NCBI GenBank assembly: GCA_963725545.1
Contig: CAVRZG010000008.1
Coordinates: 59,392-123,391, forward strand
Reading direction: 5' to 3'
Length of the DNA: 64,000 bases
From: an uncultured Nitrospiraceae bacterium
GTDB lineage: Bacteria > Nitrospirota > Thermodesulfovibrionia > Thermodesulfovibrionales > SM23-35
The notes under the pieces are model-generated. The model was not told where the DNA came from, ran no database searches, and saw only the letters and a program-made list of their open reading frames with translations. Made by a program: the position numbers and the translations under genes. Positions within the stretch are counted from its first letter, which is position 1, and each line of letters starts with the position of its first letter. This document shows positions 1-64,000 of this stretch, piece after piece.

Positions 1-2
1 AG

Positions 3-3000
3 GACTCTCAGCCGATAAAGATCGTTCTCCGAGCCCGAACGCCGCATTATGGCGATGATCTGGGAGAGAAATCCGTGACTCTGAACGCACAATCATCGGA
101 CGTCAAAGTCTTGCTCATCGGACCGACCGGGAAAAAGCCGGAGGGGCTTAGTCTTCTGAACAGGCCGAACGAAATTGCAGTGAACCAGCAGGTTTCTCTC
201 AGAGCTTCAATCGCTCCGCAACAGGAGGGAAGCATTAAGTTCTTGTGGATAACCAAAGACGGCAGTCCATGCCGGTTTGCGGGAGACAATTTCGGTACTG
301 AAGCCATAATGTACAGTACAAACACCAGCACATGCGAGGTGGTAGTCGAAGCACAGGGACAGAGAGGCTGTGTGCTCGGAAAGGGGACAACCACTTTCAG
401 GGTTACCATTTCCCAGGAAGAACTCGATGCTGCGACAAAAGCAAAAGAAGCTGCGGAAAAACTCTCAACCGCAAAAGAATTAATTGCTCAGGGCAAACTC
501 GATGAAGCTGTGCGGATTGCTGAGGAGGCTGCAAAGCTTGACCCGAAGTCTGCAAAGCCTTTCTTGACAGAGATCTCGCAGGCTTGTAAGAAGAAAGGTT
601 GGGACGCGGTTTCTGAAAGGGACTTCGACGCGGGAATTACGCTGCTTAAGACGGCAAGCCGCTTAAATCCCGACGACAAGGACGCAAAAGAAAAACTCGA
701 CAAGGCGAAGAAATTCCAGAAAATCTGGCCGCAGGTTGAGCAGAAAGCAAAGGAATTCGACAATCTCATTGCAGAGAAGAAAGTGGTTACGGCATACAAG
801 AAGATACTTGAGATACAGGACTTGCAGAATGAAATGCCGGGCACTATGGGGAACAAGTTTTCTCAAAATATTATGAACACCTGGCATAAGGCCAATGAAG
901 AATATAACAAGTTCATTCAGGAGGCCCTCAAGCAACACACGGAATATTTTAATGCAATGGATTGGGATGGAATGCTGGCCCATGCCCAGGATGTTCTGAA
1001 GCGGGAGCATTCGCCGGCGGAGCAGAAAAACTGGGAGAGCAACGTGAACTTCGCAAAACAGAAGATCTCCGAGCGAAACCAGGCATGGCAGTATTATCAA
1101 AGCGTCAAGTCGATATTTGAAAAAGGAGATCAAACTCAGGCATACGGAATGTTGGGCGAACTCAATACCAAACCCCAGTACTTCATGAAGAGTGACCCGA
1201 GGAGGCAGCAGATACTTGACCTTATCGCGGCCCTCGAAAAATGGCACAAGATAAGGTCCGCAAAAGGTTACGCGATGAACCTTTTCTTTGCGGGAGAGCA
1301 GGTACTGAGGGACTACCATTATGGACAGGCGGCAGAAGCCTTTGCCGAGGGACTCAGGGCGATACGAGACAACGGAGATATGAACGATCCTGTTTATGCC
1401 AAGTATTACACCCTGTATCAGGACTGCGTTGCAAAAGACAAGCGGCTGAAGGAACTGTTCCCCGGAGTTCAGAGTGCGGCAATGGATGAAAAGCCATTAC
1501 CTTTGGAGACCATTGAGAAGGCGCTGAGAGGGGCTGAAGAAATGGTGGCGCTGCAACCCAATAATACGGATTCTCAGATATATAAAAGCAGGCTGGAACA
1601 AAAGATCAAAAACGCACAGAAGGAAAAGGAGAACAAAGCGCTTGCAGATGCATTATGGAAGGAAGGCGAGGGACTTTTCAATGAAAACAGATATCCCGAT
1701 TCACTTGGAAAGTTTAAGGAGAGCCTTAAGCTCTGGTCAAATCAGGAGAGGCAGAAATATGTAAGCGACCTTGAAAAAGCCATTGCCGCCAGGAAGGCGA
1801 AGGCAAAGAAACTGCGGGACGAAGGTGAAGCCTTGCAGACCCAGGGGAAACTCAGAGAGGCGATAGGGAAGTATCGGGAGAGCCTTACACACTGGCCGGA
1901 TCCCGCACTGGAAGAACATATAAAGATGATTGAAGCCAAAATTACAGGGGACGTTGAGAAAAAGGCAAAGGCTGATTCACTGTGGCAGGAGGGCACTGAC
2001 TTCTTTAATCAGAACAAGCTCTCAGATGCCCTGGACAAATTCAGGGAAAGCCTGGGATACTGGAAGAACGACACACGCGTAAAATATGTCAGAGACCTGG
2101 AAGCGAAACTCGAAGAGAAGAAAGTAAAGTGCCGGAAGCTCAACGACGAAGGCTACAGTCTTCAGCAGCAGGGGAAACTCAAGGAAGCACTGACCCGCTA
2201 CAGGGAAGAGGCGAAATATTGTCCGAGCCCTGCGCTTGAGGATCATATCTCAAAGATAGAAGCCGAAATGCGGAATCAGCAGAACGAGCAGGCGAAGAAA
2301 GCGTGCGCGAAGAAGAACAGGGATGAAGGCGCGGCTTTGCAGCAGCAGGGGCGCTTGCAAGAGGCTTTGGCAAAATACAGGGAAAGCTACAATTGCCTTC
2401 CGACTCCCGAAATGGAACAGCATATAAAGACAATTGAGAACATGACGACTCAAACTCCGACTGTATCTTCCGTGCAAGTTGAAGGTCCGTGGGAATTTGA
2501 TGGAACAGACCTGACACTGGCACAACAAGGGAATCAGCTGACAGGAAAGTACACAGAAGACAACGGAGAACTCATAGGCAGAATATCAGGCAACGTATTC
2601 GAAGGTTACTGGATAGAAGACCATTCAGCAAGAAAGTGCGCCTCCCCCAATAATGGAAGATATTACTGGGGTAAATTCAGAATCGAGTTTGAAGGAAACA
2701 GACTTACCGGCAGATGGTCTTATTGCGAGGACAAGGGATTCGAGTCAAGGATCTGGCATGGCACGAAAAAGGGTGGACAGAAGCCTCTGACGGTAAATCT
2801 CACGGGCTCATGGTCAGCCAAATGCACGGGCGGTGACGCATACACCGCCAAGGTTACCCAATCCGGCTCATCCTTTGAAGCACAAGTGGACACGGAACAT
2901 TACAGGGGCACTATCACAGGCAACAGGATAAGCGGCAAATCGGCGGATCAGATAGACACGATCACGGGTGAGATCATTTCGAATAATGAGTTGAGAGTTG

Positions 3001-3386
3001 TGCTCACGGGCTACATGGGAAGTTCGCCTATTAAAAACACCTGCACCCTGACAAGAGGAAGCAGCGGCAGTTCAATACCTAAGGACAATGCTTCAGGGAA
3101 GACCCTTTCGGTTAGAGTGAAGAACTCCTCCGGCCAGAACGTCCATATATATCCGCAGGGAGGAAAGTGCAGCCCCGACAACAAGCTCACTCCCAAACAG
3201 AGCAGAACTATTACGGTGTCCGTTCCGTCCGACGGCTTTCTCAAATTCTGCGCAGGCAGAAACGGTAAGGAGATCGAGTGCAAAAAACAGGGCATAGACC
3301 CGGGCAATTCGGGTTACACCTATACAGTAATCTTTGATGAAAGCAACCCGTTCAAGAAACTACTTATATATACGGGATTGAAATAA
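3..3386 (+). CDS. 5'-truncated large repeat protein: Ig-like N-terminal segment, long TPR/coiled-coil-like helical repeats, C-terminal beta-rich modules; function unknown
   Basis: The frame is open from nt 3, with no stop upstream of the GTG at 75, so the gene runs off the 5' edge. A ~110-aa unit (..KLRDEGEALQTQGKLREAIGKYRESL..P.PALEEHI..IEA..) recurs about 2.5 times. The C-terminus has G/T/W-rich modules (GPWEFDG..LTGKY.. and LTGSWSAKC..). I recognise no family. Confidence 0.6.
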   Translation, partial: DSQPIKIVLRARTPHYGDDLGEKSVTLNAQSSDVKVLLIGPTGKKPEGLSLLNRPNEIAVNQQVSLRASIAPQQEGSIKFLWITKDGSPCRFAGDNFGTEAIMYSTNTSTCEVVVEAQGQRGCVLGKGTTTFRVTISQEELDAATKAKEAAEKLSTAKELIAQGKLDEAVRIAEEAAKLDPKSAKPFLTEISQACKKKGWDAVSERDFDAGITLLKTASRLNPDDKDAKEKLDKAKKFQKIWPQVEQKAKEFDNLIAEKKVVTAYKKILEIQDLQNEMPGTMGNKFSQNIMNTWHKANEEYNKFIQEALKQHTEYFNAMDWDGMLAHAQDVLKREHSPAEQKNWESNVNFAKQKISERNQAWQYYQSVKSIFEKGDQTQAYGMLGELNTKPQYFMKSDPRRQQILDLIAALEKWHKIRSAKGYAMNLFFAGEQVLRDYHYGQAAEAFAEGLRAIRDNGDMNDPVYAKYYTLYQDCVAKDKRLKELFPGVQSAAMDEKPLPLETIEKALRGAEEMVALQPNNTDSQIYKSRLEQKIKNAQKEKENKALADALWKEGEGLFNENRYPDSLGKFKESLKLWSNQERQKYVSDLEKAIAARKAKAKKLRDEGEALQTQGKLREAIGKYRESLTHWPDPALEEHIKMIEAKITGDVEKKAKADSLWQEGTDFFNQNKLSDALDKFRESLGYWKNDTRVKYVRDLEAKLEEKKVKCRKLNDEGYSLQQQGKLKEALTRYREEAKYCPSPALEDHISKIEAEMRNQQNEQAKKACAKKNRDEGAALQQQGRLQEALAKYRESYNCLPTPEMEQHIKTIENMTTQTPTVSSVQVEGPWEFDGTDLTLAQQGNQLTGKYTEDNGELIGRISGNVFEGYWIEDHSARKCASPNNGRYYWGKFRIEFEGNRLTGRWSYCEDKGFESRIWHGTKKGGQKPLTVNLTGSWSAKCTGGDAYTAKVTQSGSSFEAQVDTEHYRGTITGNRISGKSADQIDTITGEIISNNELRVVLTGYMGSSPIKNTCTLTRGSSGSSIPKDNASGKTLSVRVKNSSGQNVHIYPQGGKCSPDNKLTPKQSRTITVSVPSDGFLKFCAGRNGKEIECKKQGIDPGNSGYTYTVIFDESNPFKKLLIYTGLK

Positions 3387-3393
3387 CCGTTGT

Positions 3394-3417
3394 CCCTTCC
3401 CTCTCCGAAGGGTTTAT
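3394..3417 (+). terminator. Possible rho-independent terminator after the repeat protein
   Basis: Stem CCCTTC (3394-3399) pairs with GAAGGG (3407-3412) around a 7-nt loop, followed by TTTAT. Confidence 0.4.
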
Positions 3418-3816
3418 GAAAACGACGGGAAAGCCTCAGTGCTGTCCTGAATATCTGCCGCCGCCCTCCCTTTAACCGCACTCGATCTCTATCACGATGT
3501 AAATCCAATCGGAAGTACTATTTTTGTAGGACAAACACCGACAAAAAAAAGGACGCTTTTCTGATTGCATCGACCAAACATTTAAGATAAAATATGATTA
3601 TACATATTGTTAATATTTAACTATTTATATAGCACTTAATATCAGAAGCTTAAGGTGGCAAGACTGTCGAATGTATCAAATCTCAAAAGGGCACTCTGTC
3701 CAATCCTTGAAAAAATAAGATAAATTTTGGGTATAGAGTTTGCTTTGTCGGAGAGACAAATAATTTCGCCACAAAAATCTTTAGAAGATAAACCGCTAAC
3801 AGGAGGAGGGAAAGTC

Positions 3817-6800
3817 ATGAGGGTAAATAAAGACGGCTCAGGAGGCCGCATAGCAAAAACTGATAAATGGTACCTTGCTGCCTTTATCACATTGATGGTC
3901 TTGCTTTTTCATGCGGACGCTAATGCATTTATATTCACTGTAAATGTGAAGGATGATAACAATGCTGCGGTGAACGGCTTCCGGTGGCTTCTGGAAGAAG
4001 ATAATACATATCCTATTGTTCCGGGGGCCCACGTGTCGGACAGCCCGGCAGTGAGCATCCATAAAAGTCATGCCCCTGTTGCGGCAAATGGCGCTTCGGC
4101 AACTTCCTCGGCGACAATTACCGTGCCTGACGGGCGCTATTTTCTGTCTGTGCTTGCTTCTACAATGAATTACACATTGAGCGGCGCGAGCATAGATACC
4201 ATCAAACTTGCAGCCAATCCGGTTGTTGATGTTGTCCTTCACAACCATCCGGTGCCTACAGCCCAACTATCGGTGCTTGTATTTCATGATAACCAACCCA
4301 TTAACAATGCCCCGGACCAGCCTTTCGAGGCAGGTCTCGAGGGCTTTACGGTCATTGTCAACGACCAGTTGGGACAGATGTCACAGGATGCATTTGGAAA
4401 TCCGCTGGGAACAACCTATCAGTTCGATGCGTTGGGAAATCCAATGACTGATCTTGCGGGCAACTATTTGATAGATATGATGGGGACAGGTGAGATTAAG
4501 ACCGATGCAAACGGCACCGCCTCAGTCAAATATCTTGCGCCTGGGAAGTATACCATTCTGATCACGCCGCCTATTGGAACGGACTGGATACAGACGAACA
4601 CGATAGAAGGCACTCCTAAGATTGATGCATGGGTCAAGGCCAACGAGCCCCCCCTCCTTATAGAGTTCGGACCCGGCCTGCCGCATGTGTTTTTCGGTTT
4701 TGTCCATCCGATGGATTTGCTGGGCACAATGCCGCTTCAACCGGGAGAGTCCAGGGGCACTGTAACGGGTAGGATTGTCAAAACACATCAGGCCCGCCCC
4801 CCGGATATACTTTTATACAACGGGGTTCCTGTTCCGGAATGTTATATCGGCCTGAATACAGCGGCTGGTACAGGCGTTTATGTTAAGGCATGCAATGATG
4901 ACAGCACTTTCCAGATTAATAATGTGCCTCCCGGAACTTATCAGATCGTTATATGGGACAAACCTTTGGACACAATCTTCGGGTTTTATACGGTCATTGT
5001 ACCGCCTGCAGGTGGAACAATTAATACCGGCGACATTCCCGTCAACCAGTGGTTCGGGACCCTTAAAGGGACTGTATTCAGTGATAATACTAATACGGAT
5101 GGATATATGGACCCCGGCGAGTCGGGTATACCCAACCAGATAGTGAACCTTCGTTTCCGGGATGGATCAATGTATCAGACGACAACCACCAGACCTGACG
5201 GAGGCTATATGTTTGAAGAAGTCTTTCCGTTTTTCAAATGGCTGATGGTAGAAGTAGATTACACTCGATACAAACCCACCGGTTCAACATTGATAGTAGA
5301 CGACGGCGGTCCCCTCGCTCCAGGCGCAGAGTTGAACCCCCAGCTTCAGCCTGAGAACAGCAATCTGGGTTGGCGCACGGAGACTTCTCCTTTCCCTGTC
5401 TTGCTGGAAGCCATGACCCTCTATGCCGATCAGACCAATATTATCAACTGGGGAAAGGTGAATTACGGTCAGAATGAAAATGGCGGCATTGCAGGAATTA
5501 TTTATTATGCAACCACCAGAACTGAGGCGGACCCGAGAGCTGCGGTACCCGACCCATGGGAACCCGGAATACCAAGGGTTCAGGTCAACCTCTATCAGGA
5601 CGCGGACATGAACGGTGTCATCGATGATTTAAATGGCGACAGCAGCGTAACTCTCGCGGACGTTGATAATTATCCGTTGAGCTGGTCTACAGGCGGAGCC
5701 AAAGGTCCCGAAGACGTGGATTATAACAGTGACGGAATCTTCGACCCGGGCGATGCCCTGAATATTGCATGGTCGGACAGCTGGGATGACAACATGCCTA
5801 CAGGATGTGTCGGCCCTGCGCAGAGCGCCTACGGCCAGCCCCTTCAGGACTGTGCTGAAACAATGGTAACATGGAACCAATTGCGACCCGGCGTTTTCGA
5901 CGGCGGATATATCTTCACATCATATTTTCCGGGAGGAATGGCATCCGGAGCAGCAGAGGCGGAGGGACTGCCTGCAGGGACGTACATTGTACAGGTCAAC
6001 CTGCCAAATGGTTATGAACTTGTAAAGGAAGAGGACCAGAATATATTCACCGGAGATCAGTATTCCCCAAGCTTATTGCTTCTTCCATCTGTGTGTGTCG
6101 GCGATCCGCATCCAGTTCCGCCTTATCAGACCTTATTCCCGGACCAACTACTTCCGGCTCCCTTTGCAAACCAGACAAGACCGTTGTGCGATAAGAAGCA
6201 GGTCAAGCTCTCGGACGGCCAGAATGCTGCCGCTGATTTTCATCTCTTCACGGAAGTGCCGAAGGCAGCTCGTGTTGTCGGCCTTATCACCAATGACCTT
6301 GCCGTTACACAGAATCCGAATAATCCCGTGTTCACTGAAAAAGCGACCGTCCCCTGGATACCCATTTCATTCAGGGATTACACCGGCAAAGAATTAGTTC
6401 GGACATATAGTGATGAATGGGGAGCTTACAATGCCCTTCTTCCATCCACGTATACGATCAACCCTCCCATTCCCACAGGTGTTTCACCTCATATGATTTC
6501 CATCTGCCTGAATAACCCGGGGCCTATTCCGGACCCTGCGCATCCAGACCAGTTTATTACCGACCCGAATTTCGACCCGCGGTTCAGTTCGACCTGTTAC
6601 ACCCTGGATTTCTGGCCCGGCAAGACAACATATGCCGATACACCGGTAATTGCCGTTGCGGCATTCGCTGCTCCGCAGAGCGCCACGCTGGACTGCCAGT
6701 TCCCTGATGCAACCCCTGTGATTTATTCTGTAAGCGGCGGGGCGGACGTGGGACCATATGTATCGGGCTCAGGCCAATCAATTACGATAACATCTGCCGG

Positions 6801-9414
6801 CACTAATGTGGAGGTGCCGAATCCTGACTATGATCCGTTTGTCGTTCCGGGTAATCCGAAGACTGTCTTCCGTGATTACAGTTTTGGAGCTGCCCAAGGT
6901 TCAGGCAGTGTGACGGTCGGCGGAATTCCGCTTACGATAAATTCCTGGTCGCCGACGACTATCGATGCCGCAGTTCCTCCGGGCACACAGACAGGTGAGC
7001 TGTTGGTGACAAGAGGCAACGGAAAATCTACGGTGATGGGAGTGACCCTTAATGTGGGGAATAACGGCAACCCTGTTGTCAATCTCCTCTCTACCGATTC
7101 GATACAGACCGCTATAACCAATGCTGCCCCAGGGACACTCATCATGGTTCCTCCGGGGACATATAATGAAAATATCATCCTGTACAAGAACGTTAAACTG
7201 CAGGGATGGGGAGCTGCCTCAACGTTTATCAATGCAAGCCCGATCCCTATAGAGCGAGTACCTGCATGGAGAAGCCTCCTGAATAGTTTTATCGCAGGCA
7301 ATCAGGTAGACCTCGCGCCAGGGCAGACCCCGGCCTTTACTGAAGAAATAGCCCCCGGCATTATGGTTATAACAAAGCAGAACACCTTCAGCAGCGGATT
7401 GAGGCCTCGGATTGATGGTTTCACCATCATGGGGGCATCAACCTCAGAAGGAATTTTCGTCAATGCCTATGCCCATTATCTCGAGATCAGCAACAATAGA
7501 ATCATAAGCAACCAGGGTCCATATGCCGGCGCTATCCGGATTGGTACCCCGGGCCTGACCGATCCGGGCTGCATAGACAGCCACTCTAACGCGGTATACT
7601 GCAGTTCCCAGAATGATCACTTGAACATCCACCATAACCACATCGCAGGGAACGGCACCAGTGGATTTGTAGCTAACGGCGGCGGCGCCGGAGGTATCTC
7701 CCTTTACAACGGTTCTGATTTTTACACGGTAAGAGACAACTTCGTATGCGGCAACTTCACCACTGCGAAGGGAGCAGGCATTGTCCATTCCGGCATGAGC
7801 AATCAGGGAGAAATCTCATTTAACAAGGTGCTCTTCAATGAAGCGTCCTTTGGTACGGGGAGTGGCGGGGACGGCGGTGGAATAATGATAGCAGGGGAGC
7901 CGGCCCTTGCCGGAGCGCCTGGAAATCTGACCGTCGGGACAGGAACGGTTTTAATCAATGCGAACCTCATTCAGGGTAATCTTTCAGGCGCAGGGCTGGG
8001 AGGCGGAATCTTCACATCCCAGGTAAATGGCCGGGATGTCTTTTATTCTCCCTTTAATTCTGCGAACTGGAACACTGTCAACATTTTCAATAATATGATC
8101 GTCAATAATATGGCGGGTTACGCCGGCGGCGGAATTGCAATGTTTGACACCGCAAAGGTGAGAATCATCAACAATACCATTGCCGACAATGACAGCTCTG
8201 CAACAGGCATTGCTGCGTTTACAAACGGCCTTCAGCAGTCAATGCCCCAGGGCGCCGGCATTGTATCCACCCTTCACAGTGCCGAGTTGAAAAATGTAAT
8301 CGGATCAGGCGGGGGGCCCGAATTCAACACGAACTTCTCAAACCCTCTCCTCTACAACAATATTTTATGGCAGAACAGGTCATTCTACTGGGATGCCAAT
8401 CAGGCTGCAAACGCTACGGGAGGTCTTGTTGCTAACCCCTCCCTGCCGTATTGGGATCTGCAGGTTTTGGGATCAACAACATTCAAGATGTCCCCCCAGT
8501 ACTGCATACTAACCAGTGCTACAGGATACTCAAGCACCAATAGAGGAGGAACAGCAAATAATCCGAGATTTGATACTCCTTATTTCAATCAGCTCTCAGC
8601 TGCGGCATCACCCGGTGAAGGCGGGAACTTCATACAGGCGCTTTTCAAACCGCTAACACTCACAGGGAATTATCATATCCAATCGAATTCACCTGCTATT
8701 AACAGAGGCAGTAATATTTATTTGTCTCTTGTTCCTGCTGATTATGACAGACAGTCGCGTCCGAATGGCGTGCTTGTCGACATCGGAGCGGACGAATTTT
8801 CCACTTTTGTAGCTAATCCGACCATAACGGTTGTTGCGCCTAATGGCGGAGAAAACTGGCCTATTGGGGCGACGAGGACTATCAACTGGACATACACCGG
8901 CAATCCCGGCAACGTAAAAATCGAGCTCTTTAAGGGTGGCTTGCTCAACAGAACAATTTCAGCAAACGCATTCATAGGAAGCGGAGGAAACGGCTCCTAC
9001 AGCTGGACGATACCGGTTAATCAGACTACCGGCGCCGACTTTCAGGTCAAGGTGACAAGCGCGTCGAATGCGACCGTAACCGATACGAGCAATGCCAACT
9101 TTACGATCTCGCCTCCGACCATAACGGTTGTTGCGCCTAATGGCGGAGAGAACTGGACAAGAGGGACGATAAGGACAATTACCTGGACATACACTGGAAA
9201 TCCCGGCACTTTTCTCAAAATCGAGCTTTTGAAAGGCGGCGTATTAAACAGTACCATCACCACTTTCGCATCTGCTGGAATCAACGGCAATGGGTCCTTT
9301 ACCTGGTTCATACCCTTCAATCAGGCCACAGGTAATAATTACCGGATCAGGGTAACAAGCACAGCTAATGGGACCGTAACGGATATGAGCAACGCTGACT
9401 TTGCAATACAGTAA
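3817..9414 (+). CDS. Giant secreted surface protein (~1865 aa): SdrD-B/CarboxypepD_reg-like Ig domains, IPT/TIG-like domain, long right-handed parallel beta-helix (PbH1) region, two C-terminal GGENW modules
   Basis: SD AGGAGGAGGG at 3801-3810 and ATG at 3817. Signal peptide MRVNK..MVLLFHADANA. Domain-type strings: VFSDNTNTDGYMDPGESGIPNQIVNL (SdrD-B type), GSVTVGGIPLTINSWSPTTIDAAVP (IPT type), and beta-helix turns (ISNNRIISNQG, IHHNHIAGNG, FNNMIVNNMAGYAGGGI, IINNTIADND). Cap ..LVDIGADEF, then two ~98-aa modules. Confidence 0.8.
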   Translation: MRVNKDGSGGRIAKTDKWYLAAFITLMVLLFHADANAFIFTVNVKDDNNAAVNGFRWLLEEDNTYPIVPGAHVSDSPAVSIHKSHAPVAANGASATSSATITVPDGRYFLSVLASTMNYTLSGASIDTIKLAANPVVDVVLHNHPVPTAQLSVLVFHDNQPINNAPDQPFEAGLEGFTVIVNDQLGQMSQDAFGNPLGTTYQFDALGNPMTDLAGNYLIDMMGTGEIKTDANGTASVKYLAPGKYTILITPPIGTDWIQTNTIEGTPKIDAWVKANEPPLLIEFGPGLPHVFFGFVHPMDLLGTMPLQPGESRGTVTGRIVKTHQARPPDILLYNGVPVPECYIGLNTAAGTGVYVKACNDDSTFQINNVPPGTYQIVIWDKPLDTIFGFYTVIVPPAGGTINTGDIPVNQWFGTLKGTVFSDNTNTDGYMDPGESGIPNQIVNLRFRDGSMYQTTTTRPDGGYMFEEVFPFFKWLMVEVDYTRYKPTGSTLIVDDGGPLAPGAELNPQLQPENSNLGWRTETSPFPVLLEAMTLYADQTNIINWGKVNYGQNENGGIAGIIYYATTRTEADPRAAVPDPWEPGIPRVQVNLYQDADMNGVIDDLNGDSSVTLADVDNYPLSWSTGGAKGPEDVDYNSDGIFDPGDALNIAWSDSWDDNMPTGCVGPAQSAYGQPLQDCAETMVTWNQLRPGVFDGGYIFTSYFPGGMASGAAEAEGLPAGTYIVQVNLPNGYELVKEEDQNIFTGDQYSPSLLLLPSVCVGDPHPVPPYQTLFPDQLLPAPFANQTRPLCDKKQVKLSDGQNAAADFHLFTEVPKAARVVGLITNDLAVTQNPNNPVFTEKATVPWIPISFRDYTGKELVRTYSDEWGAYNALLPSTYTINPPIPTGVSPHMISICLNNPGPIPDPAHPDQFITDPNFDPRFSSTCYTLDFWPGKTTYADTPVIAVAAFAAPQSATLDCQFPDATPVIYSVSGGADVGPYVSGSGQSITITSAGTNVEVPNPDYDPFVVPGNPKTVFRDYSFGAAQGSGSVTVGGIPLTINSWSPTTIDAAVPPGTQTGELLVTRGNGKSTVMGVTLNVGNNGNPVVNLLSTDSIQTAITNAAPGTLIMVPPGTYNENIILYKNVKLQGWGAASTFINASPIPIERVPAWRSLLNSFIAGNQVDLAPGQTPAFTEEIAPGIMVITKQNTFSSGLRPRIDGFTIMGASTSEGIFVNAYAHYLEISNNRIISNQGPYAGAIRIGTPGLTDPGCIDSHSNAVYCSSQNDHLNIHHNHIAGNGTSGFVANGGGAGGISLYNGSDFYTVRDNFVCGNFTTAKGAGIVHSGMSNQGEISFNKVLFNEASFGTGSGGDGGGIMIAGEPALAGAPGNLTVGTGTVLINANLIQGNLSGAGLGGGIFTSQVNGRDVFYSPFNSANWNTVNIFNNMIVNNMAGYAGGGIAMFDTAKVRIINNTIADNDSSATGIAAFTNGLQQSMPQGAGIVSTLHSAELKNVIGSGGGPEFNTNFSNPLLYNNILWQNRSFYWDANQAANATGGLVANPSLPYWDLQVLGSTTFKMSPQYCILTSATGYSSTNRGGTANNPRFDTPYFNQLSAAASPGEGGNFIQALFKPLTLTGNYHIQSNSPAINRGSNIYLSLVPADYDRQSRPNGVLVDIGADEFSTFVANPTITVVAPNGGENWPIGATRTINWTYTGNPGNVKIELFKGGLLNRTISANAFIGSGGNGSYSWTIPVNQTTGADFQVKVTSASNATVTDTSNANFTISPPTITVVAPNGGENWTRGTIRTITWTYTGNPGTFLKIELLKGGVLNSTITTFASAGINGNGSFTWFIPFNQATGNNYRIRVTSTANGTVTDMSNADFAIQ
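8821..9411 (+). repeat. Two tandem ~294-bp coding modules (GGENW / Kre9-KNH-like Ig module) at the 3' end of the giant gene
   Basis: ITVVAPNGGENW..G..RTI.WTYTGNPG..KIEL.KGG.LN.TI......G..GNGS..W.IP.NQ.TG.....I.VTS..N.TVTD.SNA.F.I occurs twice. The PF10342-like assignment is from memory only. Confidence 0.8.
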
Positions 9415-9471
9415 ATGGACATGAAGTCTTTGAAGCATATAAATGTCGGAATTGATAGAAAGGAGTCAACC

Positions 9472-10641
9472 ATGAAAGGCATAACCAAGTATCTCATATT
9501 ATTGATCACGGCCCTCTCGGTCTGTGTTATTAATGCGGAAGCGGACATAGCGACACAGTGTCCGGCAACCATCATTAATACAGCCACCGGAGAGACGAAC
9601 AATCCCAATATTATTTGTAAACATCTGACTGCCGGAGACGGCTTTGTCAAGATGGCTGACGGAACTGACTCTTATATATTCGGGTTCTCCGATGTAACAG
9701 GGGTCCCGGATAACCAGGTCATGGATATGGGGATGCTGATGGCTAATTTTTCGGCGCCTACACTTACGGTGAGAGAAGGCCAGGAATTCTATCTCACTCT
9801 TACTAACGCGGGCATGATGATGCGTCCTGATCTCTTTGATCCGCACACAGTCCATTTTCACGGCTTCCCAAATGCGTCATCAGTTTTTGACGGAGAGCCG
9901 ATGGCGTCTATCGCCATAAACATGGGCAACAGCATAACCTACTATTACAATGTGGTAGAGCCCGGCACCCATATGTACCACTGTCATGTTGAGGCGTCAG
10001 AGCACATGCAGATGGGCATGCTCGGAAACCTTTATGTGCTCCCTGCACAGGATGGCACCTCCTACGGTGGATATACAACCTTCGCGTACAACGATGGGGA
10101 CGGCTCAACCGGTTATGACGTTGCCTATCCGATTCAAATGGTGTCGTTTGATCCGAATTTTCACGCGGCGGACCTGAATATTCAGCCTCCTCCTTTTGCC
10201 TTGATGAAAGACACTTATACCATGCTGAACGGAAGGGGATATCCCGACACAATAAATCCTTCGGTTATTCTTAACATGAACGGAGATCCTTCTCAGCAGA
10301 TAAACTCCCTCATTACCGCTGCCCAAGGAGACAAGGTGCTGCTGAGGATTTCGAGTCTCTCAACCACTGATTTCTATACTTTGGCCATTCTCGGAATTCC
10401 TATGAAAGTTGTGGGTACAGGCGCCCGCATCCTGCGGGGGAAAGGTTTGCCTTCTGGAACAGACCTGTATTACAACACCAATTCAGTCACGCTCGGTGGC
10501 GGTGAGTCGACAGATGTAATCCTTGATACAACTGACGTCGATCCCGGCACGTATTTCCTGTACACCACCAACCTGAATGACCTTAGCAATAATAATGAAG
10601 ATTTCGGTGGAATGATGACCGAAATTGTCGTCACGCCTTAG
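9472..10641 (+). CDS. Two-cupredoxin multicopper-oxidase subunit A: N-terminal domain has a complete T1 site plus 4 trinuclear-cluster His; C-terminal domain has no ligands
   Basis: SD AAGGAG then ATG at 9472. Sec signal MKGITKYLILLITALSVCVINAEA. HTVHFHG (HxxHxH, ~9844-9864). YHCHVEASEHMQMGM (HCH at 9979-9987, followed by H and M). The second domain (LNGRGYP..VLLRISS..) has no HxH motifs. Confidence 0.85.
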   Translation: MKGITKYLILLITALSVCVINAEADIATQCPATIINTATGETNNPNIICKHLTAGDGFVKMADGTDSYIFGFSDVTGVPDNQVMDMGMLMANFSAPTLTVREGQEFYLTLTNAGMMMRPDLFDPHTVHFHGFPNASSVFDGEPMASIAINMGNSITYYYNVVEPGTHMYHCHVEASEHMQMGMLGNLYVLPAQDGTSYGGYTTFAYNDGDGSTGYDVAYPIQMVSFDPNFHAADLNIQPPPFALMKDTYTMLNGRGYPDTINPSVILNMNGDPSQQINSLITAAQGDKVLLRISSLSTTDFYTLAILGIPMKVVGTGARILRGKGLPSGTDLYYNTNSVTLGGGESTDVILDTTDVDPGTYFLYTTNLNDLSNNNEDFGGMMTEIVVTP

Positions 10642-10661
10642 GTGAGATGAGGAGGAATGCC

Positions 10662-11999
10662 ATGAATAAATTCAATAGAACGACACTTATTTTGTTTTTC
10701 TTGACCTTTACGATCTTCACGTGGACTAAGAATCTATATGCCTTTATTGAGGGTGTGAGCGGATCGTCATTTAATCTGACCGCTAAGACAGGGCACATCA
10801 GCACGCCTGACGGCAACAGCGTCTTTATGTGGGGGTTTGCGTTGGATACCCCAAGCGCTTTTTGTCCAGGGGGCGGTTGCATGCAGTATCCCGGGCCCAC
10901 CTTTATTGTGAATCAGAATGATACGGTAACGATCACTCTGACCAACGGCCTTGCAGAACCTGTATCAATAGTATTTCCGGGGCAGGCTGTCACTGCGACC
11001 GGAGGGGTCCCGGGTCTTCTGACAAATGAAGCCCTCCCAGGGGGGACGGTCCAATACTCATTTACCGCAAACAACCCCGGCACATTCACCTATTACAGCG
11101 GCACAAATTCCGCGCTGCAGGTTGAAATGGGCCTTGCCGGGACACTCATAGTGAGGCCGGCAGGTTACAATGAAGCGGACATGGATACGTATAAGGCATA
11201 TTCTCATAATGATTCAAAATTTGATCGTGAATATCTCTTTTTCCTCAGCGAGATAGACCCTAATATTCATCAACTCGTGGAATTCGGCAAAATGGATATG
11301 GTTGATACAACCACGTTTTTCCCGAACTATTTCTTTGAAAACGGACGCAACCTCCCGGATACGATGGCTGATGCCTATGTCGACTGGCTCCCGAGCCAGC
11401 CTTATAACTGTATGCCTATTATGCATCCCAACGAGAAGGTGCTTATCAGATTCGTCGGCGGCAACAGGGCGTCACATCCGCTTCATACCCATGGGAACAA
11501 CCATCTTGTAATTGCCAGAGATGGGAAGCTTCTCGAAAGCACTCCCGGCGCAGGCGCAGACCTGTCCGAATCGAATTTTACAACAACAGTTTATCCGGGA
11601 GGAACAGCAGACGCTATCTGGACATGGACGGGAGAAAAACTCGGATGGGACATCTACGGCCACACTGATCCGACAAACACCGGGAAGATAGGCGCAGCAT
11701 GTACCGCAGCCGGTGTGCCCCTCCAGCCTGGCGAATATGAACCCGACCACTGCAAACCCATACCTGTTAATCTGCCTGACATACTTAGCCTCACAGTGGG
11801 GCCGCATTACAGCGGAAGTCCGTTCCTGGGCCAGATGGGCGCTCTTCCTCCTGGAACCGGCGGTTATAATATGTTCGGCGGGATTTTCTTCATGTGGCAC
11901 TCCCATAATGAGAAAGAACTCACCAACTACAATATTTTCCCCGGCGGCATGGCTACGATGGCTGTTGTTGAACCGCCCGGCGCGCCTATAATGCCTTAA
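10662..11999 (+). CDS. Two-cupredoxin multicopper-oxidase subunit B: N-terminal domain has no ligands; C-terminal domain keeps 4 trinuclear-cluster His but has no T1 Cys
   Basis: SD GAGGAGGA then ATG at 10662 (alternative ATG at 10647). Signal MNKFNRTTLILFFLTFTIFTWTKNLYA. Domain 1 has VSIVFPGQ and TYYSGTNSALQVEMGLAG in place of the HxHG and WYHSH motifs. Domain 2 has HPLHTHG (11475-11492) and MWHSH (HSH at 11898-11906), with Ser where the T1 Cys would be. Confidence 0.8.
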   Translation: MNKFNRTTLILFFLTFTIFTWTKNLYAFIEGVSGSSFNLTAKTGHISTPDGNSVFMWGFALDTPSAFCPGGGCMQYPGPTFIVNQNDTVTITLTNGLAEPVSIVFPGQAVTATGGVPGLLTNEALPGGTVQYSFTANNPGTFTYYSGTNSALQVEMGLAGTLIVRPAGYNEADMDTYKAYSHNDSKFDREYLFFLSEIDPNIHQLVEFGKMDMVDTTTFFPNYFFENGRNLPDTMADAYVDWLPSQPYNCMPIMHPNEKVLIRFVGGNRASHPLHTHGNNHLVIARDGKLLESTPGAGADLSESNFTTTVYPGGTADAIWTWTGEKLGWDIYGHTDPTNTGKIGAACTAAGVPLQPGEYEPDHCKPIPVNLPDILSLTVGPHYSGSPFLGQMGALPPGTGGYNMFGGIFFMWHSHNEKELTNYNIFPGGMATMAVVEPPGAPIMP

Positions 12000-12013
12000 T
12001 GAGGAGGAAAAAA

Positions 12014-15000
12014 ATGAAAGAGAAAAATATAATACTGAAAAGAACTCTGACACTTGCATTTGCTCTTGTCAGCTTCCTGACCCTTATGACAGGCATTTCC
12101 TTTGGTGCGGATGTAGATGTCTATCTGAGGGCGGATGTGCTGACGATTCCTGTTAATACGTTCAACAACCCGGAACCTATTGTAATGTGGGGATATGCCC
12201 AATGTCCCACTAATGCATTTACCGGGTGCTCTGCGGCAACCGTGCCCGGCCCTACTATAAGGGCCAAAGCAGGAGATGTGCTCACAATTCATCTGAAGAA
12301 TAATTTGGCAGGGGCATATACTGAGCCGACTTCGATCATAATTCCGGGACAGATTACAACCATGCACCCTGTATGGATTGACAATGTCGGCTCCATCGTC
12401 TCTACGGATTCCAGAAACGCTTCTGACATCACTTCGAGGGTAAGATCATTTACCAGTGAAGCTTCTACTGGAGGACAGGAGAACTATACTTGGAATGGTG
12501 TCGTGGGCGCTCCTGGTCTGAAGGCTGGGACCTATCTTTACCAGAGCGGGACACACCCGTCGCTTCAGGTCCAGATGGGACTTTATGGCGCACTGATAGT
12601 TGACACTAACCCAGCTGTAGCACCCAAAGTTGCTTATGCGGGAGTGACTTATGACAGTGAAGCAATCGTGCTCTATAGCGAGATAGACCCTGAACTCCAT
12701 TATTCAGTGGCCTCCGGCAATTACGGCATTCAGCAGCCCGCGCCGCCTGCGCCTCCCATCAGGGGACGCATAACAAGTACTATTGATTACAACCCTCGGT
12801 TCTTCCTGGTAAATGGGACACCTTACACTCCCGGCAGCTCTCCTGTTTTCACGGGAAGTCAAGGAGACACGACAATCATAAGGTACCTGAACGCAGGACT
12901 TCAGACTCATGTGCCAATTGTTCAAGGCTCTTATATGTCTATTATGGCGGAAGACGGCAATCTGCTGCCCTACCCAAGAGAACAATACTCAATGATGCTG
13001 GCTGCCGGAAAGACCTTGGATGCGATCATTACGCTCCCTTCCACACCGGGCTACATCCCCATCTACGACAGGACGCTCGACCTGACAAATGGAGCTGCCG
13101 CCCCCGGAGGATTGCTTGCATATATAAATGTTCCGGGACCTGCTCAGTACACTTTGACTGTCAATAAAACCGGAAGCACCGGCAACGGCACAATATTAGC
13201 GGCAAGCATGCCGGGTGGTATATCATGCGGAACTGATTGTCAGGAGACATACAACTCCGGAACTGTATTGAGACTTTCAGCCATACCTGATGCGGGTTCT
13301 TCTTTTGCAGGATGGTCGGGGGACCCCTCGTGCACAGGCATAGGGACATGCATCGTTACAATGAATGCCGTCAAAACAATCACAGGCGTATTTACACCCA
13401 TAGTCTATCATACGGTCACTCCATCAGTAGGGTCGGGCAACGGCACGATTAGCCCGTCCACCCCTCAGTCGGTGGTTTCCGGCAATACCGCATCCTTCAC
13501 GCTGAATCCGGGCGCTCACTATCATATTTCATCGGTCGGCGGCGACTGCGGCGGCACTCTTGTTGGGAACCAATACACTACAGCGTCAGTCACAGGGGCT
13601 TGCAACGTTATAGCCAATTTTGCGATTGACCAGGTCACCGTTACTCCTTTGATCGCAGGAAGCGGCAGCACGAATCCGTCGACACCTCAAACGATAGATT
13701 ATAATACCTCCACTTCCTTTACAGTAAACGCAAATGCAGGGTTTCATATTCAGTCAGTCACGGGATGCGGCGGGACATTACTTGTCGATACATTCACAAC
13801 GGGGCTGGTCACTGCAAACTGCACTGTAACGGCAACCTTTGCGCCGGACACATACACTGTTAATCCATCGGCCGGACCAGGCGGCGCTATTAATCCGTCA
13901 ACCCAGCAGACAGTGCCGGCCAATCAGACAACAGCTTTTCTCATAAGCCCGAATGCAGGGTTTCAAATCAACACAGTCACCGGATGCGGCGGGACATTTA
14001 ATGCAAATACAAATACGTATACAACAGGACCTATTACCTCCAACTGCAACGTAGCAGCCACGTTTGTGCAAGGCATAAACGTCGGTGTCCCCAATGGCGG
14101 CGAGAATTGGCTACCAGGCACAGTGCAGACAATCAGATGGACATACTCCGGGGCAACGGGCAGCTTCGTGAAGATCGATCTTTACAAGGGTGGTGTGTTT
14201 AATAGAACCGTTATCGCATCCACATTCACAGGCACCGGAGGAAACGGCTCTTATATCTGGCCTGTGCCGTCCAATCTTGTGCCTGGAACAGACTACCGGA
14301 TAAAGGTAACAAGCACAACAAACAGCACACTAACAGACATAAGCAATAACAACTTCACCATCACTGGTCCGACCATAACGGTTGTTGCGCCTGATGGCGG
14401 AGAAAACTGGCAGGCTGGGACAACGACGGCTATCACCTGGACATACACCGGCAATCCCGGCAACGTGAAAATCGAGCTCTTTAAGGGCGGCTTGCTCAAC
14501 AGAACCATTTCGGCAAGCGCCTCTGTCGGCGCAGGCGGGAACGGCTCTTTCAACTGGGCTATACCGTCCAATCAGACCACAGGTCCTGATTTCCAAATCA
14601 AGGTAACAAGCACATCGAATGGGACTGTAACTGATATGAGCAATGCCAACTTTACAATATCGCCTCCGCCCATCACTCCTTCGACCATAACGCTTGTTGC
14701 GCCTAACGGCGGAGAAAACTGGCAGGCTGGGACGACGACGGCTATCACCTGGACATACACCGGCAATCCCGGCAACGTGAAAATCGAGCTCTTTAAGGGC
14801 GGCTTGCTCAACAGAACCATTTCGGCAAGCGCCTCTGTCGGCGCAGGCGGGAACGGCTCTTTCAACTGGGCTATACCGTCCGATCAGACCACAGGTCCTG
14901 ATTTCCGAATCACTGTAACAAGCATATCGGATGGAACTGTAACGGATACAAGCATTTCTAACTTTACAATATCGCCTCCGCCCATCGCTCCTCCGCCCAT

Positions 15001-15292
15001 AACGGTTGTTGCGCCTAATGGCGGAGAGAACTGGACAAGAGGGACGATAAGGACAATTACCTGGACATACACTGGAAATCCCGGCACTTTTCTCAAAATC
15101 GAGCTTTTGAAAGGCGGCGTATTAAATAGTACCATTACCACTTTCGCATCTGCTGGAATCAACGGCAATGGGTCCTTTACCTGGTTCATACCCTTCAATC
15201 AGGCCACAGGTAATAATTACCAGATCAGGGTAACAAGCACATCGAATGGAACCATTACGGATATGAGCAACGCTAACTTTACAATACAGTAA
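12014..15292 (+). CDS. Ligand-free MCO paralogue (two degenerate cupredoxin domains) fused to four InlB-B-repeat-like Ig domains and four GGENW modules; predicted non-catalytic scaffold/anchor subunit
   Basis: SD GAGGAGG then ATG at 12014 (an ATG at 11999 overlaps the stop of subunit B). Signal MKEKNIILKRTLTLAFALVSFLTLMTGISFGA. Clear homology to subunit B (IVMWGY, PGPTI, TSIIIPGQ, YLYQSGTHPSLQVQMGLYGALIV, LYSEIDPELH), but every Cu-ligand position is substituted. Followed by the G.G.I..S.P..I.CG..C..TY..GT.V.L.A.P..GS.F.GWSGD type repeat and three relatives, then 4 GGENW modules. Confidence 0.75.
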   Translation: MKEKNIILKRTLTLAFALVSFLTLMTGISFGADVDVYLRADVLTIPVNTFNNPEPIVMWGYAQCPTNAFTGCSAATVPGPTIRAKAGDVLTIHLKNNLAGAYTEPTSIIIPGQITTMHPVWIDNVGSIVSTDSRNASDITSRVRSFTSEASTGGQENYTWNGVVGAPGLKAGTYLYQSGTHPSLQVQMGLYGALIVDTNPAVAPKVAYAGVTYDSEAIVLYSEIDPELHYSVASGNYGIQQPAPPAPPIRGRITSTIDYNPRFFLVNGTPYTPGSSPVFTGSQGDTTIIRYLNAGLQTHVPIVQGSYMSIMAEDGNLLPYPREQYSMMLAAGKTLDAIITLPSTPGYIPIYDRTLDLTNGAAAPGGLLAYINVPGPAQYTLTVNKTGSTGNGTILAASMPGGISCGTDCQETYNSGTVLRLSAIPDAGSSFAGWSGDPSCTGIGTCIVTMNAVKTITGVFTPIVYHTVTPSVGSGNGTISPSTPQSVVSGNTASFTLNPGAHYHISSVGGDCGGTLVGNQYTTASVTGACNVIANFAIDQVTVTPLIAGSGSTNPSTPQTIDYNTSTSFTVNANAGFHIQSVTGCGGTLLVDTFTTGLVTANCTVTATFAPDTYTVNPSAGPGGAINPSTQQTVPANQTTAFLISPNAGFQINTVTGCGGTFNANTNTYTTGPITSNCNVAATFVQGINVGVPNGGENWLPGTVQTIRWTYSGATGSFVKIDLYKGGVFNRTVIASTFTGTGGNGSYIWPVPSNLVPGTDYRIKVTSTTNSTLTDISNNNFTITGPTITVVAPDGGENWQAGTTTAITWTYTGNPGNVKIELFKGGLLNRTISASASVGAGGNGSFNWAIPSNQTTGPDFQIKVTSTSNGTVTDMSNANFTISPPPITPSTITLVAPNGGENWQAGTTTAITWTYTGNPGNVKIELFKGGLLNRTISASASVGAGGNGSFNWAIPSDQTTGPDFRITVTSISDGTVTDTSISNFTISPPPIAPPPITVVAPNGGENWTRGTIRTITWTYTGNPGTFLKIELLKGGVLNSTITTFASAGINGNGSFTWFIPFNQATGNNYQIRVTSTSNGTITDMSNANFTIQ
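14072..15289 (+). repeat. Four tandem ~300-bp coding GGENW modules (approx 14072-14371, 14372-14683, 14684-14995, 14996-15289)
   Basis: Direct reading. Modules 2 and 3 share a ~200-nt core that is nearly identical. Module 4 is nearly identical to 9121-9411. Confidence 0.85.
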
Positions 15293-15332
15293 ACGTCCAT
15301 AGGCGCATGTTGAATCCGACTTGACGGGTTCA

Positions 15333-15374
15333 CCCGCCTTGCACCTCCCTCTGCTGAAGGAGTTGCAAGGCGGG
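15333..15374 (+). terminator. Long GC-rich hairpin after the MCO operon (terminator-like, no clear U tract)
   Basis: CCCGCCTTGCA (15333-15343) pairs with TGCAAGGCGGG (15364-15374); there is an inner CTCC/GGAG stem. Confidence 0.4.
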
Positions 15375-15606
15375 ACAAAGAATAATGATGCCAAAGTATC
15401 CGTCGATTTATTAAAATAAAGAAACAACCGGAGATGATATCTGTTCAGCTTGTGCTGACCCTGCTGCTTACAGGAATAAATGAAGAACCCTGCGGCAGAG
15501 ACCGCAGGGTATCTTAATGTAAGGAATTGTTTTTTTAGATTCGCTCGCTAACCCGGCGGCAAGCCGGCGGGAAATGCACTCGATATCCGTTTCAGAAGGA
15601 CTGAGA

Positions 15607-17934
15607 ATGACGATAAAAAAGGTGTCTTCACTTTTTGCTTTTTCGGCTGTGTGTATCTGTATACTGGCTTTTGCGCATAATGCTTACGCAATAAACCATG
15701 CTGCGTCACTCGAAAAATTAATCCGTTCTCTAAGTCCGGAGTACGAATTGCCTGTAATTATCCATATGTCCGACAAAGCAGCCATTGGTTCCATAACAGG
15801 TAATGATAAACGGATACGAACAACAAAGATTGTGCGGGCACTCAAAGACAAGGCAAATGTGACCCAGGCGAAGCTCCTGTCCTTTCTCGAAATGAGAGAA
15901 GCCCAAAAAATAAAAAGCCTATGGATTATTAACAGCATTGCGGCAGCTGTGCCGGTCAGGTTCATTCCCGAACTGGAAAAATTTCCCGGGGTAGAAAGCG
16001 TTGAGCAGGACTATATTGTGCACGCGCCTGTTGTTAAGTATGGAAGCGCGGCCTTGCCGGAGTCGAACCTGGAGGCTATCAGAGCACCGGAGGTCTGGAA
16101 TCTGGGGCACACGGGGGCGGGAGTGGTAGTTGCAACCGTGGATACGGGCGTTGATATTCATCACCCGGACCTGGCAGGCAAATGGAGGGGCGGCGCCAAC
16201 AGCTGGTACGACCCCAACGGCGAGCACTCTTCACCGTATGATGCGGACGGCCACGGCACAATGACCGCAGGGATTATGATCGGTGGTTCGTCGGGAGGGA
16301 CCGCGATCGGGGTTGCTCCGGATGCGAAATGGATCGCAGTCAAGATTTTCAATGACAAAGGGGATTCAACGACAAGTGATATTCACGATGGTTTTCAATG
16401 GCTTCTCGACCCGGATAACAATCCCGTTACCGATGATACCCCTGATGTTGTCAACGCCTCATGGGGATTAGTTGACAGCACTGGGAACTGCGTTCTCAGT
16501 TTCCAGCTGGACATACAAAATTTAAGGGCTGCGGGCATTGCAGTCGTCTTCGCAGCTGGAAACGAGGGGCAACCTGCTCCGCCTTTGACAAATACGAGCG
16601 ACAGCCCTGCAAACAATCCGGGCTCCTTTGCTGTGGGAGCGGTCGACAGTAATAATATAATAGCGTCATTCAGCAGCCGCGGACCTTCTGCCTGTGACGG
16701 CAGTATATTCCCTCATGTAGTTGCCCCCGGAGTGGATATCCGGACCTCAGACCTTACAGCAGGAGGAGTTTTTCCTGATTCTTATACCTATGTATCTGGC
16801 ACGTCTTTTTCTGCGCCTCATGTTGCAGGCGCCATGGCCTTGCTAAAAAGCGCATTTCCCGGAAAGACTATGGAGGAAATTGAACTGTCGCTGGAGCAAT
16901 CTGCAACAGACCTCGGAATCCCGGAGGGCGACAACGCCTATGGATACGGACTGATAAATGTATTGAGCGCATACAATGTCCTTCTGACCGCTAATTCTGC
17001 GAGCCCTAAAATTGAAGTCTCGCCTGCATCCTACGATTTTGGAGAAACCGTAGCAGGCGCAAGTTCTTCGCCGGCTTCCTTTCTATTTTCCAATAAAGGG
17101 ACCTCAGACCTTCAAATGGGAGCGGCATCTTTTGGCGGAACAAATACCGATGATTTTAAGATACTCGCTGATAACTGTTCAGGCAGGACGTTGGGCGAAC
17201 AATCAACCTGCTCCGTCGAGATATATTTCATGCCGTCCTCGACCGGCATAAGAACTGCATTTCTTTCCATGACTTCCAATGATCCTGTTGCACCGATATT
17301 GTCCGTAGCGCTTGCGGGAACCGGCAGTGCCCCTCAGGCGCTGACCGTAATGTCTCCTAATGGCAGTGAGAACTGGACTACAGGGACTAAACTGACCGTA
17401 CAATGGACATACTCAGGGAACCCTGGTCCTTTTGTTAAGATCGAACTCCTCAAGGGAGGAGTATTGAACCGCACGATCAAAGCGCGGATTTCAGCGGGTA
17501 AAGGCGCCTACACATGGACTGTCCCGGCAAAACAAAAACTCGGCAATGATTATCGGATCAGGATCAGGAGCACGTCCAATATTGCTTATACCGATACGAG
17601 CGATTCTGATTTCTCCATAGTCTCGCCGCCGCCGCCCTCGATATCCGTTACAGGTCCCCACGGAGGTGAAGTTTGGCAGAGAGGCTCCTCGCAATCCATC
17701 AACTGGACATTTGCAGGGAAGGCGGGCACATATGTGAAGATTCAATTGTTTAAGGGTGGAGTGCTCAACAGGACAATATCGTCATCCGTCAAGATAGGAA
17801 GCAACGGCTCCGGATCATTTGCCTGGAGAATTCCGCTGAATCTGACTACAGGGGATACCTATCAGGTAAAGATCACAAGCAAATCAAAGGGCACTGTTAA
17901 TGATATTAGCAATGGTACTTTCCAGATACAATAG
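15607..17934 (+). CDS. Secreted subtilisin-like serine protease (peptidase S8) with I9-like propeptide, a beta-sandwich domain and two C-terminal GGENW modules
   Basis: ATG at 15607 after GAAGGA. Signal MTIKKVSSLFAFSAVCICILAFAHNAYA. Catalytic triad contexts VVATVDTGVD, DGHGTMTAG and SGTSFSAPHVAG. Then PKIEVSPASYDFGE..FSNKGTSDL..DF (choice-of-anchor-D/ASH-like), then LTVMSPNGSENW.. and ISVTGPHGGEVW.. modules (17341-17931). Confidence 0.9.
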   Translation: MTIKKVSSLFAFSAVCICILAFAHNAYAINHAASLEKLIRSLSPEYELPVIIHMSDKAAIGSITGNDKRIRTTKIVRALKDKANVTQAKLLSFLEMREAQKIKSLWIINSIAAAVPVRFIPELEKFPGVESVEQDYIVHAPVVKYGSAALPESNLEAIRAPEVWNLGHTGAGVVVATVDTGVDIHHPDLAGKWRGGANSWYDPNGEHSSPYDADGHGTMTAGIMIGGSSGGTAIGVAPDAKWIAVKIFNDKGDSTTSDIHDGFQWLLDPDNNPVTDDTPDVVNASWGLVDSTGNCVLSFQLDIQNLRAAGIAVVFAAGNEGQPAPPLTNTSDSPANNPGSFAVGAVDSNNIIASFSSRGPSACDGSIFPHVVAPGVDIRTSDLTAGGVFPDSYTYVSGTSFSAPHVAGAMALLKSAFPGKTMEEIELSLEQSATDLGIPEGDNAYGYGLINVLSAYNVLLTANSASPKIEVSPASYDFGETVAGASSSPASFLFSNKGTSDLQMGAASFGGTNTDDFKILADNCSGRTLGEQSTCSVEIYFMPSSTGIRTAFLSMTSNDPVAPILSVALAGTGSAPQALTVMSPNGSENWTTGTKLTVQWTYSGNPGPFVKIELLKGGVLNRTIKARISAGKGAYTWTVPAKQKLGNDYRIRIRSTSNIAYTDTSDSDFSIVSPPPPSISVTGPHGGEVWQRGSSQSINWTFAGKAGTYVKIQLFKGGVLNRTISSSVKIGSNGSGSFAWRIPLNLTTGDTYQVKITSKSKGTVNDISNGTFQIQ

Positions 17935-17971
17935 AATGTTAGGGTCCCAATAACTTTTGAGAGGTGCTTTA

Positions 17972-18430
17972 GTGAAGTGGAGTGCGACACTTGTTCTTAT
18001 TGCTGTTATCTTTTTCGCAGGGATTAACTTTTCCGTGGGAAGAACTTATGCAGGGGAACAGGCGCAGGCTAAAGAGCCTGTACCCGATGGAGCAAAGGAC
18101 TTGGAAGAGAAATGGGGCATAAAGATATTGAGTATCCGTCTGACGGCAGGGGGCTATATGCTGGATTTTCGTTACAGAGTTATCGATGCTGATAAAGCCG
18201 CGCCTCTTTTTGACGGGAAAATCAAGCCTTATCTCGTTGACCTGAAAAGCGGGGCGAAGTGCCAGGTCCCCGAATCCTCGAAAATCGGGGCCTTGCGTCA
18301 GACCAGAAAACCCTTTGCTAACCACAACTATTTCATCATGTTTGCAAACCCCGGCAAACTTATCAAAAAGGGGAATGCAGTTACTATTGTTGTCGGCGAT
18401 TTCAGGGCTGAAAATCTGACGGTACAGTGA
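17972..18430 (+). CDS. Small secreted hypothetical protein (last gene of the secreted cluster)
   Basis: GTG at 17972 after GAGAGG. The hydrophobic N-terminus VKWSATLVLIAVIFFAGINFSVGRTYA resembles a signal peptide. I recognise no family. The antisense ORF 17969-18460 is less plausible. Confidence 0.55.
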   Translation: MKWSATLVLIAVIFFAGINFSVGRTYAGEQAQAKEPVPDGAKDLEEKWGIKILSIRLTAGGYMLDFRYRVIDADKAAPLFDGKIKPYLVDLKSGAKCQVPESSKIGALRQTRKPFANHNYFIMFANPGKLIKKGNAVTIVVGDFRAENLTVQ

Positions 18431-18505
18431 GATCGCGGGCGCCCTATTGCCAAAAGGCACTTAAATCTACTATTATTAATATACTCTATTTTCAGGAGGT
18501 CAAAG

Positions 18506-18739
18506 TTGAAAGAAGGAATTCATCCACAGTATAAGGAAACCACGGTGCAGTGCGCCTGCGGTGAGACCTTTACGACAAAATCAACAAGTCAAAAAATACA
18601 GGTCGACATCTGTTCAAAATGCCATCCCTTTTATACCGGCAAGCAGAAGATTCTGGATGCCGAAGGAAGGGTTGAGAAATTCAAGAAGAAATACGCGAAG
18701 GCTGCAGCGGCAGCAGCAGCGGCACAGACCAAGAAGTAG
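18506..18739 (+). CDS. rpmE: 50S ribosomal protein L31
   Basis: TTG start after [33 protein letters not shown]......[16 protein letters not shown] matches the L31 signature. Confidence 0.95.
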
Positions 18740-18761
18740 ATACGCATAATCGATATAGAGT

Positions 18762-18794
18762 CGTTAGTCCTTTGTTGGCTAACGGCTTTTTTTT
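18762..18794 (+). terminator. Rho-independent terminator of rpmE
   Basis: Stem CGTTAG (18762-18767) pairs with CTAACG (18779-18784), followed by a run of 8 T (18787-18794). Confidence 0.6.
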
Positions 18795-19029
18795 GACTGT
18801 TGCAACGGCAAAAAATCTCCCCTGCCCCTCTTTACCGGATCCCGTGACTTTCGGGACATTTGGTAAAGGTCTTCGACTCGTCACTACCCGCAGGCAGAGG
18901 AGGTCAGGAGGAATTTTGAAATTCAAGGCGGTATTATTATGAGACAATTACTAAAACACATCGTCTCTTTATTCGTTATGCGCCCTTAAGAATATAAAAA
19001 ATGTCGGCGGACAGGCTGTTATAGAAGGC

Positions 19030-19872
19030 GTGATGATGAAGGGCAGAAGGGGCTGGACAGTCGCTGTCAGAGGTCCGAATGGAGAAATCCATCTCAAGAA
19101 AGAGCCTCTGTCGGAGCTGCCGTGGATTTTCAGGCTGCCCATCGTAAGAGGCTTCATCGCATTGTTTCATGCCATGTTCATCGGCATCAAGGCGATAGAA
19201 TTTTCTGCCGACAAGGCATACGACGAAGAAGACGGCGATCAGTTAAGCCCCGTGTCTATCGGACTGACAATCGCTCTTTCGATTTTGCTCGGCATAGGGC
19301 TTTTTGTCCTTCTGCCGCTATATGCCACAAAATTGCTCGGAAATTTCTTCCCTCTTGTCTCCAATAGTTCTCTGATGTTCAATTTTGTCGACGGTGTTAT
19401 CAGGGTCTTCCTGTTCATCCTCTATATTGTCGGAATAGGCATGTGGAAAGAAATGAGGAGGATATTCGAATACCACGGAGCAGAGCACAAGGTAATCCAT
19501 GCTTACGAGAACGGCAATGAGCTTCTGTTCCGGAATATCAAGAAGTACAGTCCGCTGCATCCCCGCTGCGGCACAAGCTTTCTCCTCATCGTCATGATCA
19601 TAAGCATATTCACGTTTTCGTTTATCCCCCAGGCCTGGCCGTTCCTTTACAAATTCTTTTCAAGACTCGTCCTTATTCCCTTGATAGCCGGAATCTCTTA
19701 TGAACTCCTGAAGCTCTCCGCAAAGATGGAACACAATTTCATCATGCATCTCCTGATACAACCCGGATTGTTCCTGCAGAGGCTCACAACAAGAGAGCCC
19801 GACGAGTCACAGATAGAGGTGGCGGTTGAAGCTCTCCAGGAAGTCCTTAAACTTGAGGACGCCAATGCTTGA
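19030..19872 (+). CDS. DUF1385 (YqhQ-like) membrane protein; true start probably upstream of 19030
   Basis: The conserved family N-terminus GGQAVIEGVMM is encoded in frame at 19006-19038, upstream of the first canonical start (GTG at 19030). The gene order rpmE-DUF1385-prfA is common. Confidence 0.8.
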   Translation: MMMKGRRGWTVAVRGPNGEIHLKKEPLSELPWIFRLPIVRGFIALFHAMFIGIKAIEFSADKAYDEEDGDQLSPVSIGLTIALSILLGIGLFVLLPLYATKLLGNFFPLVSNSSLMFNFVDGVIRVFLFILYIVGIGMWKEMRRIFEYHGAEHKVIHAYENGNELLFRNIKKYSPLHPRCGTSFLLIVMIISIFTFSFIPQAWPFLYKFFSRLVLIPLIAGISYELLKLSAKMEHNFIMHLLIQPGLFLQRLTTREPDESQIEVAVEALQEVLKLEDANA

Positions 19873-20927
19873 AAAGCTTAGAACCATAGAAGAAAAATAC
19901 GAGCAGCTGACACAGCTTCTGATGGACCCGGCAGTCCTGTCAAAACATACCGAACTCCAAAAATACTCTAAAGAACAGTCTGATCTTCAGCCGCTGGTTG
20001 CAAAGATCAGAGAGTACAGCAAGCTTCTTTGCGACATTGAGGGGGCCGAAGAACTCTTGAAAAGGCGGCGATGAAGAGATGCACGAACTGGCCCAGGCTG
20101 AACTCAATGAGCTGAGGGAGAAGAAACCGGTCATCGAGGAGGAACTGAAGGTTATGCTCCTGCCGAAGGACCCTCGCGATGAAAAGAACGTCATCCTTGA
20201 GATAAGGGCCGGCACAGGGGGCGAGGAGGCTGCCCTCTTTGCATCGAACCTTTTAAGGATGTATATGAAATACGCTGAACTGAAGAAATGGAAGGTTGAG
20301 ACGATCGACCTTAATGCAACCGGTCTCGGCGGGATCAAGGAAGTGATCATATCCATACTCGGGAAAAACGCTTACAGCAGGCTCAAGTATGAAAGCGGAG
20401 TGCATAGAGTTCAGAGGGTTCCTGTGACTGAAGCGTCCGGAAGAATTCATACATCGGCTGCAACAGTAGCAGTGCTCCCGGAGGCGGAGGATGTCGACAT
20501 CAAGGTCGAAGAAAAAGACCTCAGGATAGACACATTTTGTTCTTCAGGTCCCGGAGGACAGAGTGTCAACACAACGTATTCCGCGGTCAGAATTGTGCAC
20601 ATACCGACAGGTCTTGTTGTCCAGTGCCAGGACGAGCGGTCGCAGACTAAGAACAAAGACAAGGCTATGAAGGTCCTCCGTTCGCGCCTGTATGAGATGG
20701 AGATGGAAAGACAGGAGAGAGAACGGGCATCCGATAGAAAATCCCAGGTAGGGACCGGCGACAGGAGTGAGAAGATACGTACCTACAATTTTCCACAGAA
20801 CCGCGTATCGGACCACAGAATAGGTCTCACTCTTCATAAACTCGACCGGGTGCTTGAGGGCGAGATCGATGAAATCATAGAAGGACTTATTTCCCATTAT
20901 CAGGCGGAGAGACTTAAGGAGCTCTAA
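19865..20927 (+). CDS. prfA: Peptide chain release factor 1, interrupted by a +1 frameshift at the A run 20060-20063
   Basis: [15 protein letters not shown].. lies in frame 2 up to the TGA at 20072. [37 protein letters not shown] lies in frame 0 from 20061. The PVT and GGQ motifs identify RF1. Confidence 0.9.
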
Positions 20928-21007
20928 GCAACATTTCTGCGCGCAATTGCCGCATATTCTCCTTGTCAGAGGTCCTTTTTTGTATTAATATATATTGAAA
21001 AGCACAG

Positions 21008-21032
21008 GGCCAATCTGAATTGGCCTATTTTT
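21008..21032 (+). terminator. Rho-independent terminator after prfA
   Basis: GGCCAAT (21008-21014), loop CTGA, ATTGGCC (21019-21025), then TATTTTT. Confidence 0.55.
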
Positions 21033-21056
21033 CTGTTGCAAGAAAGGAAGAAGAAA

Positions 21057-21827
21057 ATGATTGCCAGCCGTAAAACTTTTTTTGCTTTAATCTTGTTTGT
21101 GTGCATCCTGTCAGTTGCAGGATATTGCTTTGCGGATGAAAAAGCCGGGGAAGCAACTCCGGGCAAAGAGGAAGTAGCTGCTTTGTTGAAAGATCTGGCG
21201 CCTGATCTCAAGGTGCTGGAAATAAAAGAGAGCCCTGTCAAAGGGCTGTGGGAAGTCTCGATTCAGTCGGGTGAGAGAAAAGGGTTGCTGTATCTTGACT
21301 CTTCAAAGAAGTATATCATTCAGGGCGCAATTTTTGACCTTAGCACAAAGACGAACCTGACCCAGGAAAAGCTGAACGAACTCAACAAGGTCGACGTAGC
21401 TACGATACCTCTCGAAGACGCGCTTTTGCTCGGTCTTAAAGACGCCAAATACAAAGTTATCATCTTTACTGACCCCGACTGCCCATACTGCCAAAAGCTC
21501 CATGTGGAATTGCACAAAATCGTTGAAAAGAGACCGGACATCGCTTTTTACATCAAGATGTACCCATTGCCGTTCCATAAGGGGGCAGATGAGAAGGCCA
21601 AAGCCATAGTCTGCGAAAAATCCATGGCGCTGCTTGAAGACGCTTTTGCAAAGAAGCCTTTGCCGGCGGCAAAATGCGATACAACTGCGATTGCCGACAA
21701 TATCAAACTCGCAGAAAAACTCGGCATTCGTGGAACGCCTGCGATCATACTGCCCAACGGCATAGTGGTCCCGGGATCCAAAGATGCTAATTCCCTGATA
21801 GACATGATCGACAAATCAGGGAAATAA
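21057..21827 (+). CDS. Periplasmic thiol:disulfide interchange protein, DsbC/DsbG-like
   Basis: Signal MIASRKTFFALILFVCILSVAGYCFA. N-terminal dimerisation-type segment (VKGLWEV..YLDSSKKYIIQG). Thioredoxin-fold CPYC motif (FTDPDCPYCQKLH). Confidence 0.8.
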   Translation: MIASRKTFFALILFVCILSVAGYCFADEKAGEATPGKEEVAALLKDLAPDLKVLEIKESPVKGLWEVSIQSGERKGLLYLDSSKKYIIQGAIFDLSTKTNLTQEKLNELNKVDVATIPLEDALLLGLKDAKYKVIIFTDPDCPYCQKLHVELHKIVEKRPDIAFYIKMYPLPFHKGADEKAKAIVCEKSMALLEDAFAKKPLPAAKCDTTAIADNIKLAEKLGIRGTPAIILPNGIVVPGSKDANSLIDMIDKSGK

Positions 21828-21850
21828 GGTATCTCATAACTGCAATTTAC

Positions 21851-21890
21851 AAAAGGGGCGGGGACCGGTTTACAATCCCTGCCCCTTTTT
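21851..21890. terminator. Bidirectional terminator hairpin between the convergent dsbC-like gene and pheS
   Basis: AAAAGGGGCGGGGA (21851-21864) pairs with TCCCTGCCCCTTTT (21876-21890), with one mismatch. The A and T tracts flank it on either strand. Confidence 0.6.
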
Positions 21891-21988
21891 CCATTTACCT
21901 CAATGAATTGAACTCATCGGATGGGAATTCGTTTGATGGGACGTAGTCTTTATCTGCGTGGGCACAAACAAGAACACAGCGAGGCCAC

Positions 21989-23002
21989 TTAAAACTGCCG
22001 CAAAAACCTAAGGTCGTTTTCGTAGAAGAGGCGTATATCGTCTATGGAATACTTAAGCATGGTGATCCTCTCGACTCCCATGCCGAAGGCAAAGCCCGTA
22101 TAGACCTCGGGGTCGTAGCCGACGAATTCGAAGACCCTCGGGTTTATCATGCCTGCGCCCAGTATCTCAAGCCATCCGGTGTTCTTGCAAACCCTGCATC
22201 CCTTTCCTGCGCAGAAGATGCAGCCGATGTCGACTTCAGCGCTTGGCTCGGTAAACGGGAAGAAACTCGGCCTGAATCTCACAGGCGTGTCAGGGCCGAA
22301 AATGCTGTGGATGAACAGTTGAAGCACTCCTTTAAGGTCCGTAAAGGCGATATCCGTGTCAACCATAAGCCCCTCCACCTGATGAAACATTGGGGTATGG
22401 GAGACATCCGCATCACACCGGTATACCTTGCCGGGAGCTATAATCCTCACGGGCGGCTTACGCTTTTCCATGACCCGTATCTGCACAGGTGAGGTGTGAG
22501 TTCTGATGACAACGTCTTCGGATATGTAGAAGGTATCCTGCATATCTCTTGCAGGATGGTTCTTGGGCATGTTTAAGGCCTCGAAATTGTAGTAGTCAAG
22601 TTCGACTTCAGGGCCCTCCTCAATCTCAAATCCCATAGAAACAAAGATGGAAGTTATCTCCGAGAGGACCCTGCTGATGGGATGTTCCCTGCCGAAGGGA
22701 ATGAATTTACCGGGAAGTGTTATATCAATGGCTTCGGAGAGGATACGTTTTTTGTGCTCTTCTTTCTTGAGGAGAGATTCACGCCTTGTTATCTCTTCTT
22801 CGACGAAACTCTTGACTTCATTGACCGCTTTTCCATAAGCCGGCTTCAGATCGGGAGAGATCGTTGAAAGGGTCTTGAGTTTTGACGTAACAAGACCCTT
22901 TTTCCCGAGATATTTTACTCTGAGCTGCTGTAGTTCGGACAATGAAGCAACAGTGTCCGCCTCCGCAAGAAAAGTATTTTTGAGAGAAAGGAGCTCCTCC
23001 AC
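21989..23002 (-). CDS. pheS: Phenylalanine--tRNA ligase alpha subunit
   Basis: Class II motifs: ..[11 protein letters not shown].., ..[16 protein letters not shown].., ..[11 protein letters not shown].. Confidence 0.95.
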
Positions 23003-23009
23003 GTGTTGC

Positions 23010-23357
23010 TTAGCTTTTTACTTTTTCCACAAGCTGACTAAAAGCTGCCGGATCATTGTAAGCCATATCAGCAAGTGTTTTCCTGTTCAATGCGATATCA
23101 GCTTTCTTCAGTTTCGCCATGAACTGGCTGTAAGTAATTCCCAGTGCGCGCAGCGCCGCATTCATCCTGACAATCCAGAGCGACCTGAATTCGCGTTTCT
23201 TTACCTTGCGGTCCCTGTATGCATATTGCATTGCCTTGTCAACTGCTTCTGTAGCAATGCGGAAAAGGCGGCTCTTAGCGCCGTAATAACCCTTTGCCTT
23301 CTCCAGGACCTTTTTTCTTCTCTTCCTTGTTTTGAAACCACCTTTTGCCCTTGGCAT
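23010..23357 (-). CDS. rplT: 50S ribosomal protein L20
   Basis: [33 protein letters not shown].. is a canonical L20 N-terminus. Confidence 0.95.
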
Positions 23358-23446
23358 CTGTTCCTCCTCTTGATCAAGCTCTAAGCATCGAACGGCTGTC
23401 TGTTTCTCTCAGCCGGTTCTCTGCCGATCTGTCTGCTTAGTGAATA

Positions 23447-23644
23447 TTATGAATACGGCAGCAGTTTTTTCATTCTGTCGTGTTCACAGCTGGAAACTAA
23501 AGAAGCGGTTCTAAGTCTCCTCGTCCTCTTGGCTGATTTGCCGGTGAGGAGATGGCTCTTGTTGCCGCTGTGTTTCATTATCTTCCCTGTCCCTGTGACT
23601 TTCAGTCTTTTTGCGGCCCCTCTATGTGTTTTCAGCTTGGGCAT
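23447..23644 (-). CDS. rpmI: 50S ribosomal protein L35
   Basis: MPKLKTHRGAAKRLKVTGTGKIMKHSGNKSHLLTGKS.KR.R.LR matches L35. Confidence 0.95.
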   Translation of the reverse strand: MPKLKTHRGAAKRLKVTGTGKIMKHSGNKSHLLTGKSAKRTRRLRTASLVSSCEHDRMKKLLPYS

Positions 23645-23736
23645 TTGAACCTCCTGTGAAATAAAGATTATTCGTTATCGGCAATACTGTATTGTCGAAA
23701 AATCAGAAATGATATTATAACAAATTTATAAAAAAG

Positions 23737-23883
23737 AATGTTGACAACATCGCAAAAAGTCCTTTTCATGGCTGTCATTCCCGAAGTCCTTAATCGGGAA
23801 TCCATTCTTTTCAAGAAGTTGCGCGCACATGGATTCCCGCCTTCGCGGGAATGACGACTTTTTATGAATTCATCAATGTTGAC
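23737..23883 (-). repeat. MITE-like ~145-bp element, family 1 (core GTCATTCCCGCGAAGGCGGGAAT ... ATTCCCGA..GGACTTCGGGAATGAC); inverted copy of 37605-37750
   Basis: By manual alignment the reverse complement matches 37605-37750 over its whole length with only scattered mismatches. The ends are imperfect inverted repeats (GTCAACA..AAAAAGTC / GACTTTTT..TGTTGTCAAC). Confidence 0.8.
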
Positions 23884-24020
23884 ACCTTCGTAAAAAGTCC
23901 GGAAAACCGTCATTGCGAGGAATGGAGTGACGAAGCAATCTTTTGTTTTCAGTGGGTTGCAACAACAAGATTGCCACGCTTCGCTCGCAATGACACTTTT
24001 TACGAGTTTGTCAATGTTAA
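23876..24020. repeat. Second MITE-like element with related ends but a different palindromic core (CGTCATTGCGAGG..GACGAAGCAATC / GATTGCCACGCTTCGCTCGCAATGAC)
   Basis: Ends GTTGACACCTTCGTAAAAAGT and ACTTTTTACGAGTTTGTCAAT mirror the family-1 ends. The internal inverted repeat is visible directly. It lies in the infC-rpmI spacer. Confidence 0.7.
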
Positions 24021-24119
24021 ATCCTATTTCCGGCGGAAATTAACTGAAGACCTCGATACTCGTGGTATTGGACAATTTACGACATGCAGCAAAAAAGGAT
24101 CAAAGGCTACAGTATAAGA

Positions 24120-24647
24120 CTAACTCTTCGGCGCCACGACCATGGTTATGCGATTGCCTTCAAGCTTCGGAGCATGCTCGATATTAAATTTTCCGGTGAG
24201 CAATTGGGTCATGCGTTCAAAAACCTTCATACCAAGTTCAGGCCGGATTATTTCACGTCCTTTAAAGAACATCGTGATCTTGGCCTTGTTGCCCTCATCA
24301 AGAAATCGCCTGATATTTCTTACCTTTAGCCCCAGGTCGTAATCGGTTATCTGGGGACGTATCTTCACCTCTTTGACATCCATGGACTTCTTCTGAGTCT
24401 GTTTCTTGCTCAACTGGTACCTGTATTTCCCGAAATCAAGTATCTTACAGACCGGCGGAGAGACATCCGGCGCCACTTCAACAAGATCGAGTTCCCGGTC
24501 GTCGGCAACTTTCAAGGCCTCCCCGATTGTCACAATACCAAGTTGACCTCCGTCGACATCAATAAGCCTGACTTCCCTTGATCTGATCTGTTCATTGACT
24601 CTTATGTCTTTTGTTAAGCTGTCACCTCCCGGCCTGCGTAAACTCAT
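24120..24647 (-). CDS. infC: Translation initiation factor IF-3
   Basis: ..INEQIRSREVRLIDVDGGQLGIVTIGEALKVADDRELDLVEVAPDVSPPVCKILDFGKYRY.. matches IF-3. The start is taken as the ATG at 24647; an internal non-canonical start cannot be excluded. Confidence 0.9.
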   Translation of the reverse strand: MSLRRPGGDSLTKDIRVNEQIRSREVRLIDVDGGQLGIVTIGEALKVADDRELDLVEVAPDVSPPVCKILDFGKYRYQLSKKQTQKKSMDVKEVKIRPQITDYDLGLKVRNIRRFLDEGNKAKITMFFKGREIIRPELGMKVFERMTQLLTGKFNIEHAPKLEGNRITMVVAPKS

Positions 24648-24651
24648 AATC

Positions 24652-26404
24652 CTATAACTCCCTGGTCTTGCTGTTGATTTTTTCCTTTAGCATCCCGATC
24701 AATTCAGCCACTGTAAACGGGCCTATATTCTCGCCCGTACGCTTCCTCACCGTCACCTTCTGATCAGACACTTCGTTGTCACCTATTATAACCAGATAAG
24801 GAATCTTCATAATAGTGGCATTCCTGATTTTATAGCCGATCTTTTCATTTTCGAGGTCCATTTCGGTACGGATGCCTTCGTTTCTCAGTCTTGCAAAGAG
24901 TTCCTTTGCATAATCTGCGTGTCTTTCTGCAATTGTAAGTATCTTTACCTGAACAGGCGTAAGCCATAACGGAAATGCGCCTGCATAATGTTCTATCAGC
25001 ACCCCGAAAAATCTCTCCAGTGATCCCATCAGCGCGCGATGGATCATTATAGGCCTGTGCTCCTTACCGTCACTGCCCCTGTATGTAATATCAAACCGCT
25101 CGGGGTTATTGAAATCAACCTGGATAGTGCTGCACTGCCACGATCTGTTCAGGGAATCCTTGACTTTTATGTCTATCTTGGGGCCATAAAAAACACCTTC
25201 GCCGGGATCAATCTCAAAGGCAAGCTTCTTGACCTCAAGCGCCCTTTTAAGGGCGTTCGTAGCCCTCTCCCAGTTCTCAAGTGCCCCGACATACTTCTCA
25301 GGTCTTGTCGACAGGTAAACATCGTACTCGGCAAATCCGAAGGTCTTCAGAACAAAAAGTGTAAAATCGAGCACATTCAGTATCTCGTCTTCTATCTGTT
25401 CTTCCCTGCAGAAGATATGTGCGTCGTCCTGGGTGAATCCCCGAACGCGCAGGAGACCGTGCAGGACGCCCGATCGTTCATAACGGTAAACCGTTCCTAA
25501 TTCCGCATATCTCAGAGGGAGGTCTTTGTAACTCCTCAGAGAGCTTCTGAATACATGGATATGGAAGGGACAGTTCATGGGCTTGATTTCATATTCAGTG
25601 CCTTCTATCTCCATCGGCGAATACATATTCTCCCGGTAGAAATCGAGGTGCCCGCTTATTTTCCATAGATTGAGTTTGGCAATATGAGGCGAGTAGAGCG
25701 TTTTATAGTCGGCCTTGTAATGTTCATTCAGCCAGAATTCCTCTATCGTCCTCCTTATCAGTGCCCCGTTCGGATGCCAGATGATAAGGCCCGCGCCGAT
25801 ATCATCACTCGTGCTGAAAAGGTCAAGGTCTTTACCCAGTTTCCTGTGGTCTCTTTTCTTGACCTCTTCGAGAAAATCGAGGTACTGTTTAAGGTCCTTC
25901 TTATCGGCAAAGGAAGTCCCGTAAATCCTCTGGAGCATCTTGTTCTTCTCATTGCCCCGCCAATATGCCCCTGCAATGCTCAGGAGTTTAAAAGCCTTTA
26001 TACCGCCGGTCGATTCAATGTGCGGCCCCCTGCAGAGATCAACAAAACCGCCCTCTTCATACAGTGAGACGTCATCATCCGCTATCCCCTCAAGGAGTTC
26101 GACTTTGTACACTTCGCCCAGATCACTGAACATCTCGAGGGCCTCTTTTCGCGGGACAACTTTCCGCACGAACAGGCACATTCTCTTTGATGATTTCGGA
26201 CATCTTTTTTTCGATTGCTGCAAGGTCATCAGGGGCAAAGGGTCTGCCGATGTCAAAATCGTAGTAGAACCCATCTTCTATTGCAGGACCAATGGCAAGT
26301 TTTGCTTCGGGAAAGAGCTGTTTTACGGCATGGGCCATGATGTGCGACGTGCTGTGCCTGTAAATATCGCGGGCATCTTTAGAATTGAAGTCTATCTTAC
26401 TAAT
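24652..26404 (-). CDS. thrS: Threonine--tRNA ligase lacking the N-terminal TGS domain; one +1 frameshift near 26180-26186; apparent ATT start
   Basis: The N2 editing-domain start [39 protein letters not shown].. is in one frame. [34 protein letters not shown].. and the class II core are in the next frame. SD AGGAGG (plus-strand 26412-26417) sits 7 nt before the ATT at 26404-26402. There is no in-frame ATG, GTG or TTG upstream of 26338. Confidence 0.9.
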
Positions 26405-26635
26405 CCAGAAACCTCCTGAATAAAATTCTGTGGACTATACCCATCCACGCAGGATAGTAAATATAATACACATTCTAATCTCATATTTCAAAACTTTTCT
26501 TGAAGCGGCCTTTCGGTGTCCTGCCGCTGTCTGTAATTCTGCGCTCTTGCAGACCGCTCACCTTAATGCGCACACGAAATCCGCCAAATTCTTTGCTGTT
26601 TACCCTCTATCCTTGAAATGTTTTATAATATTCTT

Positions 26636-27163
26636 ATGTCGGTACTTGAAATCAAAAGATATCCGGACAAAATCCTCAAACAGAAGACCGCTGAAATCTC
26701 TGATATAGACGGCATGACACAACAGCTTATCGACGATATGCTTGAGACGATGCATTGCGCGCACGGACTGGGGCTTGCGGCAAACCAGATCGGCGTCTCC
26801 AAGCGGCTGTGTATCATTGATCTCAGCCTGAAAGAGGAGAACCATGTGCCGCTCATCATCCTGATCAACCCTGTCATTATTGAGAAAGAGGGCGTAGTCG
26901 ATGCCGAAGAGGGCTGCCTGAGCTTGCCGGGATATATGACGTCGATTAAAAGGGCGGAGAAGGTGTTTGTGAAAGGGTTCAACCGTGAGGGCAAGCCGGT
27001 GGAGTTTGAAGGGACAGGGCTTCTGGGCAGGGCGCTCCAGCATGAAATAGACCATCTTGAGGGCCTGCTCATGATCGACCGCATGAGCCCGATAAGGAGA
27101 GAATTCTTCAAGAGACGATACAAGAAGCTCCAGCAGGAAATAGCCGACAATAATGATCAATGA
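26636..27163 (+). CDS. def: Peptide deformylase
   Basis: The three motifs GLGLAANQIG, EGCLSLPG and HEIDHLEG are present. Confidence 0.95.
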   Translation: MSVLEIKRYPDKILKQKTAEISDIDGMTQQLIDDMLETMHCAHGLGLAANQIGVSKRLCIIDLSLKEENHVPLIILINPVIIEKEGVVDAEEGCLSLPGYMTSIKRAEKVFVKGFNREGKPVEFEGTGLLGRALQHEIDHLEGLLMIDRMSPIRREFFKRRYKKLQQEIADNNDQ

Positions 27164-27239
27164 TCGAATTATCATTGCGAACTTATCATTGTTTTTTATA
27201 ATTATCGCCTTGCATTTTACGATAATTGATAATTAAGAT

Positions 27240-28165
27240 ATGCGCATTGTATTTTTCGGCACGCCTTCCTTTGCGATTCCGTCTCTTTCCGAGCTTCTTC
27301 AGTCCGGGCATGAGGTCGGTGCAGTTGTCACGCAGCCTGATAAGAAGAAGGGGCGTCATCGTGTACTCACGGCTCCCCCGGTAAAAGAGCTTGCGGTCGG
27401 CAGAGGGATCCCGGTCCTTCAACCGGAAAAAATGAAAGACCCTCTGTTTCTTGAAGAACTCACGCGAATAAGCCCGGACGTGATAATTGTTGTGGCATAT
27501 GGCAAGATCCTTCCACCACAGATACTCGGACTTCCGCCTCACGGCTGCATTAATGTGCATGCATCTCTTTTGCCGAAATACAGAGGGGCGGCGCCTATTC
27601 AGTGGTCTCTTATATCCGGCGAAAGAAAAGACGGGTGTTACAACCATGCTCATGAATGAAGGTCTTGATACAGGAGACATCCTGCTTCAGGAAGAGACGG
27701 ACATACAAGATGACGACACAGCCGAGAGCCTCGGCAGAAGACTTTCAGGCATCGGCGCTTCTCTGCTCTTAAGAACGATAGATCAACTGGAAACGCGGGA
27801 AGATCATCCCTGCGCCTCAGACAGGAACTCCGACCTTTGCCCCCCCTCTCAGAAAAGAGGACGGCAGGATCGATTGGTCAAAAAGCGCTAAAGAGATCTT
27901 TAATATGGTCAGGGGCATGTATCCCTGGCCATGCGCGTATTGTACACTGAACGGCGAAAGGATTAAAATTACCAGGGTCATGCCATTGGAAGGCCCGGGG
28001 AGAGCAGGCAGGGTTGAAAGGACCGGTGAAGAGCTTGTCGTAGGAACAGGTGACGGGCTCATCTCAATCATCGATCTGCAGCCCGAAGGCAAAAAGCTCA
28101 TGAGTGCCAGGGACTTTATGCAGGGAAGAAGGTTGAAGGCAGGTGTCTTTTTTGATGGGCAGTAA
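27240..28165 (+). CDS. fmt: Methionyl-tRNA formyltransferase, interrupted by two +1 frameshifts (about 27626-27630 and 27794-27799)
   Basis: MRIVFFGTP..VVTQPDKKKGR..NVHASLLPKYRGAAPIQWSLISGE (frame 0); KTGVTTMLMNEGLDTGDILLQEE..IDQLET (frame 1); GKIIPAPQTGTPTFAPPLRKEDGRIDWSKSAKEIFNMVRGMYPWP..LQPEGKKLMSARDF (frame 2). Confidence 0.9.
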
Positions 28166-28685
28166 ATGGACCAGGGGGATCACTCTCAAAATATTGTATC
28201 CTCTGCTTATGTTTGCAGGGTCATTTTTCAAAAACAAAAAAGAAGACTACCAGAGATTTATTATAGGCCTAAACAACAGACTTGTAAAAAAAGAAGGCCT
28301 GAGACCCGGGAAAATACTTCTTCTCCTGCCTCACTGCCTCCAGATCGACCAGTGCGAGATCAGATTGACCTATAACATTCAGAATTGCAAGAGGTGCGGC
28401 AAATGCGGGATAAGGGATTTGATACAGGTTGCGGAAGATAACCATATGAGTATTTTTATTGCTACCGGAGGCTCCCTGGCCCGGAGGGTCATCAGTGAGA
28501 TCAAGCCTGACGCAGTGGTTGCCGTTGCCTGTGAGAACGATCTCAGCAGCGGCATCGCAGACAGCTATCCTCTGCCGGTACTTGGTGTTCCTAACGAGCG
28601 GCCTCAGGGGCCTTGCGTCAATACCCGCGTTGATATCGCAAAGATTAGAGATGCCGTAATGTTTCTGGGGTCGGGACATGAATAA
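28155..28685 (+). CDS. DUF116 family protein
   Basis: LLLLPHCLQ...C..........C.RCGKC.I.DL......H.SIFIATGGSLARR..SEIKPDAVVAVACENDL matches my recollection of DUF116, which commonly follows fmt. The start is uncertain (28143 or 28155). Confidence 0.7.
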   Translation: MGSKWTRGITLKILYPLLMFAGSFFKNKKEDYQRFIIGLNNRLVKKEGLRPGKILLLLPHCLQIDQCEIRLTYNIQNCKRCGKCGIRDLIQVAEDNHMSIFIATGGSLARRVISEIKPDAVVAVACENDLSSGIADSYPLPVLGVPNERPQGPCVNTRVDIAKIRDAVMFLGSGHE

Positions 28686-29370
28686 AGAAATGCAGAAACT
28701 CGCAAAAGTCGCCCTTTACGTCTTCTCCTTCACACTGTTAGGCCTCTTATTCGGGGTCCTTACGTTCAAGGTCCTCAGTTTCAGCAGGACGGTGCAGATG
28801 CCGGACCTTTCAGGGAAAAGCATTGTAGATGCAAATAAACTTATGACGGACAAAGGTCTCTATCTGAATATAGAAGGTGAAGATTACGATGCTTCCGTTC
28901 CGCAGGGCAATATCATCAGACAGGACATACCTGCGGGGAATAAAGTGAAAGAACGCAGGGGCGTCAAGGTTGTCATCAGTAAAGGTCCTAGAGTGAGATC
29001 GGTGCCCATGCTCGTTAATGATACCCTCACAAACGCTGAAACCTCACTTCTCCAGAAGGGACTGAATATCGGCAAGGTAATCATGGTGCATTCGGACATA
29101 GTTGAAAAGGACAAGATTATTGCACAGAAGCCTGATATAAATGAACAGGTCAGCGATACTGTAACAGTACTTGTAAGCCAGGGGCCTTATGACATGATAT
29201 ACTACTGTCCTGATTTCAAGGGCATGCCTCTGGAACAGGCCAATATCCTGATTAAGAAGCTGAATCTTAAGGCAGCGCTTGAAGGGACCGGTGAGACGGT
29301 TGAGGCACAAAGACCGGAAGCCGGCAAACAAATAAAGTCGGGCGACACAATTTACTTGAAGCTGTATTAG
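28678..29370 (+). CDS. Membrane-anchored PASTA-domain protein (three PASTA repeats)
   Basis: N-terminal TM helix (VALYVFSFTLLGLLFGVLTF), then three units of the type VPDLSGKS...A...L...GL.........S..V..G.II.Q.P.AG..V....V.VVIS.G. Confidence 0.75.
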   Translation: MNKEMQKLAKVALYVFSFTLLGLLFGVLTFKVLSFSRTVQMPDLSGKSIVDANKLMTDKGLYLNIEGEDYDASVPQGNIIRQDIPAGNKVKERRGVKVVISKGPRVRSVPMLVNDTLTNAETSLLQKGLNIGKVIMVHSDIVEKDKIIAQKPDINEQVSDTVTVLVSQGPYDMIYYCPDFKGMPLEQANILIKKLNLKAALEGTGETVEAQRPEAGKQIKSGDTIYLKLY

Positions 29371-29444
29371 GTTTCTTATTATTATATAGCCCATCCCATG
29401 CCTCTAAGATAAATGAGATGGGCATATTCCGGTCCGGGGGTAAA

Positions 29445-30104
29445 ATGCTGAAAATAGCGCCTTCTATCCTCTCAGCCGACTTTTTGAGGCTCGGGGAAGA
29501 GATAAAAGCAGCAGAGAGAGCGGGGGCAGACCTGATTCATGTTGATATTATGGACGGTCATTTTGTGCCCAATATTACTATAGGTCCTGCAATCGTTGAA
29601 GCAGTCCGCAGAAGCACTTCGCTGCCGCTGGATGTGCACCTCATGATCGAAGAACCCGACAGGTATCTCGATGATTTCATAAAAGCCGGCGCAGACTATC
29701 TGACTATACACTTTGAGGCTGATGTACACTTGCACCGGACCATACAGCGGATCAGGGAACATGGGAAGAAAGCGGGCGTATCTCTGAATCCGGCAACTTC
29801 TGTATGGAATCTTGAGGATATTCTGAGTGACATCGACTACGTCCTGATCATGTCCGTGAATCCGGGCTTTGGCGGACAGAAATATATCACTCATTCCACG
29901 GAGAAGATCAAAATGCTGAAGGGACTTCTCAGGAAAAGAAATCTGCCTGCGCTTATTGAGGTAGACGGTGGGGTGAGCCCTGATAATGCAGCGGAAGTTG
30001 CATCGGCGGGCGCGGATATTATTGTTATGGGTTCAGCTTTTTTTCATTCAAAGGATTATGGAGACATTGTTAAAAGAGTCAGACAGGTTACAGAAAACAT
30101 ATAG
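29445..30104 (+). CDS. rpe: Ribulose-phosphate 3-epimerase
   Basis: MLKIAPSILSADFLRLGEEIKAAERAGADLIHVDIMDGHFVPNITIGP..MSVNPGFGGQKYI..VDGG matches Rpe. Confidence 0.95.
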   Translation: MLKIAPSILSADFLRLGEEIKAAERAGADLIHVDIMDGHFVPNITIGPAIVEAVRRSTSLPLDVHLMIEEPDRYLDDFIKAGADYLTIHFEADVHLHRTIQRIREHGKKAGVSLNPATSVWNLEDILSDIDYVLIMSVNPGFGGQKYITHSTEKIKMLKGLLRKRNLPALIEVDGGVSPDNAAEVASAGADIIVMGSAFFHSKDYGDIVKRVRQVTENI

Positions 30105-31167
30105 CATCTTCTGCCTTGCGGAGACCCTCAGGGAGAAATCTCTTTATCTGCAGGCCCTGAGGAATTTCGAAAAGGCCTTGAAAGGGTATATCAGCCTCAG
30201 GGACAGTAATGGTATTTTCTCTGCTCTCCTTGCGCTGGGAGACACCTATCGTATGACGGGAAATTTTGACCGTGCGGCTGACAGATATGCCGAGGCTATA
30301 GACCTTGCGCGAGAGTTGAAATCTCCTGTTTTGGTTACGGACGCCATGGTCGGGCTGGGTCTTTCTTTGAGGGCCCAGGGGGACTGGAAAGGAGCTCTTC
30401 GGAATATTGAGACCGCATATAAGATATACGCCAGGAAAGAAGATAGAGAAGGCGTCGCCTTCACTCTGTGGGCCAAGGCCGGCACGCTTAGGATAAAGGG
30501 TAGTATTCCTGAGGCGATCCTGACATTCAGGGAATCGCGGAAGGCATTTCAGTCTCTAAAGGATGAAAATGGTTACGGCTACTGCCTCTGCGGACTGGGC
30601 GGAGCTTCACGTATAGCAGGGCGTTTCAAGGATTCATTGAAATACTACATGGCTGCCAACCGCTTGTTCTCCGGGATGAAAGACACTTTCGGCACAGCAT
30701 ACTCTTACTGCGGCATGGGAAATGCCCACAGGATGCTCGGGGATTATAAAACTGCCTTTGCCTATTTCGGGAAGGCCACAAGACTCTATGAAAAAATTGG
30801 AGACATTGTTAGTTATTCATATACGCTATGGGGGCTCGCTACCGGGCATAAAATGCTCGGAGATTACCGTAAGGCTGTTCTTTACATGAACAAGGCCATG
30901 GCAAATTTCAGGAAGACAAAAGATCCCAGGGGCATCATTTACTGCAGACTTGGTTTTGGGGAAATTGCCATACTGACAGGCAAAAAAACTTTAGCAAAAA
31001 GGCATCTTGAATCAGCGCTGAATGAATCTGCGGCATATGGTTTTGCTGTCGAAAAATGCTATGCCGAAACGCTGACGCAGATGCTCAGCGGCAAGGCAGA
31101 TAATTCGTGTTACAAACGGCTCGGACTCAGACTCAGGTTCCGGGCCCTGCCGTTAAATATTCCTTAG
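30058..31167 (+). CDS. TPR-repeat protein
   Basis: Repeating ~40-aa units (..A...Y..A..L......D..G.A..L.GLG...R..G....A...), about 8 copies. The start is uncertain; the ATG at 30058 overlaps the end of rpe. Confidence 0.6.
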   Translation: METLLKESDRLQKTYSIFCLAETLREKSLYLQALRNFEKALKGYISLRDSNGIFSALLALGDTYRMTGNFDRAADRYAEAIDLARELKSPVLVTDAMVGLGLSLRAQGDWKGALRNIETAYKIYARKEDREGVAFTLWAKAGTLRIKGSIPEAILTFRESRKAFQSLKDENGYGYCLCGLGGASRIAGRFKDSLKYYMAANRLFSGMKDTFGTAYSYCGMGNAHRMLGDYKTAFAYFGKATRLYEKIGDIVSYSYTLWGLATGHKMLGDYRKAVLYMNKAMANFRKTKDPRGIIYCRLGFGEIAILTGKKTLAKRHLESALNESAAYGFAVEKCYAETLTQMLSGKADNSCYKRLGLRLRFRALPLNIP

Positions 31168-31188
31168 GGTCTTTTTGCATTTTTCAAT

Positions 31189-31764
31189 TTGAATTTTTCT
31201 TTCAAGGGTCGGGGGTTGGCTGTTGTGGGGGTCTTAAACATACCCAATACATTGACGATAACAAGGATACTCGTTATCCCTGTTTTCATAACATCAATAG
31301 TCTATAAGCGCTATGACTATTCGCTTTTTCTGTTCGTCTTTGCTGCCCTGACGGATCTTCTGGACGGGCTCTTTGCCAGAATGACAAACCAGAAAACCGC
31401 TCTGGGCACATTTTTGGACCCTCTGGCGGACAAATTCCTCCTTGTCACTTCGTTTATTGTTCTGACCATCTACGGCTGGATACCAAAATGGCTGACGATA
31501 ACAGTCATCAGCAGGGACATCATCATTATCACCGGCTGGCTGATCCTCTACCTGGCAGCAGGCATATCGAAGGTTAATCCGTCCATCCTCGGTAAAACAA
31601 CAATATGGATGCAGAGCATGCTTATTGCTTACATTCTCCTGGACATCAATCTTTTGTTCCTTCCGGGGATACCCTATGCGCTTTTTTTCCTGACGGCTGC
31701 CATAACTATAGTCTCGGGACTTCAATATATTTTCAGGGGTTTGAAACTCTCCCATGCAAAATGA
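31189..31764 (+). CDS. pgsA: CDP-diacylglycerol--glycerol-3-phosphate 3-phosphatidyltransferase (CDP-alcohol phosphatidyltransferase family)
   Basis: The D(x)2DG(x)2AR(x)8G(x)3D(x)3D motif is present as TDLLDGLFARMTNQKTALGTFLDPLADK. Several TM helices. Confidence 0.85.
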   Translation: MNFSFKGRGLAVVGVLNIPNTLTITRILVIPVFITSIVYKRYDYSLFLFVFAALTDLLDGLFARMTNQKTALGTFLDPLADKFLLVTSFIVLTIYGWIPKWLTITVISRDIIIITGWLILYLAAGISKVNPSILGKTTIWMQSMLIAYILLDINLLFLPGIPYALFFLTAAITIVSGLQYIFRGLKLSHAK

Positions 31765-33049
31765 ACAAAGCCTAACAATAGAGCGCATACAGAAAGGCAG
31801 TCTCGCGGAAAAATCCGGGCTGCAGGCAGGTGACGTGGTTCTTTCCATAAACTCCCGCGCGCTCCGGGACCCGATAGATTTCATGTATTACTGCGGTGAT
31901 GATCTCCTGACCGTTGCGGTGAAAAGAGCGGGACAGATTACGCCCATCGAGATCAAGCGAAGGGACGAAATTGAATTCGGCATCGAGTTCAAACCATTCA
32001 AGGTCATGACGTGCAAGAACAATTGCGTCTTTTGTTTTGTCAAACAGCTCCCGGCCGGTCTCAGGAAAACGCTGTATGTTAAAGATGAAGACTACCGCAT
32101 GTCTTTTCTTTACGGCAATTACATAACGCTCTCCAACCTCACCAAGGAAGATAAAAAGCGGATAGTCGAACAGAGGCTGAGCCCGCTCTATATCTCGGTC
32201 CATTCTACAAACAAGGCTGTAAGGAACAAGCTCCTCGGTAATCCCAAAGGGCCTGATATCATGAAGGAACTGAAGTTCTTCGCGGACAATAAACTGCGGT
32301 TTAATGTGCAGATCGTACTTTGTCCGGGATACAATGACGGCAAGGAACTTAAGCAGACCCTGAGCAATCTCTACAGGTTCTATCCCTATGTCCTTTCGAT
32401 CGCTGTTGTGCCTGTCGGCCTGACTATTCACCGGAACAAGGATCTAAGACCTGTCGAGAAAGAAGATGCTGAAAATGCCCTGAAGATCATCGAGTCTTTT
32501 CAGAAAAGGTTCATGAAGAAACACGGCAATCCCATTGTTTATGGAGCGGATGAATTATATCTGAAGGCAGGACATCCCTTCCCCCCGCTGAAAGAATATG
32601 GTGAACTCTACCAACTGGAAAATGGCGTAGGCATGGTGCCGTTGTTCCTGAATCAGGCCAAGAAAGTCAGGGTCCCAAAGACAATGCCCCAGGGAAAGAA
32701 ATTCCTTACTTTTACCGGGGCCTCCTTTTATCCTTTTCTGAAAAAGTTCCTTGACAGGATCAGTGAAAAAGAACATCTCAGCATAGATGTCCTTGCCGTG
32801 GAGAATACTTTTTTCGGACCGTCAGTCACAGTCGCAGGACTCCTCTCCGGAAGGGACGTCATAAAAACCATACTCGATAGAACAGACGGTTACGATATGA
32901 TTCTGGTGCCTGATGTAGTACTCAACATGCAGGATCAGTTCCTGGACGATGTCACCCTCCAGGACATTAAGGATGCGCTCGGCATCCCGGTAAAGAAGAT
33001 CAGCTCCACACCTGAAGGGATCATAAAAGGCATCTCGGAAATTATTTAG
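31754..33049 (+). CDS. PDZ-domain plus DUF512 protein (radical-SAM-like, TIGR03279-type)
   Basis: The N-terminal PDZ-like segment (GSLAEKSGLQAGDVVLSINS) is followed by ..CKNNCVFCFV.QLP..LR..LY.KDEDYR.SFL.GNYITL.. and a DUF512-type C-terminus. Family assignment is from memory. Confidence 0.7.
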   Translation: MQNEQSLTIERIQKGSLAEKSGLQAGDVVLSINSRALRDPIDFMYYCGDDLLTVAVKRAGQITPIEIKRRDEIEFGIEFKPFKVMTCKNNCVFCFVKQLPAGLRKTLYVKDEDYRMSFLYGNYITLSNLTKEDKKRIVEQRLSPLYISVHSTNKAVRNKLLGNPKGPDIMKELKFFADNKLRFNVQIVLCPGYNDGKELKQTLSNLYRFYPYVLSIAVVPVGLTIHRNKDLRPVEKEDAENALKIIESFQKRFMKKHGNPIVYGADELYLKAGHPFPPLKEYGELYQLENGVGMVPLFLNQAKKVRVPKTMPQGKKFLTFTGASFYPFLKKFLDRISEKEHLSIDVLAVENTFFGPSVTVAGLLSGRDVIKTILDRTDGYDMILVPDVVLNMQDQFLDDVTLQDIKDALGIPVKKISSTPEGIIKGISEII

Positions 33050-33294
33050 CGTCTGAAAAGTCACACGCGGGCTTCTCCATGACCATTCCTGAAGATTCTG
33101 GCACAGACATTGCTTCATGGATTGTGAGAAACAATACTGGTCCAAATAAATATTAATTAATTTCAATATGTTATACTATCGAATAGGGTTTGACTGGGTC
33201 AACAGGTATTAATTTGATCATATCCAATGAGAAAAATTGTCACAGGAGGGTCGGAAAGTTGACAGAAAATAACCTGAATGCTAATATTTTTACT

Positions 33295-34041
33295 ATGAAG
33301 GCAGTCTTTGCAATCCTGTTTCTGGTCTCCTTTCTTGTGTCTTACTCCAGTGCCGACATTTTCAAATACGTTGATGAAAATGGCGTCATGTGCTATACCG
33401 ATGTGCCTTTCGACAAGAAGGCAGACAGAATCCTCAGGGAAAAGACTAAAGAACCATCCGACACCGAGCAACCGGTAAAATCAAAGGTAAAATCGACAGC
33501 TAACCCGTATTATCAGACAGCCGACTACCACGATATCATTCACGAAAAGGCGTCGACTTATAATGTTGACCCGTCCCTCGTCAAGGCTGTCATCAAGACA
33601 GAGTCAAACTGGAACAGCCGGGCCTTATCAAGAAAAGGCGCTATGGGACTGATGCAGCTTATGCCTTCGACGGCCAGTGATCTGAATGTTCATAATCCCT
33701 TCGACCCTGAGGAAAACATCGAAGGCGGGACAAAATATCTTAAATACCTGCTCGAAAAGTTTAACGGGGACCTGACCCTTGCGGTTGCCGCCTACAACGC
33801 AGGACCTAAGAGGGTCGAGAAGTATGGTTGTGTGCCTCCGATAACAGAAACAAAACAGTATGTGAACAAGGTGCTTTCCCTGTATAACGGCCCTGCCCAG
33901 TATGCCTTTAACACCGGCACAGGCAGTTCGTCAGGGAAGAAAGAGAAAAAGTCGGATCCTATCTATAAAGTTATTATGGAGGACGGCACGGTCCTTTTCA
34001 CGAATTCCACTTTCGTTTCAAAAAATACTTCCGGGTTTTAG
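33295..34041 (+). CDS. Lytic transglycosylase (SLT domain) with N-terminal DUF4124-like segment
   Basis: Signal MKAVFAILFLVSFLVSYSSA; DIFKYVDENGVMCYTDVP (DUF4124 type); VIKTESNWNSRALSRKGAMGLMQLMPSTA..AYNAGP (SLT catalytic E-S and AYNAG motifs). Confidence 0.85.
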   Translation: MKAVFAILFLVSFLVSYSSADIFKYVDENGVMCYTDVPFDKKADRILREKTKEPSDTEQPVKSKVKSTANPYYQTADYHDIIHEKASTYNVDPSLVKAVIKTESNWNSRALSRKGAMGLMQLMPSTASDLNVHNPFDPEENIEGGTKYLKYLLEKFNGDLTLAVAAYNAGPKRVEKYGCVPPITETKQYVNKVLSLYNGPAQYAFNTGTGSSSGKKEKKSDPIYKVIMEDGTVLFTNSTFVSKNTSGF

Positions 34042-35033
34042 ATGCAGCCTCAGGAAGCCCTTCTCAGGGATGAGATACTCAAGCTTAAAGAGGAACGGCG
34101 GGCAATTATTCTCGCCCACAACTATCAGAGGGATGAAGTACAGGAGATAGCGGACTTCACCGGAGATTCTCTCGAACTTTCCAGAACTGCCTCAACAATA
34201 GACTGCGATATCATTGTTTTTGCCGGCGTTAATTTCATGGCTGAAAGCGCCTCAATCCTATGCCCTGAAAAGACGGTACTTCTTCCGGAAATCGATGCCG
34301 GTTGCCCGATGGCGGATATGATCCAGGTCGATGCCCCGCGTTGGGAAAGAACGAGCTTCCCCGGATTCACGAATCCTCCTCCATACATCTATCCAACTGA
34401 ATTTTCCTTAAGAGATATCAAGGCGAAGTATCCGGGAGCGCCTGTCGTGGCCTACGTAAACACCACCGCTGATGTAAAGGCGGAAAGTGATATCTGCTGC
34501 ACTTCTGCGAATGTTGTAAAGGTCATAGAATCGCTTTCCTGACGAAACAGTCATATCGTATCCCTGACAAGAATCTTTCGATGTGGGCGCAGAAACACAC
34601 AAAGAAAAAAATCATCGCCTGGGACGGGTTCTGTCATGTTCACGAAAGGGTCTCGCCTGAGGATGTGATACGGGCAAGGGAAGAGCATCCCGGGGCGTTG
34701 CTGATGGCGCATCCTGAATGCAGGCTTGAAGTTCTTGAGATGGCCGATCATGTGACAAGCACGTCGGGGATGTTGAGATTCGCCAAGGCATCGATCTGAG
34801 AGAGAATTCATCGTCGGGACAGAGATAGGACTCATGTACCGTTTGAGAAAGGATAATCCGGAGAAGTCCTTTTATCCCCTGAGAAGAGACATGGTTTGCC
34901 CTACCATGAAAATGACCACCCTCTTCAGTATCTTGCAGGGCACTGAAAGAGAATTCTATATGTTGTTAAAGTGCCGGAAGAGATACGGGCTCCCGCGAAG
35001 AAGGCTCTCGACAGGATGCTTGACATCAGCTGA
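34042..35033 (+). pseudogene. nadA: Quinolinate synthase NadA carrying five successive +1 frameshifts
   Basis: The NadA sequence is recovered only by stepping +1 at about 34540, 34556-34559, 34797, 34936 and 34961: ..[15 protein letters not shown] / DETVI / IPDKNLSMWAQKHTKKKIIAWDGFCHVHE..HPECR..TSTSGML / EREFIVGTEIGLMYRLRK..CPTMKMTTLFSIL / RALKENSI / VVKVPEEIRAPAKKALDRMLDIS*. Segment lengths match my recollection of Thermotoga NadA. Confidence 0.85.
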
Positions 35034-35042
35034 GAGTTGCTT

Positions 35043-35426
35043 ATGGATGCCTTTTGGAAAATAGCTGAAAGACGCATCGCTGAGGCTATGCTGAACGGCG
35101 AATTCGATGACCTTGAAAACAAGGGCAAGCCAATCCAGTTCGAAGATGAGACATGGATTCCTGAAGACCTCAGAATGGCCTACCGGTTCCTGAAGAATGC
35201 CGGATGTATCCCTCCTGAACTGGAAATCCGAAACGAAGTAGTCAATCTGTGCAAATTATTGAACACACTTGATGACGATAAAGAAAGACTGAAGAAGATC
35301 AGGGAACTGAATTTCAAGCTCATGAAGCTGAACATGAACCGCAAGAAGCCCCTCACACTTGAAGACTTCCCTGAATATGAGGAAAAGATAATGGACAGGA
35401 TCGCCGGCGGCAAAACACAGCGCTGA
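35043..35426 (+). CDS. DUF1992 (DnaJC28-like) protein
   Basis: AERRIAEAMLNGEFDDLENKGKPI.FEDE.WIPEDLRMAYRFLKNAG..PPELE is the characteristic DUF1992 motif. Confidence 0.7.
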   Translation: MDAFWKIAERRIAEAMLNGEFDDLENKGKPIQFEDETWIPEDLRMAYRFLKNAGCIPPELEIRNEVVNLCKLLNTLDDDKERLKKIRELNFKLMKLNMNRKKPLTLEDFPEYEEKIMDRIAGGKTQR

Positions 35427-35476
35427 CCCGACCGGGAATTCGGTCTGCCTTCAGTATGTTTCTTCAGTTGCTTTAT

Positions 35477-37165
35477 CTAATCTGGACTGATGCTCGCGGT
35501 ATCCATTCTGAAATAGACGTATTGACTGTCCGAAGTGACATACCCGGCCCAGATATCTTCAATAGGGTCGCTGTTGGAAGAATCGTTTTTGTCATCAAGA
35601 TGAGCAGGAATTCCATTCCAGTCGTTTACCTGTCCATCCAATACAATGGTCGCAGCCCAGGCAAGTCCTGTCATAGCGATTACCGCCGTCAGGATAATCA
35701 GAGCTTTGCCGAGATTGGCATTTCTCTTTCTGATAATCCACGCGGCAGAGGCTGCAAAAAGAAGTCCCACAATTATCATGCCCCATTCAGACAATGTCGG
35801 TATCGGTCTTGTTCCACCCTGAAAGAGGATCGGAGATGTGTAGTCACTTGCTTTTCCCATGACACTGGCATGATAAATTATCTTCATGGTTCCTGAAGGA
35901 TTATTCAGAAGACTCCTTAGCGCCCTGAATTCTGCCGCTGCAGAGCCCTGATATCCGTTGCCGTACCCTATCCCATATGTTGAATAATCAGTATTCAGCA
36001 ATGAAAACCCTGACCCTTGCTGATATCCGAAGATCTGAGTCGGTCCCAGTATGCCGTTTTCATTATCAAACAAAATGCGCACGATATAATCAATACCCTG
36101 TACATCCTGCGACTGTAACAACTGCGCTACATGTACTGTTCCGCCTGTGGCAGGGTTGTTGTCTGCATCTATAAGAGCTTCATACATGTACCCCGCCAAA
36201 GAATCCGTACCATAGGCCGAGAAAGCCAGGAAGATCTCATCACCTTTATCCGTCTTTAATTCTTTCAACGGGATCTTGAATTCATAGGTCTTGTGCTGGT
36301 AATCGACTTTGTCCGTATAGGTAAACCCCGGCCCGCCCCATCTGGTTTCAGGCACTGAAACCTTGTATTCCTTTACACCTTTACCTGTCCAGACAAAGAC
36401 CTTTGTATAATCTTTATCTCCGTCCAGGGTATTATCTCCCGTAAAATCAATAGCCACATACAGGTTTCGGTCGTCATTCCGTACCCATCCATATGCAAAA
36501 GTAGAGGGGTGTCCAGACCCCGAAGGACAATATTCCCTGAAAAAAGGCGCCTGGTCGCCGATCTCATCCAGCCTTCCATTCATATTCAGAGAACCCGGAT
36601 GAGAATCCATCCTATATGAGTAAAAACTGGCATGAGTGTCCATTGGTTCGCCCGTATTGACCACTGGGAACTGAAACGGATGACCGGTCAGAATCCTGGT
36701 TTCGATCCTTGCGGTCAGCTTAAGGATCTTGTCTTTTGAGTCAGGACCGAATGTGACCTCTACGGGTTTCGTTGCATCGATCACATCAAAATCCCTTCCC
36801 GACAGTTTCTTTGTTCCGTCCGGCAGGTTTTTTACTTCAACGGGGGACTTTCCTCCGAGAAAGACAGAATCTATATGCGCGGCCCCCCCGCCTGTCTGCC
36901 TGATACGCAATTTGACCTTGCCGGCACTGTCAATGAAACTCTCCAGAGAGATTTCTCTTTCCCTGAAATATTTGTTGTAACCGATACTTCCAGCTTTTTT
37001 CCAGGTGTTGTCCTTAAGAACAAGTATTTCTAATTCGCCGTTCGGTTTTCCTCTGTCGATAAGATCGTTCGCAGGATAAAGAACGCTGGATGTCTTCGCA
37101 AATACAAGCACAGGCATTAAAAGCATCATGGTCAGAATTGATGCCAACCTTATCCACTTTTTCAT
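35477..37165 (-). CDS. Secreted protein with an IPTL-CTERM-like sorting segment that is followed by an extra ~80-aa tail
   Basis: SD GGAGGG and ATG at 37165 (plus-strand CAT at 37163-37165). Signal MKKWIRLASILTMMLLMPVLVFA. Near the C-terminus: RPIPTLSEWGMIIVGLLFAASAAWIIRKR (nt 35803-35723), then NANLGKALIILTAVIAMTGLAWAATIVLDGQVNDWNGIP...YVYFRMD.. Confidence 0.6.
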   Translation of the reverse strand: MKKWIRLASILTMMLLMPVLVFAKTSSVLYPANDLIDRGKPNGELEILVLKDNTWKKAGSIGYNKYFREREISLESFIDSAGKVKLRIRQTGGGAAHIDSVFLGGKSPVEVKNLPDGTKKLSGRDFDVIDATKPVEVTFGPDSKDKILKLTARIETRILTGHPFQFPVVNTGEPMDTHASFYSYRMDSHPGSLNMNGRLDEIGDQAPFFREYCPSGSGHPSTFAYGWVRNDDRNLYVAIDFTGDNTLDGDKDYTKVFVWTGKGVKEYKVSVPETRWGGPGFTYTDKVDYQHKTYEFKIPLKELKTDKGDEIFLAFSAYGTDSLAGYMYEALIDADNNPATGGTVHVAQLLQSQDVQGIDYIVRILFDNENGILGPTQIFGYQQGSGFSLLNTDYSTYGIGYGNGYQGSAAAEFRALRSLLNNPSGTMKIIYHASVMGKASDYTSPILFQGGTRPIPTLSEWGMIIVGLLFAASAAWIIRKRNANLGKALIILTAVIAMTGLAWAATIVLDGQVNDWNGIPAHLDDKNDSSNSDPIEDIWAGYVTSDSQYVYFRMDTASISPD

Positions 37166-37354
37166 ATATAGCCCTCCCCGCTCTTTTAGAAATGACAATA
37201 TTCGATATATAGTGAAACACAAAATAGCTGGGTTGTCAATTACAGAGACGTGTTGCGGGTACATATTGAAAATAATCAGTTGAGTATGATATAAAGGTTA
37301 ACACCTTGACAAAGGAGGCATTGACACAGACTTATATATTGAATTCTTATTTTT

Positions 37355-37515
37355 GATGGCTGGATGCCAGGGAAGAGGAGTGGACCTTGCGGTGATTCTC
37401 CCGCTGCCCCGCAGCCGTGAAGGGAACGAAAGCCTAAAGAAGCCACTGTTCCGGTTAACCCGGGATGGGAAGGCAGGCAAGTAGGACGCCCGGAGCCGGA
37501 AGACCTGTCCAGACC
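37355..37515 (+). promoter_or_regulatory. Cobalamin (AdoCbl) riboswitch upstream of cobU-cobT-cobS-cobC
   Basis: Conserved blocks CAGGGAAG..GGTGA..CTGCCCCGCAGCCGTGA, the B12 box AGCCACTG (37441-37448), GGGAAGGC and GAGCCGGAAGACCTG. Followed by TTCCCGAGGGAGGAAGAGATG. Confidence 0.85.
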
Positions 37516-37604
37516 ATGAAGACCACTAAATAATTTCCCGAGGGAGGAAGAGATGAGACAAAATATACCTTCAATAATTGCTGTCCATTATTTTTCTGAC
37601 CCTT

Positions 37605-37750
37605 TCAATTTTGATGAATTCGTAAAAAGTCGTCATTCCCGCGAAGGCGGGAATCTATGTGCTCGTAACTTCTTGAAAAGAATGGATTCCCGATTACGGA
37701 CTTCGGGAATGACAGCCATGAAAAGGACTTTTTGCGATGTTGTCAATTTT
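37605..37750 (+). repeat. MITE-like element, family 1 copy, inserted between the riboswitch-linked RBS/ATG (37553) and the cobU core start (37796)
   Basis: Near-identical to the reverse complement of 23737-23883. It encodes the repeat-derived peptide ..FDEFVKSRHSREGGN.CARNFLKRMDSRLRTSGMTAMKRTFCDVVN.. in the open frame. Confidence 0.8.
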
Positions 37751-37795
37751 GCATTCCCGGCTTTTAATCTTGTGTTTTTACAGCTCCCGGCAAAT

Positions 37796-38329
37796 ATGAA
37801 GAAGATAGTTTTTATAACAGGCGGCGCCAGAAACGGGAAGAGTTCTTTTGCTCTGAAACAGGCCTCGGACATTCCCGGCAAGAAGGCGTATATCGCAACT
37901 GCGGAGGCGCTTGATGAAGAAATGCGGAAGAGGATAGAGGACCACAGAGAACAGAGGGGGAGAGAGTGGGACACTTTTGAAGAGCCCTTAATGATTGCTG
38001 AGGTAATCAATAAAATAGGAGACAGTTACGACACGCTTGTTCTCGATTGCCTCACATTGTGGCTGTCCAATATCATGCACTCAAACCTTATTATTGAGAC
38101 TGAAATCGAACGTCTGATATCATCGCTCCGCTCTCATCGGACTTCTGTCTTCATAGTCTCCAATGAAGTGGGCATGGGAATTGTCCCTGAGAACGAGATG
38201 TCAAGGAAGTTCAGGGACATGGCCGGGCTGCTGAACCAAAAGATTGCAGGGGCTGCAGATGAGGTCTATATTGTTGTTGCAGGAATACCATTAAAAATAA
38301 AGGGGACACATGATACAGGAAGCAATTAG
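37796..38329 (+). CDS. cobU: Adenosylcobinamide kinase / adenosylcobinamide-phosphate guanylyltransferase
   Basis: [19 protein letters not shown] (P-loop), ..[21 protein letters not shown]...W.T.EEP.. and ..[13 protein letters not shown]...R.FRD..G.LNQ.. match CobU. The ORF is also open from the ATG at 37553 through the repeat. Confidence 0.9.
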
Positions 38330-39383
38330 AAAAATACCAGCTCTCAACGGCAGCTTTATTGAAAGAGCTCAAAGACGTCTTGATATCCTGACCAAGCCGC
38401 AGGGAAGTCTCGGAAGGCTCGAGGAATTTGCAAAACAGCTTGCTGCGATAACAGAGAATACCATGCCTGTACTCGATAAAAAGGTCATCTTCACCTTTGC
38501 AGGAGACCACGGGGTTGCAGCGGAAGGAGTTTCAGCATATCCGAAGGAAGTGACAAGACAGATGGTAGTCAACATCATCCGGGGAGGGGCTGGAATAAAT
38601 GTTCTTGCGAGGCATGCCGGCGCTGATGTGGTTGTCGTTGACATAGGAGTTGATTTTGATTTTTATGAAGCATCTCTCTCTTTTCCCACAGGAGAGACGG
38701 CAGGCCGGTTAATATCAAACAAGGTTGTCATGGGCACAAAAAATATGAGAAATGGACCTGCAATGACCAGGGATGAAGCAATTAAGTGCATAGAGGTTGG
38801 GATCGACCTTGCAGGGGCTTATTCCCTGAAAGGCTATAACATATTCGGCACTGGGGAGATGGGCATCGGAAACACAACCCCGTCATCCGCAATAGCAGCT
38901 GTGCTGACAGGCAGCCCCGTATCCGAGGTGACCGGAAGGGGGACAGGCATAGACGATGATGTGTTTATGAATAAGGTAAGAATAATCGGAGAGGCGATAT
39001 CAATAAATAACCCTGATCCTTCAGACCCTCTTGATGTTCTCTCAAAGGTCGGCGGAGCGGAAATAGGAGGCATTGCGGGTTTAATTATCGGCGCGGCAGC
39101 GAACAGAATACCCGTTGTGATAGACGGATTTATATCAACCGCCGGCGCCCTAATAGCTTATTGCCTTGAACCAAAGACAAAAGATTATATGTTTGCAGCA
39201 CATAACTCCGTTGAAAGAGGGCACAAGGCAATGCTCGACAAAATGGGACTTCAGCCCATTCTCGACCTCAACCTGAGACTCGGCGAAGGCACAGGCGCCG
39301 CCCTTGCCATGCTCATCATTGAGGCAGGACTGAAGACTTATAAAGAAATGGCAACATTTGGTGATGCAGGGGTATCCGAATGA
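38310..39383 (+). CDS. cobT: Nicotinate-nucleotide--dimethylbenzimidazole phosphoribosyltransferase
   Basis: ..[13 protein letters not shown].., [24 protein letters not shown]...[19 protein letters not shown] and ..[12 protein letters not shown].. match CobT. Confidence 0.95.
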
Positions 39384-40185
39384 GGGGATTCAATTGTTGA
39401 AGAGATTCCTGATAGCCTTACAGTTCCTGACGATAATTCCGTTAAGGAAAAACCTTGTGATCTCCGAGGCCGATATCCCGCAGAGCTCATCATACTTTGT
39501 TATGGTGGGACTTATTCAGGGGGCATTGCTGGCAGCCACTGCTTTTGCAGCAGGGCGTGTATTCGACCCGGGACTTACTGCGGGCATAACGCTTCTCGTG
39601 CTCGTCTTGTCAAATGGGGGATTTCATCTTGACGGACTTGCAGACACCTTTGATGCACTTGCTGCAAAGGGCGACAGAGAGAAGAAACTCGCTGTAATGA
39701 AAGACAGTACAATCGGCCCTGTCGGAGTAATCGCTATATTTTTCTCTCTGCTCATAAAATATCTTGCAATAAAGAACCTTACCATCTTCCCGTTATTTAT
39801 TCTCTATTCCTCACTCTTGTTCATGCCGGCAATTTCAAAACTGGCTATGGTCGTTTCAATGTTTTATGCAAAATCAGCCAGGGAAGATGGTCTTGGAAGG
39901 CTTTTCATAGAGGGCGTCGGATTCAGGGAGATTCTGGTTTCCATCATAATCGTCCTTTCTTCACTCGTCGTTGTCCAGGTCTTTTTCAACAACTATATGT
40001 CGGTCAGTCAATATATGTTTTATGCGATGGCCCTTGTGTCGGTTTATTTCATCTGCCTGATAGCTGTAAATTTTCTCGGCAGGAAATTCGGCGGGCTGAC
40101 AGGGGACACGCTCGGCGCGATAAGCGAGATTGCAGAGATAACTTTTTTACTCCTGGTGATAACATGGTCACGACTCTTTATTTAA
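39364..40185 (+). CDS. cobS: Adenosylcobinamide-GDP ribazoletransferase (cobalamin synthase)
   Basis: ALQFLTIIP.., [15 protein letters not shown] and a multi-TM profile. The start is uncertain: TTG 39358, ATG 39364, or TTG 39394/39397. Confidence 0.85.
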
Positions 40186-40778
40186 TCAGACACGGCGAGA
40201 CAGAAGGGAGTGAAACAAAGAGGTACAAGGGTACTCTGGATGTGCCGCTCTCTGAAAAAGGGATAAAACAGGTGGAACATCTCTCGCGGTATATTCTCAG
40301 GGTGGTGAACCTTACAGCAGTCTACTGTTCCGATCTGAGCAGGGCGCTGAAAAGCGCAGAGATCATTGCAAAGCCGCATTCACTCAGTCCCATTGTAGTT
40401 TCTTCCTTGAGGGAGCGCAATTTCGGGCACTGGGAAGGCATGTCATTCGACGAGATTAAGGTGAAGTATCCGCAGGAGTTTGCCGACTGGGCAGAAAATC
40501 CCATGGCATTTAGCCCTGTGAATGGAGAAACAACTCTGGAAGTGAGAGACCGCGTGATAGACGGATTCGAAACAATCATATGTGCCAATGCTGGTAAAAA
40601 CATTGCGATTGTAGCGCACGGCGGTGTGAACAGGGTAATCCTGTGCCATATTCTCGGAATACCTATGGAAAACATCTTCAGGCTCGAGCAGGATTTCGCG
40701 GCATTGAATATCATCGAATTCTGGGACAAATATCCGGTCGTTAAACTGATGAACGGCATAATTCGAGTCTGTGTATAA
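40164..40778 (+). CDS. cobC: Alpha-ribazole phosphatase (histidine phosphatase family)
   Basis: [10 protein letters not shown] (RHG catalytic motif), ..VAHGGVNR.., and its position after cobS. Confidence 0.8.
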   Translation: MVTTLYLIRHGETEGSETKRYKGTLDVPLSEKGIKQVEHLSRYILRVVNLTAVYCSDLSRALKSAEIIAKPHSLSPIVVSSLRERNFGHWEGMSFDEIKVKYPQEFADWAENPMAFSPVNGETTLEVRDRVIDGFETIICANAGKNIAIVAHGGVNRVILCHILGIPMENIFRLEQDFAALNIIEFWDKYPVVKLMNGIIRVCV

Positions 40779-40896
40779 AGTAAATATGTTAACACCCTCC
40801 CCAACCCCTCCCCTCAAGGGAGGGGCGGTTTTACTACCCTCTCCCTTGAGGGGAGAGGGCAAGGGTGAGGGTGTTTAACAGTTTATACACAGACTC
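40765..40896. repeat. ~130-bp compound palindromic element (outer arms GAGTCTGTGTATAAA..GTTAACACCCTC / GAGGGTGTTTAAC..TTTATACACAGACTC enclosing two GC-rich hairpins)
   Basis: Inner hairpins are CCCCTCCC-ctcaa-GGGAGGGG and CCCTCTCCC-ttga-(g)GGGAGAGGG. The left arm overlaps the last codons and the stop of cobC (TAA at 40776-40778). It probably also acts as a terminator. Confidence 0.75.
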
Positions 40897-40950
40897 TAAT
40901 TAAGGAGGTGATAAAGGATAAAATCAATCGGATGAAGGCAGAAGGATGAT

Positions 40951-41106
40951 GCCGTGCTGTAGTGGATGTCAGGGAAGAATGGTGAGAAGCCAGCGCTGCC
41001 CCGCAGCCGTGATGGGAACGAAAGCCTGTTTTACCACTGTTATGGGTAATGCCATAATGGGAAGGTTGGCGAGTAGGTTGCCCTGAGCCGGAAGACCTAT
41101 CCAGAC
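40951..41106 (+). promoter_or_regulatory. Cobalamin riboswitch upstream of the TonB-dependent receptor
   Basis: Same conserved blocks as the first copy: CAGGGAAGAATGGTGAGAAGCC..CTGCCCCGCAGCCGTGATGGGAACGAAAGCC, the B12 box TACCACTG, GGGAAGG and GAGCCGGAAGACCTATCCAG. Followed by TTCCCGAGGGAGGAAAAATG. Confidence 0.85.
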
Positions 41107-41165
41107 TACAAAGCTTGGCAGAAAATCAAAAGTGACAAATCAATATTGTTCCCGAGGGAGGAAAA

Positions 41166-43001
41166 ATGCGTTTCGCAAGAGTCTGTCAGCTAATGTTTGC
41201 ATGTATGATTTATGTAATTTATCAGATCGTCCCCTTTTCTGCATTTGCAGAAGAGCCGGTCAGGCTTGACGAAGTAGTTGTCACTGCCACCCGCCTGGAA
41301 GAACCCATTGAAGATGTTGCTCAGGACATTACAGTCATCACCAGAAAAGAAATCGAATCCGGAAGTTACAGAGACCTTACTGAAATTGTCAGGAATGCAT
41401 CGGGTCTGCATCTCACTGAATACGGCAACCGGGGCGCAAACGCACTTGCGAGCCTCAGGGGGTCCACTGTTGAGCAGGTCCTTGTCATGGTTGATGGAAA
41501 GCGCCTGAACAAGCCCGGTGACGGCCTGTTTGATCTCAATACGCTTCCCGTGCCGATAGAGAATATCGAACGGGTTGAAATCCTGAGAGGCGCTTCATCC
41601 GCACTGTATGGGGCGGATGCGATGGGCGGCGTCATTAATATCATTACGCGAATTCCCGACACGGCCTCAGCAAAACTGACCGCGTCTTACGGAAGGTTTG
41701 CAACACAAGACTACAGCATCGCTGCTTCACAAAAAATAAGAAACACCGGCTTTTTCATCTCACTTTCAAAAGAGAAATCCGACGGATTCAGGACAAATTC
41801 AGATTACGATATAGATGCGATAAGCACAAAAATATCCCACAATGCATCCCAGGATATTCGAGTGGACCTGACGTTCGATTACAACCATAAAGATGCCGGT
41901 TCTCCCGGGGCGCTGACGTGGCCCACACCTCTGGCATCGGAGACTGACGAAAACCTTATCGCAGGAATCACTTTCAAAATCAAAGACACGATCCTGAAAC
42001 TATACAGCCACAATGCCAGGATCCGTTATATCAATCCCGGCAGTGAAGATAATACTCATAAAAACCATGTGAATGGGATAGATCTTCAGCAGACCCTCGC
42101 CATCGGCTCATCAAATCTTCTGACCGGAGGAATCGAGATACTTGAAGAAGATATTGACAGCAGCGATAATATGAACCCCTCCAATTCCATCGGCAGTCAC
42201 AGCAGGACACGTAAGGGCATATTCCTCCAGGATGAGATATCACTCACTGATAAAGTCATCACGACACTCGGCCTCAGATATGACGCTATTGCAGATCATG
42301 CCAGGTTCAGCCCTAAGGCCTCGGTCCTGTTCAAACTTCCGTGGGACTCAACGATCTCCCTGTCGGCAGGTCAGGGGTTTCGTGTGCCTGAGATGAACGC
42401 CCTGTTCTGGCCCGATACAGGCTGGGCAGCAGGAAACCCGGACCTCAAGCCTGAGAAATCAGTTGAATACGAAAGCGTCGTCAGGAAGTCCTTCGGAAAC
42501 ACAGGTGACATTAAGATGGTTGTCTTCGAAAAAATATCCGATGACCTTATCCAGTGGCAGGAGGTCAGCCCCGGCAAGTGGTCCCCGGTAAATATATCCA
42601 AAGCAAGGATAAGGGGGTTCGAGACAGAGGGGAAACTACATCTCGCATTGATGGACCTTGGGGTCAATTACACCTTCACGGACCCGGAGGACAGGTCAAC
42701 AGACAGTAAAATAAGGTTCGGCACAAGACATCAGGTAAAAGGTTCTCTCTCGGCATATCCTATGAAAGGTACGACAGTTGCACTCGAAGGTAGTTATGTT
42801 TCGATGTATGTTGTGCAGAAAGGGGACCCTGGTTGTTATTTTCTTCTCGATGGAAAGATCAGCCGGGAAATAAAACTTCCCAAAGGCGCGGCTGAAGTGT
42901 TCATAATCGGCAAAAATATGCTGGACAGGGATTTCCAGACAATAAAGGATTATCCTATGCCGCCTGTTCAGTTCTTCGGGGGGATAAGTTACAGGTTCTG
43001 A
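41166..43001 (+). CDS. btuB: TonB-dependent outer-membrane receptor, BtuB-like (cobalamin/corrinoid uptake inferred from the riboswitch)
   Basis: Signal peptide; TonB-box/plug region LDEVVVTATRLEEPIEDVAQDITVITRKEIE; plug motifs (..RG.......VLVDGKR.N..G......); terminal ..GGISYRF. Confidence 0.8.
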   Translation: MRFARVCQLMFACMIYVIYQIVPFSAFAEEPVRLDEVVVTATRLEEPIEDVAQDITVITRKEIESGSYRDLTEIVRNASGLHLTEYGNRGANALASLRGSTVEQVLVMVDGKRLNKPGDGLFDLNTLPVPIENIERVEILRGASSALYGADAMGGVINIITRIPDTASAKLTASYGRFATQDYSIAASQKIRNTGFFISLSKEKSDGFRTNSDYDIDAISTKISHNASQDIRVDLTFDYNHKDAGSPGALTWPTPLASETDENLIAGITFKIKDTILKLYSHNARIRYINPGSEDNTHKNHVNGIDLQQTLAIGSSNLLTGGIEILEEDIDSSDNMNPSNSIGSHSRTRKGIFLQDEISLTDKVITTLGLRYDAIADHARFSPKASVLFKLPWDSTISLSAGQGFRVPEMNALFWPDTGWAAGNPDLKPEKSVEYESVVRKSFGNTGDIKMVVFEKISDDLIQWQEVSPGKWSPVNISKARIRGFETEGKLHLALMDLGVNYTFTDPEDRSTDSKIRFGTRHQVKGSLSAYPMKGTTVALEGSYVSMYVVQKGDPGCYFLLDGKISREIKLPKGAAEVFIIGKNMLDRDFQTIKDYPMPPVQFFGGISYRF

Positions 43002-43050
43002 TTCATAAGGAGAGTTGTCTTGCCCGGAAACTTGCCCCCAAGGAATTCTA

Positions 43051-44001
43051 TCAATCATTATGAAGAATTGATTCGAAATACTCTATGGTCTTTTTAAGTC
43101 CGGTCTTCAGGTCAATTGTCGGCTGCCAATGAAGTTTTTCGGCGGCAAGACTTATATCAGGCTGCCTCTGCCTCGGATCATCTGAGGGCAGGAGGTGGAA
43201 CACGATCTTTGATTTGGAGCCGGTCATTTCTATTACCTGTTGTGCCAACTCAAGTATGGAAAACTCAGCGGGGTTGCCCAAATTGACAGGTCCGGTAAAC
43301 TCATCAGGACTATTCATCAATCTCATCAGTCCGTTTACAAGATCGTCAATATAACAGAAACTCCTGGTCTGCGAACCATCCCCGAAGACCGTTATATCTT
43401 CGCCCTTGAGCGCCTGCAGGATGAAATTGCTCACGACTCTGCCGTCGTTGGGGTGCATATTTGGACCATAGGTATTGAATATTCGCGCGACCTTGATCTT
43501 CAGGTTGTGCTGCCGGTGGTAGTCGAAAAAAAGGGTCTCTGCGCAGCGTTTACCCTCATCATAGCAGGATCTGATGCCAATTGGATTTACATTGCCCCAA
43601 TAGCTTTCAGGCTGCGGATGTACTGTCGGGTCTCCGTAGACCTCGCTGGTGGATGCCTGGAGTATCTTTATCTTCAGCCTCTTTGCGAGACCAAGCATGT
43701 TAATGGCGCCATGAACAGCGGTCTTGATGGTCTGGACCGGATCAAACTGGTAATGGATTGGAGATGCAGGACAGGCAAGGTTGTAAATCTCGTCAACCTC
43801 AATAAAGAGAGGAAAGCATATGTCATGACGCATGACTTCAAAATAGGGATTAGATATAAGACCTACAATATTTGACCGTCTTCCGGTGTAAAAATTATCT
43901 ATGCAAAGCACATGATGTCCGTCTTTCAGCAGGCGTTCACATAGGTGCGAACCGATGAATCCGGCTCCGCCGGTGACTAAAATTGTCTTATCGCTCAGCA
44001 C
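43051..44001 (-). CDS. UDP-glucuronate decarboxylase (UDP-xylose synthase), extended SDR
   Basis: [35 protein letters not shown].., YDEGKR (YxxxK) and ..PDISLA...L.W.P.. are typical of the UXS family. Confidence 0.85.
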
Positions 44002-44351
44002 TATTTTCTCCCTCGCAACAATATATGATTTCGCTAATATCTGTTTAAAATACCTTATTTCTTCAGATCTTTCAATGGATTTAAAAGAAAATGGGAAAAG
44101 AGCTCTATCCCGAAAGGATGTCCTTAATTTTTTCCTGATATAGCACCTTATGGTAAAATGGTAGCATACTGATACGCTCGTAAAAGGATTGGACCGAATA
44201 TCTCGATTGATAATCTGTCATAGAATATCATACAAGCCTCAATGGTCAAGTTTGAATATTGCGGAAGACCGCCTTAATTTCCCATTGGATGTGATCAATG
44301 CCGAGACCGGGTTCAGGCAATAAGACGACTGGGAAGGAATCCCGTATAAAA

Positions 44352-45578
44352 ATGAAACTTCTGCTGATTAGTAATGTGGATTTTCCGGAAGGTGAAGCCG
44401 GCAGTCAGCATTCTGCGCTAATTGCCAGGGGTCTGAGAGAGAACGGGGCACGCTGCCATCTTATCATTCCGCACGGTTCAGTTCTGGGCGCTTATTTGAA
44501 AGAAAGAAAACTCAAAGGTCATTTTGACGGGGTCCCCTATTTCTATATGAACGGTAAGACGACCCAGTCGGACGGACTTCTGCAATATATCCTGGAGAGT
44601 TACAGGGGGATGTTTGCAACGAGCAAGCTTATAGTCGGGAGATTACGGAAAAAACAGATTGATGCCGTGATTATCGCGAATCCTGACGCCATCGAATTCC
44701 TGCCTGTCATCCTGACATGTATGATTTTTCGCGTGCCCATTTTTCTTCTGATAGGGGAAAGAATGACTATCACAAAAGACCGGTTTTCTTTTAGACATAA
44801 GCTGAGGAAACTGGGGTTTTTCCTTTCGGAAACGGCCGTACCGAGGCTTGCAAATGGGATAATCGTTATATCATCCGCCCTTGAGCAGTATTACAGATCA
44901 CGCTTCCCTGCAATACGGACAATCCTCTCGCCGATTTTGATAGACCCCGGGCGAAGGGAAATCAACAGGGGCACAGGCGGAAGAAAGAATGATTATTTCA
45001 CATTGCTATACTGCGGGAGTTTTGGCGAGAAGGACGGCATTGATTATATTCTCAGGGCTTTCCGAAAAATAATTTTATCGGGAAGAGAGGCCCGCCTGAC
45101 GCTTGTAGGAAGACCGCCCTATCAGGAGATAATGGATAATCTTGATTGTCTCATCCGGAAATACCAGCTTCAGGGACATGTGGAATTAACCGGTTTTGTG
45201 CCCCGCCGTAAACTGCAAATGCTGCAGGAAAACGCTGATATCTTGCTGGCGTGCAGAACAAACAGCAGATATTCAAATTATGGTTTTCCCTGGAAACTGG
45301 GCGAGTACTGCCTGACCGCCAAACCTATCCTGGCAACAAGGACGAGTGACATAGAACGGTATTTCGAGGATAATGTCAGCCTTTTTATAGCCCAGCCTGA
45401 AAACGTGGATTCGATCGCCGAGCGGCTGACTTTTATTATGGACCATTATAATGAGGCTTTAAAGATCGGAGAAACCTCACGAAAAACAGCTGAAGTGAAT
45501 TTCAACTATCTGACGGAAACCCGTAAGATTCTGAATTTTATCAAAGCGGGAAGTAATTGCCATGTCGCCGATCTGTGA
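44352..45578 (+). CDS. Glycosyltransferase, GT4-like (GT-B fold)
   Basis: MKLLLISNVDFPEGEAGSQH.. N-terminal domain. C-terminal ..YCGSFGEKDGIDYIL.AF....... and ..E...FPWKLGEY...KPILAT.. (E-x7-E type region). Confidence 0.7.
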   Translation: MKLLLISNVDFPEGEAGSQHSALIARGLRENGARCHLIIPHGSVLGAYLKERKLKGHFDGVPYFYMNGKTTQSDGLLQYILESYRGMFATSKLIVGRLRKKQIDAVIIANPDAIEFLPVILTCMIFRVPIFLLIGERMTITKDRFSFRHKLRKLGFFLSETAVPRLANGIIVISSALEQYYRSRFPAIRTILSPILIDPGRREINRGTGGRKNDYFTLLYCGSFGEKDGIDYILRAFRKIILSGREARLTLVGRPPYQEIMDNLDCLIRKYQLQGHVELTGFVPRRKLQMLQENADILLACRTNSRYSNYGFPWKLGEYCLTAKPILATRTSDIERYFEDNVSLFIAQPENVDSIAERLTFIMDHYNEALKIGETSRKTAEVNFNYLTETRKILNFIKAGSNCHVADL

Positions 45579-46731
45579 TAAGCTGTTCGCCCTGACCAGG
45601 GACAGGTCGCTTCACAATGGACTGGAAGCGCCTCCCCCATGCTACCTTGTCTTTGAGGTTACGACCCGCTGCAATCTCAGGTGCGTCATGTGCCCGCACG
45701 GGATCGGCGCAGTGCAATCCCCCCGCGATGCCGCCGATGTCCTGGTGAAGGACTTATGGGAATTTATCGAAACGACCGATATCGTTCATCTGAATTCAGT
45801 CGGGGAACCCCTGCTCGCAGGTCCTTTCTGGAGAATACTGCGTCTTCTAAAGGGCAGGAAGCGGCCCGGAATCAGCATCAACACCAACGGACATCTACTG
45901 TCGGCTGAAAACGCGGCGAGTCTGTTTGAGGCGCCTTTGCATACGGTCAGCGTATCCCTGGACGCGGCCCGCCCTGAGACCTACCGAAGACTTCGAGGCG
46001 CCGATTTTCGGAAAGCTATCCGCGGGATTGAGCATCTCGTTCGGGCGCGTGATTCCCGCAAGGACTCCGAGGCCAGATTGGGCGCCAGCATGGTACTCAT
46101 GGAAGAAAATATCAGGGAACTGACAGAATTCATAGAGCTTGCAGCAGGACTCGGTCTTGAATTCGTCTCTCTTATTCACCTGGTGCCTCCCGGCACGCAT
46201 CAATGGCTGGTATCAGGATCCGATGGCTGGGAATTTGATTATCACAAACAGCAGCTGTTGAACCATCCGGACATCTCCGACAGAATGCTGCTTCGCGCAT
46301 TGGAAGTCGCCGGGGAGAAAGGGATCACAATCCTCAGCTGTAATTCATTATGGTTTACACGAATGAAGGATAACGACAGGTGCCCGCGATTTGAACTGGG
46401 AGGAATCGGAGGGCACGGCATGTCGAACGTCGATGCATTAGAGCTTTCGGATTGCCCTCACCCATGGGAGTGGCTTCAAGTGCGGGGCAACGGCGATGTT
46501 CTACCGTGTCTGTATGCGCAGAAGCCCGTAGGCAACATTGTAAAAGACGGGGGAGTAAAAGGGATCTGGAACGGGCCCGAACTGCGCCGTTTGCGTAAGG
46601 ATATTATTGCCGGCCGACTCAATCGCGTCTGCGCAGGCACCGCGTGCCCCTATCCGACAGGCAGGCCGAAATCCAAGACGGGGTTAAGACGGTATACCGG
46701 CCAGATCGTCAGGTGGTTCAGCCGGCAATAA
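45562..46731 (+). CDS. Radical SAM enzyme with C-terminal SPASM-like Cys cluster
   Basis: CX3CX2C is present as TTRCNLRCVMCPHG. The C-terminal Cys-rich region is CPHPWEWLQVRGNGDVLPCLY....VGNI.......W.....R.LR.........CAGTACP. Confidence 0.8.
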   Translation: MSPICDKLFALTRDRSLHNGLEAPPPCYLVFEVTTRCNLRCVMCPHGIGAVQSPRDAADVLVKDLWEFIETTDIVHLNSVGEPLLAGPFWRILRLLKGRKRPGISINTNGHLLSAENAASLFEAPLHTVSVSLDAARPETYRRLRGADFRKAIRGIEHLVRARDSRKDSEARLGASMVLMEENIRELTEFIELAAGLGLEFVSLIHLVPPGTHQWLVSGSDGWEFDYHKQQLLNHPDISDRMLLRALEVAGEKGITILSCNSLWFTRMKDNDRCPRFELGGIGGHGMSNVDALELSDCPHPWEWLQVRGNGDVLPCLYAQKPVGNIVKDGGVKGIWNGPELRRLRKDIIAGRLNRVCAGTACPYPTGRPKSKTGLRRYTGQIVRWFSRQ

Positions 46732-47024
46732 CGCCGGGAAGGTTTTAACCCTCCGCGCAACTCGCGGCCGGGGAAATGATTAACACTGCCAGGGATCTCA
46801 TGGCCCGCCTTACCTGAAGGTCACTATCGGCAGATCTTTCCTCCTGAAGAACAATCCACGCAGAAATCCTTTCCGAAGGCCGCCAGCTGCGGCGCCCGAC
46901 ACTGATGCAGTCAGGAACGTACACCAATTGCCGTGCCACTTTCTTCCCATGTCGGGTTGAGTGATATTGTAGTATTTCATGACGGTCCACTGGTCTTCGA
47001 AAGCCAGATCTCTTCGCGACAGGT

Positions 47025-47600
47025 TTATCGCGCGGTCACAAGGATCCTCAAAGCAAAAACCACCCTCCACCTGCATTCGCAGGTAGTTGTTGCGAGAACA
47101 CCGTCTGAGCCTTCAATAAAATCGAAGCTGTTTATGAAATGCCCGCCCGGCCTCAAGACCCGATGCGCCTCACTAATAACGTCGGCCAGGTCGGGATGAG
47201 AGAGCTCTTCCAGCACCGACACCGAGCACACAACGTCAAAAGAATTGTCCGGAAAATTATTTTTCCCTTTGGCAAGCAGCCCCCGCTGAAAGTGGCCCTT
47301 GGGCAGGCCGGCAACAAATGCCTGGTAATTCCTGTCCCATTCCTTTGCCTCAGGGAAGTAGGGCAAGGCCTGATAATCGTCTATGCCGTGAACTTCGTGG
47401 GAGTCGCCCAACTGCCGGAAGAGACTCGGGTTAAAGCCGTGACCGAACTCCAATACCCTCTTGACGCCGGACAACTTCTCGATCTGACTGAAAATAAAAC
47501 AGTAGCCTATGGGCTTGAGAAATCCAATGGATATTTCACGAAGGGGAGCATAGCGTCGCGACAGCTCCCACCACTGTTCCACTGCGCCTACATCAATCAT
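47025..47600 (-). CDS. Class I SAM-dependent methyltransferase (possibly frameshifted; may continue to about 46810)
   Basis: Motif I VLEFGHGFNPS and the post-I/II context ..VLRPGGHFINSFDF. The last 30 aa in this frame look non-protein-like, whereas the ORF 46810-47076 frame (..NNYLRMQVEGGFCFEDP..WTVMKYY..WCTFLTA) reads like a genuine continuation. Confidence 0.65.
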   Translation of the reverse strand: MIDVGAVEQWWELSRRYAPLREISIGFLKPIGYCFIFSQIEKLSGVKRVLEFGHGFNPSLFRQLGDSHEVHGIDDYQALPYFPEAKEWDRNYQAFVAGLPKGHFQRGLLAKGKNNFPDNSFDVVCSVSVLEELSHPDLADVISEAHRVLRPGGHFINSFDFIEGSDGVLATTTCECRWRVVFALRILVTAR

Positions 47601-48435
47601 TCTTCGTCCTTATTAAAGTCTTCGCCCTGCGGGAAAACATTTCTGTTTGAGCCATCCTTTGTTCTGCCGTCGCGTAAGCGTGGCATCTGCGAAGGACACC
47701 TGAACGTTTGACGAATATGACGTCCACCTGTATGAGAGCGCCGTCGAGAGGCCGGTACAAATTGCCTATTATGTCGTATACGCAGAAATCGCGGTCCGCC
47801 ATATATGCGACAACTTCGTGAAAAACAGGACCATTCTCGAATGTATTAAAAAGGGTCGTCTCAAGGATCAAAACCTCACTTGATTCAACGGTTTTTGAGG
47901 CCCCTGCAAGGACATCAAGCTCAGCACCCTGGACATCCACTTTGAGCAGGACGGGTCCGTCGGCAGCGACAGACTTCACCTCTGCATCAATAGTCGTTAC
48001 GGCCACTTCCCGCTGTGTGCCGTTAACGTCGGATTCCTCCTCCGGCTCAAGCAGAAAACTCGACCCGACCAGGTCAGGATGGATGTTGATATTACGCACT
48101 CCCTGATGCGCCGCCGCCGCCGCTTTGATGACTGTTGACTTCGGATGTTCCCGAACGAGCAGATCGAGATCTCCTCCATATTCCTCCAATGGCTCCAGCA
48201 GGAGATATGACGAGTCGGGAAAGAGGCGCAAACACGTCCTCGTAAAGTCGCCGTAAGCAGCCCCCACGTCGATGACAAAACCAGGGACAAACCCCGTATT
48301 CTTCATATTTGTCAATGCGCCTTCCATACTCAGCCGTGCGGAGACGCCTGCCATTGCAGAAGGAACGATTGTATATCCCAGACTGTGCGCGAAGCGTTGC
48401 ACCATCTGCCTGACTTGATTCATAAGAAGGGGCAT
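47593..48435 (-). CDS. FkbM-family methyltransferase
   Basis: VIDVGAAYGDFT.. and ..LLKVDVQGAELDVLAGA.. are FkbM hallmarks. Confidence 0.75.
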   Translation of the reverse strand: MPLLMNQVRQMVQRFAHSLGYTIVPSAMAGVSARLSMEGALTNMKNTGFVPGFVIDVGAAYGDFTRTCLRLFPDSSYLLLEPLEEYGGDLDLLVREHPKSTVIKAAAAAHQGVRNINIHPDLVGSSFLLEPEEESDVNGTQREVAVTTIDAEVKSVAADGPVLLKVDVQGAELDVLAGASKTVESSEVLILETTLFNTFENGPVFHEVVAYMADRDFCVYDIIGNLYRPLDGALIQVDVIFVKRSGVLRRCHAYATAEQRMAQTEMFSRRAKTLIRTKND

Positions 48436-48765
48436 AAATATCTCACAAAAAACGATTCCCTTTGTTCACAGTCAGAATCATGCGGGCGGCAGCCGATCCT
48501 TTGAAGCATCTGGGACATTTCTCCCGAGCACCCATGCATCTGCAGCATTTTCCAACTGCGAACAGATATCTCCTGCACCGCACTCCCCTCGCATAAGCAA
48601 TACTCCGCCGGGTTCTAAACTGATAGAGTACTCCTTATGAATATGCCGTGTCAAACTTGCAGAGAAAATGCTTCCGGCTTTGTGATTAGGACGCAAGTAA
48701 TGGTCGTAAAGAGTTATTAATCAATGCGCCTATGATCGTATCCAGGAGTCTTATAAACATTTTCT

Positions 48766-50613
48766 TCAAGGGGCTGTCCTTTGCCGGGACCCTTTTCCTG
48801 CCGACCCGGACCTGACTTCTGCAGCCATTTTTTCCAGAGCTCTCCCCAAGCGCGCTCCGAAGGACTTGATGTCGAGGAAGGACACGGACGGCGCAGCTTC
48901 AGCCATCCTGCGGGCCATGCGCTCCCTCAGACCGGGATTCAGGGCCGTCGAGATGGCCAACTCCACATAGCGCCCGGGAGTATCAGCTATCAGTTCATCA
49001 AGGCCCAACGCACCCATCATGGCCGATCCCTGCATGCCGCGCTGCGTCGTCCCGCGAAGGGTCACGGCCGGGCACAGAGCAACCAGAGGTTCAATGAATG
49101 ATGCCGCCCCTGAATATGGAAATGTGTCAAGATAGACGGTGACATGCTTGAGCAGCTCTACAATCTCCCCAGGACTTAAAACGGGTAAAATAGTCAGGCG
49201 ATCACCCGGAACTCCGGCTTCTTCGAATTCAATCCTGAGATGGTCCGAGATATGCCGGCAGTTCGACGGCGTTCCCCAGTTGGGGCTGAACGGATAGATC
49301 AGGAGTTCACTGTCAGGGATGGCTTGCAAAATCTCAGCCCATGCCTTCTTCAATTCGGGAACAAGCTTATGCGCTGACCCGCCCGAGGCGAACGACACCG
49401 GTCGTTTGGGTATTTGCACTTTTATTTCGGATTTGGACTGATTGACCCCCGGGTGCATATCTCCCATGGCAAAACAGTTGAACATGCCTTCCATAAGCAT
49501 GACTCGTTCGGAATAGTGCTCCTGAACCCTGCCCGGCGGTTCAGTAACAGCTGCAGTCAACACATAGTCAGTGCGGGTCAGGCCGGTGGTAACGGGCCAG
49601 ATGGCCGAGGGAATTACCTGGATTGCGGCAAGCCTGTGGGCCAGCAGCATCAGGTAGCCCGACGACTGGGCCGCCAGAGTATTGCATATGATCAAGATAT
49701 CCAGGCCGAGGCTTCGAATCGCAGAAACCTGCCCGCGTATATCTTTCTCTTCCACTACCGCCAATTCCTCACAATGAGCCCGCATAAACCCTGAGAACGA
49801 ATTCGTGCCGGGACCCGCCAGGGTTATCATTATAGGATGAAACCTTTGCCGGTCCAATCCGCCGGAAAAAGCCGCGGCGATATAGCTTTCGGTCCTGGCC
49901 TCCATGTCGCGAACAAGAATTCCTACCCGCAATCTTTTACTGCTGCTACCGACGCCGCGATCATAATCAAGCTCGTGCCCTTCTGATTTCATGAAGCATT
50001 CTATACAGCGCCCGGCAGAAACGGCAAAAGACCGCAGGTTTCTCCAGGTAAACAGCATGGGTATGAATTGATATGATTCGGCTACGTTTGCCGACATACG
50101 TCGTCCCGCGTCCGGATTCTGATGATTATTCAATATTCGTTCCATATGCGTAAATAGTTTTGTCAGGAAAGACGTAGCCTCTTCAAATTGCACGGCGTCC
50201 ATCAGGAACGGCGTCTTGAAAAGGAGGGCGGTCAAGCTCCCGGATTTCAGAAGCAAGTCCTCCTTCAGATCGACCTGATGACAAGTCTCAAAGGCATACT
50301 TGCCCATAGATAAGGCATAAAACAGCGAATAACAATCCATCCCCTCCGACGCGGCAAGTTTTTTTTGCGCATACCGGTACAGCCATGATTCGAAAACACC
50401 CAGGTCTCGTCTTCTAAAGGATACCGGGGTCAAATGATGAATCAGTCCGTATTTTGCAAACAGCTTGCCGATGTCCTGCTGCGTCCTCCTTGGGGCATGG
50501 ATGAGCAGAATAGCAAAGACAATTCTCAGTGCGGACGTCAGGGACCAGCCTGAGCGCGTCTGCATTAACAGTATGATTCTTTTCTTGACTCTCTCTACAA
50601 TGGTTTTAGCCAT
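48766..50613 (-). CDS. SPINDLY/OGT-like (COG3914, GT41-like) glycosyltransferase with a helical N-terminal region
   Basis: The C-terminal half carries RLRVGILVRDM..., ..PVSFASGGSAHKLVPELKKAWAEILQAIPDSELLIY.., ..LDTFPYSGAASFIEPL... and ..RG....G. My family assignment is moderate-confidence. Confidence 0.6.
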   Translation of the reverse strand: MAKTIVERVKKRIILLMQTRSGWSLTSALRIVFAILLIHAPRRTQQDIGKLFAKYGLIHHLTPVSFRRRDLGVFESWLYRYAQKKLAASEGMDCYSLFYALSMGKYAFETCHQVDLKEDLLLKSGSLTALLFKTPFLMDAVQFEEATSFLTKLFTHMERILNNHQNPDAGRRMSANVAESYQFIPMLFTWRNLRSFAVSAGRCIECFMKSEGHELDYDRGVGSSSKRLRVGILVRDMEARTESYIAAAFSGGLDRQRFHPIMITLAGPGTNSFSGFMRAHCEELAVVEEKDIRGQVSAIRSLGLDILIICNTLAAQSSGYLMLLAHRLAAIQVIPSAIWPVTTGLTRTDYVLTAAVTEPPGRVQEHYSERVMLMEGMFNCFAMGDMHPGVNQSKSEIKVQIPKRPVSFASGGSAHKLVPELKKAWAEILQAIPDSELLIYPFSPNWGTPSNCRHISDHLRIEFEEAGVPGDRLTILPVLSPGEIVELLKHVTVYLDTFPYSGAASFIEPLVALCPAVTLRGTTQRGMQGSAMMGALGLDELIADTPGRYVELAISTALNPGLRERMARRMAEAAPSVSFLDIKSFGARLGRALEKMAAEVRSGSAGKGSRQRTAP

Positions 50614-51572
50614 GCCGCTGCTCTATCACCATAAAGTTTTGCAGTTTCACTGCCGTTCAGCCTATCCAGATATGTCAGAAGATGCAGGCATAAATCAAAA
50701 GCCTCATATACAAAATGTAGGATGACAAACATACGCATCAAACAGTCCTTATCAAGCTCTTCCATTGAAAAAAGCGACTTTACGTAGACAGCGTCGGTCC
50801 ACAGCGCTTGTTTAGCCTTCAGCAAAGCGGCCCTGTTCCGGCTGAACGGATGAAAGGCCCTTGATTGTATGCCCGTGAACGTGAAAAGAGAAAAACCCGC
50901 ATCCCGCAGAGCCCTATCCACTTCCGCGAACAGCGGTTGACCACGGTAAAGGGGTACAAATTCAACTTCCGTATGGACAACCAGAATTGTCTCTAAAAAG
51001 CGGACGGCGCCACGCAGTATATCCAGCTCCGCGCCCTGGACATCCAATTTCAGGTAATGCGCTCCGGCTGCCTCGGTGATATCGTCCAGTTTTCGGGTTG
51101 TTACCGGGATCTCCCTGACAACCCGGACCTGGTCTTCGAGGTCTGGAAAACACTGAAGTACGCGGGGATTAGGTTCATAAAGCGAAGAAGTCATAGAAGA
51201 GTTGCATACCCGGAAATGGCCCGGGCTCCCGTCACCCAGGACGAAAGGATAATATGCATGCGCGGAAGAAGATATTTCATTCAGCTTTTTGCATTCACTC
51301 TCAATAGGCTCAAAACCCACAACCTGCGCAAGCCCCAAATCCACAATGCGGGCATGCAGATCGCTGCCGGGTCCCAGCCACATTGCGCCGGCATCGACTA
51401 TTTTGATTTGAGGCAGGGATGGGAAAATATCCGAGACACTGAAGGCCTTGCTGCCGTGAGCCGCTCCGGATTGAGGAGTCCTTAGCCGGTCGGTGCGTAA
51501 ACCTCTCATCCGGCCAAGAAGTCTGACCAATGCATCAAACATCCGGGTGGACCTTGCGCTTTTCTTCCGCAT
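50595..51572 (-). CDS. FkbM-family methyltransferase (second copy)
   Basis: IKIVDAGA.. and ..YLKLDVQGAELDILRGA... An alternative start ATG at 51542 overlaps a candidate stop of the upstream epimerase (GATGTTTGA). Confidence 0.75.
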   Translation of the reverse strand: MRKKSARSTRMFDALVRLLGRMRGLRTDRLRTPQSGAAHGSKAFSVSDIFPSLPQIKIVDAGAMWLGPGSDLHARIVDLGLAQVVGFEPIESECKKLNEISSSAHAYYPFVLGDGSPGHFRVCNSSMTSSLYEPNPRVLQCFPDLEDQVRVVREIPVTTRKLDDITEAAGAHYLKLDVQGAELDILRGAVRFLETILVVHTEVEFVPLYRGQPLFAEVDRALRDAGFSLFTFTGIQSRAFHPFSRNRAALLKAKQALWTDAVYVKSLFSMEELDKDCLMRMFVILHFVYEAFDLCLHLLTYLDRLNGSETAKLYGDRAAAWLKPL

Positions 51573-52597
51573 CGATCATTTCCCAGGATTATGCGCGGCA
51601 AAGAATACGTAAGACTCCATCCGGGAAAGTGCGCCCTGAGCTTTCTCAAGTCGGAGATATAACAGATATGATCTCCAATACGGTTTTGCTCTTTGTAAGA
51701 ATAATCGATTTTCAGCCCGCCGATCTCTTCAATAAGGTGAATACATTCCAGGACCGAAGCCGCATTGTCACGTCCGCCCCCGAGATTATACACTTCGCCG
51801 GTGCGCGGGTTGCGCGCAAATTCCTCAAAAGCTTTTATCACATCGTGGCTGTGAATCTGATCCCGCACCTGTTTGCCTTTATAGCCGAATATTGTATAGG
51901 GGATATGGTTAACTGCGGCATGCACGAGATAAGAAAGGAAACCGTGAAGTTCAACACCGGAATGACAGGGCCCGGTCAAACAACCGCCGCGAAAAATGCC
52001 GACTTTAATGCCGAAGTACAAGCCGTATTCCTGAGCCAGGATGTCTGAAGCGGCTTTTGATGCGCCAAAAAGGGAGTGCATACAGCGGTCAATGCGGCAC
52101 TCTTCACCGATACCGTTGTAGTCTTCAGATCGAGCATAGTCATAGCGGGTCTCCAATTCAACAAGAGGGAGTTCATTGGGAGCGGTGCCGTAGACTTTGT
52201 TTGTGCTCATGTGGATGAATACGGCCTCCGGCGAAAACCGTCGGGCAGCCTCCAGCAGATTAAGAGTTCCGCCGGCGTTAACATCAAAGTCAACCAATGG
52301 AATTTCACGCGCCTTGTCATGAGACGGCTGCGCAGCGCAGTGTATTATGAGATCGAATGCGTGCCTGCTGAACAACCCGAAAATTTGTTCCCGGTCCCGG
52401 ATATCAATGGGGAAATGGGTGAAATGTCTGCACGCCAGCCTGAGTTGTTCCAGATTCCAGGTCGTGTCTCCCTTCGGTCCAAAGAACTGTTGCCGCATAT
52501 TATTATCGATTCCAACTACGTTGTGACCTTGCGAGTCAAAATGTCTGACCGCTTCCGAACCGATCAAGCCACTGCTGCCTGTCACCAATATATCCAT
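51506..52597 (-). CDS. NAD-dependent sugar epimerase/dehydratase (CDP-paratose-2-epimerase-like); C-terminal end uncertain
   Basis: MDILVTGSSGLIGSEAV (Rossmann), ..DNNMRQQFFG.., YGASKAASD (YxxxK) and ..YNLGGG..N..SVLE... The tail overlaps the next gene by 67 nt. A +1 shift near 51584-51588 would give ..IIWEMIDAEEKRKVHPDV* ending at 51535. Confidence 0.8.
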   Translation of the reverse strand: MDILVTGSSGLIGSEAVRHFDSQGHNVVGIDNNMRQQFFGPKGDTTWNLEQLRLACRHFTHFPIDIRDREQIFGLFSRHAFDLIIHCAAQPSHDKAREIPLVDFDVNAGGTLNLLEAARRFSPEAVFIHMSTNKVYGTAPNELPLVELETRYDYARSEDYNGIGEECRIDRCMHSLFGASKAASDILAQEYGLYFGIKVGIFRGGCLTGPCHSGVELHGFLSYLVHAAVNHIPYTIFGYKGKQVRDQIHSHDVIKAFEEFARNPRTGEVYNLGGGRDNAASVLECIHLIEEIGGLKIDYSYKEQNRIGDHICYISDLRKLRAHFPGWSLTYSLPRIILGNDRCGRKAQGPPGCLMHWSDFLAG

Positions 52598-52879
52598 AAA
52601 CCGAGTTTCCTTTACAGGGTATGAATAATTTTTCCCGGGACCGCATTTAGAAAAATTCCGTTCTATAATAACACACTGCACCGGAACGTATTTCTTTCGG
52701 CGCCTTCCTTCACAAAAGAACATACAGCCTTTTCAGCACAGAATGCACGTCGCAGGGGGAGACATTTATTTCGGAGATTTTGGGGCCTTGATGAATGAAT
52801 CAACTTGTCGCTCAGCATGAAGAAAAGCCCTTTGCCTTCCATTCATTCTATGTTCCGGCTATAATTTGAAAAGAGACAT

Positions 52880-53162
52880 AGCTTTGGAGAAAGAAAGTTC
52901 AGGCTGGAGATCTTCATTGTTAAGGTCCCCGTAGGCACCTGAGGGCAATCGCCGTATGGGTGCAAATCCCCATGCCAACGGCGGATTACTCCTCAGGGAC
53001 CTGAAGATGCCCGACTTCAGAGAGTATGCCGTTGATGTGCCCAAGCCGGGCCAGGTTGCAGAAGAGAGCACACGCGTGATGGGACACTTTTTGCGGGACA
53101 TCATGAAATACGGCCAAGATATGCCCGAGATAAGGGATTGGATATGGAAGTGGAATGACTAA
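52880..53162 (+). pseudogene. xfp: Phosphoketolase (xfp) remnant: a mid-protein fragment fused directly to the extreme C-terminus
   Basis: [59 protein letters not shown] matches the central XFP region as I recall it. The next residues [14 protein letters not shown] match the XFP C-terminal end. The remaining ~90 % of the ~800-aa enzyme is missing. It lies directly upstream of ackA, as in xfp-ackA operons. Confidence 0.65.
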
Positions 53163-53240
53163 CCAGTGCAAACCTTTAAGCGGTGACAGGTTCAGTAGAG
53201 CGAGTGAAGATCAGATAATCCGTCGTATAACAGATATAAT

Positions 53241-54392
53241 ATTCTCTGTCTCAACAGCGGTTCCTCTTCCCTGAAATTCGCCTTGTACACAGTGTACAAT
53301 GCCGGAGAGGTTTTGCTTGCCGAAGGGTCCGTGGAGGGTATCGGCCTGAAAGGCGGACATCTCTTGGTCCGAAGTGAAGGGAAAGAAGTTCTGAAAGAGG
53401 AATACGGGGACTTCAGTGAACACGGTCAAGCTGTGAAGGCGACTTTTGAGTCGCTTGAGGAGTTGAGACTTCCTCGTCCATCCGCCGCAGGCCACAGAAT
53501 TGTGCATGGCGGTCCAGGTCATACTGCCCCCATGAGGACGAATCCGGAACTTATTGCAACGCTTCGGGAGTTGGTGCCGTTTGTGCCGTTGCACTTGCCG
53601 AACGAAATATTATGCATCGAAGCTGTTGCCTCGCACTTTCCCGATTTGCCGCAGGTTGCCTGCTTCGATACCGCTTTCCACCGTCGAATGCCTGAACTTG
53701 CGCAGCTCTTGCCTCTTCCCCGCTATCTCTGGGATCAGGGAGTGCGCAGGTACGGCTTTCACGGTCTCTCTTATGAATACATCCTCAACACACTGGGAGA
53801 GAATGGTTCTGGCCGCCTCATTATTGCTCACCTGGGTAATGGCGCGAGCATGGCAGCGTTAAAGGATCGTGAACCTATGGACACTACTATGGGATTCTCG
53901 CCTGCCGGGGGCTTTATGATGGGAACTCGCAGCGGAGACCTGGATCCCGGTGTTTTGCTCTATCTGATGAGAGAGAAAGGTTATGACGCCGGAATGATTG
54001 AGCATACAGTAAATTATGAGGCGGGGCTTCTGGCTGTTTCAGGCATCACCCCGGACATGAGGACCCTCCTTGAAAAAAGAGAAACAGAGCCCCGCGCCGC
54101 CCAGGCCGTAGAAATGTTCTGCTATCACCTCCGCAAGCATATCGGGGCTTTGGCTGCAGTGCTCGGCGGTATAGACACACTCGTTTTTACCGGAGGCATC
54201 GGAGAGAAGGCCGCGCCCGTGAGGTGGAATATATGTAAGAGTCTTGGTCATCTGGGCATCCACCCTGATGCGGAGCGAAATGAACTCCATGCTGAAATCA
54301 TCTCTGCTCCGGATAGCCCCTGCACTGTCCGCGTGATAGCGACCAACGAAGATCTGATCATCGCCCGCCATACATATCAATTGCTTAGCTGA
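53241..54392 (+). CDS. ackA: Acetate kinase; no canonical start codon in front of the conserved N-terminus
   Basis: ILCLNSGSSSLKFALY (the conserved ATP-binding N-terminus) is encoded from the ATT at 53241, in frame with the called TTG at 53283. HRIVHGG, ..FDTAFH..MP.., GFHGLSY and ..HLGNGASM.. follow. Confidence 0.9.
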   Translation: MLCLNSGSSSLKFALYTVYNAGEVLLAEGSVEGIGLKGGHLLVRSEGKEVLKEEYGDFSEHGQAVKATFESLEELRLPRPSAAGHRIVHGGPGHTAPMRTNPELIATLRELVPFVPLHLPNEILCIEAVASHFPDLPQVACFDTAFHRRMPELAQLLPLPRYLWDQGVRRYGFHGLSYEYILNTLGENGSGRLIIAHLGNGASMAALKDREPMDTTMGFSPAGGFMMGTRSGDLDPGVLLYLMREKGYDAGMIEHTVNYEAGLLAVSGITPDMRTLLEKRETEPRAAQAVEMFCYHLRKHIGALAAVLGGIDTLVFTGGIGEKAAPVRWNICKSLGHLGIHPDAERNELHAEIISAPDSPCTVRVIATNEDLIIARHTYQLLS

Positions 54393-54877
54393 ATCTGAAC
54401 GCAGGTCTTTTCTCTCAGTTCACCGATATGTGTTTTCAGACGCTCATTGACCTCTTTCTCAACAAGATAATTTTCAATACTGTCGCGAACGTCTTCAAGT
54501 TCTTTGCCTTCGAAATTCTCTTTGTGCTTATTATAGAAATCCTGTATCTCTTCTTCTTTGATCCTGATCAGGGCCTTTATCTTCATATCCACATACTCCT
54601 TGAGCAGTTCATCCTCTGAAGGCGCTTCCAGCCTTATCTTTCTTGCCTCCCTGAGCAAAAGCACCCTGTTTATCATGGTGTTCAGGACCTCTTCTCTCGT
54701 TATGTCCGCCTTTATCTTCCGGGATTCTGAAAACTTGGAATCGAGCTCGCTGAGGGTTATAGCCTGATTGTCGACAAAAGCCACAACCCTGTCCTGAATC
54801 TCGGCATATGCGCAGGCGCATTGGACCAGGAAGATCCAAATCATAACTAATACCGGTATCGGTTTCTTAAAACGCAT
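54377..54877 (-). CDS. SurA-N-terminal-domain-like periplasmic chaperone
   Basis: Signal peptide (IPVLVMIWIFLVQCACAYA), then VVAFVDNQAITLSELD... and helical chaperone-type sequence with no PPIase domain. It is located downstream of bamA. Confidence 0.6.
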   Translation of the reverse strand: MRFKKPIPVLVMIWIFLVQCACAYAEIQDRVVAFVDNQAITLSELDSKFSESRKIKADITREEVLNTMINRVLLLREARKIRLEAPSEDELLKEYVDMKIKALIRIKEEEIQDFYNKHKENFEGKELEDVRDSIENYLVEKEVNERLKTHIGELREKTCVQIQLSN

Positions 54878-57557
54878 TGCCGATGCTGAAATGTATTTCT
54901 CCAGCGCTCTCTCCTTTTTCTCTGTGCAGCTTCAGTCCATAGTCAATACGAACAGGGCCGACCGGCGTATTGTATCTTAACCCGAGGCCCGCGGCAAACT
55001 TGAGATCTGTCAGCTTCATTTCATTCATTTTCACCCAGACATTCCCTCCATCCAGGAATGTGACGAGGCCGAAGTTCTTCCCAAGTGAAGTTCTGAGTTC
55101 AAGGTTTTCCATAAGAAATGCGTTCCCCCCTGTAGGATTGCCGTCAGCTCCTTTCGGGCCGAGGGTGTCCTGGGCATATCCCCGCACAGTAGTCCTTCCG
55201 CCAAGGAAGAACCTCTCGACTATAGGCAGTTCGTCTGTCTTGAGATATCCCTGTGCCCCGCCGCCCCTTATTGAGGCCGCAAGAACCAACCCTTTTGTAA
55301 TTTCATGATAGGTATTGCCGTAAAAAGCGAGCTTGATAAAATCTGTTTCAGACAGGAAGACCGGAGAGGTCAATTTTAACGTAGCCCCGGCGAAAAGACC
55401 CTTCGTGGGGTAGAACTGATTATCGCGGGTATCATAGATAATACCGAACCGCAACCCGCTTATGACAAGGGTCCCTGTGTCCTCTTTAGTCAGTATTACA
55501 TCCGGTGCCACATCAAAGGTATTAACAATTGAGAATTCATAATACAGTTCGCTTTTCAGTCTTTCACTCAGCTTCTTTTCGAACCCGGCTGTTATAGCGT
55601 TTCTTGTCAGGTGGTAAAGGGTTTCACGGGTATCTATATTAATCTCTTTCTTGTCCTCACCCAGGACAAATACCCTGAACGGCAGTTCTCTGGACAAAAA
55701 CCATGGTTCATAATATTGCAGGATATACCGTCTCTCAAGGGAGCTGAACTCAAGTCTCAGGGATACCTGCCGGTTCAGCCCCATAACATTCCTGTAGCTG
55801 AGATCGAGAATCCCGCGATACAACTCATATTCGGCATACCCCAGACTCAGTTCGACAGCGCCTGCATTTCCCTCTCGCAGCTTGACCAGCACGTCTCTTT
55901 TGTCCTGGTAGCGGTCGAGCACCTCCATATCAATATCAGTAAAAAGACCGATCTTGTAAAGCTTTTGCCGTTCCTGTGAAAGCAGACTGTAGTTGAACGG
56001 TATATCCTCCTGCTGCAGGAGTTCCCGCTGTATGACCTTGTATTTTGTGATCTGGTTGCCGGTGACTACTGTCTTGCCGAACAGAACCACGGCCCCTTCG
56101 TGTATCTCAAAAGTGATGGCGGCCTTCTGTCCCTCCATATCCCTCTTCACTTCCACCGTCACATCCGGAAAGCCTTTATTGCTGTAAAATTCTATTACCC
56201 TGTATCGCGCGTCGGAGAGGTCAACCTCATTGTAGGGATCTCCCGGATGGAGGTTGACCGCTTTCTGCACTTCCGTTTCTGAGACAAGGTTAGTTCCGGT
56301 AATCTTTACGCTTCCGATCTCTGTCTTCGGACCTTCCTGTATCGCTACTACAATATTGACCCTGTCCGTGCCTTCCTCATGCACAGTCTGAATGTCTTCG
56401 ACTTTTGCGGTCAGATATCCAAGGGCGTTATAGAAATTCTCCAGGGTCTCTCTGTCGGTATCAAGAACATCCGGATTAAATATCTTACCCTCCCTGAGAG
56501 ACATGATCTCTTTGACCCTCTCCCCATTGAGGATGCTGCCCTGAAACGAGATCTTGCCGACCTTCATCCTCTCTCCTTCAAAGACAAAAAAAACAACTGT
56601 GATAAGATCGTCCTTTGTCGTAACGACAGGGGCAACCTGCGCATACGGATAACCTTTCACGTGATATACAGACAACAGTCTGTTAACAGCCTCCTGTACA
56701 ACATCCTCACTGAAATCTTCATCCTCGAAAAAGGGCATCTCCTTCAGAAGATCCCCTGTGGAAACGGAATCGTTGCCCTGCAGTGTGACCTGAAGCCGCT
56801 TCCCGGGATCGACTGCAAATGAAAGGACCCCGTCCTTGTATTTGTAGGGACTGATCACGGGCTTATAATATCCTTTATTCTTGAAGTAGGCCTTTATCCT
56901 CTCGCTGTCTTTCTTCAGGATTGTCTGATCATACACATCTCCCTCAGACAGTTTCATTACTGTCTTTGCCTCTTTTGCAGCCCCTTCTATTTCAAGCTTT
57001 CTTATCTTCTCCGGCGCGCCCGTATTGACTGTGATCATCAGATCAATCTTATAAGGGAGCTTCAGTTTCTTAATTTCCGGACTGACTTCAGCATAAGGAA
57101 AGCCGAGGAATGCAAGTTCCCGTTTAAGAGCTGCGGCAGACATGTCTATCAGCCCGCACGTCAGGTACTGCCCCTCTTTTATGTGGAGAAATTCCCTGAT
57201 TTTCTTCCCGGATACTTCATAGGAGCCTCTCAAAGCAATCTTTCTCACCAGATCCTTTTCCTTCACATGGATGATGACTTTGGCGCTCTCCCCTTCGCCT
57301 GCCTCAACCGAGATGTCCTCGAATATACCCTTCAGAAATGCCCTCTTGATTCCTGCCCGCACAGAGTCGGCTCCTATTTTTTCCCCTGGCTGGATGTCCA
57401 GGAGGTAAAGGAGTTCTCCCTTGCCGATGGAAGAGAGTCCGTCAATCTCCACTTCACCCACAGACACGGCAGAGCAATCAGAATACCAAACAAAAGTCAC
57501 CTGCAAGAGGAAGACGAAGAAAAAGAAAAATTGCATATTCAACCTGCTATTCTTCAT
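54867..57557 (-). CDS. bamA: Outer membrane protein assembly factor BamA (Omp85) with POTRA repeats and a C-terminal beta-barrel
   Basis: POTRA-type units (I..I.I.G......I.......G...........D...L...G.....V). The barrel end has ..RGY.., ..GGN......E.R.. and terminal ..HFSIGNAF. Its ATG overlaps the tamB stop (ATGA at 57554-57557). Confidence 0.9.
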   Translation of the reverse strand: MKNSRLNMQFFFFFVFLLQVTFVWYSDCSAVSVGEVEIDGLSSIGKGELLYLLDIQPGEKIGADSVRAGIKRAFLKGIFEDISVEAGEGESAKVIIHVKEKDLVRKIALRGSYEVSGKKIREFLHIKEGQYLTCGLIDMSAAALKRELAFLGFPYAEVSPEIKKLKLPYKIDLMITVNTGAPEKIRKLEIEGAAKEAKTVMKLSEGDVYDQTILKKDSERIKAYFKNKGYYKPVISPYKYKDGVLSFAVDPGKRLQVTLQGNDSVSTGDLLKEMPFFEDEDFSEDVVQEAVNRLLSVYHVKGYPYAQVAPVVTTKDDLITVVFFVFEGERMKVGKISFQGSILNGERVKEIMSLREGKIFNPDVLDTDRETLENFYNALGYLTAKVEDIQTVHEEGTDRVNIVVAIQEGPKTEIGSVKITGTNLVSETEVQKAVNLHPGDPYNEVDLSDARYRVIEFYSNKGFPDVTVEVKRDMEGQKAAITFEIHEGAVVLFGKTVVTGNQITKYKVIQRELLQQEDIPFNYSLLSQERQKLYKIGLFTDIDMEVLDRYQDKRDVLVKLREGNAGAVELSLGYAEYELYRGILDLSYRNVMGLNRQVSLRLEFSSLERRYILQYYEPWFLSRELPFRVFVLGEDKKEINIDTRETLYHLTRNAITAGFEKKLSERLKSELYYEFSIVNTFDVAPDVILTKEDTGTLVISGLRFGIIYDTRDNQFYPTKGLFAGATLKLTSPVFLSETDFIKLAFYGNTYHEITKGLVLAASIRGGGAQGYLKTDELPIVERFFLGGRTTVRGYAQDTLGPKGADGNPTGGNAFLMENLELRTSLGKNFGLVTFLDGGNVWVKMNEMKLTDLKFAAGLGLRYNTPVGPVRIDYGLKLHREKGESAGEIHFSIGNAF

Positions 57558-60500
57558 TTAAACTCAAACCTGAATTTTATATCTCCCCCGAGGCTTCCCC
57601 TTTCATCTCTCACTCCGATGAGCGAGACATTCTTCTCAAGCAGATATTCAAGCTTGATGATCTGTTCCTCGGTCGAGCCTATCGGATTCGAGTAAGTCAC
57701 AAACAGCTTGTCTCCAATCAGACGTTTTGAGACAGTCACCTGGGGGCCTACAGTGCCCGTTTTGTTGGACACGTAAGGTTCGACCTGAAATCTGTCAAGC
57801 CCTGTTATAGCTGCGCAGCCTTTCTTCGATCACATCCTGCACTTTTCCCGTTATGAAGGAAGTCGCCTCTCCTGCGCCGATGCCTCCTTCGAGACCTTTC
57901 AGCTGCTTGCCGACCTGTCCCACTGTCAGCAGCGCAAGGACGTCCGATTCGTCGAGATGAGGATCGGAGGAGAGGGAAAGATTAAAGTGGTCCATCTGCC
58001 CTTCAAGGACCAGTCTGATATTATATCCCTTTACCGTAATTTCAGCAGTCAGATTAACAACAGGTTTGATCCTGTTGGGGTCTGCAAAATCAACACTGGC
58101 AAAAATGATCTTGAATTCATTGTTCCTGAAATAGACATATCCTTCGTTCGACTCAAACCTGCCGAAAAGTATGGGGCTGGAGACAGTCCCTTTCAGCACC
58201 ATGTCCCCTCTTATACGCACAGGCGTCCTCGCTATGTTGTTGTCAATGAGGATATTTTCGTTTCCTGAGACACGAATATTCATTTGGGTTTTCTCAATGA
58301 CGGAAGCCTCTGCTTTTGGGACCTCTTTTGGTTTCACCGTAAGCAGCCAACTCCTCCATTCGACCATCTTCCTGTACCGGGCCCTGTTTATCTTGATATC
58401 TCCGGTTATGCTCATTGAGTCCGGCGTGCCCCTGTAAAGAAGGTCCCCGTTAAAATTCACTGTGAAATCCTTGTCAAAAGTGGTCGTTATATTGTCAAGG
58501 TTTGCCTGGAGATAGAACCTCTTCATGGTAAAGGCCTGAAGATAAACAATGCCGGATATATTGACATTGCCTCCTCCTATTTTTCCTGAGAGATTCTCAA
58601 GGACTACTCTGTCTTCATCAACATACAGATGTCCGTTTACCGAACTGATATACGATGGGAAGTCTTTGAGTCCGAAGGAGGCATTGTTTAAGTTCATTCC
58701 TCCGTTAATATTGGGCTTGTCCCACTTGCCGGTTACGGAAAGCGCAAAATCGGCGTTGCCTTTGATGTACCCTATCTTCTTTGAAAGCCCCTTCAGGGGG
58801 GAGAGAGAGGAACTGCCTTCAAGGGAGATATCATATTCCTTGCCGATCTCCAGCCCGCCATGGAGTCTGAAGGCTGTGGCCCCGCTTTTTACTGTAAATG
58901 TCTTTATCGATACCTTCCTGTTATCGACCGACAACTGTATCGGGGAATCATTCGTAAATGTCTGCCCGAATAATGCAAGTGTAACATGGCTCATGTCCAC
59001 TGCAGCTGAGATATTGTGTCTGTCTCCCTTTAACGAGATGCCGCCTTCAAGATTAAGCTGGAGGTCCTCAGGCACTTCCTTCAGAAATGCGCTCGCAAGA
59101 TAGTCATACCTTCCCTGCTGGAACGATACCTCTGCACTCCAGGGCAATTTATCATCGAATCGTCCACTTCCTTTAATCTTCATTCTTTCATTGAATAATG
59201 CGGCATTGAATGCTATGTCCCTGTTCATTATCGAGGCTCTTATCGTACCCGCGCCGACGTTCTGTCCCTTAATACTCCCACCTGCAATTTTTGCATTGAA
59301 GGAAAAGGTAGGATTATCAACAGTCCCCTGCCCCGATGACTCAACAGACAAAACTACGTCCTCAGGCAACCTCTCAATCCCCATATCTCTGACCATGAGC
59401 CTTTCGGAGCTTGCCTTATAGGAGAACCTATTTTCAGGGAAGAAACGCGCTTCTCCGTCAACTACGGATTTGCCTTTAACAATCCTGACCTTCTTTAGAG
59501 ACAGGCTGTGATTTGAATAAGCAAGCGCCGCTGACCCGGAATCAAAAGGCGCCTTGTATACCGATGCCTTTTCCACAGAGATTTTACCTGTAACATCAGG
59601 GTCGATGTCCTTACCCTCGATCCTGAAGTCCCCTGTCAGCCTCCCTGCTCCAACAAAGTCCCTGTAAAATATCCTTACTGCCTGCCCGAACTCTGCATTC
59701 CTTACGGATGCCTTCAGATCATAGACAGGTTTACCAAGATCAAAAAGGTACCTCGCTTCAGGGAACGTCATTTTACCTTTGATGGTATGCTCTTCCCCCG
59801 ATGACCTGAAAACCGCCTGGCCGACTTCAAGAAGATTCTTCCGATATGAAAGATCAGCCACAGCGCTGTCGGATTTGTACTCTTCAATAATACAGTTCGC
59901 CAGGGAAAACCTGCCGACAATCTTCGGGTCTTCAAAAGTCCCCTTCACGTCCCCGGCAAAATCGCCCCGGCCCTTCAGTTCCTTGTAGTAAGGCAGTGAA
60001 AAATCAGCAACATTCTCCGATAAGATCCTGGTTCTAAGGTTGAGTGTTTTGCCTGCCAGGTCAATAGTCCCGTTAATGTCGGCCTTTGACAGCGAAGTGC
60101 CCATCTGAAGATTGATCAGGGAAAGAATCTGCTCCCGCAGAGAGAAATTGCCTTTTATTTCTTTTACCCTGTTGAGGACGTCATCGACAGGCAGCGCACT
60201 TATCGCCTTATAAGTGAATGAGCCGTCAGGCTGGAATCTCTCACCGGAGGACGAAAGCTCGCCATCTACCTTTCCGGGAGGTATTCCGGGGTCCCAGCCT
60301 ATAAGATTCAAAACAGGCTTACTGTCAACTGAATGAAACTTCACGTTCAGGGAAAAGAAATCAACAACAGGCAGATGTATTGAGGCAGCTGCTTCTGCCG
60401 TACCGTTGTAAATCCGGCCTACTCCGTTCTTGAAATCCATTACTCCGTCTTTGTAGAGGACCTCACACGTCAGCTCATCTATATCGACGTTGTAAAGGTT

Positions 60501-61575
60501 CCCCTTCTGCAGGCGCGCCTTTCCCTTTCCGGAAATATTGTTGAGCCTTCCGGTTATAGTCCCATCCACGTCTATGAGACCTTCAAGTTTCTCTTTCACC
60601 TTCACCAATTCCATCAGGGTCTGGAGATAGAATTCGCCCTTTGACCTTCAGATCGAGGGAGACGTCTTCGAGGCCCTTCAGACGGAACTCTGCCGGTCCG
60701 GTCTTAATTTCCGGGGTGCGGGATTCTTCGCCGCCGAGTCTTATTACACCTTTGGCGGATATCCTGCCCTCGCCACTCTGACCGAGGTGAAACATCCGTT
60801 TCAGAGAACTAACGATCAGGTCTATACCTGCTGTCAATATGCCTTTCCCATGTCCATAATATCCTTGTCCGGTAAATTTTGATCCGAATGCGCCGATCTC
60901 CAGCTGTTTCACTTCTATTACATCCTTCTTAAGAACAACCGCTGTATTCAGGTCACAGACGATTTTCGGCCATCCTTCCTTCTCAATACCAAGCTCTTTA
61001 ACAGCAGCCTTCAGCTTCTGGCTTTCGCCGGTGAGATATTCTCCTGAGAGGCCCTTAATCACCACCTCACCCTTAAGGTTTTCGTCTTTCAGAAACACAT
61101 TTCCCCGCACCACTTCAACGACTCTGATCTTGACTTTGAAAGCAAGTTTCCTCTCCTTCTCAAGGTAGGCCTTCACATGACTGATTATCCCGTCAAGCTG
61201 CTCCCTGTGTGTCGTTACAGAGGCGTCTTCAATTACGAGTCTCTGCAATGTAATCTGCCTGTTGAAGATTCCGGAAAGTGAGATATATCCTTTAACTCTG
61301 CGGGTATTTACAATCGTCTGTCCTGACGCATCTGAAACCTTCAGCTCTTTTGCTTCCAGAAACAGGGGCAGGATGTTGACTGAAAAACGACTTGCAGTGA
61401 CCTTCTGACCGGTCACGTTCTCCAGTTCGGGGATGATGATCCCGCTCAGGGTGTCCGATACATATTGACCTCTCAAAAATAGGGCAAAAAGACCAATAGC
61501 CATTGCAGCAAGCAAGAAAATGAGATACTTCTTGCGACTAGTCCGCCCTATTTTTCCGCCTGCATCAATCGCCAA
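57554..61575 (-). CDS. tamB: TamB/AsmA-like translocation-and-assembly-module protein (~1330 aa) interrupted by two +1 frameshifts (about 60636-60642 and 57797-57812)
   Basis: N-terminal anchor (YLIFLLAAMAIGLFALFL), long beta-rich repeats, and a DUF490-type end (..LDRFQVEPYV.....GPQVTVSKRLIGDKLFVTYS......EEQIIKLEYLL.KNVSLIGVRDERGSLGGDIKFRFEF). Three consecutive ORFs (330, 939 and 72 aa) join seamlessly after +1 shifts. Confidence 0.8.
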
Positions 61576-61752
61576 TATATAGGCTCCCTAAGAACAAATT
61601 GAAAATATAGGCTTCCAACTCGTCAATTTGACAACATTTATTTTAACAATTACCTCACTTTCTTGACTATAACCATTATGCACTATAAGACAAATAAGGC
61701 AAGTAGTGCAGTGTTTCCAACGCTTCTTTACTTATGTTTTGAGTGCCTTGAT

Positions 61753-61840
61753 TCGTCATTCCCGCAGTCCTTAAGCTGGAATCCAGGGCTTCCTTGTCTC
61801 TTAAAGACAATGGATTCCCGATTACTACCTCGGGAATGAC
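61753..61840. repeat. Partial or divergent copy of the family-1 MITE core
   Basis: CGTCATTCCCGCAGTCCTTAAGCTGGAATCCA ... ATGGATTCCCGATTACTACCTCGGGAATGAC resembles the cores at 23765-23860 and 37630-37715. Confidence 0.6.
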
Positions 61841-62693
61841 AATAAGTGGCTTTTTTAAACAACTTTAATGTAAAGCGATTTATGTCGCACTACAATAGAG
61901 ATAGATTTCTATAAGAAATACCGGGATTACTTCTGCAATTCACTTACAGGCAGGCATGCTCAAAAGCTGCAGAATATCTTCACTGATGATGATGTAATTA
62001 CCACTACTTAACCAGGCAGACAATGTCCGATGAAATATTGAATATTCATCCCAACCAACACTCACCAAGTAATTGATGAACGCGGAGTACTGCCACAAGC
62101 GACCGTTTCAGTGATGAGCGGATAGCAACTTCTCACAGGAGTCCATACTAGGCTCATTTTTTCATGACTGCGGAATTCGCCCCGTAGCTTTACGAATTTC
62201 CCCGGTGTTCGGAATGCAGTCTTATGTCGAGTGGATTTTGGAGCCCACTTTCCACCGTGCGAAATACCGGAAGAAACATTCGCCGATAGCAGAGCAAAAA
62301 GAAGCAGACTGGAATTTTAATCCACGGGTGCGCATAACACATAGAAGGTTTCGTCCGAAGAAATGTTCGGCAATGAAGCTTTTGTCTGGAAATATGTGGT
62401 ATAGATGCTATCTTGAAGTGTAAAGAGTGTTCTTTTGCGAATCAATTGGGAGGCTATGTTAAAAAAAGTCGGCAGTAAGAGTAGCACGGCAAGCCCCCAC
62501 TGTTTTCTGTATTGCGATATCCTATAACTTATTTTTCGGTATGGTAATTACTAAGATATTGCTGCCCGTATGCCTGCCGATTGTCAAGAACGATTTTCCG
62601 AGTCGTTGACTTAATTATGAGCATATGCCTATAATTAATTAAGATACCATGCTGATTTCAGAAGAAATATGCTATAAGAGGTTAAAAAAAGGC

Positions 62694-63866
62694 ATGGCAG
62701 AAGAAAGCATAAAGATTGCGGGATATTCAGCAATACTGAATGTGACACTCGTAATCACCAAGGCAGTTCTTGCATTTCTTACAGGGAGCACCGCGTTATT
62801 GGCAGAAACAATACATAGTCTCACGGATCTGCTTAGCAGCCTTTTGGTTTTAGGGGGAATAAAACTATCGAGAAAACAAAATCCGTCATTTCCCTGGGGT
62901 CTCTATAAGGTCGAAAACATTGCTGCAATAGTCTCAGCCTTCTTTATCTTCCTTATGGCATACGAAATAGGGAAAGACGTTTTTCTTTCCGACGCAAAGC
63001 AGATTAGGCATATCAATTTAACAATAATTATCATGTTATTTATGACCTTTCCGATTTTTATTTTTACACAGTATGAAAAAAGAAAAGCGGCCGCATTGAA
63101 TTCTCCAAGCCTTGTGGCTGACGCAAAACACTGGTTTACAGATATTGCATCCATGGGAGTTGTAACAGCAGGACTTGCGGGATTATATGTTTATCCCTAT
63201 GCAGATAAAATAGCGGCTGTTTTTGTCATTGCATTTGTTTTAAAGACCGGCTTCAGTATTGTTAAGGTTTCAATGAAGAGTCTCCTTGATGCATCTGTGG
63301 ATGCGAAGACACTTGAAAAGATAAAAGGGATCCTCAAAAGTTTCAGTGAGGTGGAAGAAGTAAAGTCACTGAATGCAAGAAATTCCGGGAGTTTCATTTT
63401 TGTCCATCTCGATATAAGGCTTTCTATAAAGAAGCTTGAAGAGGCTCATCAACTGGCAGACATGGTCGAAAGCGCTATAAGAAAAGATATTCCATTTGTT
63501 GAACGCGTAAGTATTCATTATGAGCCTACAAAGAGAGAATATACACAATATGCTGTGCCACTTAACAGTAAAGAAGGGGAAATTTCCGGACATTTCGGAA
63601 GTGCCCCTTTTATAGGGATTTGGAATAAAAACATCAATGATGACGATATATTGTCGCAACAGGTATTGAACAATCCTTTTTTACAAATAGAAAAGGGGAA
63701 AGGAATCAAGCTCGCAGAATTTCTTATTGAAAAGGGAGCAAATGTTCTTTACATCAAGAAGCCTTTTGAAGGTAAAGGGCCTGAATATGTCTTTTCGAAT
63801 TCTGATGTAGAGGTACGGATAACCGATAAGGAAACAATGAATCGACTTATGCATGATATACTCTAA
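62694..63866 (+). CDS. Cation diffusion facilitator (CDF) transporter fused to a C-terminal NifX/NifB-like (Nitro_FeMo-Co-type) domain
   Basis: Six TM helices with HSLTDL (TM2) and HWFTDI (TM5) metal-site motifs; CDF cytoplasmic domain (..FVHLDI......L.EAH.LAD.VE..I..); then YAVPLNSKEGEISGHFGSAPFIGIW......I......NPF......GKGIKLAEFLIEKGANVLY. Confidence 0.8.
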   Translation: MAEESIKIAGYSAILNVTLVITKAVLAFLTGSTALLAETIHSLTDLLSSLLVLGGIKLSRKQNPSFPWGLYKVENIAAIVSAFFIFLMAYEIGKDVFLSDAKQIRHINLTIIIMLFMTFPIFIFTQYEKRKAAALNSPSLVADAKHWFTDIASMGVVTAGLAGLYVYPYADKIAAVFVIAFVLKTGFSIVKVSMKSLLDASVDAKTLEKIKGILKSFSEVEEVKSLNARNSGSFIFVHLDIRLSIKKLEEAHQLADMVESAIRKDIPFVERVSIHYEPTKREYTQYAVPLNSKEGEISGHFGSAPFIGIWNKNINDDDILSQQVLNNPFLQIEKGKGIKLAEFLIEKGANVLYIKKPFEGKGPEYVFSNSDVEVRITDKETMNRLMHDIL

Positions 63867-63894
63867 TCAATAAATCTACTAAGGTGTAAAAACC

Positions 63895-64000
63895 ATGAAA
63901 ATCGAAGAATGTCATATTTATGAGATAGTAAAAAACAATCTTCCGGTAGGATTTACATTGGTTGATGAAGAAGGTATGATTATCGACTTTAACTCCCAAG
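63895..64000 (+). CDS. 3'-truncated ORF, possibly the start of a PAS-domain sensor protein
   Basis: MKIEECHIYEIVKNNLPVGFTLVDEEGMIIDFNSQ resembles the first PAS strand region (..lp.G....D..G.I..fN). Only 35 codons lie inside the window. Confidence 0.35.
   Translation, partial: MKIEECHIYEIVKNNLPVGFTLVDEEGMIIDFNSQ

Follow-up and report, generated by a model that had tools for sequence, protein, structure and literature searches.

Matched C-terminal tail modules in a conserved cassette of exported proteins that includes a putative several-chain multicopper oxidase

Six exported proteins are encoded side by side in region 3817-18430 of a 64-kb stretch of DNA (the window, by which we mean the whole of the stretch analysed), and three of them, a giant protein (A), a relative of the multicopper oxidases (MCOs; D) and a secreted S8 subtilase (E), end in copies of the same ~100-aa module. 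The question raised by this locus is why proteins so dissimilar should end alike. We incline, with moderate confidence, to the view that the region is one copy of a widely conserved exported-protein cassette encoding a several-chain oxidase, and that exchangeable, matched tails act as a common tether, co-localising the oxidase, the protease and giant A. The source organism is probably a diderm relative of the Nitrospirota. As the initial annotation had it, all six genes lie on one strand and all six translations, as read by eye, begin with a hydrophobic, signal-peptide-like N-terminal segment and an A-x-A-like site; the hairpin that it placed upstream is also present (CCCTTC...GAAGGG followed by TTTAT, ~3394-3417), after an upstream TPR gene. 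The gene rpmE lies downstream at 18506-18739. The features of the region are as follows.

3817-9414, + strand: gene A, giant secreted protein of 1865 aa (Pfam, NCBIfam)
8662-8799, + strand: choice_anch_Q domain of A, aa 1616-1661 (NF041518, 28.8 bits against a cut-off of 25)
8815-9111, + strand: tail module A1 of gene A (PF10342, Kre9_KNH; Pfam, HMM), 82% DNA identity with D2
9112-9411, + strand: tail module A2, terminal in gene A, 96% DNA identity with D4 (14990-15289)
9415-10641, + strand: gene B, two-cupredoxin MCO subunit, ligand motifs invariant in 10/10 cassettes
10647-11999, + strand: gene C, two-cupredoxin MCO subunit, ligand motifs invariant in 10/10 (Pfam, PDB search)
11999-13198, + strand: N-terminal ~400 aa of gene D, ligand-free cupredoxin pair (Cu-oxidase_3 and Cu-oxidase matches)
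13199-14065, + strand: middle of gene D, Cys-rich InlB-B-repeat-like (Flg_new_2) repeats (PF18998, 45 bits)
14066-15289, + strand: tail of gene D, four PF10342 modules (D1 14066-14365, D2 14366-14662, D3 14678-14974, D4 14990-15289)
15293-15573, + strand: D-E spacer with strong hairpins (MFE -106 kcal/mol, z = -5.2 against shuffles)
15574-17934, + strand: gene E, secreted S8 subtilase (Pfam; S8 domain aa 181-459, choice-of-anchor D aa 473-571, nt 16990-17286)
17332-17931, + strand: tail of gene E, modules E1 (17332-17625) and E2 (17632-17931), the most diverged copies
17957-18430, + strand: gene F, conserved small protein of 157 aa, tail-less, combining a small beta-sandwich with a hydrophobic helix at the N-terminus

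The tails of A, D and E comprise eight copies of one module, two on A, four on D and two on E, and the count made previously is borne out both by the stretches matched in Pfam and by an HMM of the eight copies. The scores of A, D and E against PF10342 (Kre9_KNH) are 48.8, 105.6 and 70.3 bits, over two, four and two stretches respectively; all three exceed the gathering score of 24.6 bits, and the Kre9/KNH-type Ig family named in the initial annotation is thereby confirmed. When the 64-kb window was searched in six frames with the eight-copy HMM, exactly eight matches were obtained (domain E 1e-45 to 1e-51) and the next best had E>2, giving no ninth copy in the window. Within the window, the module is limited to A, D and E, at a level far above chance. 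The consensus given earlier agrees with the columns that are invariant in the alignment (P9, G11, E13, W15, G18, W25, T26, G29, G32, K36, I37, L39, K41, G42 and G43, followed by N46, T48, G59, G61, W65, P68, G74, S83, D91, S93, F97 and I99), and in the translations of A, D and E the final strand of the last module (FAIQ, FTIQ and FQIQ) directly precedes the stop. The modules are rich in Ser, Thr and Asn, and the tails contain 4-5 N-x-S/T sequons per 100 aa; no metal-binding motif is conserved across the aligned copies, and terminal modules share no special C-terminal residue motif (Q or N in 10/23, not conserved).

Pairwise identity among the eight modules ranges from 39 to 94% in protein and from 52 to 96% in DNA. 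The lowest values belong to E1 and E2, which are 39-57% identical to the others, while D2 and D3 share 93% DNA identity. The tract of 96% identity between A2 and D4 ends exactly at the module borders, its flanks being 13-43% identical. These tracts indicate that A2 is the gene-conversion partner of D4, and that conversion is module-precise for A2/D4 and for D2/D3.

The module had also been put forward as the trait that defines this cluster, and here the initial annotation does not hold, since the module is ubiquitous on unrelated secreted proteins. Its profile matches 20,147 representative proteins from bacteria and archaea, with arrays of up to 57 PF10342 stretches per giant protein among these matches, and in related Nitrospirota/Thermodesulfovibrionia it terminates S8, C1 and M6 proteases, a GDSL lipase and NHL propellers. 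A separate scan covered GTDB representatives, the source genome not being among them, and its best module match is 65%; as the window is 64 kb of a 446-kb contig, cluster specificity was judged from related genomes. Architectures were taken from the representative search and from locus scans, a homologue search with the module profile having returned only proteins of ≤175 aa. The module alone is, as judged from its sequence distribution, an ordinary and very common Ig-like repeat, and its hosts include diderm bacteria, monoderm bacteria and archaea, so that one universal envelope ligand is impossible. An AF2 model of D4 is an eight-strand all-beta sandwich (pLDDT 96.6), for which Foldseek returned only weak matches to generic Ig/Fn3-type folds, and no closely related solved structure was found by sequence or by Foldseek. 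On the binding or localisation of bacterial PF10342 domains, the literature search yielded fungal work only. The founding members of the family, whose Pfam entry reads 'Ser-Thr-rich GPI-anchored membrane family', resemble our modules in being extracellular, Ser/Thr/Asn-rich beta-sandwiches. However, the characterised members are fungal and carry a single N-terminal domain on cell-wall or GPI proteins, whereas the copies of A, D and E are tandem, lie at the extreme C-terminus of bacterial enzymes and have no GPI signal; the N-terminal position, which is not that of A, D and E, belongs to the context of the founders and is no criterion of the Pfam family.

Gene A, whose ATG at 3817 is preceded by the ribosome-binding site AGGAGGAGGG, encodes SdrD_B/CarboxypepD_reg-like N-terminal domains, a beta-helix region, a choice-of-anchor Q domain and then the two tail modules. 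The choice-of-anchor Q domain closes with a conserved DIGADE motif immediately upstream of A1, and orthologues of A have their tails joined at this same junction. In E, a choice-of-anchor D domain (NF012200, 60 bits against a cut-off of 45, aa 473-571) likewise stands directly N-terminal to the tail modules; the family name, we take it, denotes a domain expected just before a variable C-terminal anchor region. The core of A is 46-48% identical, across about 1700 aa, to its orthologues in five other phylum-level loci, and no solved-structure relative of this core was found by sequence. That of E is 50-57% identical to its cassette orthologues, and 78% identical to a Thermodesulfovibrionales S8 protease bearing the same two modules. 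The eight PF10342 modules would represent an exchangeable C-terminal tail, which A, D and E each carry behind their last functional domain.

Comparison with other genomes shows that the genes belong together. The cassette, defined here by orthologues of A, B, C, D and F in collinear order, in most cases together with E, was found at 12 loci in at least four phyla, and its hosts include Nitrospirota, a Deltaproteobacteria MAG, Geobacter sp. DSM 9736, Methylocaldum and Phycisphaerales. The Geobacter copy lies at about 3.78-3.80 Mb of LT896716.1. Its six genes, encoding giant A, MCO-B, MCO-C, MCO-D, small F and the S8 protease E, have cores that are all homologous (tblastn identities of 39-78%), and the sole difference is that the window has the order E-F where other cassettes have F-E. 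Because these six genes are found together in four or more phyla, we take them to form one extracellular functional unit, as had been proposed for the cluster. B-type homologues number more than 8,000. One orthologous cassette lies directly upstream of type II secretion genes, another observation being that an MtrC-like multihaem cytochrome gene adjoins one cassette; downstream of the Methylocaldum cassette (L004) are SCO1/SenC and cytochrome c.

In six of the 12 cassettes, the C-terminal tail is the same on A, D and/or E within a genome, and the type of tail varies by lineage. At least three unrelated types occur: Kre9_KNH, FG-GAP-like repeats (in the Nitrospirota cassette L002 and in Geobacter) and cadherin-like Big_9 (in Methylocaldum). 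Tail identities in the window are 75% for A-D, 51% for A-E and 51% for D-E; in L002 the corresponding values are 84%, 65% and 69%, and elsewhere they are 61-67% among A, D and E of Geobacter, 55% for D-E in Methylocaldum, 59% for D-E in L087 and 40% for A-D in L088. Matched tails are each other's best matches inside one genome, and identity within a genome exceeds that between genomes (67-84% against 57-61% for L002, 75% against 53% for the window), which indicates that tails are homogenised within a genome. Three cassettes have no tails or unmatched ones (L003, L005, L086) and three show a partial match (L001, L085, L089), so that tail matching is frequent, not obligatory. B, C and F are tail-less in every cassette compared.

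That the same proteins share tails of other folds elsewhere lends substance to the earlier suggestion about a common terminal tail on scaffold, oxidase subunit and protease, which appears to be a selected trait. Because 'same tail on all three' is kept while the kind of tail changes, it looks like a shared address label; the conserved trait would be that the tails match, the type of tail being unimportant. As the same tail stands on A, D and E, it would keep oxidase, protease and giant protein at one and the same extracellular place, with D as the subunit that supplies the oxidase's tail. The tails might do so through one common partner (a surface glycan, the matrix or a substrate), or they might bind each other, and matching would be kept up mechanically by module-precise gene conversion between neighbour genes, as for A2/D4 and D2/D3. 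The value of this comparative argument is its independence of any one domain family: matching C-terminal tails would keep together the parts of an extracellular enzyme system.

The arrangement recalls known devices. SLH domains, choline-binding repeats and GW modules are non-covalent surface-anchoring repeats common to many proteins of one organism; there, as proposed here, one repeated terminal module on unrelated enzymes and structural proteins gives a common location, and other lineages use other modules for the same job. The difference is that A, D and E have no Pfam match to SLH, CW_binding or GW. In the cellulosome, enzymes with the same C-terminal module, the dockerin, assemble through cohesins on a giant scaffold protein, but giant A bears the enzymes' own module and not a complementary receptor, and no dockerin or cohesin was matched. 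Searches of A, D and E with the dockerin/cohesin, SLH, choline-binding and GW Pfam models were read at E<=0.01.

The alternative that survives best, which we nevertheless regard as unlikely, is that the tails are passive, generic rod-forming Ig spacers, whose presence on adjacent genes came about incidentally, as repeats were duplicated locally and converted between neighbours. Two considerations against the matched-tail reading speak for it: neighbouring repeat genes can homogenise by gene conversion without selection, and arrays of up to 57 copies are typical of passive spacer repeats. The abundance of the module, the module-precise conversion seen at A2/D4 and D2/D3, the cassettes that do without matched tails and the restriction of fold matches to generic Ig/Fn3 domains all agree with such a view. 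It does not readily account for the tails of unrelated fold on the same three proteins, for which new tails would have had to spread, repeatedly and independently, onto the ends of two or three genes, nor for B, C and F, neighbours just as close, which never gain tails. The tails also come after choice-of-anchor domains, and the modules of E are anciently diverged (39-57%) yet kept, so that the shared tail type is not solely the result of recent conversion. We therefore retain the reading of the tails as a common tether, and turn to the oxidase that they would hold in place.

A pair of cupredoxin domains makes up B, C and the N-terminal part of D alike (Cu-oxidase_3 plus Cu-oxidase/Cu-oxidase_2), and the copper ligands are partitioned among the three chains identically in 10/10 cassettes examined. 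Domain 1 of B contains the T1 site and four trinuclear-cluster His, in the motifs HxxHxH (H144, H147, H149) and HCHx5Hx4M (H189, C190, H191, H197, M202), and its domain 2 is without ligands. In C, domain 1 is without ligands and domain 2 provides the other four cluster His and no T1 Cys, the motifs being HPLHTHG (H277, H280, H282) and WHSH (H418, H420), with Ser replacing Cys; the motifs of both chains are present in 10/10 cassettes. Neither HxH nor HCH occurs in D in any of 10 orthologues, and its earlier description as a ligand-free MCO paralogue, given the cupredoxin Pfam matches, is apt. The cupredoxin part of D is 39-51% identical to orthologues and is joined to the tail by the middle region, which has 10 Cys in 299 aa and an internal 68-nt repeat (13725-13792 and 13944-14011). 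None of B, C and D contains the four ligand motifs of a complete MCO in one polypeptide, the full set being reached by B and C together. As B and C each have half of one centre and D has none, the oxidase must comprise several chains.

The best solved relatives of B are the two-domain MCOs (2dMCOs) 3g5w, 3gdc and 2zwn, and those of C, from the PDB search, are likewise two-domain. Domain 1 of B aligns with domain 1 of the type C enzyme of Nitrosomonas europaea (3g5w), including HxxHxH and HCHx5H. From the ligand partition and the architecture of 2dMCOs, the most likely assembly would be a B-C-D ring resembling their trimers; yet known 2dMCOs are homotrimers with three centres, whereas B/C/D would be three different chains with one centre. 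A six-domain ring with a single cluster is the pattern of ceruloplasmin, and MnxG too is a six-domain MCO. If this is true, the split B/C with ligand-free D would represent, in living organisms, the intermediate that has been proposed to link trimeric two-domain MCOs with six-domain ones. In two-domain MCOs the trinuclear cluster forms where two subunits meet, and the 'heterotrimer' described is a proteolytic variant of the homotrimer (PMC11761707). Nothing relevant to a heteromeric or split MCO was encountered in the literature searched, in which the phrases 'split multicopper' and 'heterotrimeric multicopper' are absent.

It is possible, though on the whole doubtful, that the cassette encodes an extracellular machine of undescribed kind, in which an obligately heterotrimeric oxidase (B, C and D as a six-domain ring whose one centre lies where B meets C, an unfused counterpart of the ceruloplasmin type) would combine with the subtilase and the 1,700-aa beta-helix protein, the matched tails serving as an assembly or address code, and that it may act on solid substrates such as Fe(II) minerals. 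Sideroxydans lithotrophicus ES-1 has, in Slit_1812-1818, three tandem extracellular cupredoxin/MCO genes together with small hypothetical proteins, SCO1/SenC and a cytochrome (PMC5566968). Two of the cupredoxin proteins have MCO motifs, and a larger third, without them, carries adhesin-like domains; growth on solid magnetite yields more of the cluster than does dissolved Fe(II), which is a proteomic association only (10.1101/2024.09.20.614158). By published description, its make-up is similar to that of the cassette, but that description mentions neither an A-type giant gene nor an S8 protease; the Methylocaldum cassette shares with it SCO1/SenC and a cytochrome. As magnetite induces a cluster of similar composition in this iron oxidiser, the oxidation of minerals or metals outside the cell is a candidate function of the cassette. 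The multicopper proteins OmpB and OmpC of Geobacter sulfurreducens, which are extracellular and bear an adhesion-type (Fn3) domain, are type II-secreted and implicated in metal-oxide redox chemistry (PMC5566968). OmpB is a single MofA-like polypeptide, unlike the split B/C/D, and He et al. state the three-gene type to be not homologous to OmpB/OmpC-type metal oxidoreductases (PMC5566968).

The same facts bear on a further alternative, that what the tails bind is not the cell but insoluble substrate, either mineral or polymer, which would make the cassette a free, substrate-targeted extracellular oxidase system. The behaviour of the Sideroxydans cluster on magnetite, the MtrC-like cytochrome gene beside one cassette and the adhesion-type character of cadherin-like and FG-GAP tails are in its favour. 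We think it improbable all the same, given that the likeness to the Sideroxydans cluster is one of published description, that PF10342 tails are borne as well by proteases and lipases whose substrates are unrelated, and that the module is without a conserved metal-binding motif. A tail acting as a secretion or sorting signal like the T9SS C-terminal domain, recognised and perhaps cleaved or covalently attached by dedicated machinery, would suit a module that closes many unrelated secreted enzymes at their very C-terminus, after choice-of-anchor domains, and the type II secretion genes that directly follow one cassette, but is very improbable, for sorting domains are single and terminal while the module is found in 2-4 tandem copies here and up to 57 elsewhere, often internally, no T9SS CTD, PEP-CTERM or LPXTG model of NCBIfam or Pfam matched, Bacteroidota/Ignavibacteria-type loci extend another 100-180 aa beyond the modules, so that the module itself is not the sorting domain there, and close cassettes switch tail type with no partner machinery seen switching alongside.

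The common-tether reading concerns the proteins; whether their genes are transcribed together is a separate matter. The D-E spacer is possibly a terminator or an attenuator, as its predicted folding suggests, and with 282 nt so strongly structured, operon continuity across D/E is doubtful. In orthologous cassettes the position of this spacer is occupied by F, with short gaps. F is 45-66% identical to the ~150-aa gene of the L002-L005 cassettes compared, and a gene of similar size has the same position in later cassettes; its homologues number at least 502, all of them unnamed and lacking Pfam domains, and its AF2 model (pLDDT 83.5) found no fold match in the PDB. No Rfam family matched in 3000-19200 at E<=0.1, no sigma-54-like site was found upstream of A in 3387-3816, and scans for sigma-70 promoters and terminators scored no better than shuffled sequence. 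Sigma-54 activators are encoded near several orthologous cassettes, and Geobacter sp. DSM 9736 is a cultured strain, whose copy of the cassette is usable for genetics.

Six consecutive genes on the + strand of the window (3817–18430), here called A to F, constitute a real conserved unit, independent of the C-terminal module by which the initial annotation had united them. Contigs with homologues of B or F yielded the same gene order in 11 further loci, hosted by Nitrospirota, a Deltaproteobacteria MAG, the cultured Geobacter sp. DSM 9736, Methylocaldum, a Phycisphaerales genome and several metagenomes. Sizes across loci are 1650–1930 aa for A, about 400 for B, about 430 for C, 334–1097 for D and about 150 for F; the S8 protease E is usually, not always, present.

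Genes of the cassette in the window, with identity to orthologues
3817–9414, +, A, giant protein, 1865 aa; core (about 1700 aa) 46–48%
9415–10641, +, B, MCO-like, 408 aa; 60–75%
10647–11999, +, C, MCO-like, 450 aa; 52–58%
11999–15292, +, D, MCO-like, 1097 aa; N-terminus 39–51%
15574–17934, +, E, S8 protease, 786 aa; core 50–57%
17957–18430, +, F, small protein, 157 aa; 45–66%
18506–18739, rpmE, downstream of the cassette

The F family comprises at least 502 proteins, all unnamed and all lacking a Pfam domain; the AF2 model of F, an N-terminal helix with a small beta-sandwich, had no match in the PDB. A gene of similar size occupies the F position in every cassette examined, the minimal Phycisphaerales one included, and invariant residues include W53, G54, D70-F71-R72-Y73, R114, F129 and N131-P132.

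Within the cassette, the copper ligands of a multicopper oxidase (MCO) are divided between chains. The first cupredoxin domain of B carries HxxHxH and HCHx5Hx4M, supplying a T1 site and four cluster histidines, and its second domain is without ligands; in C the first domain is without ligands and the second carries HxxHxH and WHSH, supplying four cluster histidines, with Ser at the T1 Cys position; D has no copper ligands. All 10 cassettes compared divide the ligands in exactly this way. The best solved relatives of B are the two-domain MCOs 3g5w, 3gdc and 2zwn, aligned over the same motifs, and in two-domain MCOs the trinuclear cluster arises between two subunits (PMC11761707), so that a complete centre is expected only between B and C. 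By analogy with the trimers of two-domain MCOs, a B-C-D ring with one active site, completed by the ligand-free pair of D, is the likeliest assembly. Neither 'split multicopper' nor 'heterotrimeric multicopper' occurs as a phrase in the searched literature, which also gave no report of a ligand partition implying a multi-chain oxidase. The cassette has probably been glimpsed already, if not dissected, in iron oxidisers. Sideroxydans ES-1 has 'three tandem MCO-coding genes', a MofC-like gene and a copper chaperone (He et al., PMC5566968); its Slit_1812–1818, in which two proteins bear MCO motifs and a third, larger one lacks them, were more abundant on magnetite by proteomics (10.1101/2024.09.20.614158). 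The Methylocaldum cassette, with SCO1/SenC and a cytochrome downstream, resembles the ES-1 cluster, which from its published description probably belongs to the same family.

Motif search and alignment placed eight modules of ~100 aa in the window, two ending A, four ending D and two ending E, with each stop codon directly after the last strand of the final module. When all 64 kb were translated in six frames and searched with an HMM built from the eight copies, exactly those eight were recovered (E 1e-45 to 1e-51) and no ninth (next-best match E>2). The annotation had likened the module to PF10342 (Kre9_KNH), and A, D and E all pass that family's gathering score; its count of eight copies in three proteins, the common strand, the small hairpin 3' of the upstream TPR gene and rpmE downstream were all borne out, as was every checkable detail. 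The last D module is modelled by AlphaFold2 as a confident eight-strand beta-sandwich (pLDDT 96.6) with no close solved relative: the best structural matches are generic Ig/Fn3 domains with TM below 0.6, and the best sequence match to a solved structure reaches only E 0.02. N-x-S/T sequons number 4–5 per 100 aa in the tail modules (8815–9411, 14066–15289 and 17332–17931) vs 0.5–1.1 in catalytic parts, or 1.7–2.9 times compositional expectation, and N46-x-T48 is invariant in all eight copies; the tails may be glycosylated. A GT41-family glycosyltransferase gene (48766–50613, –) lies inside a glycan-synthesis cluster at about 43–53 kb.

Specificity of the module to this cluster, which the initial annotation had supposed, did not survive its own refutation test, since the module is ubiquitous on unrelated secreted proteins, at least at lineage level. 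At E<=1e-3 the eight-copy profile matched 20,147 representative proteins, and 2,987 still matched at E<=1e-30. Tandem copies number as many as 57 in some giant proteins. Among species-representative genomes the motif-bearing subtype occurs, often on several unlinked contigs per genome, in Nitrospirota/Thermodesulfovibrionia, Deltaproteobacteria, Firmicutes, Dehalococcoidia, Ignavibacteria, Bacteroidota, Verrucomicrobiota, cyanobacteria, CPR bacteria, Methanoperedens and Bathyarchaeia. Among the nearest lineages it ends 0–5 residues before the stop codon of unrelated secreted proteins, for example S8, C1 and M6 peptidases, a GDSL lipase/LamG protein and NHL propellers. The papers found on PF10342 are all fungal. 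Taken alone, the module is ordinary; it adds a bacterial member to a Pfam family already known. An S8 protease from a Thermodesulfovibrionales MAG (JBAZWR010000010.1, locus positions 3973–6291) shares 78% identity with E and likewise has the choice-of-anchor-type Ig domain and two PF10342 modules. Neither MCO genes nor F flank it inside the 12-kb locus, so this protease can occur apart from the cassette.

The conserved feature is the match between tails, whatever their type, and not PF10342. We compared all against all the regions following the conserved cores of A, D and E, and tails from the same genome are usually each other's best match.

Tail types and identity between tails of one cassette
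Window: PF10342; A-D 75%, A-E 51%, D-E 51%
L002, Nitrospirota: about five 45-aa FG-GAP-like repeats ending PVTGKW; A-D 84%, A-E 65%, D-E 69%
L084, Geobacter sp. DSM 9736: same repeats as L002; A, D and E 61–67%
L004, Methylocaldum: Big_9/cadherin-like; D-E 55% over 236 aa
L087: divergent PF10342 on D and E, strong PF10342 on A; D-E 59%
L088: PF10342-like; A-D 40%

The FG-GAP-like tails are borderline for Pfam FG-GAP_3 (26.2 vs cut-off 26.9). Of the 12 cassettes, six have clearly matched tails, L001, L085 and L089 are matched in part, and L003, L005 and L086 show no matching; no tail occurred on B, C or F in any cassette compared. The junction is fixed: in A the tail begins directly where a choice-of-anchor Q domain ends in DIGADE, and in E it follows a choice-of-anchor D domain. 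Tail identity is higher within than between genomes (67–84% vs 57–61% for L002; 75% vs 53% for the window), which is a signature of concerted evolution, and the mechanism is visible in the window: the second A module and the fourth D module share 96% of their DNA sequence, and the tract of identity begins and ends exactly with the module (flanks 13–43%); the second and third D modules are 93% identical. The E modules are only 39–57% identical to the others, so the shared tail type is also old.

The annotation's common C-terminal device unifying scaffold, oxidase subunit and protease thus appears to hold in generalised form, PF10342 itself not being the conserved part. We lean, by a modest degree, towards co-localisation by matching tails, the most economical mechanism: through D, the B-C-D oxidase would carry the tail that the protease and the giant protein also carry, and all three would use it to bind one common partner or each other. 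PF10342 is spread too widely among taxa for one envelope-specific ligand to be likely. Three other readings remain: that the tails are passive spacers homogenised by conversion, that they bind substrate (mineral or polymer), or that they are a sorting signal. On the last, terminal copies stop with their final strand (F[TS]I[QN]-stop) and no signal lies beyond it, and Bacteroidota/Ignavibacteria-type loci have 100–180 more residues after the last module, compatible with a candidate separate sorting domain. Much firmer than co-localisation are the module's identity, the cassette's conservation, the ligand partition and the tail matching, a pattern that we did not find described across unrelated tail folds in the searched literature. 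Partition and matched tails are directly testable in cultured strains, and Geobacter sp. DSM 9736 (LT896716.1, 3782623–3803075), cultured and fully sequenced with a complete cassette, is a usable system; downstream of its cassette lie genes for two Big_7 proteins of roughly 930 aa each and one for polysaccharide export.

The sole difference in gene order is that the window has E-F where other cassettes have F-E. Those carry F at the position of the window's 282-nt D-E spacer (15293–15573), so the rearrangement occurred in the window. The spacer folds far better than shuffled sequence (z = -5.2), with an 11-bp GC-rich hairpin just 3' of the D stop codon, then a second hairpin and a T-run; given this structure and the inversion, co-transcription of E-F with A-D is uncertain.

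Upstream of A the window encodes a TPR protein (1103 aa, 75–3386). In L002, L004, L085, L086 and L087 the gene directly before A is instead a stand-alone response-regulator receiver, and in several loci, L005 and L089 included, two-component or sigma-54 activator genes lie farther upstream. No sigma-54-like site was found upstream of A in the window, whose sole perfect core match (TGGCAC-N5-TTGC, 33099–33113, +) lies ~75 nt upstream of an ORF at 33190–34041. In the Deltaproteobacteria MAG (L003, GCA_016177845.1; flanks 1–2603 and 17504–21236), an MtrC/MtrF-like multihaem cytochrome gene precedes the cassette, type II secretion genes (T2SS E, F, G, H) directly follow it, and the S8 protease bears a MopE-type copper-binding motif in place of Ig modules. 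Just downstream of the window cassette, a DsbC-like periplasmic disulfide isomerase gene (21036–21827, +) sits among housekeeping genes: rpmE, DUF1385, a release-factor gene (PCRF/RF-1 domains), and genes with Phe-tRNA synthetase alpha-type, IF-3 and class II (ThrRS-type) tRNA synthetase domains. The D linker is Cys-rich (10 Cys in 299 aa), and its Flg_new_2 region contains a 68-nt direct repeat, 78% identical (13725–13792 and 13944–14011), so the InlB-B-like repeats were also recently duplicated.

Follow-up and report, generated by a model that had tools for sequence, protein, structure and literature searches.

The window, a 64,000-nt stretch of a contig from an uncultured Nitrospiraceae bacterium, carries on its forward strand six genes that we call G, A, B, C, S8 and sm. 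The features of this locus are given below; A and B are two-domain multicopper oxidase (MCO) subunits, and residue numbers of C refer throughout to the 1097-aa frame that begins at ATG 11999.

3727..9414, + strand: gene G, giant secreted protein, 1895 aa (ORF, Pfam, NCBIfam, module comparison, synteny)
9415..10641, + strand: gene A, two-domain MCO subunit (Pfam, alignments, motif scan, orthologue columns)
10647..11999, + strand: gene B, two-domain MCO subunit (Pfam, alignments, motif scan, orthologue columns)
12014..15292, + strand: gene C, 1092 aa, two cupredoxin domains without copper ligands followed by a tail of eight modules (ORF, Shine-Dalgarno, Pfam)
12014..12106, + strand: Sec-type signal peptide of C, MKEKNIILKRTLTLAFALVSFLTLMTGISFG with A following the inferred cleavage site (read from the sequence; AF2 helix aa 9-30)
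12110..12712, + strand: cupredoxin domain 1 of C, aa 38-238 (Pfam, BLASTP, family columns, AF2)
12791..13138, + strand: cupredoxin domain 2 of C, aa 265-380 (Pfam, alignments, family columns, AF2)
13148..13402, + strand: tail module D1, InlB-B-repeat-like with four Cys, aa 384-468 (Pfam Flg_new_2, E=1e-11)
13403..14077, + strand: tail modules D2-D4, aa 469-546, 547-618 and 619-693, two Cys each (mutual comparison)
14075..14359, + strand: Kre9_KNH-type GGENW module K1, aa 693-787, the most divergent copy (Pfam, module HMM)
14372..14968, + strand: modules K2 and K3, aa 792-886 and 896-990 (repeat comparison, module HMM)
14999..15283, + strand: module K4, aa 1001-1095 (repeat comparison, module HMM, AF2 of K3-K4)
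15574..17934, + strand: S8 subtilase with a choice-of-anchor D domain and two GGENW-type end modules (Pfam, NCBIfam, module HMM)
17957..18430, + strand: sm, small conserved protein of 157 aa with an N-terminal hydrophobic helix (synteny)

The genes are tightly coupled in the window. The stop codon of G abuts the start of A, A and B are separated by 5 nt, and the 14-nt gap between B and C contains a Shine-Dalgarno sequence. The open frame of C extends from 11999 to 15292 (+), giving 1097 aa if translation begins at the alternative ATG 11999, which only overlaps the stop of B, as TAATG. The ATG at 12014 is the better start because a perfect AGGAGG (12002-12007) lies 6 nt upstream of it, and the intact frame of 1092 codons from this ATG, reported in an earlier note on this DNA, was upheld. 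An independent assembly from a near-identical strain (L085, 99.6% nucleotide identity) also has this frame over codons 1-552, with three amino acid changes and an omega of ~0.25 that carries too little signal; since L085 is the only close relative, a dN/dS for the window lineage is not meaningful. Inspection of the signal peptide of C revealed no twin-arginine consensus. The assembly has at least one apparent frameshift, in prfA; a prfB-type programmed frameshift was considered for this split release-factor gene and rejected, as the CTTTGAC site is absent nearby.

The AF2 model of C residues 1-385 (pLDDT 88.5, pTM 0.85) resembled 2dMCO and NirK structures, and Foldseek matched it to the two-domain trimeric cupredoxin enzymes 3g5w, 2zwn, 5zl1, 4kns and 7rab at target-normalised TM-scores of 0.68-0.75, indicating two MCO-type cupredoxin domains. 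Consistent with this, Pfam Cu-oxidase_3 (aa 81-120) and Cu-oxidase (aa 265-351) were both detected above their cut-offs, and BLASTP of residues 1-400 aligned C with B at 25% identity over 377 columns (E=2e-21) and with A at E=6e-5. To equate ligand positions, pairwise BLAST and per-family alignments were used. A joint MAFFT alignment of the three subunits with the family misaligned two ligand motifs and was drawn on for the first motif of domain 2. In domain 1 of C, the T1/TNC motif is replaced by Q182-S183-G184...Q190...L195. H144/H147/H149 of A align with T111/I114/P116 of C, H189-C190-H191 with Q182-S183-G184, H197 with Q190 and M202 with L195, and the T1 ligands are thus absent from C, with T111, S183, Q190 and L195 at the positions of A H144, C190, H197 and M202. 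In domain 2, the TNC histidine positions are now I307/Q309, aligned with H280/H282 of B, and D357-R358, where H418-S-H420 of B aligns with D357-R358-T359. No HxH motif occurs in C 1-400, where a trinuclear cluster calls for eight His in four HxH motifs. By these alignments C is a copper-ligand-free paralogue of B, and the earlier note was right that both cupredoxin folds persist with homology to B while every copper-ligand position has been replaced.

Domain 1 of A has a complete T1 site (H144, C190, H197, M202) and four TNC histidines (H147, H149, H189, H191), and the other four are in domain 2 of B (H280 and H282, plus H418 and H420 within a WHSH motif). Ligands were absent in the alignments from domain 2 of A and domain 1 of B, so neither A nor B alone can form the TNC. 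These residues are maintained in the orthologues: H147, H149, H189, C190, H191, H197 and M202 of A are invariant in 65/65, as is H144, and in B H280/H282 are invariant in 73/73 and H418-S-H420 is present in 72/73. A, B and C are three separate genes, with no A-B-C fusion among the 150 best C-family representatives. Each has its own Sec signal peptide, so assembly would take place outside the cytoplasm.

The order giant protein-A-B-C-small protein-(S8 protease) recurs in other genomes. The gene immediately before C is B in 70/73 loci, and the corresponding upstream counts are 66/66 for A and 53/55 for G; sm lies downstream of C in 66/73. sm matched no Pfam family, and its only match was a marginal one to MmpS5 (E 0.07). 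Known two-domain MCOs are head-to-tail homotrimers in which each TNC is shared by two neighbouring chains, one contributing its domain 1 and the other its domain 2. The trimeric state of two-domain MCOs is also stated in PMC13151041. Since C is always found beside two genes that each carry half of one copper site, it most likely closes a three-protein ring. In such a ring, the three tandem paralogues would split the work, with the T1 site and four TNC histidines from A, the other four from B and none from C. Copper binding would be possible only at the interface between A domain 1 and B domain 2, and C would complete the six domains via copper-free interfaces, between B domain 1 and C domain 2 and between C domain 1 and A domain 2. 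What results would be a ring like that of ceruloplasmin, made of three polypeptides and with a single active site. Fold, ligand loss and complementarity, conservation, synteny and shared tail modules are observed; we infer a 1:1:1 ring with this assignment of interfaces, as well as the tail role and cellular location discussed below. The earlier suggestion that C is a structural third of the ring fits both the invariant ligands, which are divided in complementary fashion over A domain 1 and B domain 2, and the near-obligate A-B-C synteny. Together, the sequence evidence makes it probable, with room for doubt, that A, B and C form an obligate heterotrimeric two-domain MCO with one active site, in which C serves as the non-catalytic third protomer.

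The tail of C comprises 714 aa in eight beta-sandwich modules, one Cys-rich and InlB-B-like, three related to one another and four of the Kre9_KNH GGENW type, in agreement with the composition and the approximately 720 aa that the earlier note had given. Flg_new_2 (PF18998) was detected at 45 bits against a cut-off of 23.6, in two stretches, the better at aa 407-468. D2-D4 are mutually 47-52% identical (E 1e-15 to 1e-20) and contain a DNA repeat (13725-13792 / 13944-14011). D1-D4 together hold ten Cys, consistent with extracytoplasmic disulfides. Kre9_KNH (PF10342) scored 105.6 bits in four stretches (cut-off 24.6), and an HMM built from the window's own GGENW modules gave 150-164 bits per C module. 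K2 and K3 are 90% identical in amino acids and 93% in nucleotides, which marks them as a recent tandem duplicate. Within the window, GGENW modules occur only in G, C and S8, and K4 is 94% identical in amino acids and 96% in nucleotides to the last module of G (9106-9405). G itself combines Ig-like/SdrD_B domains, a beta-helix and choice-of-anchor Q, with two GGENW modules at its end, and had no sequence match in the PDB. AF2 of K3-K4 was all-beta (pLDDT 95.9, pTM 0.61), suggesting rigid modules of undefined mutual orientation, and Foldseek matched tandem Ig arrays such as titin Z1Z2.

The earlier note had interpreted these modules as a long stalk that tethers the A-B-C ring and displays it on the cell surface, and the tandem array of eight, the ten Cys of D1-D4, the rigid predicted modules and the likeness to titin Z1Z2 would all suit such a stalk. 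The family as a whole suggests that the conversion into a display stalk was over-read. Among 73 complete C orthologues, the median tail length was 274 aa and the extremes were 0 and 851 aa; nine had no tail. The Ig-like modules are promiscuous, being found C-terminally on many unrelated proteins as well, and here they also form the ends of G and of a soluble protease. C also has no C-terminal sorting signal, lipobox, membrane helix or other anchor, and its host is a diderm (BamA, TamB, TonB-dependent receptor). Type II secretion system genes lie beside only 4 of about 80 loci. Collectively, these results make the surface stalk rather unlikely and indicate that the tail is an optional, lineage-variable accessory of generic Ig-like modules. 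The tail of C was homologous to the extreme C-terminus of G and/or S8 from the same locus in 32/55 testable loci, and 33/35 C-tail matches run to the partner's C-terminus; the other 23/55 loci had no detectable sharing of tail modules, and the tail lengths of G and C were not correlated (rho 0.16, p 0.31). Natural G-A fusions without an A signal peptide were found at five loci in five lineages, which argues for physical association of G with the oxidase. A tether or co-assembly role of the C tail is plausible, with G a more likely partner than the cell surface, and the tail would most likely hold the oxidase ring near G and the protease rather than serve as a dedicated cell-surface stalk.

Across the family, the copper ligand set was absent from C in all 81 genomic orthologues and in the 120 best database matches, so orthologues with copper ligands, which would have spoken against a selected role, were not found in these sets. 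Several of the replaced positions are conserved within C (S183 80/81, G184 76/81, Q190 80/81, L195 81/81, D357 78/81, R358 76/81), and positions 307 and 309 of domain 2, once ligands, are variable. The core of C is conserved, with a mean pairwise identity of 0.51 at the same 65 loci where A reaches 0.60 and B 0.58. C does diverge faster than its neighbours: between the window and its closest GTDB relative (L006), A is 77%, B 76% and C only 53% identical, and DNA similarity ends at the B/C border. Identity of the window C to its orthologues was uncorrelated with that of A (r=0.05). This faster and partly independent evolution would be expected if C lay outside the oxidase ring, as its own copper-free homotrimer or as an adaptor binding G or substrate, with A and B assembling otherwise. 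A conserved insertion in domain 1 that is specific to C, with P124 and R147-V-R-S-F151, points the same way, as does a tail common to G and S8 and not to A or B. Without C, however, A and B provide four cupredoxin domains, which by known fold geometry cannot close a pseudo-threefold ring. The replaced interface motifs are also among the most conserved positions of C, and the A-B-C order is strict and tightly coupled. We consider a C outside the ring unlikely.

A further reading is that C, rather than being simply dead, has acquired a new site for binding or catalysis, for example one that docks a substrate or metal for the T1 site of A, possibly also from within the ring. Residues conserved in C alone could serve it: in addition to D357 and R358, these include H186 (72/81) and E154 (75/81), and the RVRSF loop is nearly invariant. 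C has no recognisable metal-binding constellation, and interface packing would explain conserved polar residues at the lost cluster positions equally well. H234 of C (81/81) lies within a DPxxH motif common to A and B and is probably structural for that reason. A new site in C is, in our judgement, improbable.

The last alternative, that C is a decaying pseudogene or its long frame an assembly artefact, as the loss of every ligand and the apparent prfA frameshift might suggest, is effectively refuted by 1092 intact codons (the first 552 confirmed in the independent assembly), a dN/dS of 0.10-0.34, the 66/69 conserved columns kept in the window and 1,566 cluster representatives. These dN/dS values (NG86, 14 close pairs) were 0.095-0.34 for C, similar to A (0.056-0.315) and B (0.069-0.339), and the columns are those of >=90% conservation, at which the three misses of the window C are conservative. 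Its membership of the family is indicated by the motifs GTYLYxSGTxPxxQVQMGLYG, SEIDPxLH and YDRR and by its position directly downstream of B. A relative was found in at least 568 species-level genomes of many phyla, and the family comprises the 1,566 clusters (50% identity) at E<=1e-30. Hosts of the system include iron and sulfur oxidisers and strict anaerobes. These results support purifying selection on C and the earlier view of a selected role rather than decay.

Returning to C as the third protomer of an A-B-C ring, we compared the system with known proteins. To our knowledge, the structurally known two-domain MCOs are all homotrimers. Those from Nitrosomonas europaea (type C NeMCO, 3g5w) and a metagenome (mgLAC, 2zwn), and SLAC, share the two-cupredoxin protomer, include the top matches of A and C in sequence and fold, and have T1 in domain 1 as in A. 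They differ in having three identical active sites, whereas here there is one possible site from three paralogous genes, and C adds a 714-aa tail and carries no ligands. In ceruloplasmin, hephaestin and MnxG, six cupredoxin domains with only one trinuclear cluster, sited at one of the interfaces, are joined in one polypeptide rather than split among separate, individually secreted two-domain units. In a published scheme, six-domain multicopper proteins derived from a two-domain ancestor by triplication (PMC3600357), and A-B-C looks like an unfused, subfunctionalised stage of that scheme. Factors V and VIII are MCO-derived rings with lost copper sites, a scaffold role and C-terminal beta-sandwich domains (C1/C2); the copper ligands of factor V are not conserved (PMC3600357), and factor V (4bxs_V) was among the Foldseek matches of C. 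The likeness is one of analogy only, as these factors are eukaryotic and single-chain, with discoidin-type appended domains and no catalytic partner subunit. FtsP/SufI has no copper centres. The title of PMC2661564 presents this E. coli protein as an MCO fold in non-catalytic use, a precedent for C, although it has three domains to the two cupredoxin domains of C and is a monomeric Tat substrate of the divisome. The FtsP model NCBIfam PRK10883 did not match C and gave B only 15.4 bits (cut-off 581).

Three co-encoded cupredoxin-domain proteins were described in Sideroxydans lithotrophicus ES-1 (Slit_1812-1818), two with canonical MCO motifs and a larger third without them, bearing adhesin-like and polysaccharide-lyase-like domains; their up-regulation on magnetite was reported together with a predicted extracellular location (bioRxiv 10.1101/2024.09.20.614158). 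Compared by description only, this cluster resembles G-A-B, but it includes SCO1/SenC and a cytochrome and was reported from other taxa. At ten of our loci, mostly from Beta-/Gammaproteobacteria, the genes upstream of G included response regulators and not SCO1. The Nmar_1354 "heterotrimer" was rejected as a heteromeric precedent, since its alpha-alpha-alpha' form arises by proteolysis from the product of one gene, and the searchable full-text literature yielded no account of this system or of any two-domain MCO that is heteromeric or has a split site.

Beyond the ring itself, we give about equal weight for and against the broader proposal that this is an undescribed, very widespread, obligate heterotrimeric two-domain MCO that represents a living unfused intermediate between homotrimeric two-domain and single-site six-domain enzymes, its ring physically coupled to a conserved giant beta-helix protein (in some phyla covalently) and having a dedicated subtilase to service it. 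The step from homotrimer to six domains with one site (ceruloplasmin, hephaestin, MnxG, factors V/VIII) has so far been a hypothetical scheme only; with three natural genes that have lost ligands in complementary fashion, it would become observable and open to experiment. The system would also be a clear example of a pseudoenzyme subunit kept because an active oligomeric enzyme needs it to be complete. As to annotation, copper-free C subunits account for thousands of the proteins that now carry the label "multicopper oxidase" or "FtsP/CotA-like", and the locus draws attention to a conserved extracytoplasmic system of six genes, present in hundreds of species from groundwater and sediment.

C, encoded directly behind two multicopper oxidase (MCO) subunits, A and B, has two cupredoxin domains (d1 and d2) and no copper ligands. 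The genes around it lie in the window as follows, T1 being the type 1 copper site and TNC the trinuclear copper cluster.

3727-9414, + strand: G, a giant secreted protein
9415-10641: A, with a full T1 site and four TNC histidines, all in d1; d2 without ligands
10647-11999: B, with d1 without ligands; d2 with HxH (280, 282) and WHSH (418, 420)
12014-15292, + strand: C, the copper-free two-cupredoxin protein
15574-17934, + strand: S8, a subtilase
17957-18430, + strand: sm, a conserved small protein of 157 aa with an N-terminal hydrophobic helix

Pfam detected Cu-oxidase_3 at residues 81-120 of C and Cu-oxidase at residues 265-351 (numbering of the 1097-aa frame). Over 377 columns, residues 1-400 are 25% identical to B (E=2e-21); the alignment with A is weaker (E=6e-5). 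The AF2 model of residues 1-385, built with 49 homologues, had a pLDDT of 88.5 and a pTM of 0.85, and its top PDB matches include the two-domain MCOs 3g5w and 2zwn, trimeric copper nitrite reductases and the dodecameric MCO 7rab; factor V was also matched, lower in the list. These results agree with the earlier note, which held that C keeps the cupredoxin folds with homology to B and has lost every copper ligand. Ligand positions were read from pairwise alignments with A and B, the first domain-2 motif alone from a MAFFT alignment, and all are substituted. A H144, H147 and H149 correspond to C T111, I114 and P116, A H189-C190-H191 to Q182-S183-G184, A H197 to Q190, A M202 to L195, B H280 and H282 to I307 and Q309, and B H418-S419-H420 to D357-R358-T359. 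C has the fold of a two-domain MCO and lacks both the T1 and the TNC ligands, and is therefore not an oxidase by itself. Relative to B, C also has an insertion at residues 119-151 (window 12353-12451), in which P124 is invariant and R147-V-R-S-F151 nearly invariant.

C relatives were found in at least 568 genomes in a scan of species-representative genomes, and an exhaustive profile search gave 1,566 clusters at 50% identity (E<=1e-30). The earlier note had named copper ligands in orthologues as evidence against its reading; the ligand set was present in none of 81 genomic orthologues and in none of the 120 best database matches. Several of the substituted positions are themselves nearly invariant (S183 in 80/81, G184 in 76/81, Q190 in 80/81, L195 in 81/81, D357 in 78/81 and R358 in 76/81). 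Estimates of dN/dS (NG86, 14 close orthologue pairs) were 0.056-0.315 for A, 0.069-0.339 for B, 0.095-0.34 for the C core and 0.115-0.57 for the C tail, and the window C keeps 66 of the 69 columns conserved at >=90%, the three exceptions being conservative. C is kept by selection, as the earlier note had argued, and decay is excluded. Mean pairwise identity over the same 65 loci was 0.60 for A, 0.58 for B and 0.51 for the C core. Compared with the closest GTDB relative, L006, A is 77% and B 76% identical and C only 53%, and the nucleotide similarity stops exactly at the B/C border (window about 12019; L006 2823), suggesting replacement or accelerated divergence of C. The identities of the window C to its orthologues show no correlation with those of A (r=0.05). 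C is either the fastest-evolving subunit or one exchanged occasionally.

The reading frame of C is unbroken from 11999 to 15292 on the + strand (1097 aa), and its first ATG overlaps the stop codon of B as TAATG. The likelier start is the ATG at 12014, giving the 1092 codons originally assigned, because a perfect AGGAGG (12002-12007) lies 6 nt before it. The N-terminus reads as a Sec-type signal peptide without a twin-arginine consensus (AF2 helix at residues 9-30). A second assembly, independent and from a near-identical strain (L085; ENA ERZ27266623), covers G, A and B and codons 1-552 of C at 99.3-99.6% nucleotide identity, with the frame unchanged and three amino acid differences in C, so that the intact ORF of the earlier note is reproduced through those 552 codons. 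The comparison is important because the window assembly contains one or more apparent frameshifts, one of them in the essential prfA. This release factor 1 gene (19865-20927, + strand) is split, with the N-terminal 69 aa in one frame and the remainder in an ORF at 20079-20927; no prfB-type slippery site was found near the split, which is probably an assembly error.

Jointly, d1 of A and d2 of B hold exactly the eight histidines and T1 set of one MCO active site. A H144, H147, H149, H189, C190, H191, H197 and M202 are invariant in 65/65 related loci, B H280 and H282 are present in 73/73, and B H418-S-H420 in 72/73. The WHSH of B is the usual L2-type motif of laccases, not a lost cysteine. B has no T1 cysteine. 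Its H277 (SHPLHTHG; window 11475-11477), outside the eight TNC ligands, is invariant in 73/73 orthologues; it may be left over from a T1 site or belong to the second sphere. B d1 and C d1 have in common the substituted signature S-G...Q...MGL, which suggests that B and C stem from one ancestor already without domain-1 sites. Known two-domain MCOs are head-to-tail trimers, with the TNC lying where d1 of one chain meets d2 of its neighbour. Neither A nor B would therefore be active alone, and the four domains of A and B cannot close a ring. The trimer of two-domain MCOs is stated in PMC13151041. In an A-B-C ring, A d1 and B d2 would supply the one copper site and C would close the ring.

The gene order in related loci is G (about 1650-2300 aa), A, B, C, sm and often S8. 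Expressed as loci where found over loci where testable, A is upstream of C in 66/66, B directly upstream in 70/73, G upstream in 53/55 (downstream in the remaining two), sm downstream in 66/73 and S8 downstream in 40/60. Carriers include Nitrospirota, Desulfobacterota (Geobacteraceae, Syntrophorhabdus, Desulfobulbaceae), Myxococcota, Betaproteobacteria (Gallionella, Thiobacillus, Rhodoferax, Sulfuricella), Gammaproteobacteria (Thioploca, Methylocaldum), Planctomycetota, Acidobacteriota, Lentisphaerae, Kiritimatiellales and Hydrogenedentes. Among the carriers in culture are Myxococcus sp. RHSTA-1-4 and Rhodoferax. In the window, the stop of G abuts the start of A, 5 nt separate A and B, and 14 nt with a Shine-Dalgarno site separate B and C. 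The C-S8 gap is 281 nt, with a GC-rich perfect hairpin at 15487-15510 (ACCCTGCGG...CCGCAGGGT). A terminator-like site (18757-18789) lies 3' of sm, which matched no Pfam family and showed only marginal similarity to MmpS5 (E 0.07). Just 5' of G in several Beta- and Gammaproteobacterial loci is a response-regulator receiver gene (N-terminus type LIVEDNxxFRxxL; L026 707-1105, L056 155-925, L078 1343-1756, L035 1646-2119), which may regulate the cluster.

At five loci from five lineages (L032, L038, L043, L045 and L074; Thermodesulfobacteriota, Nitrospirales, Sedimentisphaerales, Pirellulales and Hydrogenedentes), G and A form one reading frame, for example L043 2296-8679. The A part begins past the signal peptide and is linked to G by Ig-like modules or dockerin-like DxNxDG motifs. 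Fusions of this kind, found in nature, speak for G and the oxidase acting as a single physical unit. C is tail-less in three of the five.

The tail of the window C (residues 384-1097, 714 aa) has the make-up that the earlier note described, in eight modules:

D1: an InlB-B-like domain with four cysteines
D2-D4: three domains of 47-52% mutual identity, two cysteines each
K1-K4: four Kre9_KNH-type 'GGENW' modules

Pfam detected a divergent InlB B-repeat in two stretches and Kre9_KNH in four. K2 and K3 arose by a recent tandem duplication (identity 90% in aa, 93% in nt), and K4 is 94% identical in aa and 96% in nt to the last module of G (14984-15283 against 9106-9405). Another G module (8807-9106) is near-identical in DNA, at 81-93%, to C 14358-14657 and 14670-14969. 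Such near-identity between genes 5.5 kb apart points to recent gene conversion or duplication. The GGENW modules of the 64-kb window are confined to three C-termini, with two in G, four in C and two in S8. AF2 modelled K3-K4 as two rigid all-beta domains of undefined mutual orientation (pLDDT 95.9, pTM 0.61), and Foldseek matched them only to generic tandem Ig arrays (titin Z1Z2, CbhA Fn3-like modules, RPTP Ig1-2). The module is promiscuous: 468 proteins matched at E<=1e-5, among them plastocyanin-like proteins, metallo- and cysteine peptidases and proteins of archaea (Methanoperedens). The last copy ends <=10 aa from the C-terminus in 100 of the 120 best matches.

Tails in 73 complete C orthologues range from 0 to 851 aa (median 274), nine having none, and their folds vary by lineage (InlB-B, Kre9_KNH, choice-of-anchor-D/ASH, cadherin-like, VCBS/FG-GAP, SLH). 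The window tail is near the top of this range, and in total length the window C exceeds all of the 150 best representatives, the longest of which has 1007 aa. This tail is unusually long and recently expanded, and consists of generic Ig-like modules shared with two large neighbours. The C tail is homologous to the G or S8 tail of its own locus in 32/55 loci, at up to 99% identity (G in 15/48, S8 in 20/41); 33 of the 35 matches end at the C-terminus of the partner. We infer that it is an exchangeable co-assembly or co-localisation device common to G, C and the protease and homogenised by gene conversion. Against this, the remaining 23 of the 55 loci showed no sharing, and the tail lengths of G and C do not correlate.

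The earlier note took the tail to be a long display stalk. A role in surface display is argued against by C itself, which has no sorting signal, lipobox or terminal helix, by the tail-less orthologues, and by the diderm host, with BamA, TamB and a TonB-dependent receptor encoded in the window; T2SS genes lie beside only 4 of about 80 loci. The product of the gene at 35477-37264 (- strand) bears an IPTL-CTERM sorting motif, and an exosortase-type sorting system is therefore probable in this organism; an IPTL-CTERM-type signal was found on none of the cluster proteins.

The family closest to C is the homotrimeric two-domain MCOs of type C. Pfam and NCBIfam hold no family-specific model for C, and existing labels of such proteins are 'FtsP/CotA-like multicopper oxidase' or 'hypothetical'. 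Factors V and VIII, ligand-poor rings with appended beta-sandwich domains, are precedents for a non-catalytic MCO fold, as is FtsP/SufI (PMC2661564). Functionally, the proposed ring would be like six-domain single-site MCOs, which a published scheme derives by triplication of a two-domain ancestor (PMC3600357); the A-B-C cluster has the look of a stage in that scheme at which the units are still unfused. Searches of the full-text literature turned up no heteromeric two-domain MCO with a split site. According to a proteomics preprint (bioRxiv 10.1101/2024.09.20.614158), three co-encoded proteins of Sideroxydans lithotrophicus ES-1, Slit_1816-1818, are induced on magnetite; MCO motifs are present in two, and the third, a large protein, lacks them and has adhesin-like and polysaccharide-lyase-like domains. 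As described, the trio resembles G-A-B, but its neighbours differ, with SCO1 and a cytochrome in the Sideroxydans cluster.

Together, the ligand split and the synteny are best explained if C is a subunit without copper that closes the ring of a widespread heterotrimeric two-domain MCO, the one active site of which is split between A and B. Of the role proposed earlier, a structural third of the ring plus a tether, the ring subunit is retained, and a tether is plausible, more probably to G than to the cell surface. We only infer the assembly, stoichiometry, cellular location and substrate, and likewise what the tail does. The observation on C holds, and it is of more interest than a solitary dead paralogue would be.
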